Source of the DNA: Macrostomum lignano
Lineage: Eukaryota
Assembly: GCA_002269645.1 (NCBI GenBank)
Contig: NIVC01003429.1
Span: forward strand, 1 to 64,000
Direction: 5' to 3'
Length of the DNA stretch: 64,000 nt
Below, piece after piece: positions 1-64,000 of the stretch; within the stretch, counting starts at the first letter, position 1; each line of letters begins with the position of its first letter. Below the pieces are notes generated by a model, which saw only the letters and a program-made list of their open reading frames with translations, was not told the origin of the DNA and ran no database searches. Both the position numbers and the translations under genes were made by a program.

Positions 1-3000
1 GGCCGCCAGGGTCGTCGATGGGCGGCTCGGTCCGACCCACCCTCTTGAGGTAGCACAGATGAGGGCGCCGCCACCCTCGAGAACGTCGTTCCAGGAAATG
101 ACCACCCCCCCAGGTGCGGATGCGGGCCTGGTGGTGCAGGGGCAGTAGAGCATAAGATGATCGACCGAGTCCGGTTCTCCGCAGTCGGCGCATCGGTCGT
201 TCTGAGCGAGGCCGAACCGAAACAGGGTGTCGCGAGTCAGGGGGGATTTCTTAGTGCGGATTTGGCTGACCGTCACCTGGCCCACCTGGGAAGGTCATCG
301 TGGCCTGGCGTCGGAGTCAGGTGCGGATGCGTGCGGTCCCGCGCAGTTCTCCAATTGGACAGTACGTGGCGGACGGCATTTTTGGCGGAGGCCTGGGAAA
401 GTTGCGCGGTGTTCGGTTCCAATTCTGCAGCTTCGCGGGCGAGGGCGTCCGCCGCCTCGTTACCAGCAATGTCCGCGTGGCCAGGAACCCATTGGAAGTG
501 GAGCCTGGTCTGAGCTGGGAGGTCGGTGATGAGTCGCCAGATCGTGAGGACGAGCGAATTAGTAGAACGGTACGGGCCTTGGTTGATGGCCTGAAGGCCT
601 GATCGTGAGTCGGTACAGATGTGAACCGAGAGCCGCGGTTGCCGATGGTGTCGAGGGTTTGACGTAGGGCTCTTATCGCTGCCTCGATGGCGACCAATTC
701 AGCGTGGGTGCTACTGCACCACTTTCCGGCTGGCTGGCGGATGGACATGCGGAGTGCCTCGATGGATTCGGCAGTGAGGAGAGCACCTCCGCCGGCAGCA
801 GCGCCGTCCGGGCTAACGGAGCCGTCGTCCAGATGGTGCAGTCGGCGCTCGGTAACAGGGCCAAGGTGGCTTCTGCCGCAGCACGGCGGGCCTCCAGTGG
901 GTCGGATCTTTTGGTCGGCCGGGCGAGATCGGTAGCGATGGTGATCGCCTGGTCGGCTAAGTGCCACGGCGGGAGAGCCGGGTAGTGCTGGCGGTCTATG
1001 TCTCCGATGTGGATACCGGCAAGGCTCAGGAGCCACAGGCCTACTCGTCTGAAGCATGGCCGGTGACTCAAGACGATGTCTTCATCGTGGAGGTCCGTGT
1101 CGACGGGCCGGTCCGCTGGGCCTTCACGCTCCCAAGCTTCGTGGGCTCTGTAGCGGAGGCGAGGGGCGACTTGGGCTACCATAAGGGTACGGGCCAGGTC
1201 GTCGTCCGGTAGGCCGAGCAGGCGAATGAATTCGTTTGCGGCTAAGGTTTTGGCTCGGATGCTGAGGGCTGGTAGTCCGGCCTCGGCGAGTAGGCAGCGT
1301 CGTCTCGTGATGCCCAGACAGCCGGTAATAATTCTGGCGCATTTGTTTTGCTCGGCCTCGAGTTTGAGGCGCGCCGTTGGTGCCGCATGATTGAAGTATA
1401 GTGCCGCTCCGTAGTCAAAAACCGACCGTACGTAGGCCATGTAGGCCGCACGTAGGGTGCGACGGTGGGCGCCATAGCTCTTGCCAGCGAGCACTTGGAT
1501 GCATCGACGTCGGTCGGCCATTTTCTGTCGGACTATCTCAGTGTGTGGCGAGAAGGTGAGTTGGTCATCCAGCTTGAGTCCTAGGAATGTCGGCGTGGGG
1601 TCATAGGCGAGGTCGTGGTTTTCAAGTCGCAGAGCGGGTCGGACTTTGCCGCCGCACTCGGTAGGATCGAGGGTAAAGGTTGAGTAGGCACACTTGGAGT
1701 GGCTGAGGCTCACTTTCCATTTACGGGTCCAGGCAGCCGCTTGGTCAAGGGCGGGTTGCAGTTTGTCGGCGCAGGCAGCGAGGGAGCGTCCTGTGGCAAG
1801 TAGCGCGGTATCGTCTGCGAAAAGTGAGCGGTGTACGTTCTCGGCCATCTCGGCATCAATGTCGTAGGCATATATAAGCCAAAGGAGGGGGCGATCACGG
1901 ATCCTTGCGGGAGGCCGTCCGTGAAAACTCTCCAGTTCGAGGTCGCACTGCCCCATCTAACACGTGCACGACGGTCTGCAAGGAAGTTTCTCAGGTACCG
2001 AATCAGGTGCTTGGGAATACCCAGCCGGGCCATCTTGGCGTACAGGGCTGGTCGCCACACTTTATCGTATGCCTTAGCGAAGTCCAGGAGGACGAGGTAG
2101 CTCTCTCCGGTTTTCTCTGTTCGAAGGCGTCAAAGATGGCTTGGGTAATGCGGGCGAGCTGGTCCATGGTCGAGTGGCCTCGTCGGAAACCCGCTTGGTT
2201 CCGGTTGAGGAGGCCTCTGGTGTCCAGCCAGTGATAGAGTCTGTTTTGTAAGAGGCGCTCCATGAGTTTGCTGACGCAGCTAAGGAGAGATATAGGTCGG
2301 TAGGAGCTAGTGGCGCTCGGGTCTTTGTCTTTTTTCAGGATGGCGATGATTTCGGCCCGGCGCCAGGCAGTTGGGACTGAGCCAGTGAGCAGCTACGGTT
2401 TAGTAGTTCCAGGAGGGCGTTCCGGCCTGCGTCGCCGAGTTGTTTGAGGAGTTCGTTGCAGACGCCGTCGGTTCCTGGTGATTTGCCAGTCTTGAGTTGA
2501 CGGATCGCGACGTTGAGTTCGCCGATATTGAAAGGGCTGCAGATCTCCGTCCTCAGTCCGTTGCAGGGGCAGTCGTTGGTGTTGCTCGCCTTGTGTGCCT
2601 CGATGACGACGGGTCTGTCTTCTGGTCTAGACTTTGGGAGCCGGGAGACCGTCGCGTAGTCGGCGCAGAATAGTTCGGCTTTCTCTTTATCCGTGATGGC
2701 TTTGGCGGGTGGATTCCCGGGATCGTGGTTCTTGGTGAAGATAGTCGAGGGGGTGGCGGTCGGTCGTCGGCCGTCTTGGATCTTGATGAGGCGCCATAGA
2801 CTGTCATTTGGCGACAGGTTCGAGACCGCTTCTCGGAAGTGTAGGGTTTTCTCCTCCTGGATGACTCGCTCGGCAGTGGCCTTAGCGTCCTGGTACGCTT
2901 GGAGGGCCTGGGTATCCAGGGGGGCGGTCTGAACAGCCAGGCGTGCCGCTTCGCGGAGGTCGACAGCAGCTTGGCATTTCTCGTTTCAAAAAGGCGATCT

Positions 3001-4084
3001 CTGTCTGGGGCCGTCTCCGTAGGGATAGATGACCTAGCGGCCTTCAAAATAGAGTCGGTGAGGGCTCGGTTGACGCTTTCGATGTGTGTGGGCGCTTGGA
3101 TGTCGATTTGCTTGAGAAGTTCGTCAGATTTTTTGCGGAACGCTGACCAGTCGGCTTTTTTGAAATTGAAACGGCCCCTGCGGGATCGTTGGTGCGGGGG
3201 CGATTTCGTGGAGATCTTGATCCAGATAGGGAGGTGATCTGATCCGACATCGCCCCTGTCTGCCAGGTGGTCCTGCCGGCCAGGTCGGCCGTGGCAAAGG
3301 TGACGTCCGGGGTTGATCGGCCTCCGGTGGCTGGGTTAATGCGAGTGCAGCTGCCGTCGTTGAGCAGAGCCAAGTTCAGGCGGCAGCTCCAGTCGTCTAG
3401 TTTTTGGCCTAGTGTGTCTTTGCGCTGGTGGTGGTCCCAGGCGGTCGCGTGGGCATTGAAGTCGCCTGCCACGATCGAGTTGGGGCCTACCGCAAGGGCC
3501 TCTGGGTTCATGTTTTGCTCGGGGGTGTTGTCCCTGAGGGCTCTAGTGGCCGGCGGCGAGTAGACGTTGATCAGCACGATGGGCTTGCTCGAAGTAGACG
3601 GGTAGATCGAGGTGGAGCTGCAGAAAGTGAGTTGGTCGGCAGGAGATTGGTACGGATTGTTGTGGGGTTCGAAAGGGACATCGTCACGAACGAGCGTGAG
3701 GATGCCCCCTTGGTTCGGCTGTCCGCGGCGTTGGTCCGGGTTCTCGTAGTCGAGGCGGGCTGTGGCGTTGTAGCCTGAGAACTTTGGTGGGCGGGAGCTC
3801 GGTCGCAGGAAAGTTTCTTGAAGAAGGACCGCGTGGGGTTTGAGTCGGTCTAGGGTGGCGGCGAGCTCGGTCGTTCTCGCTCCGAGGCCATTGCAGTTAA
3901 GTTGGAGGATAACAATGTCGGTGGGCTTTTGGGTCAAGTCCGGTTCGGTTCTGTCGGTCTGACTGGTCGTGGTTTTGTCATTGTTGGCGTTAGGGCTCTG
4001 GGCGGCAGTTTGGCGTTGGCGGTGATCGCAGTGTTGGGGCGTCTCGGCCGTGCCTGGTGGGCTGGAGCTGTTCGGCGTGCGGTT

Positions 4085-4234
4085 ACAGGCTTCACAGACC
4101 CAGTTACTACCTTGTCTGGCGAGTCTCCTAATTTCAGTGTTGCTGATGTTAATACAGGCTCCGTGGGACCACGTGCGGCAGCAGGTGCACTCGAGGGCAC
4201 TGACTCTGCCGACGTTTCGTCCGCATGATCCACA
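4085..4234 (-). other. PHD finger (C4HC3) in the retrotransposon polyprotein
   Basis: CGSC-x11-CTCC-x4-H-x2-C-x19(ending WV)-CEAC, directly after the 2A proline. Confidence 0.85.
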
Positions 4235-4243
4235 CGGCCAGGT

Positions 4244-4342
4244 GGGTCCCGGATTGGGCTCGACGTCTCCGGCTCGGAGGACCAGGGACGCGAGGGCCAG
4301 GCAGGTGAGGGCCGGGACCAGGATGGTGAGCGACGTTCTCAT
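4244..4342 (-). other. 2A-like ribosomal skipping (StopGo) peptide at the polyprotein N-terminus
   Basis: ATG at 4342 gives MRTSLTILVPALTCLALASLVLRAGDVEPNPG|P, an exact match to the D(V/I)ExNPG|P consensus with an upstream hydrophobic helix. Confidence 0.85.
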
Positions 4343-4416
4343 GGGCGGAGGCTTCCCCCTGAAGCGGCCGGTAGTGCAGGCCGCAGGTGGCAGTCTCCAA
4401 AAGAGGTGAGTGTGAC

Positions 4417-4484
4417 TAGGACAATTGGCACAGAGGGAGGCCTCTGTGGCGCCGCCCCCACGGGAAGGGTGTCCTATTGACGAC
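4417..4484 (-). ncRNA. HDV-like (CPEB3-type) self-cleaving ribozyme at the retrotransposon 5' end
   Basis: Minus strand reads GUCGUC-AA-UAGGACA-CCC-UUCCCGU-GGG-GGCGGC-G-C-CACAGAGG-CCUC-CCUCUGUG-C-CAAU-UGUCCUA. This gives P1 (6 bp, 2 G-U), P2 (7 bp perfect), P3 (3 bp), L3 UUCCCGU, 1-bp P1.1, P4 (8 bp perfect), and candidate catalytic C at 4428 in J4/2 CCAAU, in nested double-pseudoknot order. Folded by hand. Confidence 0.82.
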
Positions 4485-5142
4485 TGTAGCTCTGCTGCCT
4501 CTGCATCCACCTGTACATTTGAGCTCGTTTTTTAACCTGTAATATGCTCAGTAATAAATACCCTTCTTGAAGTGCGGTCTAGCTGGTTCTGTTTTCGATT
4601 ATTTTGGTGTTAGATTAATGTTCTCTGGGATCTAAATGTGTGAGATCGGTGAGATCTGCAGGTATTAGAGGTGGTGAGATCTCCAGGTGTGAGAGGTGTG
4701 GGATCTGGGGATCTACAGAAAGAAAATGAAAGGTTAACAAGAGCTGCTTGAAATGATTGTCACACCAAAAATTTGGCCCACCTGTGTAAAAAGAAAGAAT
4801 AATCGAGTTGAAGGCTTATTCGTTGTTTTTGTGACACTTTTCTCGAGAGGAATACATGACTAGACTCACACCAATGCTCCTTGCTTTTTTGACACCGTCA
4901 GTTATCACTTTTCATTGACAAACTAATTGTCATGTTGCTTCAGCAATTGCAGGCCAATAGCGTACTTGAGAAAAAGTAGAATTGTTCCGCAAAAACATTT
5001 CTCACCATGCCTGTCTCCATCCACAGCTGATGTGAGAATTGCAGAATCCAATAAGAAACTGCTCACTCCGAGCAGAAATATTCTGCTGACTCTCGCAGGT
5101 CTCAGCATAAATTCTCCTTTGCAGCCTCTGGCCTCAGCAGCG

Positions 5143-6147
5143 ATGCCTCATCCGCAGTCCGCAGCAGCCGTGGCCTGGGCCTTCAGCGCCCTGATTCTGC
5201 TGGCCGGGCGGAGCGGCAGCCAGCAGCAGTGTCCCATGGGCTTCAGGCAGGTCAGCAGCGGCTCCCTGTGCATCCGCAGCGCCTTCACCCGCACGCTGGC
5301 CGGCATCGCATCGGAGCTGCAGTGCTCCATCGAGTGCGGCAGAGAGCCGAGCTGCCAGGCCTTCACCACGGCCGACGGTCCGTGCCAGCTGTTCTTGTTC
5401 GACAGGTGCAGCAAGTCGGTGCGGGACTGCGGCTGCTCCCGGAGAGGCCGCCTGTTCGTGAAGCGGCAGCCGGGACTCGAGCCGGGCGCGCTGTGCCCGC
5501 CTGGCTACGGAAATGAGCTGTGCGGAGTGAAGTACCGCACCATCAGCACCACCGCATCCTGGTCAGCCCAGAAGCTCAGGTGCGAGACGGATAATGTGGC
5601 AGGTTCAGGGGGGGGGGGCTATTCCTAATTGTGCGGTGTGGTTGTGGAATCAATGCAGGATTCTCTGCTGCCTGAGGCTTTGCAATATCTGCTGGTGAGG
5701 GTCCATTCCCAAGGTACGAGTGTGCAGCGTGGATGGCTTTGCCTGCGTACGTGTGCTTAGGGGTCGGGTGCTTAGGGGTCAGGAGAAGCGGTCAGCCTCC
5801 GTAACTGCCTGAACTGACAGGTGCGAGTCGGATTCCGGCCTGGCGATGCTGGCCGACGTCACTGACTCGCCTGAGAAGAGCCACGTGGAAGCCATGTACA
5901 CTGCGCTCAGCCCGGGAGTCGCTGTCTACCTGGGCGGCTACCGCATGTTTCGTGGGCCGCTCAGACCGACGGCTGGCTCTGGGCGGCCTGCAACATCACG
6001 GTGGACAAGAGGGTCTGGGCCGCTGGCGAACCCACTGATTTTGAGGAGAAGGCCATGGCTCGACACACAACACTACGGAAGCTGGTGGACATCACAGATT
6101 CGGGAGCCTACGGCGCCCTCTGTGAGTGCGTGTCACCTTTTGACTGA
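5143..6147 (+). CDS. Secreted PAN/apple-domain + C-type-lectin-like protein; 2 exons (5143-5579, 5821-6147); one frameshift near 5943
   Basis: Signal-peptide-like MPHPQSAAAVAWAFSALILLAGRSGS. PAN-like SELQCSIECGREPSCQAFT..PCQL. The GT(5580)-AG(5820) phase-2 intron joins in frame to RCESDSGLAMLADV..VYLGGY. After a 1-nt shift the frame reads QTDGWLW..WAAGEP..LVDI..ALCEC, then TGA at 6145-6147 (CTLD-like W-x-W, GEP, D, CE pattern). The frameshift may be an assembly error or pseudogenisation. Confidence 0.72.
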
Positions 6148-6502
6148 TCGAGCTGGGTGACCTGATCTTGAAGCAATGTGTGAATTCCTTTCTTTGTTTA
6201 ACAGTCCCAGTCCTTGACGTATTGAGTCTTCATTTGTGACCCGCCTTGGCTACCTTGATGAAACTTGCGCTCAGTACTACTCGCGCGCCCAAGCTGTCTA
6301 AGTAGCACAGGCAGCGTTTTTTTTTATAATTAAATTCTGAAGAAAAGCAGGAAATTCGCAATAACAGCCGGATTTCTCCTACTTCTCGTTTGAAAACTTG
6401 TTTTCGTTTTGAAAAAGGAGCAGCTGGAGGGCAGACGCGAAACTGCTTCCTGTTGCGCTTTAATTAATTCCAGTTTTTTGAATACATTTTTCAAAGCAAG
6501 TA

Positions 6503-6880
6503 GCCAAGGAGCTCTAGGCCTAGAGTCTGGAAATAGGCAACTGCTACCTGAAGCCAAGGAGCTCTAGGCCTAGAGTCTGGAAATAGGCAACTGCTACCTG
6601 AAGCCAAGGAGCTCTAAGCCTAGAGTCTGGAAATAGGCAACTGCTACCTGAAGCCAAGGAGCTCTAGGCCTAGAGTCTGGAAATAGGCAACTGCTACCTG
6701 AAGCCAAGGAGCTCTAGGCCTAGAGTCTGGAAATAGGCTACGGCTACCTGAAGCCAAGGAGCTCTAGGCCTAGAGTCTGGAAATAGGCTACGGCTACCTG
6801 AAGCCAAGGAGCTCTAAGCCTAGAGCCTGGAAATAGGCTACTGCTACCTGAAGCCAAGGAGCTCTAGGCCTAGAGTCTGG
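6503..6880. repeat. 50-nt minisatellite, ~7.5 copies
   Basis: Unit gccaaggagctctaggcctagagtctggaaataggcaactgctacctgaa. Confidence 0.97.
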
Positions 6881-7261
6881 CCAGAAAACAGTCTATAGCT
6901 TAGTAATCCATGATCTAGCTGTTTAGTTTAGCAACAATAATTGATGTGCGCGCTGACCCGGACTCGACAACAAAAAATTGAGTTATTTTTGTCTGCCTAA
7001 TTCTGCATTTCTCAGCGACCCAACCCGCGTTAAATCCAGTTTTCTTGGCTCGGCAATTGCGCAGGGCCGCCAAAATTGCGCGCCAAAAAGTGAAAATGAA
7101 AATCCGAAACGAGTTCCGCTTAGTTTGAATCAGACACCGTCAGCGCTCAGTCCTCTGCCGCTCTCAGACCCCAAAAGTACACCTTGTACTTGTTTCCTTC
7201 AATCTGATTTTTCAAATCAAATGAAGAATTTCAATTGTGGGCCTGCAGTTTTCAGAAGCAC

Positions 7262-7505
7262 GGGGTGTCATGCAGTGTCAGATTGGGTGTCAGGGAGTGT
7301 CAGAATGGGTGTCAGGGAGTGTCAGATTGGGTGTCAGGGAGTGTCAGATTGGGTGTCATGGAGTGTCAGATTGGGTGTCAGGGAGTGTCAGATTGGGTGT
7401 CAGGGAGTGTCAGAATGGGTGTCAGGGAGTGTCAGATTGGGTGTCAGGGAGTGCCAGATTGGGTGTCAGGGAGTGCCAGATTGGGTGTCAGTGAGTGCCC
7501 GATTG
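7262..7505. repeat. 22-nt minisatellite, ~11 copies
   Basis: Unit gtgtcagattgggtgtcaggga. Confidence 0.95.
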
Positions 7506-7527
7506 TGTGTTATGGTGTATTTTGGAA

Positions 7528-8918
7528 GTGAACTATGTCAGACAGTGAATTGTGTCAGGCAGTGAATTGTGTCAGGCAGTGAATTGTGTCAGGCAGTGAA
7601 TTGTGTCAGGCAGTGAATTGTGTCAGGCAGTGAATTGTGTCAGGCAGTGAATTGTGTCAGGCAGTGAATTGTGTCAGGCAGTGAATTGTGTCAGGAAGTG
7701 AATTGTGTCAGGCAGTGAATTGTGTCAGGCAGTGAACTGTGTCAGGAAGTGAATTGTGTCAGGCAGTGAATTGTGTCAGGCAGTGAACTGTGTCAGGCAG
7801 TGAATTGTGTCAGGCAGTGAATTGTGTCAGGCAGTGAATTGTGTCAGGCAGTGAATTGTGTCAGGCAGTGAATTGTGTCAGGCAGTGAATTGTGTCAGGC
7901 AGTGAACTGTGTCAGGCAGTGAATTGTGTCAGGCAGTGAATTGTGTCAGGCAGTGAATTGTGTCAGGAAGTGAATTGTGTCAGGCAGTGAATTGTGTCAG
8001 GCAGTGAACTGTGTCAGGCAGTGAATTGTGTCAGGCAGTGAATTGTGTCAGGCAGTGAATTATGTCAGGCAGTGAGTCAGGAAGTGAATTGTGTCAGGCA
8101 GTTGACTATGTCAGAAAGTGAATTTTGTCAGGTAGTGAATTATGTCAGGCAGTGAATTGTGTCAGGCAGTGAATTATGTCAGGCAGTGAATTGTGTCAGG
8201 CAGTGAATTGTGTCAGGCAGTGAACTGTGTCAGGCAGTGAATTGTGTCAGGCAGTGAATTGTGTCAGGCAGTGAATTATGTCAGGCCGTGAATTTCGTCA
8301 GGCAGTGAATTGTGTCAGGAAGTGAATTATGTCAGGCAGTGAATTGTGTCAGGAAGTGAATTGTGTCAGGCAGTTGACTATGTCAGAAAGTGAATTTTGT
8401 CAGGTAGTGAATTATGTCAGGCAGTGAATTGTGTCAGGCAGTGAATTATGTCAGGCAGTGAATTGTGTCAGGCAGTTGACTATGTCAGGAAGTGAATTTT
8501 GTCAAGCAGTTGACTATGTCAGGAAGTGAATTGTGTCAGGCAGTTGACTATGTCAGGAAGTGAATTGTGTCAGGCAGTTGACTATTTCAGAAAGTGAATT
8601 TTGTCAGGTAGTGAACTATGTCAGGCAGTGAATTGTGTCAGGAAGTGAATTGTGTCAGGCAGGGAATTTTGTCAGGCAGTGAATTGTGTCAGGCAGTGAA
8701 TTGTGTCAGGCAGTGAACTGTGTCAGGCAGTGAACTGTGTCAGGCAGTGAATTGTGTCAGGCAGTGAATTGTGTCAGGCAGTGAATTATGTCAGGCCGTG
8801 AATTTCGTCAGGCAGTGAATTGTGTCAGGAAGTGAATTATGTCAGGCAGTGAATTGTGTCAGGAAGTGAATTGTGTCAGGCAGTTGACTATTTCAGAAAG
8901 TGAATTTTGTCAGGTAGT
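7528..8918. repeat. 17-nt minisatellite, ~80 copies
   Basis: Unit gtgaattgtgtcaggca with recurring variants. Confidence 0.97.
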
Positions 8919-9468
8919 AGCTCGTAAATCTTCCCTCAGTCTGATTAGTCACGTGAGAAGCTATTTCAAGCCCCAATGATTTAAGCAGTTCGCGGTCAGA
9001 GCTGATTGCATAACAAGCCGCACATCTGTGACAGTCTGAGTCACACAGGCGCCGAGTAGGATTACAACTTTCTGTGTGGGATTTTGGGGGCACAGGGAGC
9101 GGGGATTTCTGCTGCCAAGTCTCGGCTGCTGTTGCAGTTGACTTTGAGAGCTCCTCCTGCTCTCCTGCTTTCAGTCACTAGTGCTGGTGAGTCACCGCTC
9201 AGAGCTCTCATTCAGTGACGACCCCCTCCCACGCTTGACAACCAATTATCTCTGTGAGGGTGCCAAATGTGACAACTCTGCCTGTCTACAGCCACTGCTG
9301 GGCTCAACCTGGACGACTTATAGGGGGGAATGTTTAGTATAATATCTCTGATTGACAGGTGAATGACCACTCACTGACAATGAATTTTGCCAAATTTCTG
9401 TCTGACTCAAGCTACCGTAAAAATTACATCCTAATGAATAAATTCCGGAATTATAAAAAAAAGACATT

Positions 9469-10212
9469 AGACAGATACAGACTCTCTGACAGACGGATAC
9501 AGATTCATTGACAGACAGATACAGACTCTGACAGATACAGACTCGTTGACAGACAGATACAGACTCGCTGACAGACAGATACAGACTCGTTGACAGACAG
9601 ATACAGACTCGCTGACAGACAGATACAGACTCGTTGACAGACAGATACAGACTCGTTGACAGACAGATACAGACTCGTTGACAGACAGATACAGACTCGC
9701 TGACAGACAGATACAGACTCGTTGACAGACAGATACAGACTCGCTGACAGACAGATACAGACTCGTTGACAGACAGATACAGACTCGTTGACAGACAGAT
9801 ACAGACTCGTTGACAGACAGATACAGACTCGTTGACAGACAGATACAGACTCGTTGACAGACAGATACAGACTCGCTGACAGACAGATACAGACTCGTTG
9901 ACAGACAGATAAAGAATCGCTGACAGACAGATACAGACTCATTGACAGACAGATACAGACTCGTTGACAGACAGATACAGACTCACTGACAGACAGATAC
10001 AGACTCGCTGACAGACAGATACAGACTCGCTGACAGACAGATAAAGAATCGCTGACAGACAGATACAGACTCGCTGACAGACAGATACAGACTCGCTGAC
10101 AGACAGATAAAGAATCGCTGACAGACAGATACAGACTCATTGACAGACAGATACAGACTCGTTGACAGACAGATACAGACTCACTGACAGACAGATACAG
10201 ACTCGCTGACAG
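9469..10212. repeat. 22-nt minisatellite, ~34 copies
   Basis: Unit gacagacagatacagactcg(t/c)t. Confidence 0.97.
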
Positions 10213-10952
10213 TCACAATGAAATCCCAACTCATTTTGGTTTCCAATTCAGTCAGTCAAATATGAATCATACGCGGATTCCCTCATCAGATTTCAGTGAG
10301 GCCAGCCTCCCCACACGGAAGCCTCGCCATCCGACTCGGCTCCAGGGTGACTCAAACCATTTTTGCTAAAAGCCAACGGGAGACAGACGGAAAGAAAAAG
10401 AAATTCAAGAATGACACGCTCATCGGAGCAAAGGATTTGCCTCACTCAGCTCAGGAGTGGCTCGCTGGTCTATTCTTTGACACTTTCACTGGCAGCCACT
10501 GGGACAGACAGGCAGGAGCTCAGGTGAGTCCGGTGCATGAGCAGGCCTCCCCGTGTCAGTCTGACTCGTCACCCGCTATAGTCACTGGCGGATTATCGGG
10601 GCGGCAAATTTAGCCCGGGTGACTAAGAGACCTGCAAACACTGGGGCGGTGGGGAGGCGGGGAAGTCAGGGGGGAGGAAGAAAATGCTACAAATTCTCCC
10701 CATGGCTATCGCCATTGAAACAGGCAATGCGGGGGGGGGGGTCGTCCGCCCCCCTCCGCGTCTCCTCACTCGCTTTTCTCCCGACTTCCCCCTCACGGCT
10801 CAGGTGGGGGAGGCGGTCGCCAGGCTGGCAGCTGCTTTCAGCGGCGCCCCCTGCTCTCCCCGCCGTCTGAGCTGCTTTTTTGGGCGGCAGGGACTTCTGT
10901 TGGAAGGAATCTGGATTGGAGGCCCGGCTGGGTGACGCGGTGCAGTTTGAGA

Positions 10953-12439
10953 CATTGAGGCGCCAAAACTGAGCATTGAGGCCCCAAAACTGCGCTTTGA
11001 TGCGCCAAAACTGGGAATTGAGGCGCCAAAATTGGGCATTGATGCAGTGAGGCGCCAAAACTGGGCATTGAGGCGCCAAAACTGAGCATTGAGGCGCCAA
11101 AATTGGGCATTGAGGCGCCAAAAATGGGCATTGAGGCGCCAAAATTGGGCATTGAGGCGCCAAAAATGGGCATTGAGGCGCCAAAACTGAGCATTGAGGC
11201 GCCAAAACTGAGCATTGAGGTGCCAAAACTGAGCATCGAGGCGCCAAAACTGGGCATTGAGGTGCCAAAACTGAGCATTGAGACGCCAAAACTGGGCATT
11301 GAGGCGCCAAAACTGGGAATCGAGGTGCCAAAACTGAGCATTGAGGCGCCAAAGCTAACATTGAGGCGCCAAAACTGAGCATTGAGACGCCAAAAATGGG
11401 CATTGAGGCGCCAAAACTGAGCATTGAGGCGCCAAAACTGAGCATTGAGGCGCCAAAATTGGGCATTGATGCAGTGAGGCGCCAAAACTGGGCATTGAGG
11501 CGCCAAAACTGAGCATTGAGGCGCCAAAACTGAGCATTGAGGTGCCAAAACTGAGCATCGAGGCGCCAAAACTGGGCATTGAGGTGCCAAAACTGAGCAT
11601 TGAGACGCCAAAACTGGGCATTGAGGCGCCAAAACTGGGAATCGAGGTGCCAAAACTGAGCATTGAGGCGCCAAAGCTAACATTGAGGCGCCAAAACTGA
11701 GCATTGAGACGCCAAAAATGGGCATTGAAGCGCCAAAACTGAGCATTGAGGCGCCAAAACTGAGCATTGAGGCGCCAAAATTGGGCATTGATGCAGTGAG
11801 GCGCCAAAACTGGGCATTGAGGCGCCAAAACTGGGAATCGAGGTGCCAAAACTGAGCATTGAGGCGCCAAAGCTAACATTGAGGCGTCAAAACTGAGCAT
11901 TGAGGCGCCAAAACTGAGCATTGAGGCGCCAAAACTGGGCATTGAGGCGCCAAAACTGAGCATTGAGGCGCCAAAATTGGGCATTGATGCAGTGAGGCGC
12001 CAAAACTGGGCATTGAGGCGCCAAAACTGGGAATCGAGGTGCCAAAACTGAGCATTGAGGCGCCAAAACTGAGCATTGAGGCGCCAAAGCTAACATTGAG
12101 GCGTCAAAACTGAGCATTGAGGCGCCAAAACTGGGCATTGAGGCGCCAAAGCTAACATTGAGGCGCCAAAACTGAGCATTGAGGCGCCAAAACTGGGTAT
12201 TGAGGCGCCAAAACTGGGAATTGAGGCGCCAAAACTGAGCATTGAGGCGCCAAAACTGGGTATTGAGGCGCCAAAACTGGGAATTGAGGCGTCAAAACTG
12301 AGCATTGAGGCGCCAAAACTGAGCATTGAGGCGCCAAAACTGGGCATTGAGGCGCCAAAGCTAACATTGAGGCGCCAAAACTGAGCATTGAGGCGCCAAA
12401 ACTGGGTATTGAGGCGCCAAAACTGGGAATTGAGGCGCC
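10953..12439. repeat. 21-nt minisatellite, ~70 copies
   Basis: Unit attgaggcgccaaaactg(a/g)gc. Confidence 0.97.
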
Positions 12440-13049
12440 TTAAGGGCCAATTCAGTGATTGATAACTGGAAAGCGCTCAGAAAATCGCGTAGGGGGTGGA
12501 CAGCCAAAGTCAAGGCACTCAGACAAATTGTCTCAAGTCCAAGGCGGCAAATTTTCTGAGCACTTGAACTGTATAATCGACAACAATAGTTCCAGTCCAG
12601 GCGCTAGACTTTTAGAGTCCTTGGCTCCGGTAGGTACTGAGGCAGGGCTTGGGGGGGGGGCTGCAGCCACCCCAGCCAGTCCCCAGCCAACCCAGCAGGA
12701 GAAGCAAGGCGTGCCCCACGCGAGTAGGAAGTTGACTGTGCCCGGGCCAGCCTGTATAAGAAGAGCGCAGAATTGAGAAGCAGAAAAATGGCTTCCGTGC
12801 GCGCGTCTGACTTGCAGTTCCTCGCCAAAGCCCCGGGTTAGCCTGCCTCGTGTCCGCGAGCTGCTTGTGCAAAATTGATTTTATCAATATCGAGTCAGTG
12901 CGACCACCAGCAGCTTGACTTGCCTTGACTTGCTTCTGAGCCTGTTTGAAAGCAGCAATAAACCAGAAGCAGACTTCTGTAGCGGCAGCGGTTTTCAGCA
13001 ATAGCAGAGAAATTTTATTGAAGTTTCTGACCAACACTGCGGAGCCGCC

Positions 13050-16000
13050 ATGATCAAGAGTCGGTCAGCCTTCAACATGCCGAGCAACCGGCCTCGCCGT
13101 AGTGAGCTGCTCATGTTTTTATTTTATACTTTTCCTTTGTTGGCTTTGAGTACAGATTGAGTTGCTGCTGAGAGCATAGATGTGGGATAGATAGATGTGG
13201 AGTTGATAGATGTGGGATAGATAGATGTGGGGTAGATCGATGCCGGGAAGATTGATGTGGAGTAAATAGATGTGAAGTAGATAGATGTGGAGTAGATAGA
13301 AGTGAAGTAGATAGATGTGGAGTAGATAGATGTGAAGTAGATAGATGTGGAGTAGATAGCTGTGGAGTAGATAGATGTGGGATAGATAGATGTGGGGTGG
13401 ATAGATGTGGGGTGGATAGATGTGGGATAGATAGATGTGGGATAGATAGATGTGGGGTAGATAGATGTGGGATAGATAGATGTGGGGTAGATAGATGTGG
13501 GATAGATAGATGTGGGATAGATAGATGTGGGGTAGATAGATGTGGGATAGATAGATGTGGGGTAGATAGATGTGGAGTAGATAGATGTGGGGTAGATAGA
13601 TGTGGGGTGGATAGATGTGGGATAGATAGATGTGGGGTAGATAGATGTGGGGTGGATAGATGTGGGATAGATAAATGTGGGGTAGATAGATGTGGGGTAG
13701 AAAATAAGGGGTAGATAGATGTGGGGTGGATAGATGTTGGATAGATAGATGTTTGTAGAGCCGCAATCGACCGGGAAGTTCAGGCAGAAGTTCAGGCAGC
13801 AGTTCATGCAGCAGTTCAGGCAGCAGTTCAGGCAGCAGTTCAGGCAGCAGTTCAGGCAGCAGTTCAGGCAGCAGTTCAGGCAGCAGTTCAGGCAGCAGTT
13901 CAGGCAGCAGTTCAGGCAGCAGTTCAGGCAGCAGTTCAGGCAGCAGTTCAGGCAGCAATTCAGGCAGAAGTTCAGGCAGCAGTTCAGGCAGCAGTTCAGG
14001 CAGAAGTTCAGGTAGCAGTTCAGGCAGCAGTTCAGGCAGCAGTTCAGGCAGCAGTTCAGGCAGCAGTTCAGGCAGCAGTTCAGGCAGCAGTTCAGGCAGA
14101 AGTTCAGGCAGCAGTTCAGGCAGCAGTTCAGGCAGCAGTTCAGGCAGGTTCTTCCCCGCCCTCCCAGTCTGGCTAAACGGAGTCGGAGCTCAGAGCTGCA
14201 GCGGCAAGGAGGCGGAGCTGAGAAAGTCGCTGCCCTACTGCGACGCCGAGACTGGCACCAAGAACCGAGGTGCGACGCCTCATCTCTCTTTGTTGTACTT
14301 TTCCTATCACAGCCTTTGCACTCAGCAGACTGATCTGCACCGCCAATTCTCACCCGCAGTTGTGGAGCGGGACCCCATCGCCGGCCTGGGGCTGCTGGGC
14401 AAGGAGTACGATCCGTTCCTGGAGACTCGGCAGTCCAGCACGCCCAGAACTGCCAGGGACAAAGGTGAGACATGGGGAATCCCGCGAGAGGAAGGAGACT
14501 GAAGTTTTGAGAGTCATGAGAGTCATGCAGAACTGGTGAGAGTCATGCAGAACTGGTGAGAGTCATGCAGAGCCGGTGAGAGTCATGCAGAACCGGTGAG
14601 AGTCATGCAGAACTGGTGAGAGTCATGCAGAGCCGGTGAGAGTCATACAGAGCCAGTGAGAGTCATGCAGAGCCAGTGAGAGTCATGCAGAGCTAATAAG
14701 AGTCATACAGAGCCGGTGAGAGTCATGCAAAGCCAGAAAGAGTTATGCAGAGCCAGAAAGAGTCATACAGAGCCGGTGAGAGTCATGCAGAGTCAGTGAC
14801 AAAACCGGTGAGAGTCATACAGAGCCGGTGAGAGTCATGCAGAGCCGGTGAGAGTCAAGCAGAGCCGGTGAGAGTCATGCAGAGCCGGTGAGAGTCAAGC
14901 AGAGCCGGTCAGAGTCATACAGAGTCAGTGAGAATCATGCATAGCCAGTCGCTGGTGAGAGTCATACAGAGCCAGTGAGAGTCATGCAGAGCCAGAAAGA
15001 GTCATGCAGAACTGGTGAGAGTCATGCAGAGCCGGTGAGAGTCATGCAGAACCGGTGAGAGTCATGCAGAGCCGGTGAGTCATAAAGAGGCAAAAAGAGT
15101 CACGCAGAGCCAGTAAGAGTCATGCAGAGCTAATAAGAGTCATACAGAGCCAGTGAGAGTCAAGCAGAGCCGGTCAGAGTCATACAGAGCCGGTGAGAGT
15201 CATACAGAGCCGGTGAGAGTCATATAGAACCGGTGAGAGTAATACAGAGCCAGTGAGAGTCATATAGAACCGGTGAGAGTCATACAGAGCCGGTGAGAGT
15301 CATATAGAACCGGTGAGAGTCATACAGAGCCAGTGAGAGTCATATAGAACCGGTGAGAGTCAAGCAGAGCCGGTCAGAGTCATACAGAGTCAGTGAGAAT
15401 CATGCATAGCCAGTCGCTGGTGAGAGTCATACAGAGCCAGTGAGAGTCATGCAGAGCCAGAAAGAGTCATGCAGAGCTAATAAGAGTCATACAGAGCCGG
15501 TGAGAGTCATGCAGAGCCAGTGAGAGTCATGCAGAGCCAGTCGCTGGTGAGAGTCATACAGAGCCAGTGAGACTCATGCAGAGCCAGAAAGAGTCATGCA
15601 GAGCTAATAAGAGTCATACAGAGCCGGTGAGAGTCATGCAGAGCCAGTGAGAGTCATGCAGAGCCAGTCGCTGGTGAGAGTCATACAGAGCCAGTGAGAC
15701 TCATGCAGAGCCAGAAAGAGTCATGCAGAGCTAATAAGAGTCATACAGAGCCGGTGAGAGTCATGCAGAGCCAGTGAGAGTCATGCAGAGCCAGTGAGAG
15801 TCATGCAGAGCTAATAAGAGTTATACAGAGCCGGTGAGAGTCATACAGAGCCAGTGAGAGTCATGCAGAGCCAGTGAGAGTCATGCAGAGCTAATAAGAG
15901 TCATACAGAGCCGGTGAGAGTCATGCAAAGCCAGAAAGAGTTATGCAGAGCCAGAAAGAGTCATACAGAGCCAGTGAGAGTCATACAGAGCCGGTGAGAG

Positions 16001-19000
16001 TCATGCAGAGTCAGTGACAAAACCGGTGAGAGTCGTACAGAGCCGGTGAGAGTCATACAGAGCCAGTGAGAGTCATGCAGAGCTAATAAGAGTCATACAG
16101 AGCCGGTGAGAGTCATGTAGAACCGGTGAGAGTCATGCAAAGCCAGAAAGAGTTATGCAGAGCTAATAAGAGTCATACAGAGCCATTGAGTGTCATGCAG
16201 AGCCATAAAGAGTCATGCAGAGCTAATAAGAGTCATATAGAACCGGTGAGAGTCATACAGAGCCGGTGAGAGTCATATAGAACCGGTGAGAGTCATGCAG
16301 AGCCAGAAAGAGTCATGCAGAGCCGGTGAGAGTCAAGCAGAGCCGGTCAGAGTCATATAGAACCGGTGAGAGTCATACAGAGCCGGTGAGAGTCATACAG
16401 AACCGGTGAGAGTCGTACAGAGTCAGTGAGAGTCATGCAGAGCTAATAAGAGTCATATAGAGCCGGTGAGAGTCATGCAGAGCCAGTGACAGAACCGGTG
16501 AGAGTCGTACAGAGCCGGTGAGAGTCATACAGAGCCGGTGAGAGTCATACAGAACCGGTGAGAGTCGTACAGAGTCAGTGAGAGTCATGCAGAGCTAATA
16601 AGAGTCATATTGAGCCGGTGAGAGTCATGCAGAGCCAGTGACAGAACCGGTGAGAGTCGTACAGAGCCGGTGAGAGTCATGCAGAGCCAGTGACAGAACC
16701 GGTGAGAGTCGTACAGAGCCGGTGAGAGTCGTACAGAACCGGTGAGAGTCGTACAGAGCCGGTGAGAGTCATACAGAACCGGTGAGAGTCATACAGAACC
16801 GGTGAGAGTCGTACAGAGTCAGTGAGAGTCATGCAGAGCTAATAAGAGTCATATAGAGCCGGTCAGAGTCATGCAGAGCCATAAAGAGTCAAGCAGAGCC
16901 GGTCAGAGTCATACAGAGCCGGTGAGAGTCATACAGAGTCAGTGAGAGTCATGCAGAGCCAGTGACAGAACCGGTGAGAGTCATACAGAACCGGTGAGAG
17001 TCATGCAGAGCCAGTGAGAGTCATGCAATGACCCGCCCGATTGCAGACTCGCGCAACCCCATCCTGGGGCAGGGCAACCTGGGCCAGGAGGTGAACCTGT
17101 TCAGCCGGTCCGAGGGCTACAAGAGCAGCCGGAAGAGTGAGTCAGCCCCGAATTCTGTGACTCCTATTAATTAAATTAGCAGTAATTAAAACCACTGCAG
17201 TTAATCTGCAGCGCCACTAGAAAACAGGGCGGGGGGTCGGCGGTCTGATCGGAGGGTTGACTTCGGCGGTCCAGGAACAAAGGAGGCCGTGTCCTCAAAC
17301 CGGAGCCGGGGTCCCACCGACCGGCTGGGTGGCCCTCCTTTTGGAGCTGGATATGCGAAACCCGAGCTAGTGGAGGAGATGGAGGGAAAATGAAATGAGA
17401 ATGCAGGGAGAATGAAGGGTGACTGAAGGGGAGAATGAAGGGAGAATGAAGGGAGAATGAAGGAGAATGAAGGGAGAATGCAGGGAGAATGCAGGGAGAA
17501 TGTAGGGAGAATGTAGGGAGAATGCGGGGAGAATGTAGGGAGAATGTAGGGAGAATGCGGGGAGAATGTAGGGAGAATGTAGGGAGAATGTAGGGAGAAT
17601 GTAGGGAGAATGCGGGGAGAATGTAGGGAGAATGTAGGGAGAATGCAGAGAGAATGCAGAGAGAATGCAGAGAGAATGCAGAGAGAATGCAGGGAGAATG
17701 CAGGGAGAATGCAGGGAGAATGCAGGGAGAATGCAGGGAGAATGCAGGGAGAATGCAGGGAGAATGCAGGGAGAATGCAGGGAGAATGCAGGGAGAATGC
17801 AGGGAGAATGCAGGGAGAATGCAGGGAGAATGCAGGGAGAATGCGGGGAGAATGCAGGGAGAATGCAGGGAGAATGCAGGGAGAATGCAGGGAGAATGCA
17901 GGGAGAATGCAGGGAGAATGCAGGGAGAAACTGACTTCAGGTCCCAAGCCTCTCGGCCCCTCGCCGCCTCCCCGCAGGCCGCAACCCGCTGGAGCAGCCT
18001 GAGAACGGCAACTCGGAGGCGGACCGGCTGAGGCCGCGTGGCCGGCCGGGCAAGGCGAGCATCCACCAAGGTGAGCGGCAGTTTCCCAGGCCAGAGCAGC
18101 AGCCACCCCCACAGTGTCCTGGGCCGCACAGTTTGCACAGAGAGCCGCCATTTTAGTGCTTTCTCGGAGCCAGGCCGTGGGACGCCCCACCCCGGGTTTT
18201 TATTATCCAAATTGTTTTGCTTGACTGCCTCGAACTGCGTTTTTTCTGAACAAAAAAGTTAAAATTGCTGGTTTCCTCTGTTGCTTCTTCTAGGGGAGGC
18301 GCGGAACAGAAATGTCTACAGCCTGGGTAATATTTTTACCGCAAAAAAATCAGAATTGAAATGGCACAGGTGGTTGAACTGCTCATTCGGGGCGAGAATT
18401 TATTTTATTTACCAGTGGCAGACTGGGTTTGACCGCTCGGGTGGAAACCCAGGCAGCCTAGGTAGCGGCCTGATTATGCTAATTAGCACTTAAGCAGCCT
18501 GCTATGGCGGTTTGAAAATGCTAATTTCTATCTGGCTTTCCTGCTTATCAGCTGTGAGTCACCGAACAACTTGTGGGCTTCGAACTCGCACAGCCGTGTG
18601 GCTGACAATGAGTTTATTTGAGTTTATTTATTTTCTTAGCGGCGTGAACAATCCTTAGGGCGCCTGAATTTGACACCTCCGGCGGCTTTACCTCCTAATC
18701 ACTAACTGTAGCATCATCTCGTGACTCCCCTGTAGTAGCTCCCATAAACACCTCAGTGTAACGCCTCCCCCACAGTAGCTCCCACCCCAGCCAAAAACAC
18801 CCCAGTGTAACGCCTCCCCCCCACAGTAGCTCCCACCCCAGCCATAAACACCTCAGTGTAACGCCTCCCCCACAGTAGCTCCCACCCAGCCATAAACACC
18901 CCAGTGTAACGCCTCCCCCCCACAGTAGCTCCCACCCCAGCCATAAACACCTCAGTGTAACGCCTCCCCCCACAGTAGCTCCCACCCCAGCCATAAACAC

Positions 19001-22000
19001 CTCAGTGTAACGCCTCCCCCACAGTAGCTCCCCCCAGCCATAAACACCCCAGTGTAACGCCTCCCCCACAGTAGCTCCCACCCCAGCCATAAACACCCCA
19101 GTGTAACGCCTCCCCCACAGTAGCTTCCACCCCAGCCATAAACACCCCAGTGTAACGCCTCCCCCCACAGTAGCTCCCACCCCAGCCATAAACACCCCAG
19201 TGTAACGCCTCCCCCACAGTAGCTCCCACCCCAGCCATAAACACCCCAGTGTAACGCCTCCCCCACAGTAGCTCCCACCCCAGCCATAAACACCCCAGTG
19301 TAACGCCTCCCCCACAGTAGCTCCCACCCTAGCCATAAACACCCCAGTGTAACGCCTCCCCCACAGTAGCTCCCACCCCAGCCATAAACACCCCAGTGTA
19401 ACGCCTCCCCCACAGTAGCTCCCATCCCAGCCATAAACACCCCAGTGTGACGCCTCCCCCACAGTAGCTCCCACCCCAGCCATAAACACCCCAGTGTAAC
19501 GCCTCCCCCACAGTAGCTCCCACCCCAGCCATAAACACCCCAGTGTAACGCCTCCCCCACAGTAGCTCCCACCCCAGCCATAAACACCCCAGTGTGACGC
19601 CTCCCCCCACAGTAGCTCCCACCCCAGCCATAAACACCCCAGTGTGACGCCTCCCCCACAGTAGCTCCCACCCCAGCCATAAACACCCCAGTGTAACGCC
19701 TCCCCCACAGTAGCTCCCACCCCAGCCATAAACACCCTAGTGTAACGCCTCCCCCACAGTAGCTCCCACCCCAGCCATAAACACCCCAGTGTAACGCCTC
19801 CCTCACAGAAGCTCCCACCCCAGCCATAAACACCCCAGTGTGACACCTTCCCCCAAAACCCCTAACCCTAGCTCTAACCCTAACCCTAACCCTTACTCAC
19901 TCCAGCCCAGCGCGACCCGATCTCCGGCCGCGGCGAGTTCGGCCGCGAATGGGACCCGGTGCACAAGTACGCCGGCCGGCCGAGGCCCTGGCATCAGCGC
20001 GCCGTGGACGGTGAGTCTCGGCCATAGACAGGCCAGACACAGGCTTGAAGTGAAAGCTTGGCTCAGAGCCTTCATTGCAGCCTCCAGTGCTGACCTGCAG
20101 CCGAACCATGATTCCCCCCGCATAGATTCCCGCTATTACAAGCTCAGCGAGAGGCCAACAGTTTCAAAGACCGACAAAAAGTACATTCTCGGCTACTACG
20201 GTAGGCGTCCAGCTCTCGCGGTCTCACAACTTGCTCTGGACAGATTAATACTTCTTATCGCTGTTGGGGCAACTGCATGATAGGTTTTCCGAGCTTAACT
20301 CTTTGATGAAGCATTGAAGAGACTAAATTTAACTTTAACTGCATGCTGTTGGATTTCGGACATTTCAACCCGCCTGTCACGGTGCTTGGCCGTATTGTTT
20401 TATTTTTCATTTACAGAAAGCAATAATTTACTTATAGTCCTACTGACTCGCAGGAAAGTAGTAGTGTAGTATGGATATGTAATTGCATAATAAAATCCCG
20501 AATTTAACAGCCAAACGCGGCGGTCGCTGCAACCCGCTGACTGGCGAGGACGCCAAGAGTTTCGACATCAACCAGGAGCTCCGGCGGACTCCGCGCAAAG
20601 GAGTCAGTGAGTGACATTCTGGATTCATGCCCATTTATAACAGTTGTTTTTGGAAGTCATTTTCAAAGCTAGCTACTCAGCAGTAGTTGGACAGTAGTGT
20701 AATGCGCTCACGCCGCCCGACCTGAACTCCGCGCAGAGAAAAGCAACCCGGTCACTGGGGAGAACTGCGACAGCTACACCGTGTCCGACAAGCTGAATGA
20801 GAAGCACGCGAAGTCGGGCAGCAAGACGCCAAGGGGTGAGCAGGGAGGCCTGGCTAAGCTGCCATTTACCACTTCCAGCGATAAAATTATGCTTTTCAAA
20901 GCCAACTTTAACACATATCGGTAGAAGACTGATTATCATACAATTGAACCCTGTGTCAATTCTGTGTCACAATTGGTCAGTCACCTCTAATCTCATTACC
21001 TGTCTTCTCATGCCTAATCTCATTACCTGTCTTTTCATGCCTAATCTCATTACCTGTCTTCTCATGCTTAATATCATTACCTGTCTTCTCATGCCTAATC
21101 TCATTACCTGTCTTTTCATGCCTAATCTCATTACCTGTCTTTTCATGCCTAATCTCATTACCTGTCTTCTCATGCTTAATATCATTACCTGTCTTCTCAT
21201 GCCTAATCTCATTACCTGTCTTTTCATGCCTAATCTCATTACCTGTCTTCTCATGCTTAATATCATTACCTGTCTTCTCATGCCTAATCTCATTACCTGT
21301 CTTCTCATGCCTAATCTCATTACCTGTCTTCTCATCCCTGATCTCATTACCTGTCTTCTCATCCCTGATCTCATTACCTGTCTTCTCATCCCTGATCCCA
21401 TTACCTGTCCTCATTCTCATTACCTCATCAATGTAATCTTATCACCCAAGGCTCAGGCGGCAACCCGGTCACCGGGGAGAACTGCAAGTCCTTCGACTTC
21501 AACATCGAGTCGAAGTCGAAGTCGGCCGGCAGCTCGCCCAGAAAGAGCGGCAGCGGCGGCAACCCTGTCACTGGAGAGAACTGCGCTGTGTACGCCTACA
21601 GCAGCGAGTTCAAGGCCAAGCCCAACAAGCCGAACGGTGAGTGTGGGATCTGAGCATCAAAATGGGGATCTGAGCATTAAAATGGGGATCTGAGCATCAA
21701 AATGGGGATCTGAGCATTAAAATGGGGATCTGAGCATCAAAATGGGGATCTGAGCATTAAAATGGGGATCTGAGCATCAAAATGGGGATCTGAGCATCAA
21801 AATGGGGATCTGAGCATCAAAATGTACATCAAAGCATCAAAGCATCTGAGTACATCTGAGCATCAAAATGGGGATCTGAACATCAAAATGGGGATCTGAG
21901 CATCAAAATAAGGATCTGAACATCGAAATGGGGATCTGAACATCAAATGGGGATCTGAACATCAAAATGGGGATCCGAGCATTAAAATGGGGATCTGAAC

Positions 22001-25000
22001 ATCAAAATGGGGATCCGAGCATTAAAATGGGGATCTGAACATCAAAATGGGGATCCGAGCATTAAAATGGGGATCTGAACATCGAAATGGGGATCTGAAC
22101 ATCAAAATGGGGATCTGAACATCGAAATGCGGATCTGAACATCAAAATGGGGACCTGAGCATTAAAATGGGGATCTGAGCATCAAAATAAGGATCTGAAC
22201 ATCGAAATGGGGATCTGAACATCGAAATGGGGATCTGAACATCGAAATGGGGATCTGAACATCAAATGGGGATCTGAACATCAAAATGGGGATCCGAGCA
22301 TTAAAATGGGGATCTAAGCATTAAAATGGGGATCTGAACATCAAAATGGGGATCTGAACATCAAAATGGGGATCTGATGAGAGTCTGAGCATCAAATGGG
22401 GATCTGAGCATTAAAATGGGGATCTGAGCATTAAACTGGGGATCTGAACATCAAAATGGGGATCCGAGCATTAAACTGGGGATCTGAACATCAAAATGGG
22501 GATCCGAGCATTAAAAAGGGGATCTGAACATCGAAATGGGGATCTGAACATCAAAATGGGGATCTGAACATCAAAATGGGGATCTGAACATCGAAATGCG
22601 GATCTGAACATCAAAATGGGGACCTGAGCATTAAAATGGGGATCTGAGCATCAAAATAAGGATCTGAACATCGAAATGGGGATCTGAACATCGAAATGGG
22701 GATCTGAACATCAAATGGGGATCTGAACATCAAAATGGGGATCCGAGCATTAAAATGGGGATCTAAGCATTAAAATGGGGATCTGAACATCAAAATGGGG
22801 ATCTGATGAGAGTCTGAGCATCAAATGGGGATCTGAGCATTAAAATGGGGATCTGAGCATTAAACTGGGGATCTGAACATCAAAATGGGGGTCTGAGCAT
22901 CAAAATAAGGATCTGAACATCGAAATGGGGATCTGAACATCAAATGGGGATCTGAACATCAAAATGGGGATCCGAGCATTAAAATGGGGATCTGAACATC
23001 GAAATGGGGATCTGAACATCAAAATGGGGATCTGAACATCAAAATGGGGATCTGAACATCAAAATGGGGATCTGAACATCAAATGGGGATCTGAACATCA
23101 AAATGGGGATCCGAGCATTAAAATGGGGATCTGAACATCAAAATGGGGATCCGAGCATTAAAATGGGGATCTGAACATCGAAATGGGGATCTGAACATCA
23201 AAATGGGAATCTGAACATCAAAATGGGGATCTGAACATCGAAATGCAGATCTGAACATCAAAATGGGGACCTGAGCATTAAAATGGGGATCTGAACATCA
23301 AAATGGGGATCCGAGCATTAAAATGGGGATCTAAGCATTAAAATGGGGATCTGAACATCAAAATGGAGATCTGAACATCAAAATGGGGATCTGATGAGAG
23401 TCTGAGCATCAAATGGGGATCTGAGCATTAAAATGGGGATCTGAGCATTAAACTGGGGATCTGAACATCAAAATGGGGGTCTGAGCATCAAAATGGGGAT
23501 CTGAGCATTAAAATGGGATCTGAGCATTAAAATGGGGATCTGAGCATCAAAATGGGTATTTGAACACTCAGATGAGAATCTGAGCATTGCCAAGAGCTCC
23601 CGTGGCTGAGCAGCTTGTTGTCAATGAGTTCCCCGCCAGACAGTCACAACTCCCGGCTGCTTGCAGAGCGCAAGAATCCCCTGACAGGGGAGAACGTGAG
23701 CAGCTTCGTGCTGAAGCTGACGGAGCGGGCCGACCAGCCGAAACCCGCGGCGCCTCACAGCCCGAGTATGACCGCCTGCGGCTGACCCGCCTTCCACTTC
23801 CCCAGCACCGACCCCGCCATCTTGCAGAGTGCATGAGATCTCTATTGGAAATTGGTTTATCGAATGCTTAACCTTCTTCCCCCCCCCTGATCAACCCGAT
23901 CTGAGGATTGCATACTATTTGAGTTCATTTCATGGCGACCTTGGGAGGCAGTTTACTTTAAAGTCTTGCATGAACCCTTCGTTGAAGCGGAACTGCTTGT
24001 TTTGTTAAAAAGAAAACTTTTAATGCGGTTTTTGGTTTCTCTATTTGCATGACTAGTTGAGATTGATTTTCATCGAAATTCAGGTGTGTTAAACAGTACT
24101 AAAGGATTTTTCATGAAAAGTTTTTCGTAAGAAACCGTCATTTTTAAGAAATCGTCATTTCCAAGAAACCGTCATTTCTAAGAAACCTTCCTTTCTAAGA
24201 AACCGTCTTTTCTAAGAAACCTTCCTTTCTAAGAAACCGTCATTTCCAAGAAACCGTCATTTCTAAGAAATTGTCCTTTCTAAAAAATCCTGATTTCTAA
24301 GAAACCGTCATTTCTAAGAAATCGTCATTTCTAAGAAACCGTCATTTTCAATAAACTGTAATTACTAGGAAATCTTTTACTCAAAGAAATCATCGTTTCT
24401 AAGAAGTTTGTTTACGAAAAAAATATTTATTTCTAAGAAAGCTATTTCTATGATATCGTTCTTTCCAAGATTTCGATGAAATTGTTAATTTCTTTTGTTT
24501 TTTCTGAGAAACAGTTATTTAGCAATTGATACAACATGATGCATGAATACTTTTGCGACTTTAAAAGTGAAATTTAAGGCTTCACTCCGCATGCGGCAAT
24601 GGATATTTCCTTCATCCCCACAATTACTGTCCCCCTATTATCCCCATCGCACGCTGTCCGGCTCGAACTCAGGCGAGGCCAAGAACCCGCTCACCGGGGC
24701 CAACTGCCCGAGCTTCTCCGTCAACCAGGAGGAGAGGCCAAGGACCGCCCCCAGCGCGCTCGCAACTCGTGAGTGCCCAGATTTGCACTTTTGCACAGAT
24801 CGCAGGCGCACTATCTGCACCTCTGTCACACTGCATCAAGCAGGGAGACTGGAAAGGGACAGTATCGATGCGGTCAGACCTCGTAACCACTGTCACAGTC
24901 TATCACATGCTGTCACACCCTATCACATACTGTCACGTGCTGCCACAGCCTATCACATTCTGTCAGATGCTGTCACACTCTATCACATGCTATCACATGC

Positions 25001-27330
25001 TGTCACATGCTGTGACACCCTATCACATGCTGTCACACTCTATCACTTGCTGTCACACTCTATCACATGCTGTCACACTCTATCAAATGCTGTCACACTC
25101 TATCAAATGCTGTCACACTCTATCACATGCTATCACATGCTGTCACATGCTGTGACACCCTATCACATGCTGTCACACTCTATCACATGCTGTGACACCC
25201 TATCACATGCTGTGACACCCTGTCACATGCTGTCACAAATAATCGCATGCTATCACATCCTGGAGTACTCTGTCACACCCTGTTGCACCCTGTCACAAAC
25301 GCCTCAAATCCCAATCACCGGTCCCACAGCCCGCGCCAGCTCCAACCCGGTGACAGGCGAAGGCTGCCGCCACTACGTGGTGTGCACCGGTGAGAAGAAG
25401 CTCTCGGCCAGCCCGCAGACGCCCAGAGAGGCGGGCGGCAACCCGCTGACTGGCAGCAACGTCCGCTGCTTCGACATCAACCAGGAGATGCGGATCAACA
25501 GGCGGGGCAATGAGAGTGAGGCTCGAATTAATACCACTGATAAGCAATGGGTCTCACAATAATCTCACTGATAAGCAATGGGTCTCACAATAATCTAACT
25601 GATAAGCAATGGGTCTCACAATAATCTCACTGATAAGCAATGGGTCTCACAATAATCTCACTGATAAGCAATGGGTCTCACAATAATCTAACTGATAGGC
25701 AATGGGTCTCACAATAATCTCACTGATAAGCAATGGGTCTCACAATAATCTCACTGATAAGCAATGGGTCTCACAATAATCTCACTGATAAGCAATGGGT
25801 CTCACAATAATCTCACTGATAAGCAATGGGTCTCACAATAATCTCACTGATAAGCAATGGGTCTCACAATAATCTCACTGATAAGCAATGGGTCTCACAA
25901 TAATCTCACTGATAAGCAATTGGTCTCACAATAATCTCACTGATAAGCAATGGGTCTCACAATAATCTCACTGATAATCCCCAAAAACCCGCAGGCGCCA
26001 GGCCCGCAGAGAACGGCCACCACCAGACCAACGGAGTGGCCTGCGATGCGGCCGTCATGTCCGGTGAGAAATCGAGATGGGAGGCTGGAAGATGAAGGGA
26101 GGATCGTGCGGTGGAAAGGATGGTGTGAGAGGGAGTTGTTTGAGCGGGGAGAGTGGTGTGAGAGGGGAGAGTGGTGTGAATGGGGAGAGTGGTGTGAGAG
26201 GGGAGAGTGGTGTGAGAGGGGAGAGTGGTGTGAGAGAGGAGAGTGGTGTGAGGGAGAGTGGTGTGAGGGAGAGTGGTGTGAGAGAGGAGAGTGGTGTGAG
26301 GGAGAGTGGTGTGAGGGAGAGTGGTGTGAGAGGGGAGAGTGGTGTGAGGGAGAGCGGTGTGAGAGGGGAGAGTGGTGTGAGGGAGAGTGGTGTGAGAGGG
26401 GAGAGTGGTGTGAGGGAGAGCGGTGTGAGAGGGGAGAGTGGTGTGAGGGAGAGTGGTGTGAGGGAGAGTGGTGTGAGGGAGAGTGGTGTGAGAGGGAAGA
26501 GTGGTGTGAGAGGGGAGAGTGGTGTGAGAGGGAGTGGTGTGAGAGGGGAGAGTGGTGGGAGAAGGGAGAGTGGTGTGAGAGGGAGTTGTTTGAACGGGGA
26601 GAGTGGTGTGAGAGGGGAGAGTGGTGTGAGGGAGAGCGGTGTGAGAGGGAGTTGTTTGAACGGGGAGAGTGGTGTGAGGGAGAGTGGTGTGAGAGGGGAG
26701 AGTGGTGTGAGAGGGGAGAATGGTGTGAGAGGGAGTGGTGTGAGAGGGGAGAGTTATGTGAGGGAGAGTGGTGTGAGAGGGAGTGGTGTGAGGGAGAGTG
26801 GTGTGAGAGGGGAGAGTGGTGTGAGGGAGAGTGGTGTGAGAGGGGAGAGTGGTGTGAGAGGGGAGAGTGGTGTGAGAGGAGAGTGGTGTGAGAGGGAGAG
26901 TGGTGTGAGGGAGAGTGGTGTGAGAGGGGAGAGTGGTGTGAGGGGAGAGTGGTGTGAGAGGGGAGAGTGGTGTGAATGGGGAGAGTAGTGTGAGAGGGGA
27001 GAGTAGTGTGAATGGGGAGAGTGGTGTGAGAGGGGAGAGTGGTGTGAATGGGAAGAGTGGTGTGAGAGGGGAGAGTGGTGTGAATGGGAAGAGTGGTGTG
27101 AGAGGGGAGAGTGGTGTGAATGGGAAGAGTGGTGTGAGAGGGAGTGCTGTGAGAGGGAGAGTAGTGTGAGGGAGGGTGGTGTGAGAGGGAGAGTAGTGTG
27201 AGGGAGGTTGGTGTGAGAGGGAGAGTAGTGTGAGAGGGGAGAGTGGTGTCAGGGGAGAGTGCTATGAGAAGTGTCTATGGCCAATCTTCGCCCCTCTGCA
27301 GCCAGAAGCAACCCGATCACCGGGATGTGA
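13050..27330 (+). CDS. 14-exon gene encoding a 466-aa protein built of [N/D]P[I/L/V]xG (NPxTG) repeats; function unknown
   Basis: Hand-built exons: 13050-13101, 14168-14269, 14360-14464, 17047-17136, 17978-18070, 19906-20010, 20511-20606, 20737-20835, 21457-21636, 23667-23765, 24673-24768, 25330-25515, 25995-26063, 27302-27330. Total 1401 nt, no internal stop. Start is in a gccgccATG Kozak context. All introns are GT-AG and phase 1, and every internal exon is a multiple of 3 with GC3-rich codons. The protein ends ARSNPITGM*. Confidence 0.88.
13176..13752. repeat. 15-nt minisatellite, ~38 copies (intron 1 of NPxTG gene)
   Basis: Unit gatagatgtggg(g/a)ta. Confidence 0.96.
13775..14147. repeat. 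12-nt minisatellite, ~31 copies (intron 1)
   Basis: Unit gcagttcaggca. Confidence 0.97.
14508..17026. repeat. 20-nt minisatellite, ~125 copies with higher-order blocks (intron 3)
   Basis: Unit gagagtcat(g/a)cagagccggt. Confidence 0.97.
17390..17929. repeat. 11-nt minisatellite, ~48 copies (intron 4)
   Basis: Unit gggagaatgca. Confidence 0.97.
18735..19843. repeat. 49-nt minisatellite, ~22 copies (intron 5)
   Basis: Unit cccagtgtaacgcctcccccacagtagctcccaccccagccataaacac. Confidence 0.97.
20987..21425. repeat. 27-nt minisatellite, ~16 copies (intron 8)
   Basis: Unit ctaatctcattacctgtcttctcatgc. Confidence 0.96.
21645..23556. repeat. 20-nt minisatellite, ~95 copies with higher-order blocks (intron 9)
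   Basis: Unit gatctga(g/a)cat(c/t)aaaatggg. Confidence 0.97.
24125..24350. repeat. 17-nt AT-rich minisatellite, ~13 degenerate copies (intron 10)
   Basis: Unit ttctaagaaaccgtcat. Confidence 0.9.
24890..25240. repeat. ~20-nt minisatellite built on 10-nt halves (intron 11)
   Basis: Unit tgtcacactctatcacatgc. Confidence 0.92.
25535..25977. repeat. 31-nt minisatellite, ~14 copies (intron 12)
   Basis: Unit cactgataagcaatgggtctcacaataatct. Confidence 0.97.
26120..27265. repeat. 15/18-nt purine-rich minisatellite (intron 13)
   Basis: Units gagagtggtgtgagg and gagagtggtgtgagaggg interspersed. Confidence 0.95.
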
Positions 27331-28369
27331 GCGACAGACCACCGCTACAAGCTGCTCCTGAAAAATTCCCTGGCCCTGAGCCTTGGAGACGTGCGGTTGC
27401 TACTGCTGCATCAAGTCCTTGCTGAACCCTGAGCCACTGAACCAGACCTGAATTCCCCCAGCCCTCCTTCCTCTCTTTCTGATCCTCTCTCCGTTTGGTC
27501 ATATTTTATTGTCATTAATGAACTCCGTGTCTGTTTTCCCTTTTGTTTACACGCGTTCTGCACTCGGTCTCCCTGCTGTGCACTTTAGTGTAAAAGTACA
27601 TATCAACCGATACTAAAAGTACAGCCCACTAAAGGTGCTTTACTGCCAGCCAATCAAATCAGCTGCTCCCGTATTTCCTATTCGGTGACTTGCTTCAGTT
27701 TTGTTGTACTTTTATCCAGCCGCCGCACTTTTACTTGTTGAACCGCCCCCAGCAGTGCTTTGCTTTCTCTTGCTTTTTGTTTGCTTTTTGGAAGGAATTT
27801 TTCCTTGCCTTGCTGCCTCTCCGTTCCTCGGTTTGGTTGAAGACAAAACTTTTTCGCTCATTGATTTTCGTAAAGTTTTTATTGCGGTGGATAATTAGGG
27901 ATTTGAAGTGAGAAAGCTGCTCACCTGCCGCTGTTAACCAAGGATTTCCCTGCAACTATTTACTCTTGATTTTAACATTTTAAAATTTTAACATCAAATT
28001 TAATGAAATTTACATTGCTTTTTTCTCCAACCTACTTTATATAGTACTCGCAGTAGTAAATTAAATATTATAGAATGCAATTTTTTGGCGCTGTTTTAAA
28101 TTTAACTAATAGTGAATTCTATTTAGACCTTCTGCTGTGCCAGCATGTTTATTAATATCCAATAACCCTGCTTTCAGTCCCAATAAAAATAAACACAGAG
28201 AAACGCTTCTATCAGCTGTAATAACTTCTGGCCCGCGTGTCTCAGTCTTTGTTAGCATAGAAATATTGCGGCAAAGTCTGATGCTGAGGGGCATCTCAAT
28301 GGGATTGGAGAGACATTTACTAACAGATATTTGAGAGAAATTTGATTGAAATTCGAGAGACTCCCCTGT

Positions 28370-28640
28370 CTCAGCCTCTCACACCCTGTCACATCCTGTC
28401 ACACCCTGTCTCAGCCTGTCACAACCGTCTTAGCCTGTCACAACCTGTTTCAGCCTCTCACAACCTGTTTCAGCCTGTCACAACCTGTTTCAGCCTCTCA
28501 CAACCTGTTTCAGCCTCTCACAACCTGTTTCAGCCTCTCACAACCTGTTTTAGCCTGTCACACCCTGTCACATCCTGTCCCACCCAGTCTCAGCCTGTCA
28601 CCCTGGCTCAGCCTCTCACACTGTCACACCCTGTCACACT
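28370..28640. repeat. 20-nt minisatellite, degenerate flanks
   Basis: Unit cagcct(c/g)tcacaacctgttt. Confidence 0.9.
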
Positions 28641-28959
28641 ACAAACAGAAGGCATCAGCTACAGTTGGCAAGAGATGCTGGGCAGCCGAGTCAGAAGCCG
28701 CTCCACCTGCCAGCCACTGCCAACGCAAGTTTCTCACCGAGCCGTTCGGCAACCAGAAGTACCGAAATCTCTTGTTTTACTGCACTGTGCATTGGCTTCA
28801 GAATAACAAATTTATTTGTAACAAACGGCTGTCACTCAACAGGGTTCTGTGAACCGTTTTTTAATTAATACTTTTCTGTGAATGCTGATTGAGACTGCTC
28901 TGCGCCCTCACACATGTCTCTCCTCACCTCTTGCTGTTTCTCCTCCCTTCATCTCCCCA

Positions 28960-29635
28960 TTCATCTCAATCTCTCTCCCTCTCTCCCTCCCTTTCTCCCT
29001 CCTCTTCCTCTATCTCTTCCGCGCTCTCTCCCTCTCTCCCTCTCTCCCTCTCTCCCTCTCTCCCTCTCTCCCTGCATCTCTCCCTCTCTCCTTCTCTCCC
29101 TGCATCTCCCCCTGTATCTCTCCCTCTATCTCTCCCTGCATCTCTTCCTCCATCTCTCCCTCCATCTCTCCCTCCATCTCTCCCTCCATCTCTCCCTGCA
29201 TCTCTCCCTCCATCTCTCCATCCATCTCTCCCTGCATCTCTCCCTCCATCTCTCCCTGCATCTCTCTCTCCATCTCTCCCTCCATCTCTCCCTCCATCTC
29301 TCCCTGCATCTCTCCCTCCATCTCTCCCTCTATCTCTCCCTGCATCTCTTCCTCCATCTCTCCCTCCATCTCTCCCTCCATCTCTCCCTCCATCTCTCCC
29401 TCCATCTCTCCCTCCATCTCTCCATCCATCTCTCCCTGCATCTCTCCCTCCATCTCTCCCTGCATCTCTCTCTCCATCTCTCCCTCCATCTCTCCCTCCA
29501 TCTCTCCCTGCATCTCTCCCTGTATCTCTCCCTCCATCTCTCCCTCCATCTCTCCCTCCATCTCTCCCTCCATCTCTCCCTCCATCTCTCCCTCCATCTT
29601 TCCCTCCATCTCTCCCACCATCTCTCCATCTCCCC
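28960..29635. repeat. 12-nt pyrimidine-rich minisatellite, ~50 copies
   Basis: Unit ctccctccatct / ctccctgcatct. Confidence 0.96.
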
Positions 29636-30136
29636 ATCTCTACTTCTCTCCTTCCGAGAAGTATGAGATTAAGGGGGTTGGAAAATGAGGCAGTTCCAGC
29701 CTCGAGCAGCTCACAGGAAGCTGGGAAACTCACAGTTTGCATTTTTGCAACGCAGAATTTTTCGCACACTTTGAACTTCACGTTGGCAACTGCATTGAAG
29801 CTGTTTATTATTTTTACAAGATTATAATTTCATTTGAAACGGGACACTCAGCTCTAGCGATGTCAGATGGCTACAGCAGCCTAAAAACCTGAGAGGGGGA
29901 CCGGCAGGCACCCCAGTTGAAAAAACTGACTGCAAAAGTTGCTACAATTTGCAGAGAGAATTTCACTTCGAAAAATTGTTTGCAAGTTTGCGTTTCTGGA
30001 TTCCACAGGTTTCTCAGGCGCGCCTCGCGTTATTAATCTTAAAGTTGCTCCGATTTCAACACCAAAACATCGGGCTTAAGCTGGAAAATGCTGCGCGGGT
30101 CAGTACAGCTTTGGTTTTTCCCAAGCAGCAGCAGCA

Positions 30137-30672
30137 GATAGCGGCACTCAGGCCCCTGCACTCAGCCACTGATAGCGGCACTCAGACCCCTGCACTCAGC
30201 CACTGATAGCGGCACTCAGACCCCTGCACTCAGCCACTGATAGCGGCACTCAGGCCCCTGCACTCAGCCACTGATAGCGGCACTCAGACCCCTGCACTCA
30301 GCCCCTGATAGCGGCACTCAGACCCCTGCACTCAGCCACTGATAGCGGCACTCAGACCCCTGCACTCAGCCACTGATAGCGGCACTCAGACCCCTGCACT
30401 CAGCCCCTGATAGCGGCACTCAGACCCCCTGCACTCAGCCACTGATAGCGGCACTCAGGCCCCTGCACTCAGCCACTGATAGCGGCACTCAGACCCCTGC
30501 ACTCAGCCACTGATAGCGGCACTCAGACCCCCTGCACTCAGCCACTGATAGCGGCACTCAGACCCCTGCACTCAGCCACTGATAGCGGCACTCAGACCCC
30601 TGCACTCAGCCACTGATAGCGGCACTCAGACCCCTGCAATCAGCCACTGATAGCGGCACTCAGACCCCTGCA
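30137..30672. repeat. 34-nt minisatellite, ~16 copies
   Basis: Unit gatagcggcactcagacccctgcactcagccact. Confidence 0.97.
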
Positions 30673-31530
30673 ATCTCACACTAGATTTTCACACTACCAA
30701 GGCACTACAATGGTTTGAGCACTGCAGCTCTGGCTACTCACCAGTAGGCAGTCAGCAAGCAGTCGCGAGTTTCAGCACCCGGGTCAGTCCGGGCCCCTAA
30801 AGGGATGGGAGGTGTGACTTACCCCAGTTTGGGAAAACTCAATAACACGGCAATCTCAGTCAGCAGCCCGCAGCTCTGCCCAGCGGCTGAGTCAAGTTGC
30901 TCAACAAACTCTGAGAAGGGCCGAGAGAGGCGCCCAGGCCTGGATTGCATAATTTCATCACCGCAATTATTCGCTGTAATTAAATTTTCAATGCAATTAA
31001 TCCTGGCCGGAGTGGCCGGTTATGCTCGGACACGGCTGCTGCTGCTGGGGGGGGGATGCCCGCAGGGGGGGAGGAGTCGGTGGCAGGTTGCGGGGCGTAC
31101 AGCGAGTGAGAAAAATAATTGCTTTGTAATGCTATTAGCGGCCATGGCCGCCGCGACAAAAAAAGGGGCGGGAGACTTCGAAGTTGGGGGGGGGGGGCTC
31201 TATCCCTTCCTTCTCCTGCCCGAGTAGGCGCTTAAAAAATTTTAATCCAACCCACCTGGACAGTCGGCAGGGCTTCAATCGAGGCTGCTTAGCCCCCCCC
31301 CCCCCGAATGCAAATGAGTCACCTTGCCGCTCCGGGCTCGGGACTTGAAATTCAGTTAGACTCGAGACTTCGAACTCGGTGGAGAACAAAAAATTGATAG
31401 AATTTTCATGGCTCAACTGATTGGAGGGGGGGGCGCTAACCAGCCTCCAGCCCTTCATCAAATCCTGCTCATGCCTCACTCATCTCGGCCATTCGGCTCT
31501 AAGAATTATTCTACAGCATTCGAGTTCGAT

Positions 31531-31865
31531 CTGCATCTGCTCATCTGCTCATCTGCTCATCTGCTCATCTGCTCATCTACTCATCTGCTCATCTACTCAT
31601 CTGCTCATCTGCTCATCTGCTCATCTGATCATCTGCTCATCTGCTCATCTGCTCATCTGCTCATCTGCTCATCTGCTCATCTGCTCATCTGCTCATCTGC
31701 TTATCTGCTCATCTGTTCATCTGCTCATCTACTCATCTGCTCATCTGCTCATCTACTCATCTGCTCATCTGCTCATCTACTCATCTGCTCATCTACTCAT
31801 CTGCTCATTTGCTCATCTGCTCATCTACTCATCTACTCATCTACTCATCTGCTTATCTGCTCATT
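31531..31865. repeat. 8-nt tandem repeat, ~41 copies
   Basis: Unit ctgctcat (variant ctactcat). Confidence 0.96.
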
Positions 31866-33460
31866 TATTCCTCTGCTCATAAACTCACCTACTAACCTAA
31901 CAGTTAATAAATCGAAAAGTCCACCCAACTAGCAACTCAAGCGGTTCCCGCTTATTTCAGCAGTTTTCTGAGGCCCCGAGGCGCCAGTCTGATTGATAAT
32001 TCATTCGCAAAGCCAGCGGGAGAGAAATGGAAAACTGGAAAAGCAATAAGAAAATTCACACACAGCCAAATTCACTTCAATGTTTAACAAGAGGCAGCAT
32101 TTATCAACTAAAAAAATGGTAAAAACTGGACGAAGCGTCCGCAGCCCCGAGCGGGCCGGTCGCCCTGCTTCTCAAGTCGATATCTGGGAATGATGAAGGG
32201 GAGGGGTATCGCCAGCATCCCAACAGGCTGCGGGGGGATGCTGTGCCTGGCGACATGAAAAACTGTCAGCTGACTAAAATATTCAGACTTAGAAAGAAAA
32301 GCTTCACCAACTGGGGAGGCTGGGGAGGCCAAAAAGATGGATGAAGGATTCTGAGTAAAGAAAACTTGGGCTGCAATTTTTTACACAAACAGAATTTGCC
32401 CCAGAGTGAGGCAGAGTAAGGAAAACAGCATCTGGTGAAATTTTTGTGTGTGAGTCGCTTTGTGAGCAGTTCTCTTTCTGGAGCTCTTTTTCTCCCTTCT
32501 TGTGACTCTGAATGCGCAGCAGCTCGGCCTCATCCGCGCCACCTTCTGCGCTGCTCGAGCTGCTCCGAGCTGACAGAGACGCCCCGGACTCGTCCGCGAG
32601 CTGCCGCAGCCCCCCCCCCCCAGGCGGTCAGCGCGGCCAAGGCGAAGTCGGTGCTGAGCCCCCCTCGACTCCCGAGCTCATTCCCGGGCAATTGGCTGCC
32701 CCCAAGCAACGTGCAACTCAGAGCTGTGCTCAGAAGCAAATTACTGCTTATCATCCCCTCCCCGCAACTGATGAGGCGGAGAAGACAAAAGAGGCTGCGC
32801 CCGCGGCGCTGCGAGTAGCCTAAATGAGATTTTCAGCTCCGCGCGCCCAGGCCGCGGCGCCATTTTTAACAAATCAATTTGCAGTTTGTTTGACAACCCG
32901 CCCCCCCCCGCTGGGTGAAACTGAAAAAGCTATTTTTTTATCAGCCGCCGCCTGCGCCTCGGCCGCCTGCTTCAAACTTGATTTGATCAGCCCGCCGCCG
33001 GCCGAATCTTCGAACTTCGATTCCGTCAAGTGAAAAACCGAACTGAAAGAAGAAGTAGGAAAAACTCTTCTTCTGGGGGGAGTGAAATTGATTTTCTGTT
33101 TGACTGCCGCCACCTCCCCGGCCGACCCATCAGCCCGGCATCTCCGGCCCGCCCCCCCTTCCCAACCGGCAATGTAAATTTGTGTTTGCTCAAGCAGAGC
33201 TCTGATGAAAAATGGTAATTCTTTGGCCCGAGTTTCGGCTGCGGGAGCAGCCAACTCGCTTCAATGAACTCGGCCGGCCGGCCGGGGAGGTGTTTATTCG
33301 ACGTAAAAATTCTGTTGAACAAACTTAGCGGCCTCTTCCAGTAATTTTGTTGAATCGGCTCCGCCCTTGATTTACGCCGGGCCTGCCCGATCCCCTCGCG
33401 AGGCAATTCTGCGAATTCCCGCCCGGGCTCCCCGCTGCTTCGGTTCAGAGTGAGCTGAGC

Positions 33461-33730
33461 CATCTGCCATGGATATCTGCCTGTCTATCTGCCATGGATG
33501 TCTGCCTGTCTATCTGCCATGGATGTCTGCCTGTCTATCTGCCATGGATGTCTGCCTGTCTATCTGCCATGGATGTCTGCCTGTCTATCTGCCATGGATA
33601 TCTGCCTGTCTATCTGCCATGGATATCTGCCTGTCTATCTGCCATGGATATCTGCTTGTCTATCTGCCATGGATATCTGCCTGTCTATCTGCCATGGATA
33701 TCTGCCTGTCTATCTGCCATGGATGTCTGC
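33461..33730. repeat. 25-nt minisatellite, ~11 copies
   Basis: Unit ctgccatggat(a/g)tctgcctgtctat. Confidence 0.96.
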
Positions 33731-33736
33731 CTGCCT

Positions 33737-34066
<330 letters not shown>

Positions 34067-34914
34067 ATTTCTGTCTAAACTCACATATTCACAGGAATGT
34101 TTTGCCCAATGCCAGTCTCAAACTCCATATTGTGGTGAAAAGTCTCCCAGCTGAAACTGATCGCTGCGACCCAGGCTCACTTTGGAGTAGAAATTGAGAT
34201 CGAATCCCAAGCAGTTGAGCAGTCCGCAAGGAAACACGCAAATCCCATTGAAATTGTCCCAGGATTCCAAGCGCATTTTCACTCCCAGCCTCGCAGCTCC
34301 CCAGCCCCAAACAAATTCTGAGAAGCTTTGCAACCCAAAAATTTTGGTCTTCGACTTGAGCCCGGAATTTCGTGCGATGCAGCTGGAGGCGCGGAGGCTG
34401 GGAAGGGGAACTGCCTCATCTCTCTGGTGATTTAGTGGTGTTTAGAGTCGCAAGTTCGGTCCCTCGCACGCTCGTATTTCACGGGCCGGGGGCTCCTTAG
34501 TATTCATGGAAAACTCGGCGTCGCGCCTCATCGAGCATTAAAAATGTGTCACTTGATAATCCTGAAATTCCTCAACTTATTGCAAAAATCGATGCATCAT
34601 TTTTCCCTTGATTTTCCAAGGATTATCCCCGACTGAAACGAGCGCAGCCCGGCCGGGCTCTGTCGTGTTCAACCGGACTGGCGCCGTCAAATTTATGAAA
34701 AATATGCAAATTCGTCCGGACAACCGCGGCCGCCCCATCAATCCGAGTCCAGCTGCCGCTGCTGGCCGGCCATGCGAGAGATGAACACGAGGGGGGCGGG
34801 TCTGAGGGGCCTCCTGGCTGGGGCCTCTGAGCGGCCTCAGCGAGCCTAGGTTCGACCCCGGGGTTGGCCACCTTACTAGGGGGGGTCCTGCCGTGCGGTT
34901 CAGGCTCGTGCGGG

Positions 34915-35462
34915 CTCAGGGGTCAGGGGGATGAGCCTGACAGCTCAGGGGTCAGGGGGATGGGCCTGACAGCTCAGGGGTCAGGGGGATGGGCCTGACA
35001 GCTCAGGGGTCAGGGGGATGGGCCTGACAGCTCAGGGGTCAGGGGGATGGGCCTGACAGCTCAGGGGTCAGGGGGATAGGCCTGAAAGCTCAGGGGTCAG
35101 GGGGATGGGCCTGACAGCTCAGGGGTCAGGGGGATGGGCCTGACAGCTCAGGGGTCAGGGGGATGGGCCTGACAGCTTAGGGGTCAGGGGGATGGGCCTG
35201 AAAGCTCAGGGGTCAGGGGGATGGGCCTGACAGCTTAGGGGTCAGGGGGATGGGCCTGACAGCTCAGGGGTCAGGGGGATGGGCCTGACAGCTCAGGGGT
35301 CAGGGGGATGGGCCTGACAGCTCAGGGGTCAGGGGGATGGGCCTGAAAGCTCAGGGGTCAGGGGGATGGGCCTGACAGCTTAGGGGTCAGGGGATGGGCC
35401 TGACAGCTCAGGAGTCAGGGGGATGGGCCTGACAGCTCAGGGGTCAGGGGGACGGGCCTGAC
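34915..35462. repeat. 29-nt minisatellite, ~19 copies
   Basis: Unit gggcctgacagctcaggggtcagggggat. Confidence 0.97.
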
Positions 35463-36296
35463 GGCTCTCTAAACTGGAGCTTCAAGATTGGCCCTACAAA
35501 GGTCCCGGGTTCGAGTCCGAGGAGCATCGGTTCGAGCGCGACCGATAACAAAGCGGAGTCCCATGTGCACCCTGGCAGAGCTGCCGGGACCATGGAGCTT
35601 CGTCAGCTTCCAGAAGACGGCAGACAGAGCAGAGCCAGTCGGAGTCCGAACAAGATAATAATTTTTCAGTCCCCAACGGCTGGCTAAAAAAATTCTTTCA
35701 AGAAACAATTTTCCGTCTCAGTTTCGCAGAAAATCAATGAAACTTCGAAGCCGCGCCGCCCGAACAGCTGATTAAAGCCGGCTCGCTCGGGATTTGCTTG
35801 AGGAGGCAGATTTTAATCTGACAAGCAGGCGGGCAAAAGAGGATTAGAGAGGCCAAACTTGCCAATGCCGGGGAGATTCTCCCCCAGTTCTCCCCCAGCC
35901 CCAGATCTCCCACTCAGCCTCTCGCGCGCTCCATCGGCCCCGCAGACTCCGGGATAATTTCACCTCATTCGACCAAAAACGGGTCGATAAAACTACATTT
36001 GGCTGGGCCGTCTGAATTTCACATATATATTTATTAATCCCCTGCCCCGTGCGTGCGCCAAAATTTCAGCGCGGATAATCGGGGGGGGGGTCGTGGGAGT
36101 CTCCGAGAGGGCAAGAATTTTAAAGATATTATTTATGCATAAGCATAGTGCTGTAGCAGCGCGAGCCCCCGGCTCTATAATGGAATGAGCAGCCAGCCTT
36201 GAAATTGACCCGGTTTCAATACGGGGGTGCGGTTGGAGACAAGACAAATGGAGACTGCGCATGCGGTGGGGGGAGGGACTGTCTGACAGTTAGCTA

Positions 36297-36655
36297 GAGT
36301 GACAGGCATTCGGAGTGACAGGCATTCGGAGTGACAGGCATTCGGAGTGGCAGGCATTCGGAGTGGCAGGCATTCGGAGTGACAGGCATTCGGAGTGACA
36401 GGCATTCGGAGTGACAGGCATTCGGAGTGGCAGGCATTCGGAGTGACAGGCATTCGGAGTGGCAGGCATTCGGAGTGACAGGCATTCGGAGTGGCAGGCA
36501 TTCGGAGTGGCAGGCATTCGGAGTGACAAGCATTCGGAGTGACAGGCATTCGGAGTGGCAGGCATTCGGAGTGGCAGGCATTCGGAGTGGCAGGCATTCG
36601 GAGTGGCAGGCATTCGGAGTGGCAGGCATTCGGAGTGGCAGGCATTCGGAGTGAC
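36297..36655. repeat. 16-nt minisatellite, ~22 copies
   Basis: Unit ggcattcggagtg(a/g)ca. Confidence 0.97.
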
Positions 36656-36687
36656 ATACAGCAAGCCGGGTTCGAGGGACAGCTATG

Positions 36688-36933
36688 TGGGTGTGACAGA
36701 CATCAAAACAGGTGTGACAGAGCCCAAAGCAGGTGTGACAGACAGCAAAGCAGGTGTGACAGACAGCAAAGCAGGTGTGACAAACCCCAAAGCGGGTGTG
36801 ACAGACAGCAAAGCAGGTGTGACAAACCCCAAAGCGGGTGTGACAGACCCCAAAGCGGGTGTGACAGACCCCAAAGCGGGTGTGACAGACCCCAAAGCGG
36901 GTGTGACAGACCCCAAAGCGGGTGTGACAGACA
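36688..36933. repeat. 21-nt minisatellite, ~12 copies
   Basis: Unit gcgggtgtgacagaccccaaa. Confidence 0.95.
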
Positions 36934-37574
36934 GCTAGCTGTGTGAAGCCTCACTATTTTATTCTGCATGCTGGAATTCGCAGCACTGAACCTGATGAGG
37001 CGCCCTCATCAGCTCATTGCAGCCTCATCGGAGCCGCTGGACCGTGAGAAATATCGGGTGGATTAAGACCCTCGTCGGGCCTTCCATCTCTTTGCATCGA
37101 AAAAATCTAAAAAAATGAAAGATTTTTCACGATTTCTGAATCCGCAGCCCGAGCGAGAAGCAAAATGATGACTATGATTTTGTGAGAAAATTTAATCTTC
37201 CTGAGAGAGGGGAAGAGTTGGGGGAGAATTCTCCCCTCCATCTCTTTCAGTTGCAAAATTTCGGGCCTTCGCAAGTCGAAAAAGGCGATTCAATTTGAAG
37301 TGTCGGAGCGGCCGGGAGATAAAGAGGGAAGTTGAGGCCGGTGGTGGGGAGCAGATTATGCAAATCTCCCCACTCCGGACAATTTTCCCCTTTATTCGGC
37401 CGGGACACACGGGGCCCGCTAAAATTTAATTTCTTAAAAGGGGGTTGCGGCTTTAAAAAAGATCGATTTTCCGCTGCGAGGGAGTTTGGTCAGCCTCATC
37501 ACCGAGTTTTGCTGCGAGCTGCTGGGCCTCTCTGTGCTCCGTGCTCTCCCTGTGCCTGACATTCCAGGTCTCAC

Positions 37575-38170
37575 CCGCCTCCCGTGTCTTACCCTCCTGT
37601 GTCATAAACTCCCGTGTCTTACCCTCCCGTGTCTTACCCTCCCATGTTACCCTCCCGTGTCTTACCCTCCCGTGTTACCCTCCCGTGTCTTAAACTCCCG
37701 TGTCTTACCCTCCCGTGTCTTAATCTCCCGTGTCTTACCCTCATGTGTCTTACCCTCCCGTATTTTACCTTCCCGAGTCTTACCCTCCTGTGTATATCCT
37801 CCCATGTTTTACCCTTCCGCGTCTTACCCTCCCGTGTCTTACCCTCCTCCCGTGTCTTACCCTCCTGTCGTGTCTTACCCTCCCTTTTCTTACCTTCCCG
37901 TTTCTTACCCTCCTGTGTCTTACCCTCCTCCCGTGTCTTACCCTCCTGTCGTGTCTTACCCTCCCTTTTCTTACCTTCCCGTGTCTTACCCTCCCGTGTC
38001 TTACCCTCCCTTGTTTTACCCTCCCATGTCTTACCCTCCCTTGTCTTACCCTCCCGTATTTTACCTTCCCGTGTCTTACCCTCGCGTGTCTTACCCTCAC
38101 GTGTATTACCTTCCTCCCGTGTCTTACCCTCCCGTGTCTTACCCTCCTCCCGTGTCTTACCCTCGTGCGT
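37575..38170. repeat. 15-nt degenerate minisatellite
   Basis: Unit cttaccctcccgtgt. Confidence 0.93.
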
Positions 38171-38769
38171 CTGGAACCGTCTATTACCCTCTATTGTCCG
38201 GAATACCAACCATCAGGTGTTTCAACTTGAAAAGTATGCTAATTTTTTCTTTCATTCCTAATGAGAATCATCAGTTGATAATCATTTTATTATCAAAGCT
38301 CAGTTTGAGTCCCCAGAGCAGAGAAGACGCGCGGTGGACGTTGAGCTCCGGCTGGCAAAGTCAAGTGCGGCAGCTGCTGATTCAAATTCCCAATCCGATG
38401 GCACAGAATGACCCTTGAAGCTGAGGCGATGACGCCCCAACCCCCTGCGCCGCCAGGGCTCAGGTCAGGTGTGAATGAAGTTCCCGTCCAGGTGCCGGCC
38501 CGAGTTGGGCCCGCCATCACCCCGGGCCACTTGGCCGCCAGCTCAGCCGAAAGCAATCAGCAGCAAGGCCGATCTTCGAATATGTTTCCCGGCAAAGAAA
38601 TGCGGCTCAATGTCAAAAAATCATTCGCTTGAGAAGGATGGACCGGTTCTCAGTTCGAACTCAAATTAAGGAGCCACTTCTGTGCAAACTGGACCATCCA
38701 CCTCCGTCTGAGAATTTGGGTCAGGTAGAGCACCGAGTTTTGAGGGCTGAATCAGATTTGTGATTTTAT

Positions 38770-40605
38770 GGATTGCTAATCTGTGTGTCTTGGATTGCTA
38801 ATCTGTGTCTTGGATTGCTAATCTGTGTCTTGGATTGCTAATCTGTGTGTCTTGGATTGCTAATCTGTGTGTCTTGGATTGCTAATCTGTGTCTTGGATT
38901 GCTAATCTGTGTGTCTTGGATTGCTAATCTGTGTGTCATGGATTGCTAATCTGTATGTCTTGGATTGCTAATCTGTGTGTCTTGGATTGCTAATCTGTGT
39001 GTCATGGATTGCTAATCTGTGTGTCTTGGATTGCTAATCTGTGTGTCTTGGATTGCTAATCTGTGTGTCTTGGATTGCTAATCTGTGTGTCTTCGATTGC
39101 TAATCTGTGTGTCTTGGATTGCTAATCTGTGTGTCTTCGATTGCTAATCTGTGTGTCTTCGATTGCTAATCTGTGTGTCTTGGATTGCTAATCTGTGTGT
39201 CATGGATTGCTAATCTGTGTCTTGGATTGCTAATCTGTGTGTCTTGGATTGCTAATCTGTGTGTCTTGGATTGCTAATCTGTGTGTCTTGGATTGCTAAT
39301 CTGTGTGTCTTGGATTGCTAATCTGTGTGTCTTGGATTGCTAATCTGTGTGTCTTGGATTGCTAATCTTTGTGTCTTGGATTGCTAATCTGTGTGTCTTG
39401 GATTGCTAATCTGTGTGTCTTGGATTGCTAATCTGTGTGTCTTGGATTGCTAATCTGTGTGTCTTGGATTGCTAATCTGTGTGTCTTGGATTGCTAATCT
39501 GTGTGTCTTGGATTGCTAATCTGTGTGTCTTGGATTGCTAATCTGTGTGTCTTGGATTGCTAATCTGTGTGTCTTGGATTGCTAATCTGTGTGTCTTGGA
39601 TTGCTAATTTGTGTCTTGGATTGCTAATCTGTGTGTCTTGGATTGCTAATCTGTGTCTCGGATTGCTAATCTGTGTGTCTTGGATTGCTAATCTGTGTGT
39701 CATGGATTGCTAATCTGTGTCTTGGATTGCTAATCTGTGTGTCTTGGATTGCTAATCTGTGTGTCTTGGATTGCTAATCTGTGTGTCTTGGATTGCTAAT
39801 CTGTGTGTCTTGGATTGCTAATCTGTGTGTCTTGGATTGCTAATCTGTGTGTCTTGGATTGCTAATCTGTGTGTCTTGGATTGCTAATTTGTGTCTTGGA
39901 TTGCTAATCTGTGTCTTGGATTGCTAATCTGTGTCTCGGATTGCTAATCTGTGTGTCTTGGATTGCTAATCTGTGTGTCATGGATTGCTAATCTGTGTCT
40001 TGGATTGCTAATCTGTGTGTCTTGGATTGCTAATCTGTGTGTCTTGGATTGCTAATCTGTGTGTCATGGATTGCTAATTTGTGTCTTGGATTGCTAATCT
40101 GTGTCATTGTTTTCTAATCTGTGTGTCTTCGATTGCTAATCTGTGTGTCATGGATTGCTAATCTGTGTGTCTTGGATTGCTAATCTGTGTGTCTTGGATT
40201 GCTAATCTGTGTGTCTTGGATTGCTAATCTGTGTGTCTTGGATTGCTAATCTGTGTGTCATGGATTGCTAATCTGTGTGTCATGGATTGTTAATCTGTGT
40301 GTCTTGGATTGCTAATCTGTGCATCTTGGATTGCTAATCTGTGCATCTTGGATTGCTAACCTGTGCATCTCGGATTGCTAATCTGTGTGTCTTGAATTGC
40401 TAATCTGTGTGTCTTGGATTGCTAATCTGTGCGTTTTGGATTGCTAATCTGTGTGTCTTGGATTGCTAATCTGTGTGTCTTGGATTGCTAATCTGTGTGT
40501 CTTGGATTGCTAATCTGTGTATCTTGGATTGCTAATCTGTGTGTCTTGGATTGCTAATCTGTGCATCTTGGATTGCTAATCTGTGCATCTTGGATTGCTA
40601 ATCCA
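38770..40605. repeat. 22/20-nt minisatellite, ~84 copies
   Basis: Unit ttggattgctaatctgtgtgtc. Confidence 0.98.
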
Positions 40606-41344
40606 TGCATTCCGGATCCCACACTGCTTCTCCCAGTTTCAACAGAGAAGCTGCAGCCCAAGGAATTGAAAGCGAAATGAGGAGTTGGGGCTTAAGGGAC
40701 TTGCGGATGCAAAAAAAAATAATCAGAGACAGCGCGGCCTGTCAGTCTTTAACTGATGCAATAATTCTGGGAAGTCAGCCTCCCCTTCCTTCTCCATCCT
40801 CCATTTTCGCCGGCAGAAATCTTGGGGGGGGGCAAATTAATGCAGCCAAGAAAAATAGAGCAGATTGAAGCCGGGGCTGGAAATGCAGAAATTGAAGGGA
40901 AAAACATGACCGAGTCTAAATGGGAGATGATGGCGCTGCACACATTAAGGCCCTCCCCCAGCCTCACTGCTCCATCTCCCTCTCTCTGCCCCCACCTTGG
41001 CGGAAATCAAAACTTCCGGTTCGTAAATCAAATTTTTTGTCCGATGGCCATTTTCTCAGGCACTCTGCCTCCCCCTTTTCCCTGGGCCTTCATTATTTTT
41101 CTTTTAAATTCACCTCCCCGAGCTCCTCAGCCGAGTGGAAGCTGGGCCGGTCTCTGGGGCGGCCAATTTATCAACCTGAGTGCAGGAAGCCGCCCTTCAT
41201 TGTCGAGTCGATCGTAAAATCAGGAAAACAGCGGGGCTGAGCGGCGCTGACTCGAGCCTGGGGCTTGTTCCTGGCATAAATATCCCAGTTTCATTTCACT
41301 GCTTTGCCTTTGGCTGGGGTCTTGGAGGTGCTGGCTCCGGTTGG

Positions 41345-41930
41345 CGCCATCCGCCCTTCAGGGTTGGAGCCATCCGCCCTTCAGTGTTGGAGCCATCCGC
41401 CCTTCAGGGTTGGAGCCATCCGCCCTTCAGGTTGGAGCCATCCGCCCTTCAGGGTTGGAGCCATCCGCCCTTCAGGTTGGCACCATCCGCCCGACAGACT
41501 AGAGCCATCCGCCCTTCAGTGTTGGAGCCATCCGCCCTTCAGTGTTGGAGCCATCCGCCCTTCAGTGTTGGAGCCATCCGCCCTTCAGGGTTGGAGCCAT
41601 TCGCCCTTCAGTGTTGTAGCCATCCGCCCTTCAGGGTTGGAGCCATCCGCCCTTCAGGTTGGCACCATCCGCCCGACAGACTAGAGCCATCCGCCCTTCA
41701 GTGTTGGAGCCATTCGCCCTTCAGTGTTGGAGCCATCCGCCCTTCAGTGTTGGAGCCATCCGCCCTTCAAATTGGAACCATCCGCCCTTCAGACTGGAAC
41801 CATCCGCTCTTCAGGTTGGAACCATCCGCCCTTCAGGTTGGAATCATCCGCCCTTTAGCTTGGAACCATCCGCCCTTCAGGTTGGAACCATCCGCCCTTC
41901 AAGTTGGAACCATCCGCCCTTCAGGTTGGA
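41345..41930. repeat. 23-nt minisatellite, ~25 copies
   Basis: Unit ggagccatccgcccttcagtgtt. Confidence 0.96.
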
Positions 41931-42704
41931 ACCTGAGCATCCGGACTTCATCCTCGAGCTTGCAGGTGAGGGGTCACGTGACCCACCGGCTAAGCCCGAG
42001 TCGAGCTGCCCAGCAGAGACGCTATGACAAAACCAGCGAGGCATGGCCGCCGCCCCCCTCCCTAAAAAATCCGAAATTCCCAATAATAAAAAATGCAATC
42101 ATTTTTAGGATCGATGAAGACCCGGAGCTCAAGCAGCTTCCTCGCCGCTTCATCCTTGACTGATCTTTGTTGACAAGGAAATTCCGGGCTGACCGGAGGA
42201 AGCCCCTTTGAGGAGGCCTTGGGCGGATCCCGGATATAAAAATCTGCAGGAGGGGAGATGGTGTGCAATTTTGATTCCCCCGTATTTCAGTGCCGGGGCC
42301 TGAAAGCAAATTTTCCCCTACAGTGGGCATCAAAAATTTCTTCAGAGGTTATTATATATTTTTGTTTCTGGTCCAATTTCGATCCGACTGTGAAATTTGA
42401 TTTACCGTTTCAATTGCGGCTTCTGCGGCGGCCCGGCGGGGTCTGGGAAATCAGCCAGGCGAGCCGGCCGGCCCTGCTGGGGACAAAATCCCCTCCCCCG
42501 ATTCCCAGTGCTTCGGCTCTGAAATCTTTTTATTGATTTTAGTGATGGCGAGGGTCGGAGAGCTGCTGGTCAGGTGCGGCGTTCACGTAGCTTACCTTAT
42601 AGTAGAGTGACAGTTCACGATGAGGAGAGTGACAGTCTCGTTGAAGAGAGTGACAGTTTCAGATATAGAGAGTGCCTGTATTAGCTAAGCAGAGTGCCAG
42701 TCCT

Positions 42705-43372
42705 AGATAAGGAGAGTGCCAGTCTTAAATAAGGAGAGTGCCAGTCCTAGATAAGGAGAGTGCCAGTCTTAAATAAGGAGAGTGCCAGTCCTAGATAAGG
42801 AGAGTGCCAGTCTTAAATAAGGAGAGTGCCAGTCCTAGATAAGGAGAGTGCCAGTCTTAAATAAGGAGAGTGCCAATCCTAGATAAGGAGAGTGCCAGTC
42901 CTAGCTAAGGAGAGTGCCTGTCCTAGCTAAGGAGAGTGCCAGTCCTAGCTAAGGAGAGTGCCAGTCCTAGCTAAGGAGAGTGCCAGTCCTAGCTAAGGAG
43001 AGTGCCAGTCCTAGCTAAGGAGAGTGCCAGTCCTAGCTAAGGAGAGTGCCTGTCCTAGCTAAGGAGAGTGCCAGTCCTAGCTAAGGAGAGTGCCAGTCCT
43101 AGCTAAGGAGAGTGCCAGTCCTAGCTAAGGAGAGTGCCTGTCCTAGCTAAGGAGAGTGCCAGTCCTAGCTAAGGAGAGTGCCAGTCCTAGCTAAGGAGAG
43201 TGCCAGTCCTAGCTAAGGAGAGTGCCAGTCCTAGCTAAGGAGAGTGCCAGTCCTAGCTAAGGAGAGTGCCAGTCCTAGCTAAGGAGAGTGCCTGTCCTAG
43301 CTAAGGAGAGTGCCAGTCCTAGCTAAGGAGAGTGCCTGTCCTAGCTAAGGAGAGTGCCAGTCCTAGCTAAGG
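42705..43372. repeat. 22-nt minisatellite, ~30 copies
   Basis: Unit aggagagtgccagtcctagcta. Confidence 0.97.
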
Positions 43373-44679
43373 AGACAATAGCGACCTCCTCTATCAAAAG
43401 TAAATCTTCACTGCTGCACTATGAAGCGGCCCAGATGACTTTGCTATCACGGAATGGCCCTTCATATGGCCCAGAGCAGGAGCGGTTGTGCCCGACCCCC
43501 CGCTATAGAGGCCAATTTCCACAATCGCCACTCGACTTCTGACGCGCTGACAAGCGACACGGGCATCGCCAGTCCCATCGGACACTCGAAAACAGGGACC
43601 AGTCTCGCCGCTGGAGCTTCATCGCGCCACTCTGACGGCCAGATGGGCTTCGGTGGGATTCCTGAGTTTTTTGCCGGAGTCTGCTATGTGCAATTAAGCT
43701 GGGGGGAGGGGGAGGCTGGACGATGAAGCGCCCCTTCCCGGAGGCGCCACTTGAAGAAGGCGCAGCAGCGCCTTTCAAATTCTTGAAGAACCACCGCAGA
43801 TTTTTTGTTTAATAAGTGGCTCGGCGGACAGTTTTTGATAGATTGGCTGCGCCTCTCGCTGTTCAATTATTGTCAGAGAGTCGCATTATTGAGAGGCCAT
43901 CCGCCCCCTGTGTCACTTCTTCTGCTTCTTGACTCTTGACTGCTTCAATAAAAGAGATATTGGCGGGCCCTGCATAAACAAACAGCCGGGCGGGCACGTG
44001 GGGCCATAAATTTTCATTTCTCCACGGCCGTCTCTCGACCTGGATTGTTGTTTTAAAAACTCGGCCGGCCATTAATGCCCCCGCGGTCAGCCGAACCTGC
44101 GAATCCAATGTTGCCACTTTCCTATAGAAATCTCGGGAGGTGCCAGAAATCCATTTTTAGCGCAGCTGCGGAGCAAAGTTCCTTCTGGCAAAAAACTCCA
44201 CTTCAATCTTTTTGCTCCCCGGGACCCCCCGGCTCCTCCCGAAACCGCGATCGAACACGGGGGCCATCTGGTCCGAGTTCGGCACAGCTAAGAATATGGA
44301 ATATTTTAATGAACTTCGAAGACCGCACCTCACCCCCCCCCCTTCCTTGTTCGAACTCGCAGCCTCATTGGTGCCTCATCCATGCGATTCTTTGCTCCGC
44401 TGCTTTTGTCGCTTTTGAAATTTATTGATTGATTGACTGACTGGGGGCAGGCAAATTAATGCTGACTGGGCCTGACCTGGGGGTCCGGGATCTGGGCGGC
44501 TCCGGCTGGGAGGAACAGGGAGGGACAGGTAGAGACAGGAGTGGAGAGTCGGAGATACGAGGAGAGAGTCAGAGAGGGGAGGTAAGAGAGTCTGTGAAGA
44601 AGAAGAGAGAGTCAGGGGAGATGAGAAGAGAGAGTCAGTGGATATGGCAGGGAGGCAGGGAGGCAGGCAGGGAGGCAGA

Positions 44680-46062
44680 GAGATGAGGAGAGATAATCAG
44701 GGGAGATGAGGAGAGATAATCAGGGGAGATGAGGAGAGATAATCAGGGGAGATGAGGAGAGATAATCAGGGGAGATGAGGAGAGATAATCAGGGGAGATG
44801 AGGAGAGAGAGTCAGGGGAGATGAGGAGAGAGAGTCAGGGGAGATGAGGAGAGAGAGTCAGGAGAGATGAGGAGAGAGAATCAGGGGAGATGAGGAGAGA
44901 GTCAGGGGAGATGAGAAGAGAGAGTCAGTGGAGATGAGAAGAGAGAGTCAGGGGAGATGAGGAGAGAGAGTCAGAGGAGATGAGGAGAGAGTCAGAGGAG
45001 ATGAGGAGAGAGTCAGAGGAGATGAGAAGAGAGAGTCAGGGGAGATGAGGAGAGAGAGTCAGGGGAGATGAGGAGAGAGTCAGGGGAGATGAGGGGAGAG
45101 TCAGGGGAGATGAGGAGAGAGTCAGGGGAGATGAGGAGAGAGTCAGAGGAGATGAGGAGAGAGAGTCAGGGGAGATGAGGAGAGAGTCAGGGGAGATGAG
45201 GAGAGAGTCAGGGGAGATGAGGAGAGAGTCAGAGGAGATGAGGAGAGAGAGTCAGGGGAGATGAGGAGAGAGTCAGAGGAGATGAGGAGAGAGAGTCAGG
45301 GGAGATGAGGAGAGAGTCAGGGGAGATGAGGAGAGAGTCAGAGGAGATGAGGAGAGAGAGTCAGGGGAGATGAGGAGAGAGTCAGGGGAGATGAGGAGAG
45401 AGTCAGAGGAGATGAGGAGAGAGAGTCAGGGGAGATGAGGGGAGAGTCAGGGGAGATGAGGAGAGAGTCAGGGGAGATGAGGAGAGAGTCAGGGGAGATG
45501 AGGAGAGAGTCAGAGGAGATATGAAGAGAGATTCAGGGGAGATGAGGAGAGAGTCAGGGGAGATGAGGAGAGAGTCAGAGGAGATGAGGAGAGAGAGTCA
45601 GGGGAGATGAGGAGAGAGTCAGGGGAGATGAGGAGAGAGTCAGAGGAGATGAGGAGAGAGAGTCAGGGGAGATGAGGAGAGAGTCAGGGGAGATGAGGAG
45701 AGAGTCAGCGGAGATGAGGGGAGAGTCAGAGGAGATGAGGAGAGAGTCAGGGGAGATGAGGAGAGAGTCAGAGGAGATGAGGAGAGAGTCAGGGGAGATG
45801 AGGAGAGAGTCAGGGGAGATGAGGAGAGAGTCAGGGGAGATGAGGAGAGAGTCAGAGGAGATGAGGAGAGAGTCAGGGGAGATGAGGAGAGAGTCAGAGG
45901 AGATGAGGAGAGAGTCAGAGGAGATGAGGAGAGAGTCAGGGGAGATGAGGAGAGAGTCAGGGGAGATGAGGAGAGAGTCAGGGGAGATGAGGAGAGAGTC
46001 AGGGGAGATGAGGGGAGAGTCAGCGGAGATGGGGAGAGAGTCAGCGGAGATGGGGAGAGTCA
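44680..46062. repeat. 21/23-nt purine-rich minisatellite, ~64 copies
   Basis: Unit ggagatgaggagagagtcag(g/a). Confidence 0.97.
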
Positions 46063-46932
46063 GAGAAGGGGCTGCTCCTTATTCGAGCAAAGCAGGCAGT
46101 TAATTTCCAGGGCCTTTATCAAGGTGCCACAGCTTGTATAAATGAGCTGAAGGCCAATAAATTCAAATAGGTGCGCGGCAATATCGGCCTCTGAAAGGCC
46201 CAGTCTCGCTTTCTTCCCCTATTGGCCCTCCCTGGTCCCAGCGCAGGCTTTCCCACAAAAAAGATAGACAGGAACGGCCCATTTCCCCTTTGGCCGAAGT
46301 TTTATTACAAGACCCTTAATTTACCGCCAGCGGCTGAGGGGTAAAAATCACTGGGCGGTCAAATCGCAGGAGTGTAATTATCCCCCCCCGTGCGTGGCCA
46401 ACCGTTTCGTTGCGGCACCTGGCGCGGTCATCGCCCCCGGCAGGTGTGGAAGAGAGCCGCCGCCGCCGCTGTGCTCGCGTGCGATCAGGCTGTGAAAGCC
46501 GATGCCAGACTTGGGAACCCATTGTGACATCGGGGTCTGTGGGAAAGTGGGAACCGATGGGGCGCTGGGCCACCCTCCCCCACACCGCAAACTAAAACAC
46601 AATTTGCCGGCTTGTTGTCGCAACAAGAGCCCCTCTTGTCCGTCTCTCCTCCACTGCCCCAACTCTGCCTGCCCCACCTCTGCCTCGCCCAGCCAATGGC
46701 GACCCGTCTGGCTCACAGCTGTGCCCAAGCAGCCTCCAACCTCCAGTGTACAGCCCTCAGTCTTCATAATAATAATAATCATATCTGCCCCCCTCTGGAC
46801 CGGAGAGACCCCAAGGGGGAGCAGAGCGCCTTGTCTACCAGCCCAGCCCAGCGACTCGGCATCCGCAGTCTTCGGACCAGCAAAGCGCTCCAAGCAGATC
46901 TCCACACAGCCCGCCTTCCTGTCCCTCTCCGC

Positions 46933-47155
46933 ATGGAGTCCGCTGTGCACCACGGAGGCGGCAGCGGCGGCGGGGCGACAACTGCGGGTGCTGCTGCGTC
47001 AGCCGCTGCAGACGTGTACACCCACCATCACCTGCAGCAGCAGCAGCAGCACGCCATGGCCCTGGGCGCCACCGGGATGTTCATGGCGGGCCAGCACCAG
47101 CACCATCCGGCAGCCTCCATGGCCGGAGCACCCCTGGGCCTGTTCAACTTCAATG
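46933..47155 (+). CDS. Probable first coding exon of the C2H2 zinc-finger transcription factor
   Basis: MESAVHHGGGSGGGATTAGAAASAAADVYTHHHLQQQQQHAMALGATGMFMAGQHQHHPAASMAGAPLGLFNFN+G, then a GTGAGT donor (phase 1) matching the phase-1 acceptor at 62164. Composition (His/Gln/Ala, GC3-rich) matches the downstream exon. Intervening exons cannot be excluded. Confidence 0.75.
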
Positions 47156-49101
47156 GTGAGTTTGCATTGCCTTGAGTCCCCGCTTCGAACTCTGAGAGCG
47201 AGACGGGAAGGTAGCAAAAAGAAAGACAGACTGATAGTTGAGAAACTTGAAGACCTGGGAAGAAGAAGTTTGGGAGGGGGCAGCACTGGAGCTGGCGAGC
47301 ACAAGAGGCAAAACAACCGGAGGGCCAGCGCCTCGGGCGTGATTGATGAAGTTGTGCTCCCGGCCGGGTGGGTAGAAGCGACAGCGTTTTGAAGGGGGTG
47401 CCGCCGTGTCTCCCTTCTCCCCCCGGCCGGTTTCTGTGATAATCCCCCACTTCCCTGCCTCAGAAGCTGCTGCCGTGTTGTGCGTTCGATCCGCCTCCTC
47501 AGCACAGTCAGCAAGTTGCTCGAATGAGAGGGGGGCAGCACCGGGCAGGTGAGAGGGGAGAAAATCGCAGCAGACTCCCGGCTGACGCGATGAGGTGCGC
47601 GGCATGGCAGGCGGAGTTGAGAAGGGGGAAAATTTAATTATTCCAACTGTCAGCGCCCTCCTGTCCCCTCGGATCCCTGCCGCTCTCTCGCCGTCCCCCC
47701 TCTGCTGGGCTGTCGCACCTGGTTGTGAATTTTTTGGAAAATTTAAAATCTTCCCATATCTTCGGCCCTCCCCCTACCTGCTCCTTTTTTCTTCCCCTTG
47801 GCTTTCTTATTCTCCCTTAGTTCTCACCCATCAGGGTCGGCCCTGTTCTGCTTCTTCACACATGGCTTCGTGTCTTCCCCATCGTTTCTGGGAGCTCGGG
47901 GATCTGCAGGGGGAGGCTTCCCCGCCCTCCACAGCTCCCGTAGGACACCCCCCCCCGAAGTGGCTCGAGTCCTATTTAGTCAGAATGCTTCGAGCGATGC
48001 TTATCAGGCTGAGCAGGGGGGGGGGACGTGCTGTTGGGGCGACACCGGCAGCGGGTCTGCAAATATGCGCTGAATGAATGGCTGGCCCGGACACGGATCT
48101 GCTTGGGAGGCAACCGGCAAGTTGAGAATTCCATTTTCAAGGATTTCTGCAACAAATTTAAGACTTGCGGCTTGAACTTTTTGTTATGAAGAAAGTTATT
48201 AAAAAATCTAAAAAAAAACAGAAGCCGACCTACTCATAACTGAGCGAGAGAGGGGCTCAAGTGGAAGAGGGGAGGAGCGAGAAATGAGAAATGAAATCTG
48301 AATTTTAGCCTTCAGGGACATTGGGGGCTTCTCTGTTTGGCGTGGCTTGGTGTTTTAAAATTTATCCCCAGGAAGGCCTGAGTTGGGGAGCAGAGGGGGG
48401 GTTTAGCAAGGGAGTTATGAAAATTCATTTCAAGGCTGTCCAACTTCTGACTGAGCACAGACCAAATTTTGAGCTGGGAAAATGAGTGGAACAATCCGGA
48501 CTGCGTGCGAGCTCAAATAAATCACCTCATTCTCCTCCAGCTGCGGGGAGCCCAGCTATTTTCCTTAGTTTTTTTACACCTACTCAGCCCAGTGTTATTA
48601 ATATTCCCCACCTCTTCCCTTGCTGCCTCGTTCAGTTTTTTTCTTAATATAAAATTCGCCATTTTGGCAATATTAGAGTCGAAAACTGTGGTGAGCACCC
48701 CGGCTGAGCCAGTGGCGCAGGGCCAGCGCAGGCTGAGCAGGGGGAGGCGACCAAGGGGGGGGGAGGGACTTAAAAAATGGCTGAAATCTCACAGGAAGCG
48801 GAGAGAAGGAAAGTGCAGCACAGGCTGGTGGCTGAGTGGTTTGGCTTTCGTCAGATAATTCAATTTGTTAAAATGCAGTCCAAGCCTTTCATAAATCTTG
48901 ACCACGGGGCCGTGGAGGGCAGCTCTGGAGGCTCGGGCCGAAGCAGCATGCGCGCCCCTCTCGGGAAGGAAGTGGAGAGCTGGGGAGGCCACCGAGCTGC
49001 CTGGGAGAAAAGGCGGAATTTTGAATTTAATGAACTCCCCCCGGTGCACCTCGGGCTTCGGGGTGCGAGGCCTGTGATTAGGGAGCTGCGCAACTTCTGT
49101 A

Positions 49102-50463
49102 CGTACGAGCACCTCGGGTCTGCGCCAGTTTCTTCCCCTGGATATTGTGCGATGCAGGGAGTTGGGGATAGGGGATTCATTCTTCCCTTTCCTCCGGGAT
49201 CCGAGTGGGAATCCAAGTTTAGCAGGAAGCGTCTCGACCCGACCCTCGCAGGAGTTTATTCACAAGTCGAGTAAAGCGCCCGAGAATTTAACAATTGCTG
49301 GGAAGTTTTGGAAGAGAGGCACTGCTCCGGTTTGGGGAGGGACGGAATCCCCTCAGAGAGGATAATTGCAGGCTCGACTTGCAGGGGATGGGGAATTAAA
49401 CTCGAAACAGGCAAACTGCCAAGCAACTTGGGCTGCGGGTCCGAGGGGTGGCGCTCGCTCGGATACAGATTCACTTCAACTCGGCGTGAAAGCGGGAGAA
49501 TTAGCTTCATCCTAATGCTTATCATGAGCAGCCCTCAGCCCTGCATGATCCGCTCTTTCCCCGAGTTTGTGCCTTGAAGCGTGTCCCTTTGACAAAAAAA
49601 TATTTTGCCAGTTTTTTTCACTCGAATGAAGGCGTGAGGCCTCCTTTTGCAACCATTTATGCGGCTAAGGCCCGGGGATTATAATTAAGGCACGCAGCCT
49701 CCCCCCCCCCGTGTGCCGAGGCATGCGGCGAGCTCGGCTTTCAAACAATTCAAGTGAATAAATTGTCACCGAGACTAACAATGACGCGTGTTTTTGTTTT
49801 AATCCCCTCATTAATTTAGGCCGGGAAGGGAGAGGGGATGAGGGGATGAGTGAGTCGAAATAAGAGGCAAAATAAGCTGAATAAGTTTTTCGTTAGTTTC
49901 GTCTCAACTCTCGTGAGGCGGGCCGAAAGACTCAATAAAGTAAAGGATAGGCTGAGCAGGACTGGTTTAATTGGGTAAACCGACACGGCAGCTTGCGGCT
50001 TGCGGGGCTTCGACGGAAATGTCGCTCACCTCCCCCCTCTCGGTGAAAGTTGCTCAATGTTGTTGCTTTTAGCCAGCTGATGCTTCTGCTTGTTCTTGTC
50101 TCAGATTTTAATAAAGCCGCAGAAGCAGCCTCTGAATGCAGGGGACTTCGCTGGTCAGGCAAAAGGCGCCACCACAGGGGAGACAAAGCCGGCAGGAAAT
50201 TAAAGGAATGCGAGTTGAACCCCAATTTGGCAAAAACATGAATTCCATAAACTGTCGAGCTGGTTGAGAATTAGTTTAGAAACCCCAGAGTGGTGTTATA
50301 TTGCAGCTAAAAAAACATATTTTTTTTTATTTTTATTTTTTTTTTTATTTGGATTCCCACTCGGATCCCGGAGGAAAGGGAAGAATGAATCCCCTATTTC
50401 TAACTCCCTGCATCGCACAATATCCAGGGGAAGAAACTGGCGCAGACCCGAGGTGCTCGTACG
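49102..50463. repeat. 115-bp inverted repeat pair (49102-49216 / 50349-50463), 3 mismatches, ~1.13 kb spacer
   Basis: cgtacgagcacctcgggtc...gagtgggaatccaa is the reverse complement of ttggattcccactc...gacccgaggtgctcgtacg, by direct comparison. Confidence 0.93.
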
Positions 50464-53400
50464 CATGCATGATTGAACACCAAATCGAAATCTGGCACCC
50501 TCGGCAAATACAAAGTTATAATTTATTTCAACGGCACTTGCAATTCGCAATCAGAAGAGAGACCGCGCAGCTCTTTAGGGAGGAAAAGTGGCATAAAAAA
50601 GGCAAATTTTTGCTTCTGTTTTCGGCGTGTAAACTGATCTTGCGGTTGGCGAACTGACTTTCAATTTAATAGACGAACTTCGCTTGAGCAGCGGGCCGAA
50701 GTTGCGACAGGCCATTTGCATATTTTGGGAGTTGAGGTTTCCGGCCTTACAGATTCCAACTGCAATAATTCGCCTTACCTTATTTAGGTTTCACTCAGAA
50801 ATTCGATAAGCATCGTTCGAATTCGAATACGCACCCGCCAGCTCTCAAACGAGAGAGCGAAGAGGGAGACTGCAGGACAGCGGGCGAGCAACCCCCAAGC
50901 TGGGATGGGGAAATACTGCCGGCCTTCCAATTGCCCGCTTATCTACCGCCCTCCTGTCTGTTAAGCGCCAAAGCAGACAGACAACTTCTTTTCCCCCTGA
51001 AGCGTGCACCGGGCGCTCAGCCGAATGGATTCTTTTTTTTAAAAGGCGCAACCCAAGTTTACAATTAGCCCGCGATCCCGAAACCAGACTGGCCGAGGAG
51101 CCCGCGACACGCCCGAGGTTATCAGCTGGGGGTCCCGCCCTAAGCCTGGGGGGGGGGACAACTGGAGGCTGGGAGAGTTTTTGAAATCGAAAACGCCCTC
51201 GCCCAGCATGCCACACTGCCCTGTGAGGGCCTGTCATGTTGTGTGTTTTGCGCCTGCCTGTGGAAAGTCCTCCGGGGCCCCAACCCCATTGGTCTGGCCT
51301 GCCTGCCTGCCTTCCTGCTCGCAAAATTCAAACAACACAACAAGCTGCAAGTTTAAAACTTCAATTCTGTTTCACTGGCTGCCCGGACCCCAGAGAACAG
51401 GCTGAAAGTGTATTAAATTTAGGGGGGCTGGTGCTGCTTTAATGGAGGGGGTTGGCGGCCTGAATCAAAATCAGCTGGAGGGTCCTGAGCTGCGCGAAGA
51501 CGCCCCCCATGGCCTTGATCGGCTTGTGTGACTCAGAGAGAAAGTTTCACGCGCTCAGCCCGGCCCCACCCCCACCCCACCCCCCTTCAAATCAAACCCC
51601 CTCCCCCACGCTCTTGCAGGAATAAAGCTCTGATTTCACTCAAAGCGAGAAATTTAAACCTGCAAAACCGATTAGACAGGCGAAAGGGGGGATGCGCGTT
51701 GGTGGGGCCCGAAGCCGGGGCTATGAAAATTTAAATGAAGCCCCACGCGCCCTTCTTAATATACGGCTTGGGCCACTCACAGCACGCAGGGACTTCCACG
51801 ACTGACACTTGAAACTCAATCTGACCCTGTTGTGCGCCTCTGCCCTCCTCCACTGGCCTCGAGATCCACAATTTTTTTTAAATTCTTTCTTCACCGCAGC
51901 ACATTGGGGGGACCTACATGTGAATTGAGTTTGAAGGCCCCTGAGCTGCCTGCCAGTGCAAGCCAAAAAGCCTTCAAAGTCCCACCAGCCAAAAAGTTTC
52001 TTTTTTTTCGCCAGAGTTTTGGCCCAGAAAACTTATTATTTTTTCCTGTTTGGCTGCGCAAGTCTGGCCGCTGCGTGTCTGCTTGAGCCGGGCATGTCTT
52101 AAGACTCTTAAACAATTTCAACACAAATATTTGCTCTCCGGGACTGCAAACTGCGAAGAACCAAAATAGTAAGTTTAAACAACTCGGAATTTTTTCTATT
52201 TTTTACACTGTATTCGCACGGGGTGGCCGGCTTATCAGTTTGCATTTTTTGGGGAAAATTAGAATTTATTTTCATCACCTCTCTTTGTCGACTTGCTGGC
52301 AGGGGTGGGCCTGGGGCATTTTTGATGCGCGCAATATTCAAAAATACGAAGCTCGCTCTCTTCTTTCGCGGTTTTCATTCTTGCAGCAGCAAGCGATGAT
52401 GCCAGGCAAATTTCTCTTTGGCCTTCTCCCCGGGGTTTTAAACAGTTTGTCAATTCTGCAGCAGGAACTCAGTAATTGCGGCCTTTTAGTGATTTTTTGC
52501 TCTGCTGTTTATTACGGTTTGCCGCTTCATAATTTGTAATTTGTCCCTTGCGGAACCTGCATGGCACTCCATGTTCTCAGCTGCCCTGAGCCATGATGGA
52601 GCTGTGAGAGGGGGCTGGTGTCCTGGCTTTGGTTTCACAACTGGTCTCAAAAAATCTGGACACCCCCCACCGGCGCTAGCATTCCAGCACGCGGGTTGCA
52701 GGGACAAAACTCCACGGCACCGTGTCGGGCCGGTTAATCCCATTAAAGGCATTTTGGGAGCGGTGCGGCCGGTCTAAATTAAATTAGAATGAAGTTTGCT
52801 GTGTTTCCGGCCGGTCCTCGAGCTGGCGGCTCCCGCGCGGTGCCACTCAGGCCGCAACGGCCGACCACCTCTTTTGAAACGGCGGGTGCCCCTTTTCTAT
52901 AATCCCCTCCGCGCTCTTCCAATCCCCATTGTCTCCGCCATCCGTCAGACACTTTGGCTGGTGCAGGTCAGCCTAAAAAACCCACCTGGAGTTCGCCAAT
53001 CTCAAATCCCAACCCTGCCCCCCCGCCTCTCCTGAACAAGAGCGGCTGGTGATTAATGGAAAAATGGAAAATGGGCATCTGATTATTGCCCTGTAGGGTA
53101 TTGATGAGCGCAGATAACTTTTTTGCTTTTATAATAAAAAAGTTAATCTGACTGACTGAAGTGACTGGGTGGCTGCAGTTTTCTGTTACCTGCAGAAAAA
53201 GAGAATTAGACTGGGCATTCCCGGAATTGGCATTCTCAAGTGTCCTGGCGCTTTTCTATACTATTTTTGACGAAATCCGGAAGCGGGGGCTCTGTGAAAT
53301 TATTATTAATTTATTAATGAGTTGAGCCTGGCTGAATGTCTGTCAGATTAACTTGCTTTTGTGCAAATTAACCCTGCGAGGCTTTTGCACCTGCCAGCGA

Positions 53401-54654
53401 CAACTGCATTTCAGTCTGCTATATTTGTGTTGAGCTGCAAGCAGAGTGTCTTTGTGTGAAAATCAATAAGTTAATCCAATAAGTTAACCGTATGAAATTT
53501 CCAGTTCAAGTTTTCCTAGAAATCGAAGCCAAACATTTTCGCGCGAATTTGAATTTCAAGCCGAGATCCAAGGCAGGAGAAGCGAAGTTGAAAATTTTGG
53601 CGCGGATTCGAATTACAAAAACCCGGAGAGTTTTATAAGTTTTCCCTGCGTGTATTATCATGATTAATTCTCAGCGCACTATTAAGCCCCCATCTAAGAT
53701 GCTCGCCAGTCTTCTCAAGGATGCCGCCAACCCAGCAGCCCAGTCGAATTCGAGGCGCGAAGACTCGCTTTTAATGCGACCGCCACCCCCCCCCCCCCGG
53801 TGCCCCTCGCCGCTGGATCGGGTCGAAATGCCGAATATGAGGAATTTTTGCAAAATCAATAATGGCGAGGCAGGCAGGCAGGCAGGGAGGGTCGCGCTGG
53901 TGAAAAAAGAGCTCGCCGAGGTGCCGGCAGTACCGGGCATGCAGCGCAAACAGCCGTGTTCGCAAAAAAAATTTAATCAAATTTTTGTCCCTTTCACTCC
54001 CACTCTTTCTCTCCGGCCGAAAAATTCTCTTATACTTTTTTTTTAAAACTTCATGGGAGTTGGGGGAAGAGCGCCCGAGCCCTGCCGTGTTTTAATACGG
54101 AGCTGTGGGAGGGTCGCCAGCCCCAGCCGTGCAGCAGCCCTCATCGGGAGAGGGGGAGGGCAGGGCGAGGGGCCACCGCGCCCTTGGAGCCGAGGGCTGC
54201 ACGGAGAAAGTAGCTGGAGCTGCTATTTGGGGGGGGGGGGCTCCCAGCCAGCCTCCAGACTTAGTTTAGGAGGGATTATCTCAGTGAGTTTGAAATTTTC
54301 TGTCCAAACTGGGGGTTTGTCCGGAGGCTGGCCAGAGAGGGGGGCTTTTTGGAGCTGCAGGGGAGAGGGAAGGCCTGAGTCAGAGCTGATTGCTAAACCA
54401 AATTTCATTTATCAAATTGAAGCTATTGATTGAATTTGAGTTCGATGACAAAAATCGGCTGCTGCTTCTTTTTTGAAGTTGAGGAGTTTTTTAGTTCGAT
54501 TCTGGAGACTGGGACTCAAGCTCAAGCAGAGTTTGAGAAACCGAGGCGCTGGGCTCCACTCTGGGCTCCCTGTCAGCCTTTTAGACTTTTCATTTTCTTC
54601 TTTTTTCACTAATTCTCTTCTAGAGACTGCAGGAGCTGCTTTTAAGGATTTGGA

Positions 54655-55060
54655 AGTTGGGATCTGGGATTTGAGCTGTATAAAGGATTTGGATTTGTTT
54701 ATCTGGGACTTTGGGATCTGGGACTTGGAAGTGTCGGGATCTGGGATCTGGGATCTGGGACTTGGAGGTGTGAGGATCTGGGATCTGCGACTTTGAAGTG
54801 TGGATCTGGGATCCGGGATCTGGGATCTGGGATCCGGGACTTAGGAGTGTGGATCTGGGATCTGGGACTTGAGAGTGTGGATCTGGGATTTTGGGATCTG
54901 GGATCTGGGACTTCGGAGTGTGGATCTGGGACTTGGGAGTGAGAATCTGGGACTTGGCAGTGTGGATCTGGGATCTGAGATCTGTGACTTGGGAGTGTGA
55001 ATCTGGGATTTGGGACTTGGGAGTGTGGATCTGGGATCTGGGACTTGGGAGTGTGGATCT
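54655..55060. repeat. Degenerate gggatct/gggactt tandem repeat
   Basis: 7-nt core within a ~28-nt unit gtgtggatctgggatctgggacttggga. Confidence 0.9.
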
Positions 55061-56469
55061 AGCACTTGGAATCTACAGGAATAATCTGAAACAAAAGTTT
55101 TAGCTATTTGAAAGGCATTCTGAATTGGAGCATCATCATAAAGCTAACCGGTTAGTAATGATGGAAATTCTGAGCAAGCAAAGCCGCACCCATACGGACA
55201 GCAGTCTGCAATTTCACTTGAAAATGGTCTCATCTGAAACTTGAGCACAAATTATCAGACAGACAGGCGGAGTGGGGTTGAGAAGCAATTTGGCTGTGGG
55301 CGCAGATTGAAATTGAAATGGAGTGTTAAACAGTCTGACTCACCCCTCATCATCGCTATTTTTTTGCGCTGCCTGCCGCCCAGCCTCGTCCTCCTGAGAT
55401 TTGAAGAAAAAAGAAAATTACTATTTTAAAAAAGAGATGAGAGTATTTTTGCACAGGCGGGCGTCTGACCACAACTGAGCTCCTGACCCGCCACCCCCTG
55501 CCCCCGGTCTCTCTCTGTTTGAGTTTTTTTTAAAAACTTGCTGAAGCCTGAAAAATCAAATGTCAACAAAATGCGAGAGAGCGGGAGTTTGGAGGGGGGG
55601 TCATCGATCGGCAGCTGCAGCGGTCTGTGCCTCCAATATCAGCAATAAGTTTCGGCCCAACTCGACCGCTTTCCCGTGCATAATTATAAAATTGAACAAT
55701 TTTTTTTCAAGGAACAACTTTGCTTGAAGCTCTTTCTGGGCGGCTCCCACCATGAGAACCGCGGGGCGGCGCTCTGCCACCCCCCCCCCCCCTAGGGTTT
55801 TTAGCCGACACGGGGCTTGGAGACTCAAAATTGTACTGGGTGAAAAATTTATTCTCACAGCTTCAATTAAATGGAAAGCGAGCAAAGTTTATTTTTAAGA
55901 GTGGGGAGGTCTGGGCGATGTGGCAGACTTTGAGTTTTTCATATTATAAAAAAACTCAAGCGCAGTTTCCAGCCACAGACCCCCAGTTCTCAACTGCAGC
56001 CCCAGCCCCTTCCTGCTTTTAGTTTTTAAGCAATGAGAATTTTTAAGAGGTCCAAAAGCGGCCCTCAAACTCTTTCTTGTCAAATTCTTTTTCAATGTTT
56101 TGTTAGCTGTAAGCAGTTTTACAGCGCAGCCTGTCTGACAAACACAAAGGGACTGCTCTGAGGGAGTGCTCAGTCTGAGGGGCCTTCTTTGTAGGACTGC
56201 CTGTTGCCTGCAGCCGCATGTCCCACCTGAGTTGCTCGGGCAATATTGCTATTTAAGTCTGCTTTTATTGGGGCCACAATGGGCTGACTAATAGTCACCA
56301 CCCCATGTTATTTACCTGTGCGGGTGAGGCCGGACCTCATCGGTTGCTGGCCTCGAGCTCTGGAATTCTCAATTAAAACCTGCTTTGGCTGACACTTTGA
56401 AGACAAGCACATTGTTTGCAGCTGGGAAACACTTTCTGTAAACAGTAAACACTTTTGCAAATAGGAGTG

Positions 56470-56978
56470 TACAGCCTTCTGTAAACAGGCAACCGCACAG
56501 ACGACAGCCTTCTGTAAACAGGCAACTGGACAGGGGACAGCCTTCTGTAAACAGGCAACCGGACAGGGGACAGCCTTCTGTAAACAGGCAATCGGAAAGG
56601 GACAGCCTTCTGTAAACAGGCAATCGGAAAGGGACAGCCTTCTGTAAACAGGCAACCGGACAGGGGACAGCCTTCTGTAAACTGTAAACAGGCAACCGGA
56701 CACAGGGGCAGCCTTCTGTAAACAGGCAACCGGACAGGGGACAGCCTTCTGTAAACAGGCAACCGGAAAGGGACAGCCTTCTGTAAACAGGCAACCGGAA
56801 AGGTACAGCCTTCTGTAAACAGGCAACCGGACAGGGGACAGCCTTCTGTAAACAGGCAACCGGACAGGGGACAGCCTTCTGTAAACAGGCAACCGGACAG
56901 GGGACAGCCTTCTGTAAACAGGCAACCGGACAGGGGACAGCCTTCTGTAAACAGGCAACCGGACAGGCGACAGCCTTC
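56470..56978. repeat. 33-nt minisatellite, ~15 copies
   Basis: Unit gacagccttctgtaaacaggcaaccggacaggg. Confidence 0.96.
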
Positions 56979-59900
56979 CGCAGGTTTCACGCCAGCAAGT
57001 CTCCTTCAACACCCAGTCCGCTCCCTAAGCAGTCAACCCGCAATTACGTGCAACTTTTTCAGCAAAACTTCTCAACAAGGTCTCAAAAAAGCAGCAAATT
57101 CTAAAGTAAAACTTCAGAATTTTTTCAACAATTTCTCAGGAATTTCTGCTAATGGAAAATTCCCCACAGCCCCATTCTTTAATTTTCTTTTTTTCTTCCC
57201 TTTAAATTAATGGCGCCAGCACCCCGACTCACCTGCCTGCTCCGGCTTTGCCAACTTGCGGACGCGAAGGGCTTGGGGGGGGGGAGAAAAAACAATAAAA
57301 AGCAGCAGGAATTTGTTTCCCGTCGGCGAAAAATGATTTCCCAAAATTTCCCAACCCTCGCACTGCCCCCCCGAAGGTTCTCGCAGCCCGGCTTGATAAG
57401 AATTTGGCCCGTTGAGTTTTGGCAAACACGAGTTTCATAATATTAAAGCATTGTGAGCTGGGGCTGCTCACAGGACTTTATGAGTCTTGAGCCGTTCTGA
57501 GCAGCTCTGAGTTTCAAACCGGCCGCTCATCCCGCACCGTCTGCTGAATTCTCTCAATTTGAAAAGGCCTCACTGAAGGAATTTCCTGAGTCTCTGCGGG
57601 GTGGCTCTGAAAATATTGCAACACCGTCAGAGCCGCGGGGCTCATGAATGCTTAATGAATTGCCGCGAAAGAGGCAGAAAAACACGATTTGGAAAATTGC
57701 TCAGCAATGAAAATTCAAAGCTGCCTGCACGCCAGCCAGCGCAGAAGCAGAAGACTAAAAAACAAGAGGAAGAAGTAGAAGTTTTAAAGCAGATTTTAAA
57801 GCAGGCCGCCGGAGATCCGTCAAAAGTTTCTCGGCACCGCCGGCCGGCCGCAGGTGCCATCCGTCATGAGAGGCCCATCGTCGGCTCCGAGCTGCCGGTT
57901 TCTGGGGCGAAGAAAAGCCGGAAAAATGACTAAAGAATCCGGGCGGTGGCTGCAGCTTTTGAAAGCGGAATTGACGGCTGATTTACAGCGGCAGATAAGA
58001 CTCTGTCAAACCGCTGCGCCCCCCTCCATCATCATCTTATTGCGCCCTCACTGCCGCCCGCCTCCCCTCCCGTCTGCCGTATAAAAATTTGCCCCAAAAA
58101 AGCAAAAGTTGCCCGGGACCCTTCGGCTCTCCTCCCACCTGGTCTGCCGGCTTCCTTGGGATCCGATCCCTCTCGCTCTCTTATTCCAAGTTGAAGATTC
58201 GCTGTTAGAGATAAGGCCGAATATTCGAGATTCGAGCTGCTGCACTGGGGGGGTGCCTTCAAGTCTTGTTGCAGGTTTTTGTTTTAATCAATTGGATTCC
58301 GCGGACTCCCCCTCTCTGCGGCAAGAGAATTCTTCTGCTTCACAAGCGGGCCAGAGAGCTTTTCTTTGCAATCTCGGCCAAAGCAAAGCTGCGGCCGCCC
58401 ACCCTCCGCCAAGGCAGATTAATTCAAGCCAGCGGGCGCACCTGCTTTGCTGACTTTGCTGCTTTTAGCTTTTTTTATTATTATTCTCTTTTTTGCTTTA
58501 ACAAATCTGACAAATTCTGCTTCTTGGCTTGCAATTGCAGAGCTATAAAACTTGCTTTATGCGACCCACCGAAGGTCTGTGGGATCCACCGTGTGGGGGC
58601 GGATTTCATTTCTAAAGTCTTGCAACAGCTTTTGTAAGTTGTTCGATTGTCTAAGCTTGAGAACCTGACAGCGGCACCAACAATGCTGGAGGCAGGACAG
58701 TCAGACAGGCCCCTGATCCCCTCTCAGTTCCCTTCCCATATAAGCTTTAAAACTCCCCACAAAGCTGCAAGTTTTTGGCCCTTAAAGTTGTTGAACGCGC
58801 TGACTTCATTAATCAAGCGATTTTTGGGGCTTTCGTGTTTAATTTCTGCGACTAGAGGCAAACACTGGAACTCCCCTACCTGCTGGTCACAGATGGCCTC
58901 AACTACCGCCGCTGAGCTGCAGCCGCGACCCCCCCCCCACCCACAGCCCACTTTGCTCACCCGCTCGCTCAACTCCACCTCACAGTTTCAATTTAATTAT
59001 TTGAACAAAGGCAGGTCGCCCGGGTCGATTTGTTTGTTTCGGTTTTAACCTGCAGCCTGGGGTTATTAAACACTTCTTCATCATGCAGCAGGTGCGGATT
59101 TGGGAAGTTGATTCCACCTGGAACCTGCCTTGTGCCTGCTCTCCCCTCCCATTCACTGGCACCGGCTGTCTGACAGAGTTTCGGCTGACAGCTTCTGACT
59201 TCGCCGCTCCTGATCAGCTGATTCTGGCTTAGCCTCGTACGGGTTGCGAGAAAAATTAATTTTTTGTTGTTTATTTGCAGCAAACTCCGCTTTGACTTCT
59301 GCCAGCTAAAATCCCACGCTGGCCACCCTCCCCTCTGATCCCATTTCCAAGGCATTCTTCTGCTTCTTCTTAACAGAAGCAGCGCAATAATAACCAGAAA
59401 TCAGCCGCTGCAACTGCATCCCCCCTGACCCCCGCCCCGGGGGGAGAAGGGGATCCGAGCATAGAGGCTGGTTGTGAAAGTTTCTGGGGAACAGCGAGTG
59501 GGAGGTAGGGAGAGAGAGAGGGGGGAGAGGAAAACGGGAGCCTGGGATTTCATGAGGTTTTTGGTGGACATAAAAATTTTAATGACGGCGCGGGCCGGCC
59601 GCGGGGACTAATTTAAAAAAAGTTGACTTTCTTCAACTGAAATAAATTATAAGTAAACACAGCTGCCTTCAAGCAGCCTTCAAGCCCGCAGGTTCAGCCG
59701 CCTCCCCCGCGACCCAAACAGAATATAAAACTCACTGGGCCTCCCCAACCTCCCCCAATTCTTCCCCTTTTTTACCTCCTTCCCCTCCCCTGGAAAATTC
59801 AACTTACCTTTGCAATTCGCCCCGAAGCAAATGCAGGCTCTGCTCCGATGCGTGGCGCTTTAAATAAACAGTTTCTGGGGAGGCTGACAGAAAATGTCCT

Positions 59901-60429
59901 CATTTATTTTTCCACAAACTTTTTGTTTCTGCAGCTTGGGGCAATAAATAAGCGCCTCCTTGCCTTGGAGGCATCCGAGGCGTCTCATTGTCTTGGCATA
60001 ATTATCCTTTATGAGAGATTATTTACTCACCGCGGCCCGGGGGCTGCTGGGGCTGCGTGCATGCGGTCCGCTCCATCAGTGCCGGCATCAATATTTGATG
60101 CTCCGCTGCTCATTCCCGGTGTTCGCTGCCTCCTTGTCAAACTGGATGGGAATTTTCAATGATCTCAGAGAATCTCGGCCCTCTAATAGTTTCCCAACGG
60201 TTTTCACTCGACTCCCAACTCCAAAAAACGGTTAATATTTTATTGAGTCTGCGACCTTGCGGACACGCGAGTTGCGACATTCTCAAAAAATGTTTGCAGT
60301 TTTTAGCGCTGAATTGCAATTGCCAAGTCCAGGGTAACTTTTGCTGAGTCAGACTGGGCTGCAGCACCTCTCACAGCTGTAGCCTGTCAGGTGCGTGATG
60401 CCGGCGTAGTCTCAAATTCTGCATTTCAC

Positions 60430-61027
60430 GCGCCAAGGTGGGAGCTCATGATGGCGCCAAGGTGGGAGCTCATGATAGCGCCAAGGTGGGAGCTGATGGC
60501 GCCAAGGTGGGAGCTCATGATGGCGCCAAGGTGGGAGCTGATGATGGCGCCAAGGTGGGAGCTGATGATGGCGCCAAGGTGGGAGCTGATGATGGCGCCA
60601 AGGTGGGAGCTGATGATAGCGCCAAGGTGGGAGCTGATGATGGCGCCAAGGTGGGAGCTGATGATAGCGCCAAGGTGGGAGCTGATGATGGCGCCAAGGT
60701 GGGAGCTCATGATAGCGCCAAGGTGGGAGCTGATGGCGCCAAGGTGGGAGCTGATGATGGCGCCAAGGTGGGAGCTGATGATGGCGCCAAGGTGGGAGCT
60801 GATGATGGCGCCAAGGTGGGAGCTGATGATGGCGCCAAGGTGGGAGCTGATGATGGCGCCAAGGTGGGAGCTGATGATGGCGCCAAGGTGGGAGCTGATG
60901 ATGGCGCCAAGGTGGGAGCTGATGTTGGCGCCAAGGTGGGAGCTGATGTTGGCGCCAAGGTGGAGCTGATGATAGCGCCAAGGTGGGAGCTGATGATGGC
61001 GCCAAGGTGGGAGCTGATGGCGCCAAG
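60430..61027. repeat. 24-nt minisatellite, ~25 copies
   Basis: Unit ggcgccaaggtgggagctgatgat. Confidence 0.97.
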
Positions 61028-61944
61028 GCGCTCAGGCTTAGTGGCAATCGAGCAAGCGGCAGGCAGGCAGGCAGTCCTCTCTATTCACCTGAGCAGCCGG
61101 AGAGGCCCGGGGGTTTTAATGATTGAGTAAAGAAAGCAGTTGAGTTTTTTCTAAATGCTTGCACAGCTCAACTCGCCTTCAATTTCTAGAGAGCCCGGCG
61201 CATGCGAGCAGCCTCGGGCTCGAGTTTTGGTGGCCGGGTAATGAGACGTCCATTGTTTTGCAAACAAGTGTTTTTTTATTTTCTCATTTTCACCCTTGGC
61301 CGGTCAGCTAAAAAATTTTCCCATTCGAATTTCAAATCCCAAAATTTGTCCGCCTCGTTCTGGATTTTTTCAATCCTTCGACTCATCAGAGACTGCCAAC
61401 CCCGGGTCACGTGATCACCCGGGAAGTTTTTCAAGGGACGCAAAGAAGTCGCGGGCAGCTGGAGGGAGTTGATGAAGGGGAAAATGCGAGGGAGACAGCG
61501 GAGGCTGGTAATAAATATATATGATGCCGGGCATAATGCACATATCTGGGTGCGCGGCTCAGCTTACTTGGCCTCCCCTTCCCATCGATTCGGGCCCGAG
61601 CTGGTGGCGCGGCCGGGTAATTAGTCCCCGCTGAGGCCACATGAAATTTAACGAGAGATTTGAGCCCATTTTTAATAATTGGGGAGAATTTTACCCGTCT
61701 TACCCTTCCTTCCCCATCCCGAAAATCCCAGGATCCGTTTTCCCACTTCGACTCAGCTTCTCTCGCCAGACCCTCCCCCCTCTGGCCCCCCCGAGGGCGC
61801 CAAGTTTCTCCACCCTGAGGCTGTTTGCGACTATGATTCAGTTTTTATCTTCTCCGCGCGGCTGCCGCTTTGATGGGGCAAATTGCAGCCTCCGCGAGCC
61901 TGACCGGCTGTCTGCGCCATGGGGAGTTCCTCAGGCTCAAGATT

Positions 61945-62135
61945 GTGGCGCCAAGGTGGAAGAGTGTAGCGCCAAAGTGGAAGATTGTAGCGCCAAGGTG
62001 GAAGAGTTTAGCGCCAAGGTGGAAGATTGTAGCGCCAAGGTGGAAGAGTTTAGCGCCAAGGTGGAAGATTGTGGCGCCAAGGTGGAAGATTGTAGCGCCA
62101 AGGTGGAAGATTGTAGCGCCAAGGTGGAAGATTGT
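61945..62135. repeat. 21-nt minisatellite, ~9 copies
   Basis: Unit agcgccaaggtggaagattgt, ending ~30 nt before the acceptor at 62164. Confidence 0.95.
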
Positions 62136-62164
62136 AACACCCTTTCTCCTCCATCCGCCCGCAG

Positions 62165-64000
62165 CCGCCAGCCTGTGGACTCAGCAGCACGAGCTGTACA
62201 AGGCGGCAACAGCGGCCCTCGCTAGCGGCGGCTTCCCGCCTCTCGGAGCCGCGGCGGCAGCAGCAGCTGCGACCTCCTCGCATGCGCCGCCGACTACCGC
62301 AGCCGCAGCACCAGCCGCTTCGAAGAAGCAGCGAAGCCTGCAGAAATACGCAGCACCTGGCGAGCAGCCGCAGGAGCAGCAGCGGAGCGACTCCCCCGAC
62401 GCTGGCATGAACGGCTCTTCGATGTCGCAGAACTCCTCCGCGTTCGGCGGCTCCGGCCGGCGGAAGCAGACGAAGCCCAACCGAGTCAGCGGCGGCGAGG
62501 ACGGCAGCGGAACGGCGGCTGACGGCGGCTCTGCCGGCCAGCGGTCCGAAGCCGCATCGCCCGACGCCGCCGCAGATGAGCAGTCGGTCCGGTCGCCGCC
62601 GACCCCGCTGGCGCTGCCGCCGCCACCGCCGCTGCAGCAGTCAACTCCGCAGGCGGTGCCTCTGCTGCCGCTCCCGCCTCCGCTGCCCCTGCCACCTCCG
62701 CCGCCGCCACCTCCGCCGCCGCAGCAGCCGCCGCAGCAGCCGCCGCCGCAGTCGCAGCCTCCGCTGCCGTCGGAGAAGCCGGCAGTCCACAAGAACTCCG
62801 GCCTGGACAAGCATCACCAGCCGCTGCACGGGAAGGTGTCAGTCGAGGGCAAGCCGGACAGCTACTGCGAGTACTGCGAGAAGCTGTTCTGCAACAAGTA
62901 CTACTTGAAGAAGCACAAGGCCGACGTGCACGGCATCGCCGCTGCCGACCAGCAGCAGTCGGGCGGCGCCAGTGGCGGAGCTGGCGGGGGCGGCGGCGGG
63001 GGCGGCGGGCACCACCAGCCGCACGGCCACCAGCACGGCAGGAAGCGCGGGCAGTCAGAGGCGCCGCACCACACGACGGCCGCCGTCTCGGCCGCCGCCG
63101 CCATGGCCGCTAACCCGGCCGCTGCAGCCGCCGCGGCCGCCGCCGCGAACCCCATGGCGAACCCGCTGCTGTCCATGGGGCACTGCCTCAACCCCTTCCA
63201 GACTCTGCTGTTCAACCCGTTCGCCGCTCTGCCCTCCATGTCGCTGATGCCGGGCATCCCCCAGCCGTTCCTCCCCGGCGCCTACCCCATGATGGCCAAG
63301 CTGGAGGCTCCGCAGGCGCCGCAGCAGTCGCCGCAGGCAGCTCAGCCGCAGTCCACATTGGCGACTCCGTCTACCCCGCAGCCGACGCCGCAGCAAGCGC
63401 TGGCAGTCACAGCCCAGCAGCTGCCGCAGCCCCCGCCTCCGCAATCGGCGGCCCCGGCATCTCCGCCCGCCTCAGCGAAGCCGCCCGCCGCCTCCCCGCC
63501 CGCCTCAGCGGCCGACGTGAACTCGGATGCGTACTGCCCGATCTGCCAGAAGAATGTCTGCTCAAAGTACTTCCTCAAGACCCACATGGCCAACCAGCAC
63601 AACGTGAAGGACTTCAAGCCCGTTGACGGCCTCCCGTTGCCGCCCTCGACGCCTCCACAGCAGCAGCAGCAGCCTCCGCAGCAGCAGCCTCCGCAACAGC
63701 AGCAGCAGCAGCAGCAGCAGCCGCAGCCGATGAAGAGCTTGGAGACCGACTCTGAGCAGGTGCTCAACCTGAGCTCCAAGAAGCCGGCGTCTCAGCAGCA
63801 GCCGCAGCCGGAGGAGTTCAAGTGCCAAAGCTGCGCCCTGAGCTTCGGCAGCTCAGTGGAGTTTCGAGTTCACGTGGCCGCGCACCATTCGAACTTTGCG
63901 GAGCTTGGCAACCTGATGGGGCTGGCGATGCCCGCCATGGACCGCGCGCCGCACCACCCGCACCACCTGGCCAGCGCGCACCACCTGGATGCCTTCCAGT
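62165..64000 (+). CDS. Large coding exon of a C2H2 zinc-finger transcription factor (runs off window)
   Basis: Polypyrimidine tract plus CAG acceptor at 62164; frame open to 64000 with no stop. Fingers: CEYCEKLFCNKYYLKKHKADVH (62866-62931), CPICQKNVCSKYFLKTHMANQH (63535-63600), CQSCALSFGSSVEFRVHVAAHH (63823-63888). Pro/Gln/Ala/Gly low-complexity linkers. Not in the ORF track, presumably because no stop falls in the window. Confidence 0.93.

What the first reader, a model, noticed from the sequence alone, without database searches (positions are those of the whole stretch)
13050..27330. Hidden 466-aa protein made of 13 NPxTG-type repeats
Seen: splicing 14 small exons yields repeats RDPIAG, RNPILG, RNPLEQ, RDPISG, CNPLTG, SNPVTG, GNPVTG x2, KNPLTG x2, SNPVTG, GNPLTG and terminal SNPITGM*. 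Many are followed by E/A/S-N-C/V-x-x-F/Y and a basic Ser/Pro-rich linker with TPR/SPR proline-directed kinase-type sites. No globular domain is evident, and the ORF track misses the gene entirely. Inference: a largely disordered multivalent short-linear-motif protein. From memory, NPVTG-like motifs occur in invertebrate Jupiter-type microtubule-associated proteins and some ciliary proteins, but the PPGG motifs typical of Jupiter/HN1 are absent, so this may be an undescribed repeat family.
Basis: partly seen in the sequence, partly recalled or inferred. Interest (0 to 1): 0.75.

Follow-up and report, generated by a model that had tools for sequence, protein, structure and literature searches.

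The report
Flatworm Jupiter-like NPxTG repeat protein
This is a real, spliced 14-exon gene of the flatworm Macrostomum lignano that encodes a basic, disordered protein with 13 copies of an NPxTG-type motif; the family is conserved in flatworms and ribbon worms, has never been studied, and probably binds microtubules like the insect protein Jupiter, though nobody has tested that.

Summary
Thirteen [N/D]P[ILV]x[G/Q] motifs lie on the + strand between 14371 and 27310. None lie on the - strand, and a shuffled protein gives about 0.07.

They join through 14 GT-AG exons (13050-27330). All internal exons are phase 1-1 and mostly carry one repeat each. The product is 468 aa, or 466 aa with a NAGNAG alternative acceptor.

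It is 467/468 identical to GenBank 'hypothetical protein BOX15_Mlig011212g1' of Macrostomum lignano. The gene is therefore already predicted, but unnamed and unstudied.

Orthologues occur across flatworms, often misnamed 'Surface protein PspC', and in nemerteans. Repeat order is conserved, and so is exon structure in the one case checked (Echinococcus). An exhaustive profile search found nothing credible elsewhere.

No Pfam or PDB sequence relative was found. The AlphaFold2 model is disordered (mean pLDDT 41.5). The calculated pI is 9.8.

Real dipteran Jupiter proteins carry invariant RNPITGLGL and GNPVTGEGY motifs, in the same order and spacing as the two repeat types here. One nemertean orthologue keeps a Jupiter-type N-terminal PPGG motif.

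However, profile-profile similarity is weak (P = 0.002) and no flatworm member has PPGG or MASNIF. This is best read as an expanded, divergent Jupiter/JPT-like multivalent microtubule binder. That function is inferred, not shown.

The parts
13050..13101 (+). Exon 1: start codon, MIKSRSAFNMPSNRPRR; donor A|gtgagc, ends in phase 1
   Evidence: 100% match to P0001 residues 1-17
14168..14269 (+). Exon 2: conserved N-terminal region IWLNGVGAQSCSGKEAELRKSLPYCDAETGTKNR. It holds the only predicted helix, residues 29-38
14360..14464 (+). Exon 3: repeat 1, type A (RDPIAGLGLLGKEYDPF). R55-D-P-I-x-G-L-G is invariant in 17 flatworm sequences
17047..17136 (+). Exon 4: repeat 2, type A (RNPILGQGNLGQEVNLF)
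17978..18070 (+). Exon 5: repeat 3, degenerate type A (RNPLEQPENGNSEADRL). R118-N-P is invariant in the family
19906..20010 (+). Exon 6: repeat 4, type A (RDPISGRGEFGREWDPVHKYAGR), the best conserved block of the family
20511..20606 (+). Exon 7: repeat 5, type B (CNPLTGEDAKSFDINQELRR)
20737..20835 (+). Exon 8: repeat 6, type B (SNPVTGENCDSYTVS)
21451..21636 (+). Exon 9: repeats 7 and 8, type B (GNPVTGENCKSFDFN, GNPVTGENCAVYAYS). A tandem NAGNAG acceptor (21451 or 21457) gives 468 or 466 aa. The Echinococcus orthologue has an equivalent double-repeat exon
23667..23765 (+). Exon 10: repeat 9, type B (KNPLTGENVSSFVLK)
24673..24768 (+). Exon 11: repeat 10, type B (KNPLTGANCPSFSVNQEER)
25330..25515 (+). 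Exon 12: repeats 11 and 12, type B (SNPVTGEGCRHY, GNPLTGSNVRCFDINQEMR). This second double-repeat exon is also conserved in Echinococcus
25995..26063 (+). Exon 13: motif-free linker ARPAENGHHQTNGVACDAAVMS
27302..27330 (+). Exon 14: repeat 13 at the extreme C-terminus (ARSNPITGM) plus the TGA stop. Parasite orthologues end in YNI[IL]TG

Best explanation
The locus is an expressed-type, intron-rich gene of Macrostomum lignano. It encodes a 468-aa basic, intrinsically disordered protein.

Architecture. A short conserved N-terminal segment is followed by four 'type A' modules (R[DN]PIxGxGxFGxExDP). Then come nine 'type B' modules (NP[LVI]TGEN[CV]x[ST][FY]xVxxExK/R), spaced about 28-34 residues apart. 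The last one sits at the very C-terminus.

Origin. The array arose by duplication of symmetric phase 1-1 exons. It was already fixed in the common ancestor of flatworms, and in looser form in the flatworm-nemertean ancestor.

Proposed mechanism (inferred, not shown). Each module is a short turn or hairpin-forming linear motif. It belongs to the same grammar as the PPGGxxSxxF microtubule-binding motifs of Jupiter/JPT1/JPT2, sharing a PxxGxxxxx[F/Y] skeleton. The protein would then be a multivalent microtubule-associated protein that binds successive tubulin subunits along a protofilament or inside the lumen and stabilises or marks microtubules. The basic Ser/Pro-rich linkers with [ST]P sites would allow regulation by phosphorylation. 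It looks like a lineage-specific, greatly expanded and divergent relative of the Jupiter/JPT family rather than a canonical member.
For: Shown here:
- Gene model and motif count.
- 467/468 identity to GenBank PAA68543.1.
- Exons differ from the GenBank copy at 6/1407 nt with 1 aa change, against 2-3% divergence in unique flanking and intronic DNA.
- Full-length orthologues in macrostomids, cestodes and trematodes, with every repeat positionally conserved.
- Matching exon boundaries in Echinococcus, including both double-repeat exons.
- Nemertean homologues: hhalign probability 98.4%, E 4.6e-15.
- Disorder: pLDDT 41.5. The few residues above 50 fall mostly on the N-terminal segment and several motif cores.
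- pI 9.8 and GRAVY -1.06.

Link to Jupiter:
- Thirteen real dipteran Jupiter long isoforms have invariant RNPITGLGL, then GNPVTGEGY 27-28 aa later.
- HMMs built only from flatworm and nemertean repeats pick exactly these two sites. Type A scores 12 bits (p about 1e-5) and type B 10 bits (p about 2e-5), in the same A-then-B order.
- hhalign aligns the region LRKSLPYCDAET..RDPIAGLGLLG with Jupiter KEPLGLCPNE..RNPITGLGLNG (P = 0.0022).
- Lineus longissimus orthologue P0044 starts with RVLNPPGGRVSINLFG, aligned to Jupiter RVLRPPGGGSSDIFG.
- Like Jupiter/JPT, the family ends with a motif copy at the extreme C-terminus.

From the literature:
- The PPGGK*S / PPGGxxSxxF repeats are the microtubule-binding elements of JPT2 and Jupiter, and JPT2 is disordered and basic (PMC12773733; PMC12803092).
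Against: - There are no experimental data for any member of the family.
- Pfam JUPITER (PF17054) does not match the window protein, its paralogues or the nemertean proteins, even at E <= 1-10.
- Profile-profile similarity to Jupiter covers only 34 columns, at probability 12.8%.
- No flatworm member has PPGG or a MASNIF-like motif.
- The PPGG bridge rests on one nemertean RefSeq model that could be a fused gene prediction. I could not retrieve its locus.
- Jupiter was chosen for comparison because of the remembered motif, so the motif p-values are not from an unbiased screen.
- 'NPLTGE' also occurs by chance or convergence in bacterial G5 domains. So a 6-residue match alone proves nothing.
- In Jupiter, the tested microtubule-binding element is PPGG. 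The NPxTG motifs themselves have not been assayed.
Confidence: 0.5

Rival explanations
1. A lineage-specific disordered scaffold whose NPxTG/RDPIxG motifs bind some partner other than tubulin. Candidates include a repeat-domain adaptor, a nuclear or RNA-associated factor, or a condensate-forming protein. On this reading the resemblance to Jupiter is convergent.
For: Homology to Jupiter is statistically weak. PPGG and MASNIF are absent. The same short motif arises independently in bacterial G5 domains. The basic, S/R/G/P-rich composition would also suit nuclear or RNA-binding disordered proteins. JPT2 itself has non-microtubule roles, in NAADP binding and phase separation (PMC12803092).
Against: Two different motif types co-occur in Jupiter in the same order and spacing. 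A nemertean orthologue has a Jupiter-type N-terminus. Both families place a motif copy at the extreme C-terminus. No alternative partner is suggested by any known motif class that I could match.
Confidence: 0.33
2. A specialised axonemal or centriolar microtubule inner protein of cilia, sperm or flame cells, rather than a general cytoplasmic MAP.
For: Extended repeat proteins with a periodicity that could match tubulin are typical of inner proteins (background knowledge, not tested here). JPT2 has been reported inside the microtubule lumen (PMC12773733). Flatworms and nemerteans are both richly ciliated.
Against: Profile searches of all PDB chain sequences (which, to my knowledge, include axonemal doublet proteins from cryo-EM maps) gave no hit at E <= 10. 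The exhaustive profile search found no homologue in other ciliated phyla. The gene is retained in adult-stage parasites whose tegument lacks cilia, although they keep sperm and flame cells. No expression data could be found.
Confidence: 0.12
3. A surface or secreted 'PspC-like' protein, as the database names of the parasite orthologues suggest.
For: Many orthologues are named 'Surface protein PspC'. Cestode members give marginal hits of 27-29 bits over 17-18 residues to Pfam TagH_SH3-like. NPxTG is a sortase B signal in bacteria.
Against: It is a spliced eukaryotic gene. The N-terminus is basic rather than hydrophobic, so there is no signal peptide, and I saw no hydrophobic (membrane-spanning) stretch when reading the sequence (GRAVY -1.06). 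The window protein does not hit the Pfam model. The only PDB similarity is the 7-8 residue string KNPLTGE in G5 domains, at E 0.07-0.4. The name is a propagated artefact of a short motif.
Confidence: 0.01
4. Not a functional gene: either a chance pattern in minisatellite-rich DNA or a decaying pseudogene copy.
For: About 76% of the intron sequence is minisatellite. M. lignano carries several near-identical copies of the gene.
Against: The 1407-nt frame across 14 GT-AG exons is intact. Exons are about five times more conserved than neighbouring unique DNA. Protein and exon structure are conserved with cestodes and trematodes.
Confidence: 0.01

Closest known systems
Drosophila microtubule-associated protein Jupiter (long isoforms) and the vertebrate homologues JPT1/HN1 and JPT2/HN1L (Pfam PF17054 JUPITER)
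   Same: - Basic, intrinsically disordered protein built from short repeated Pro/Gly turn motifs separated by Ser/Pro-rich linkers.
- Jupiter carries RNPITGLGL (like type A) and GNPVTGEGY (like type B), in the same order and about 28 aa apart.
- A motif copy sits at the extreme C-terminus in both.
- The PxxGxxxxx[F/Y] skeleton is shared between PPGGxxSxxF and NPLTGENxxSF.
- A nemertean orthologue keeps the RVLxPPGG N-terminal motif.
   Different: - No PPGG and no MASNIF motif in any flatworm member.
- No match to PF17054.
- hhalign probability of only 12.8%.
- 13 NPxTG-type copies rather than 2.
- About 2-3 times longer than JPT1/2.
- It has a conserved LPxxDxETGxKNR N-terminal block.
- Microtubule binding is untested.
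Unnamed flatworm/nemertean family: 'Surface protein PspC' of Echinococcus, Fasciola and Schistosoma; Smp_150640; Tubulanus LOC141906064; Lineus LOC135494118
   Same: This is the family the window gene belongs to. There is full-length similarity at 34-39% identity to the parasite orthologues, with every repeat positionally conserved, and exon boundaries match in Echinococcus.
   Different: M. lignano has several paralogues and copies. Parasite proteins often replace P by A, T, I or V in the motif (NAITG, NTVTG, NILTG). Nemertean proteins have more type A and fewer type B modules. A second flatworm paralogue family (P0034, P0038, P0041) has type A modules plus a long acidic or Pro-rich tail.
Tau/MAP2/MAP4 microtubule-binding repeats (PGGG motif, 31-32 aa period)
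   Same: An analogy only. Both are disordered MAPs in which a Pro/Gly turn motif recurs about every 30 residues, flanked by phosphorylatable Ser/Pro-rich basic sequence. PMC12773733 draws the same PGGG/PPGG parallel.
   Different: No sequence similarity was detected: no Pfam tubulin-binding repeat hit and no PDB hit. The motif chemistry differs (Asn-Pro-x-Thr-Gly-Glu-Asn).
Bacterial G5 domains (Aap/SasG), TagH SH3-like domain and sortase B NPxTG signals
   Same: They share the literal string NP[LV]TGE.
   Different: Those are folded extracellular beta domains or cell-wall sorting signals of Gram-positive bacteria. The similarity is limited to 7-18 residues at E of at least 0.07. The source organism, gene structure and cellular location are all unrelated. 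This coincidence is the likely origin of the misnomer.

Membership tests
Jupiter/JPT (HN1) family, Pfam PF17054 | Match to the family profile (PF17054) above threshold | tested here: not met
   hmmscan gave 0 families at E <= 1 for the window protein and for M. lignano, cestode, schistosome and nemertean relatives at E <= 1-10. All dipteran Jupiter proteins carry PF17054.
Jupiter/JPT (HN1) family, Pfam PF17054 | Repeated PPGGxxSxxF / PPGGK*S motifs (N-terminal RVLRPPGG and C-terminal NPPGG) | tested here: not met
   There is no PPGG or PGGG in the window protein or in any of the 25 flatworm members checked. Among the six nemertean sequences checked, only Lineus P0044 has one, at residue 40. 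The motif definition comes from PMC12773733 and PMC12803092.
Jupiter/JPT (HN1) family, Pfam PF17054 | MASNIF motif | tested here: not met
   A regex scan found no SN[IL]F or ASNxF motif in the window protein or its orthologues. The motif is described in PMC12803092 and is visible in A2.
Jupiter/JPT (HN1) family, Pfam PF17054 | Significant profile-profile similarity to a Jupiter alignment | tested here: inconclusive
   hhalign A1 vs A2: 34 columns, P = 0.0022, probability 12.8%. Nemertean P0044 vs A2: 28 columns over the PPGG motif, P = 0.012.
Jupiter/JPT (HN1) family, Pfam PF17054 | C-terminal RNPITGLG and GNPVTGEGY motifs of insect Jupiter long isoforms | tested here: met
   Both are invariant in 13 dipteran sequences. 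They are the top hits of the flatworm type A and type B repeat HMMs, at 12 and 10 bits, in the same order and about 28 aa apart. Window equivalents are RDPIAGLGLLG and SNPVTGEGCRHY.
Jupiter/JPT (HN1) family, Pfam PF17054 | Basic, intrinsically disordered protein | tested here: met
   pI 9.8 and GRAVY -1.06. AlphaFold2 mean pLDDT 41.5, with no residue at or above 70.
Jupiter/JPT (HN1) family, Pfam PF17054 | Direct binding to microtubules | not testable with these tools
   This needs co-sedimentation or imaging. No complex prediction tool was available.
Flatworm/nemertean NPxTG-repeat family (unnamed; 'PspC' misnomer) | Full-length homology with conserved order of type A then type B repeats and the LPxxDxETGxKNR N-terminal block | tested here: met
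   E-values from 1e-35 to 1e-47 to cestode and trematode proteins. The 17-sequence alignment has 53 invariant columns centred on the motifs. Nemertean P0044 vs A1 gives probability 98.4%.
Flatworm/nemertean NPxTG-repeat family (unnamed; 'PspC' misnomer) | One-repeat-per-exon gene structure with two double-repeat exons | tested here: met
   Window exons are listed. The mapped Echinococcus multilocularis exons have corresponding boundaries, with double-repeat exons of 189 and 198 nt against 186 and 186 nt here.
Bacterial surface protein PspC / G5 / TagH SH3-like | Match to the bacterial domain models, a signal peptide, and a cell-wall anchor or choline-binding region | tested here: not met
   The window protein has no Pfam hit. 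PDB hits are limited to the 7-8 residue KNPLTGE string at E >= 0.07. It is a spliced eukaryotic gene with a basic, non-hydrophobic N-terminus.
Tau/MAP2/MAP4 tubulin-binding repeat (PF00418) | Match to the repeat profile, or the PGGG motif | tested here: not met
   No Pfam hit and no PGGG. This is an analogy of architecture only.

The most novel reading that the evidence does not exclude
NPxTG/RDPIxG modules would be a previously unrecognised class of tubulin-binding short linear motif, evolutionarily continuous with the PPGGxxSxxF motif of Jupiter/JPT. Flatworms and nemerteans would have replaced the small canonical JPT protein with a 13-valent 'ruler-like' MAP that lines protofilaments or the lumen. 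This would be a clade-specific microtubule regulator present in all major parasitic flatworms.
Probability: 0.3. Interest if true: 0.65.

Novelty: new variant of a known kind. Interest (0 to 1): 0.45.

Why it matters
If the inference holds, this family shows how a two- to four-motif disordered MAP (Jupiter/JPT) can be remodelled by exon duplication into a 13-valent protein. It would also extend the recognised microtubule-binding motif grammar from PPGG to NPxTG.

That would make the conserved but unassayed NPITG and NPVTG motifs of Drosophila Jupiter directly testable.

The family is confined to flatworms and nemerteans. It is conserved in schistosomes, liver flukes and tapeworms, whose microtubules are the target of benzimidazole drugs. 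A lineage-specific microtubule regulator would therefore be of practical interest to parasitologists.

There is also an annotation gain: the widespread label 'Surface protein PspC' on the parasite orthologues is wrong and should be replaced.

If the protein does not bind microtubules, it remains an ordinary uncharacterised disordered protein with an unusually tidy repeat-per-exon architecture.

Tried and rejected
- Pfam scans of the window protein and 12 relatives found nothing except marginal TagH_SH3-like hits in cestodes and a non-significant Cds6_C match (E 0.26) in one paralogue, both rejected as short-motif or chance artefacts.
- PDB sequence searches with the protein, the family profile A1 and a 22-column type B profile A4 gave only chance G5-domain and phospholipase-inhibitor hits.
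- An exhaustive profile search of 1.84 billion representatives found only flatworm and nemertean proteins, plus two evident chance hits (a spirochaete DUF4215 protein and a metagenomic protein with VNPLTGE repeats).
- A third large search with a broader profile (A3) at E <= 10 returned only flatworm proteins. A first attempt failed on a parameter limit.
- UniRef names of relatives (MBD, EZH1, SH2, Shugoshin_C, CLASP_N, histone acetyltransferase and others) are mutually inconsistent. I treated them as unreliable. For that reason the two 'Jupiter' names were not counted as evidence.
- Literature searches returned nothing functional. I searched NPxTG-type strings, Macrostomum + Jupiter, PspC + flatworm, Smp_055220, Smp_150640 and the Mlig gene ids. 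Smp_055220, 'surface protein PspC' in PMC3820750, could not be tied to this family. The S. mansoni cluster member is Smp_150640.
- The Lineus P0044 locus could not be retrieved to check that its PPGG exon belongs to the same gene.
- A structure-library search (fold search) was not run, because a model with pLDDT 41.5 would give meaningless matches.
- The possible relic of the N-terminal RVLRPPGG motif in M. lignano (RRIWLNGVGAQS) is too weak to use.
Full report

A six-frame scan of the whole window for [ND]P[ILVM][TSAEL][GQ] found 13 matches on the + strand between 14371 and 27310. There were none on the - strand and one weak match elsewhere, at 38392.

Each motif lies in a short open segment bounded by a good acceptor (polypyrimidine tract plus AG) and a GTGAG-type donor. 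Joining them gives an uninterrupted frame.

Using the best database relative as a guide, I located the three motif-free exons. The final model has 14 exons:
- 13050-13101
- 14168-14269
- 14360-14464
- 17047-17136
- 17978-18070
- 19906-20010
- 20511-20606
- 20737-20835
- 21451-21636
- 23667-23765
- 24673-24768
- 25330-25515
- 25995-26063
- 27302-27330

All introns are GT-AG. All twelve internal exons have lengths divisible by three and are in phase 1-1.

The product is 468 aa.

In the protein, the 13 motifs are 28-51 residues apart (median 33). Twenty thousand shuffles of the protein give a mean of 0.07 motifs and never more than 3.

**2. What organism, and is the gene 'hidden'?**

The protein is 467/468 identical to GenBank PAA68543.1, 'hypothetical protein BOX15_Mlig011212g1' of the free-living flatworm Macrostomum lignano.

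The window is collinear with that record's contig, NIVC01001389.1. Identity is 97-98% in unique DNA. Intron lengths differ wherever minisatellites differ in copy number; intron 3, for example, is 2582 bp here against 848 bp there.

Exons differ at only 6 of 1407 nt, with one amino-acid change. That is several-fold less than in the surrounding unique DNA and is consistent with purifying selection.

So the gene is missed only by a prokaryote-style ORF list. It is already predicted in public data, but it has no name, no Pfam family and no literature.

**3. The family**

Homologues fall into four groups:
- several M. lignano paralogues and copies;
- single full-length orthologues in cestodes (Echinococcus, Taenia, Hymenolepis, Mesocestoides, Spirometra) and trematodes (Schistosoma including Smp_150640, Fasciola, Clonorchis, Paragonimus and others);
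- a second flatworm paralogue family rich in RDPIxG modules;
- nemertean proteins (Tubulanus LOC141906064 and Lineus LOC135494118).

An exhaustive HMMER profile search of 1.84 billion representative proteins returned only 51 hits at E <= 1e-3. Those I looked up were flatworm or nemertean, apart from two evident chance hits in bacterial or metagenomic repeat proteins. Most of the rest are short fragments whose source I did not check.

In a 17-sequence flatworm alignment, each of the repeats is positionally conserved. The 53 invariant columns centre on the motif cores: R-D-P-I-x-G-L-G, R-N-P, R-D-P-I-x-G-x-G-x-F-G-x-E-W-D-P, and N-x-x-T-G. Even the extreme C-terminus is conserved, as SNPITGM or YNI[IL]TG.

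The Echinococcus multilocularis gene has corresponding exon boundaries, including the two exons that carry two repeats each. The array and its exon-per-repeat structure therefore predate the split between macrostomids and parasitic flatworms.

Symmetric phase 1-1 exons, each starting 2-6 codons before the motif, are the expected signature of growth by exon duplication.

**4. Two module types**
- Type A (repeats 1-4) has the consensus VQRDPITGLGDLGEEYDPLR.
- Type B (repeats 5-13) has the consensus RNPLTGENCKTYDVSPEER. It is followed by a basic Ser/Pro-rich linker.

Parasite orthologues often substitute the Pro (NAITG, NTVTG, NILTG). The constant core is therefore N-x-[ILV]-T-G-E-N.

**5. Physical nature**

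Pfam finds no domain. PDB sequence and profile searches find nothing.

AlphaFold2, run with the family alignment, gives mean pLDDT 41.5 and pTM 0.14, with no residue at or above 70. It predicts one short helix in the conserved N-terminal block. The few residues above pLDDT 50 fall mostly on that N-terminal segment and on several motif cores. Some of those cores show isolated low-confidence beta-bridges, hinting at a small turn or hairpin.

The protein is basic (pI 9.8) and hydrophilic (GRAVY -1.06). Ser, Gly, Arg, Pro and Asn together make up 46% of residues. 'Largely disordered multivalent short-motif protein' is a fair description.

**6. Relation to Jupiter/JPT**

I used a remembered Drosophila Jupiter sequence only as a search seed. 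That search retrieved real database sequences, the best being 93% identical to the seed.

In 13 dipteran long isoforms, the C-terminal part contains three invariant elements in order: RNPITGLGL.GDG, then GNPVTGEGY 27-28 residues later, then the terminal NRIPPGG[FY]SSGLW.

HMMs built solely from flatworm and nemertean repeats pick exactly these sites. Type A finds RNPITGLGL at 12 bits (per-sequence p about 1e-5). Type B finds GNPVTGEGYK at 10 bits (p about 2e-5). The order (A before B) and the spacing match the flatworm protein.

hhalign of the flatworm alignment against the Jupiter alignment aligns 34 columns around the first repeat. The aligned stretches are LRKSLPYCDAET...RDPIAGLGLLG and KEPLGLCPNE...RNPITGLGLNG. 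The result is only P = 0.0022 and probability 12.8%.

The Lineus orthologue is securely homologous to the flatworm family (probability 98.4%). It begins with RVLNPPGGRVSINLFG, which aligns to Jupiter's RVLRPPGGGSSDIFG (P = 0.012).

The literature defines the JPT motif as PPGGxxSxxF / PPGGK*S and shows that it mediates microtubule binding of JPT2 and Jupiter. One study places JPT2 in the microtubule lumen, with an AlphaFold3 model at the taxane pocket (PMC12773733; PMC12803092).

Type B modules share the skeleton P-x-x-G-x-x-x-x-x-[F/Y] with that motif. Compare NPLTGENVSSF with NPPGGKSSISF. Eight of the nine type B copies in the window protein fit N-x-x-x-G-x5-[FY].

Against membership:
- No flatworm member has PPGG, PGGG or MASNIF.
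- PF17054 is not matched.
- The statistics are weak.
- Jupiter was picked a priori, so the motif p-values are not from an unbiased screen.
- The PPGG bridge is a single gene model that I could not inspect.

My reading is that this is a divergent, expanded relative or analogue of Jupiter/JPT. It should not be filed as a canonical member.

**7. Most likely mechanism**

The mechanism is inferred. The protein would be a multivalent microtubule-associated protein in which each roughly 33-residue module places one turn motif on successive tubulin subunits.

The period resembles the 31-32 residue repeats of tau/MAP2/MAP4. That is an analogy from established knowledge, not a tested similarity.

The basic linkers would contribute electrostatic affinity. 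Eight [ST]P sites, two of them full [ST]Px[KR], offer phospho-regulation.

I put this at about 0.5. The main rival is a motif scaffold for a different, unknown partner, at about 0.33. A dedicated axonemal inner protein is a sub-variant at about 0.12. Surface or 'PspC' protein, and artefact or pseudogene, are each at about 0.01 or less.

**8. The 'PspC' name**

NPxTG is known in the literature only as a sortase B sorting signal. The string KNPLTGE occurs in staphylococcal G5 domains of Aap/SasG. Cestode orthologues marginally touch the TagH SH3-like Pfam model over 17-18 residues.

These short coincidences most likely seeded the propagated label 'Surface protein PspC'. Nothing else about the protein supports that label.

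**9. Verdict**
- Observation: confirmed.
- Novelty: a new variant of a known kind. It is an uncharacterised, clade-restricted, repeat-expanded Jupiter-like disordered protein that already exists in databases as a hypothetical protein.
- Interest: moderate, 0.45. It offers a clean, testable hypothesis about a new tubulin-binding motif grammar and a parasite-relevant lineage-specific protein, but there are no functional data and only motif-level links to the known family.

Noticed in passing
window 13176-27269 (introns 1, 3, 4, 5, 8, 9, 10, 11, 12 and 13 of the gene): Ten of the 13 introns contain their own distinct minisatellite (introns 2, 6 and 7 have none), with units of 11-49 bp and up to 127 copies. 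Together these make up about 76% of intron sequence. Several arrays start or stop within 10-35 nt of a splice site. Their copy numbers differ between this window and GenBank NIVC01001389.1, so intron lengths differ by up to 1.7 kb while exons are nearly identical.
   Followed up: partly
window 21451 / 21457: A tandem NAGNAG acceptor (cccaAG|GCTCAG|GCGG) sits at exon 9.
   Followed up: yes
window 20125-20199 and 27337-27429: An older UniRef/WormBase-type model (P0002) includes an extra peptide, DSRYYKLSERPTVSKTDKKYILGYY, from intron 6. It also has an alternative C-terminus, DHRYKLLLKNSLALSLGDVRLLLLHQVLAEP, read just past the stop in another frame. These are either minor isoforms or mispredictions. 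Neither is conserved in other species.
   Followed up: partly
window about 317-4510, - strand: Long ORFs here carry an endonuclease/exonuclease/phosphatase domain (E 2e-13), a PHD finger and a partial reverse transcriptase. This is a non-LTR (LINE-type) retrotransposon upstream of the gene.
   Followed up: partly
P0034, P0038, P0041, P0057, P0037, P0046 (proteins, not in the window): There is a second flatworm paralogue family. It shares the LPYVDxxTGxKNR N-terminal block and RDPIxGxGDFG modules, but it replaces the type B array with [RT]DPITH motifs and, in the three longest members, a long Pro/Glu/Lys-rich tail. It is also uncharacterised.
   Followed up: no
UniRef names of relatives: Members of this one family carry mutually incompatible automatic names: MBD, EZH1 methyltransferase, SH2, Shugoshin_C, Ig-like, CLASP_N, histone acetyltransferase, protein kinase, Surface protein PspC and Jupiter. 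This is a clear case of annotation noise on disordered repeat proteins.
   Followed up: partly
window 37486-38418 and other long ORFs inside tandem arrays (for example 13124-14473 -, 18695-19846 -, 25950-26891 +): Many of the longest 'ORFs' in the window are simply open frames through minisatellites, such as the Extensin-like low-complexity hit. They are not genes.
   Followed up: partly
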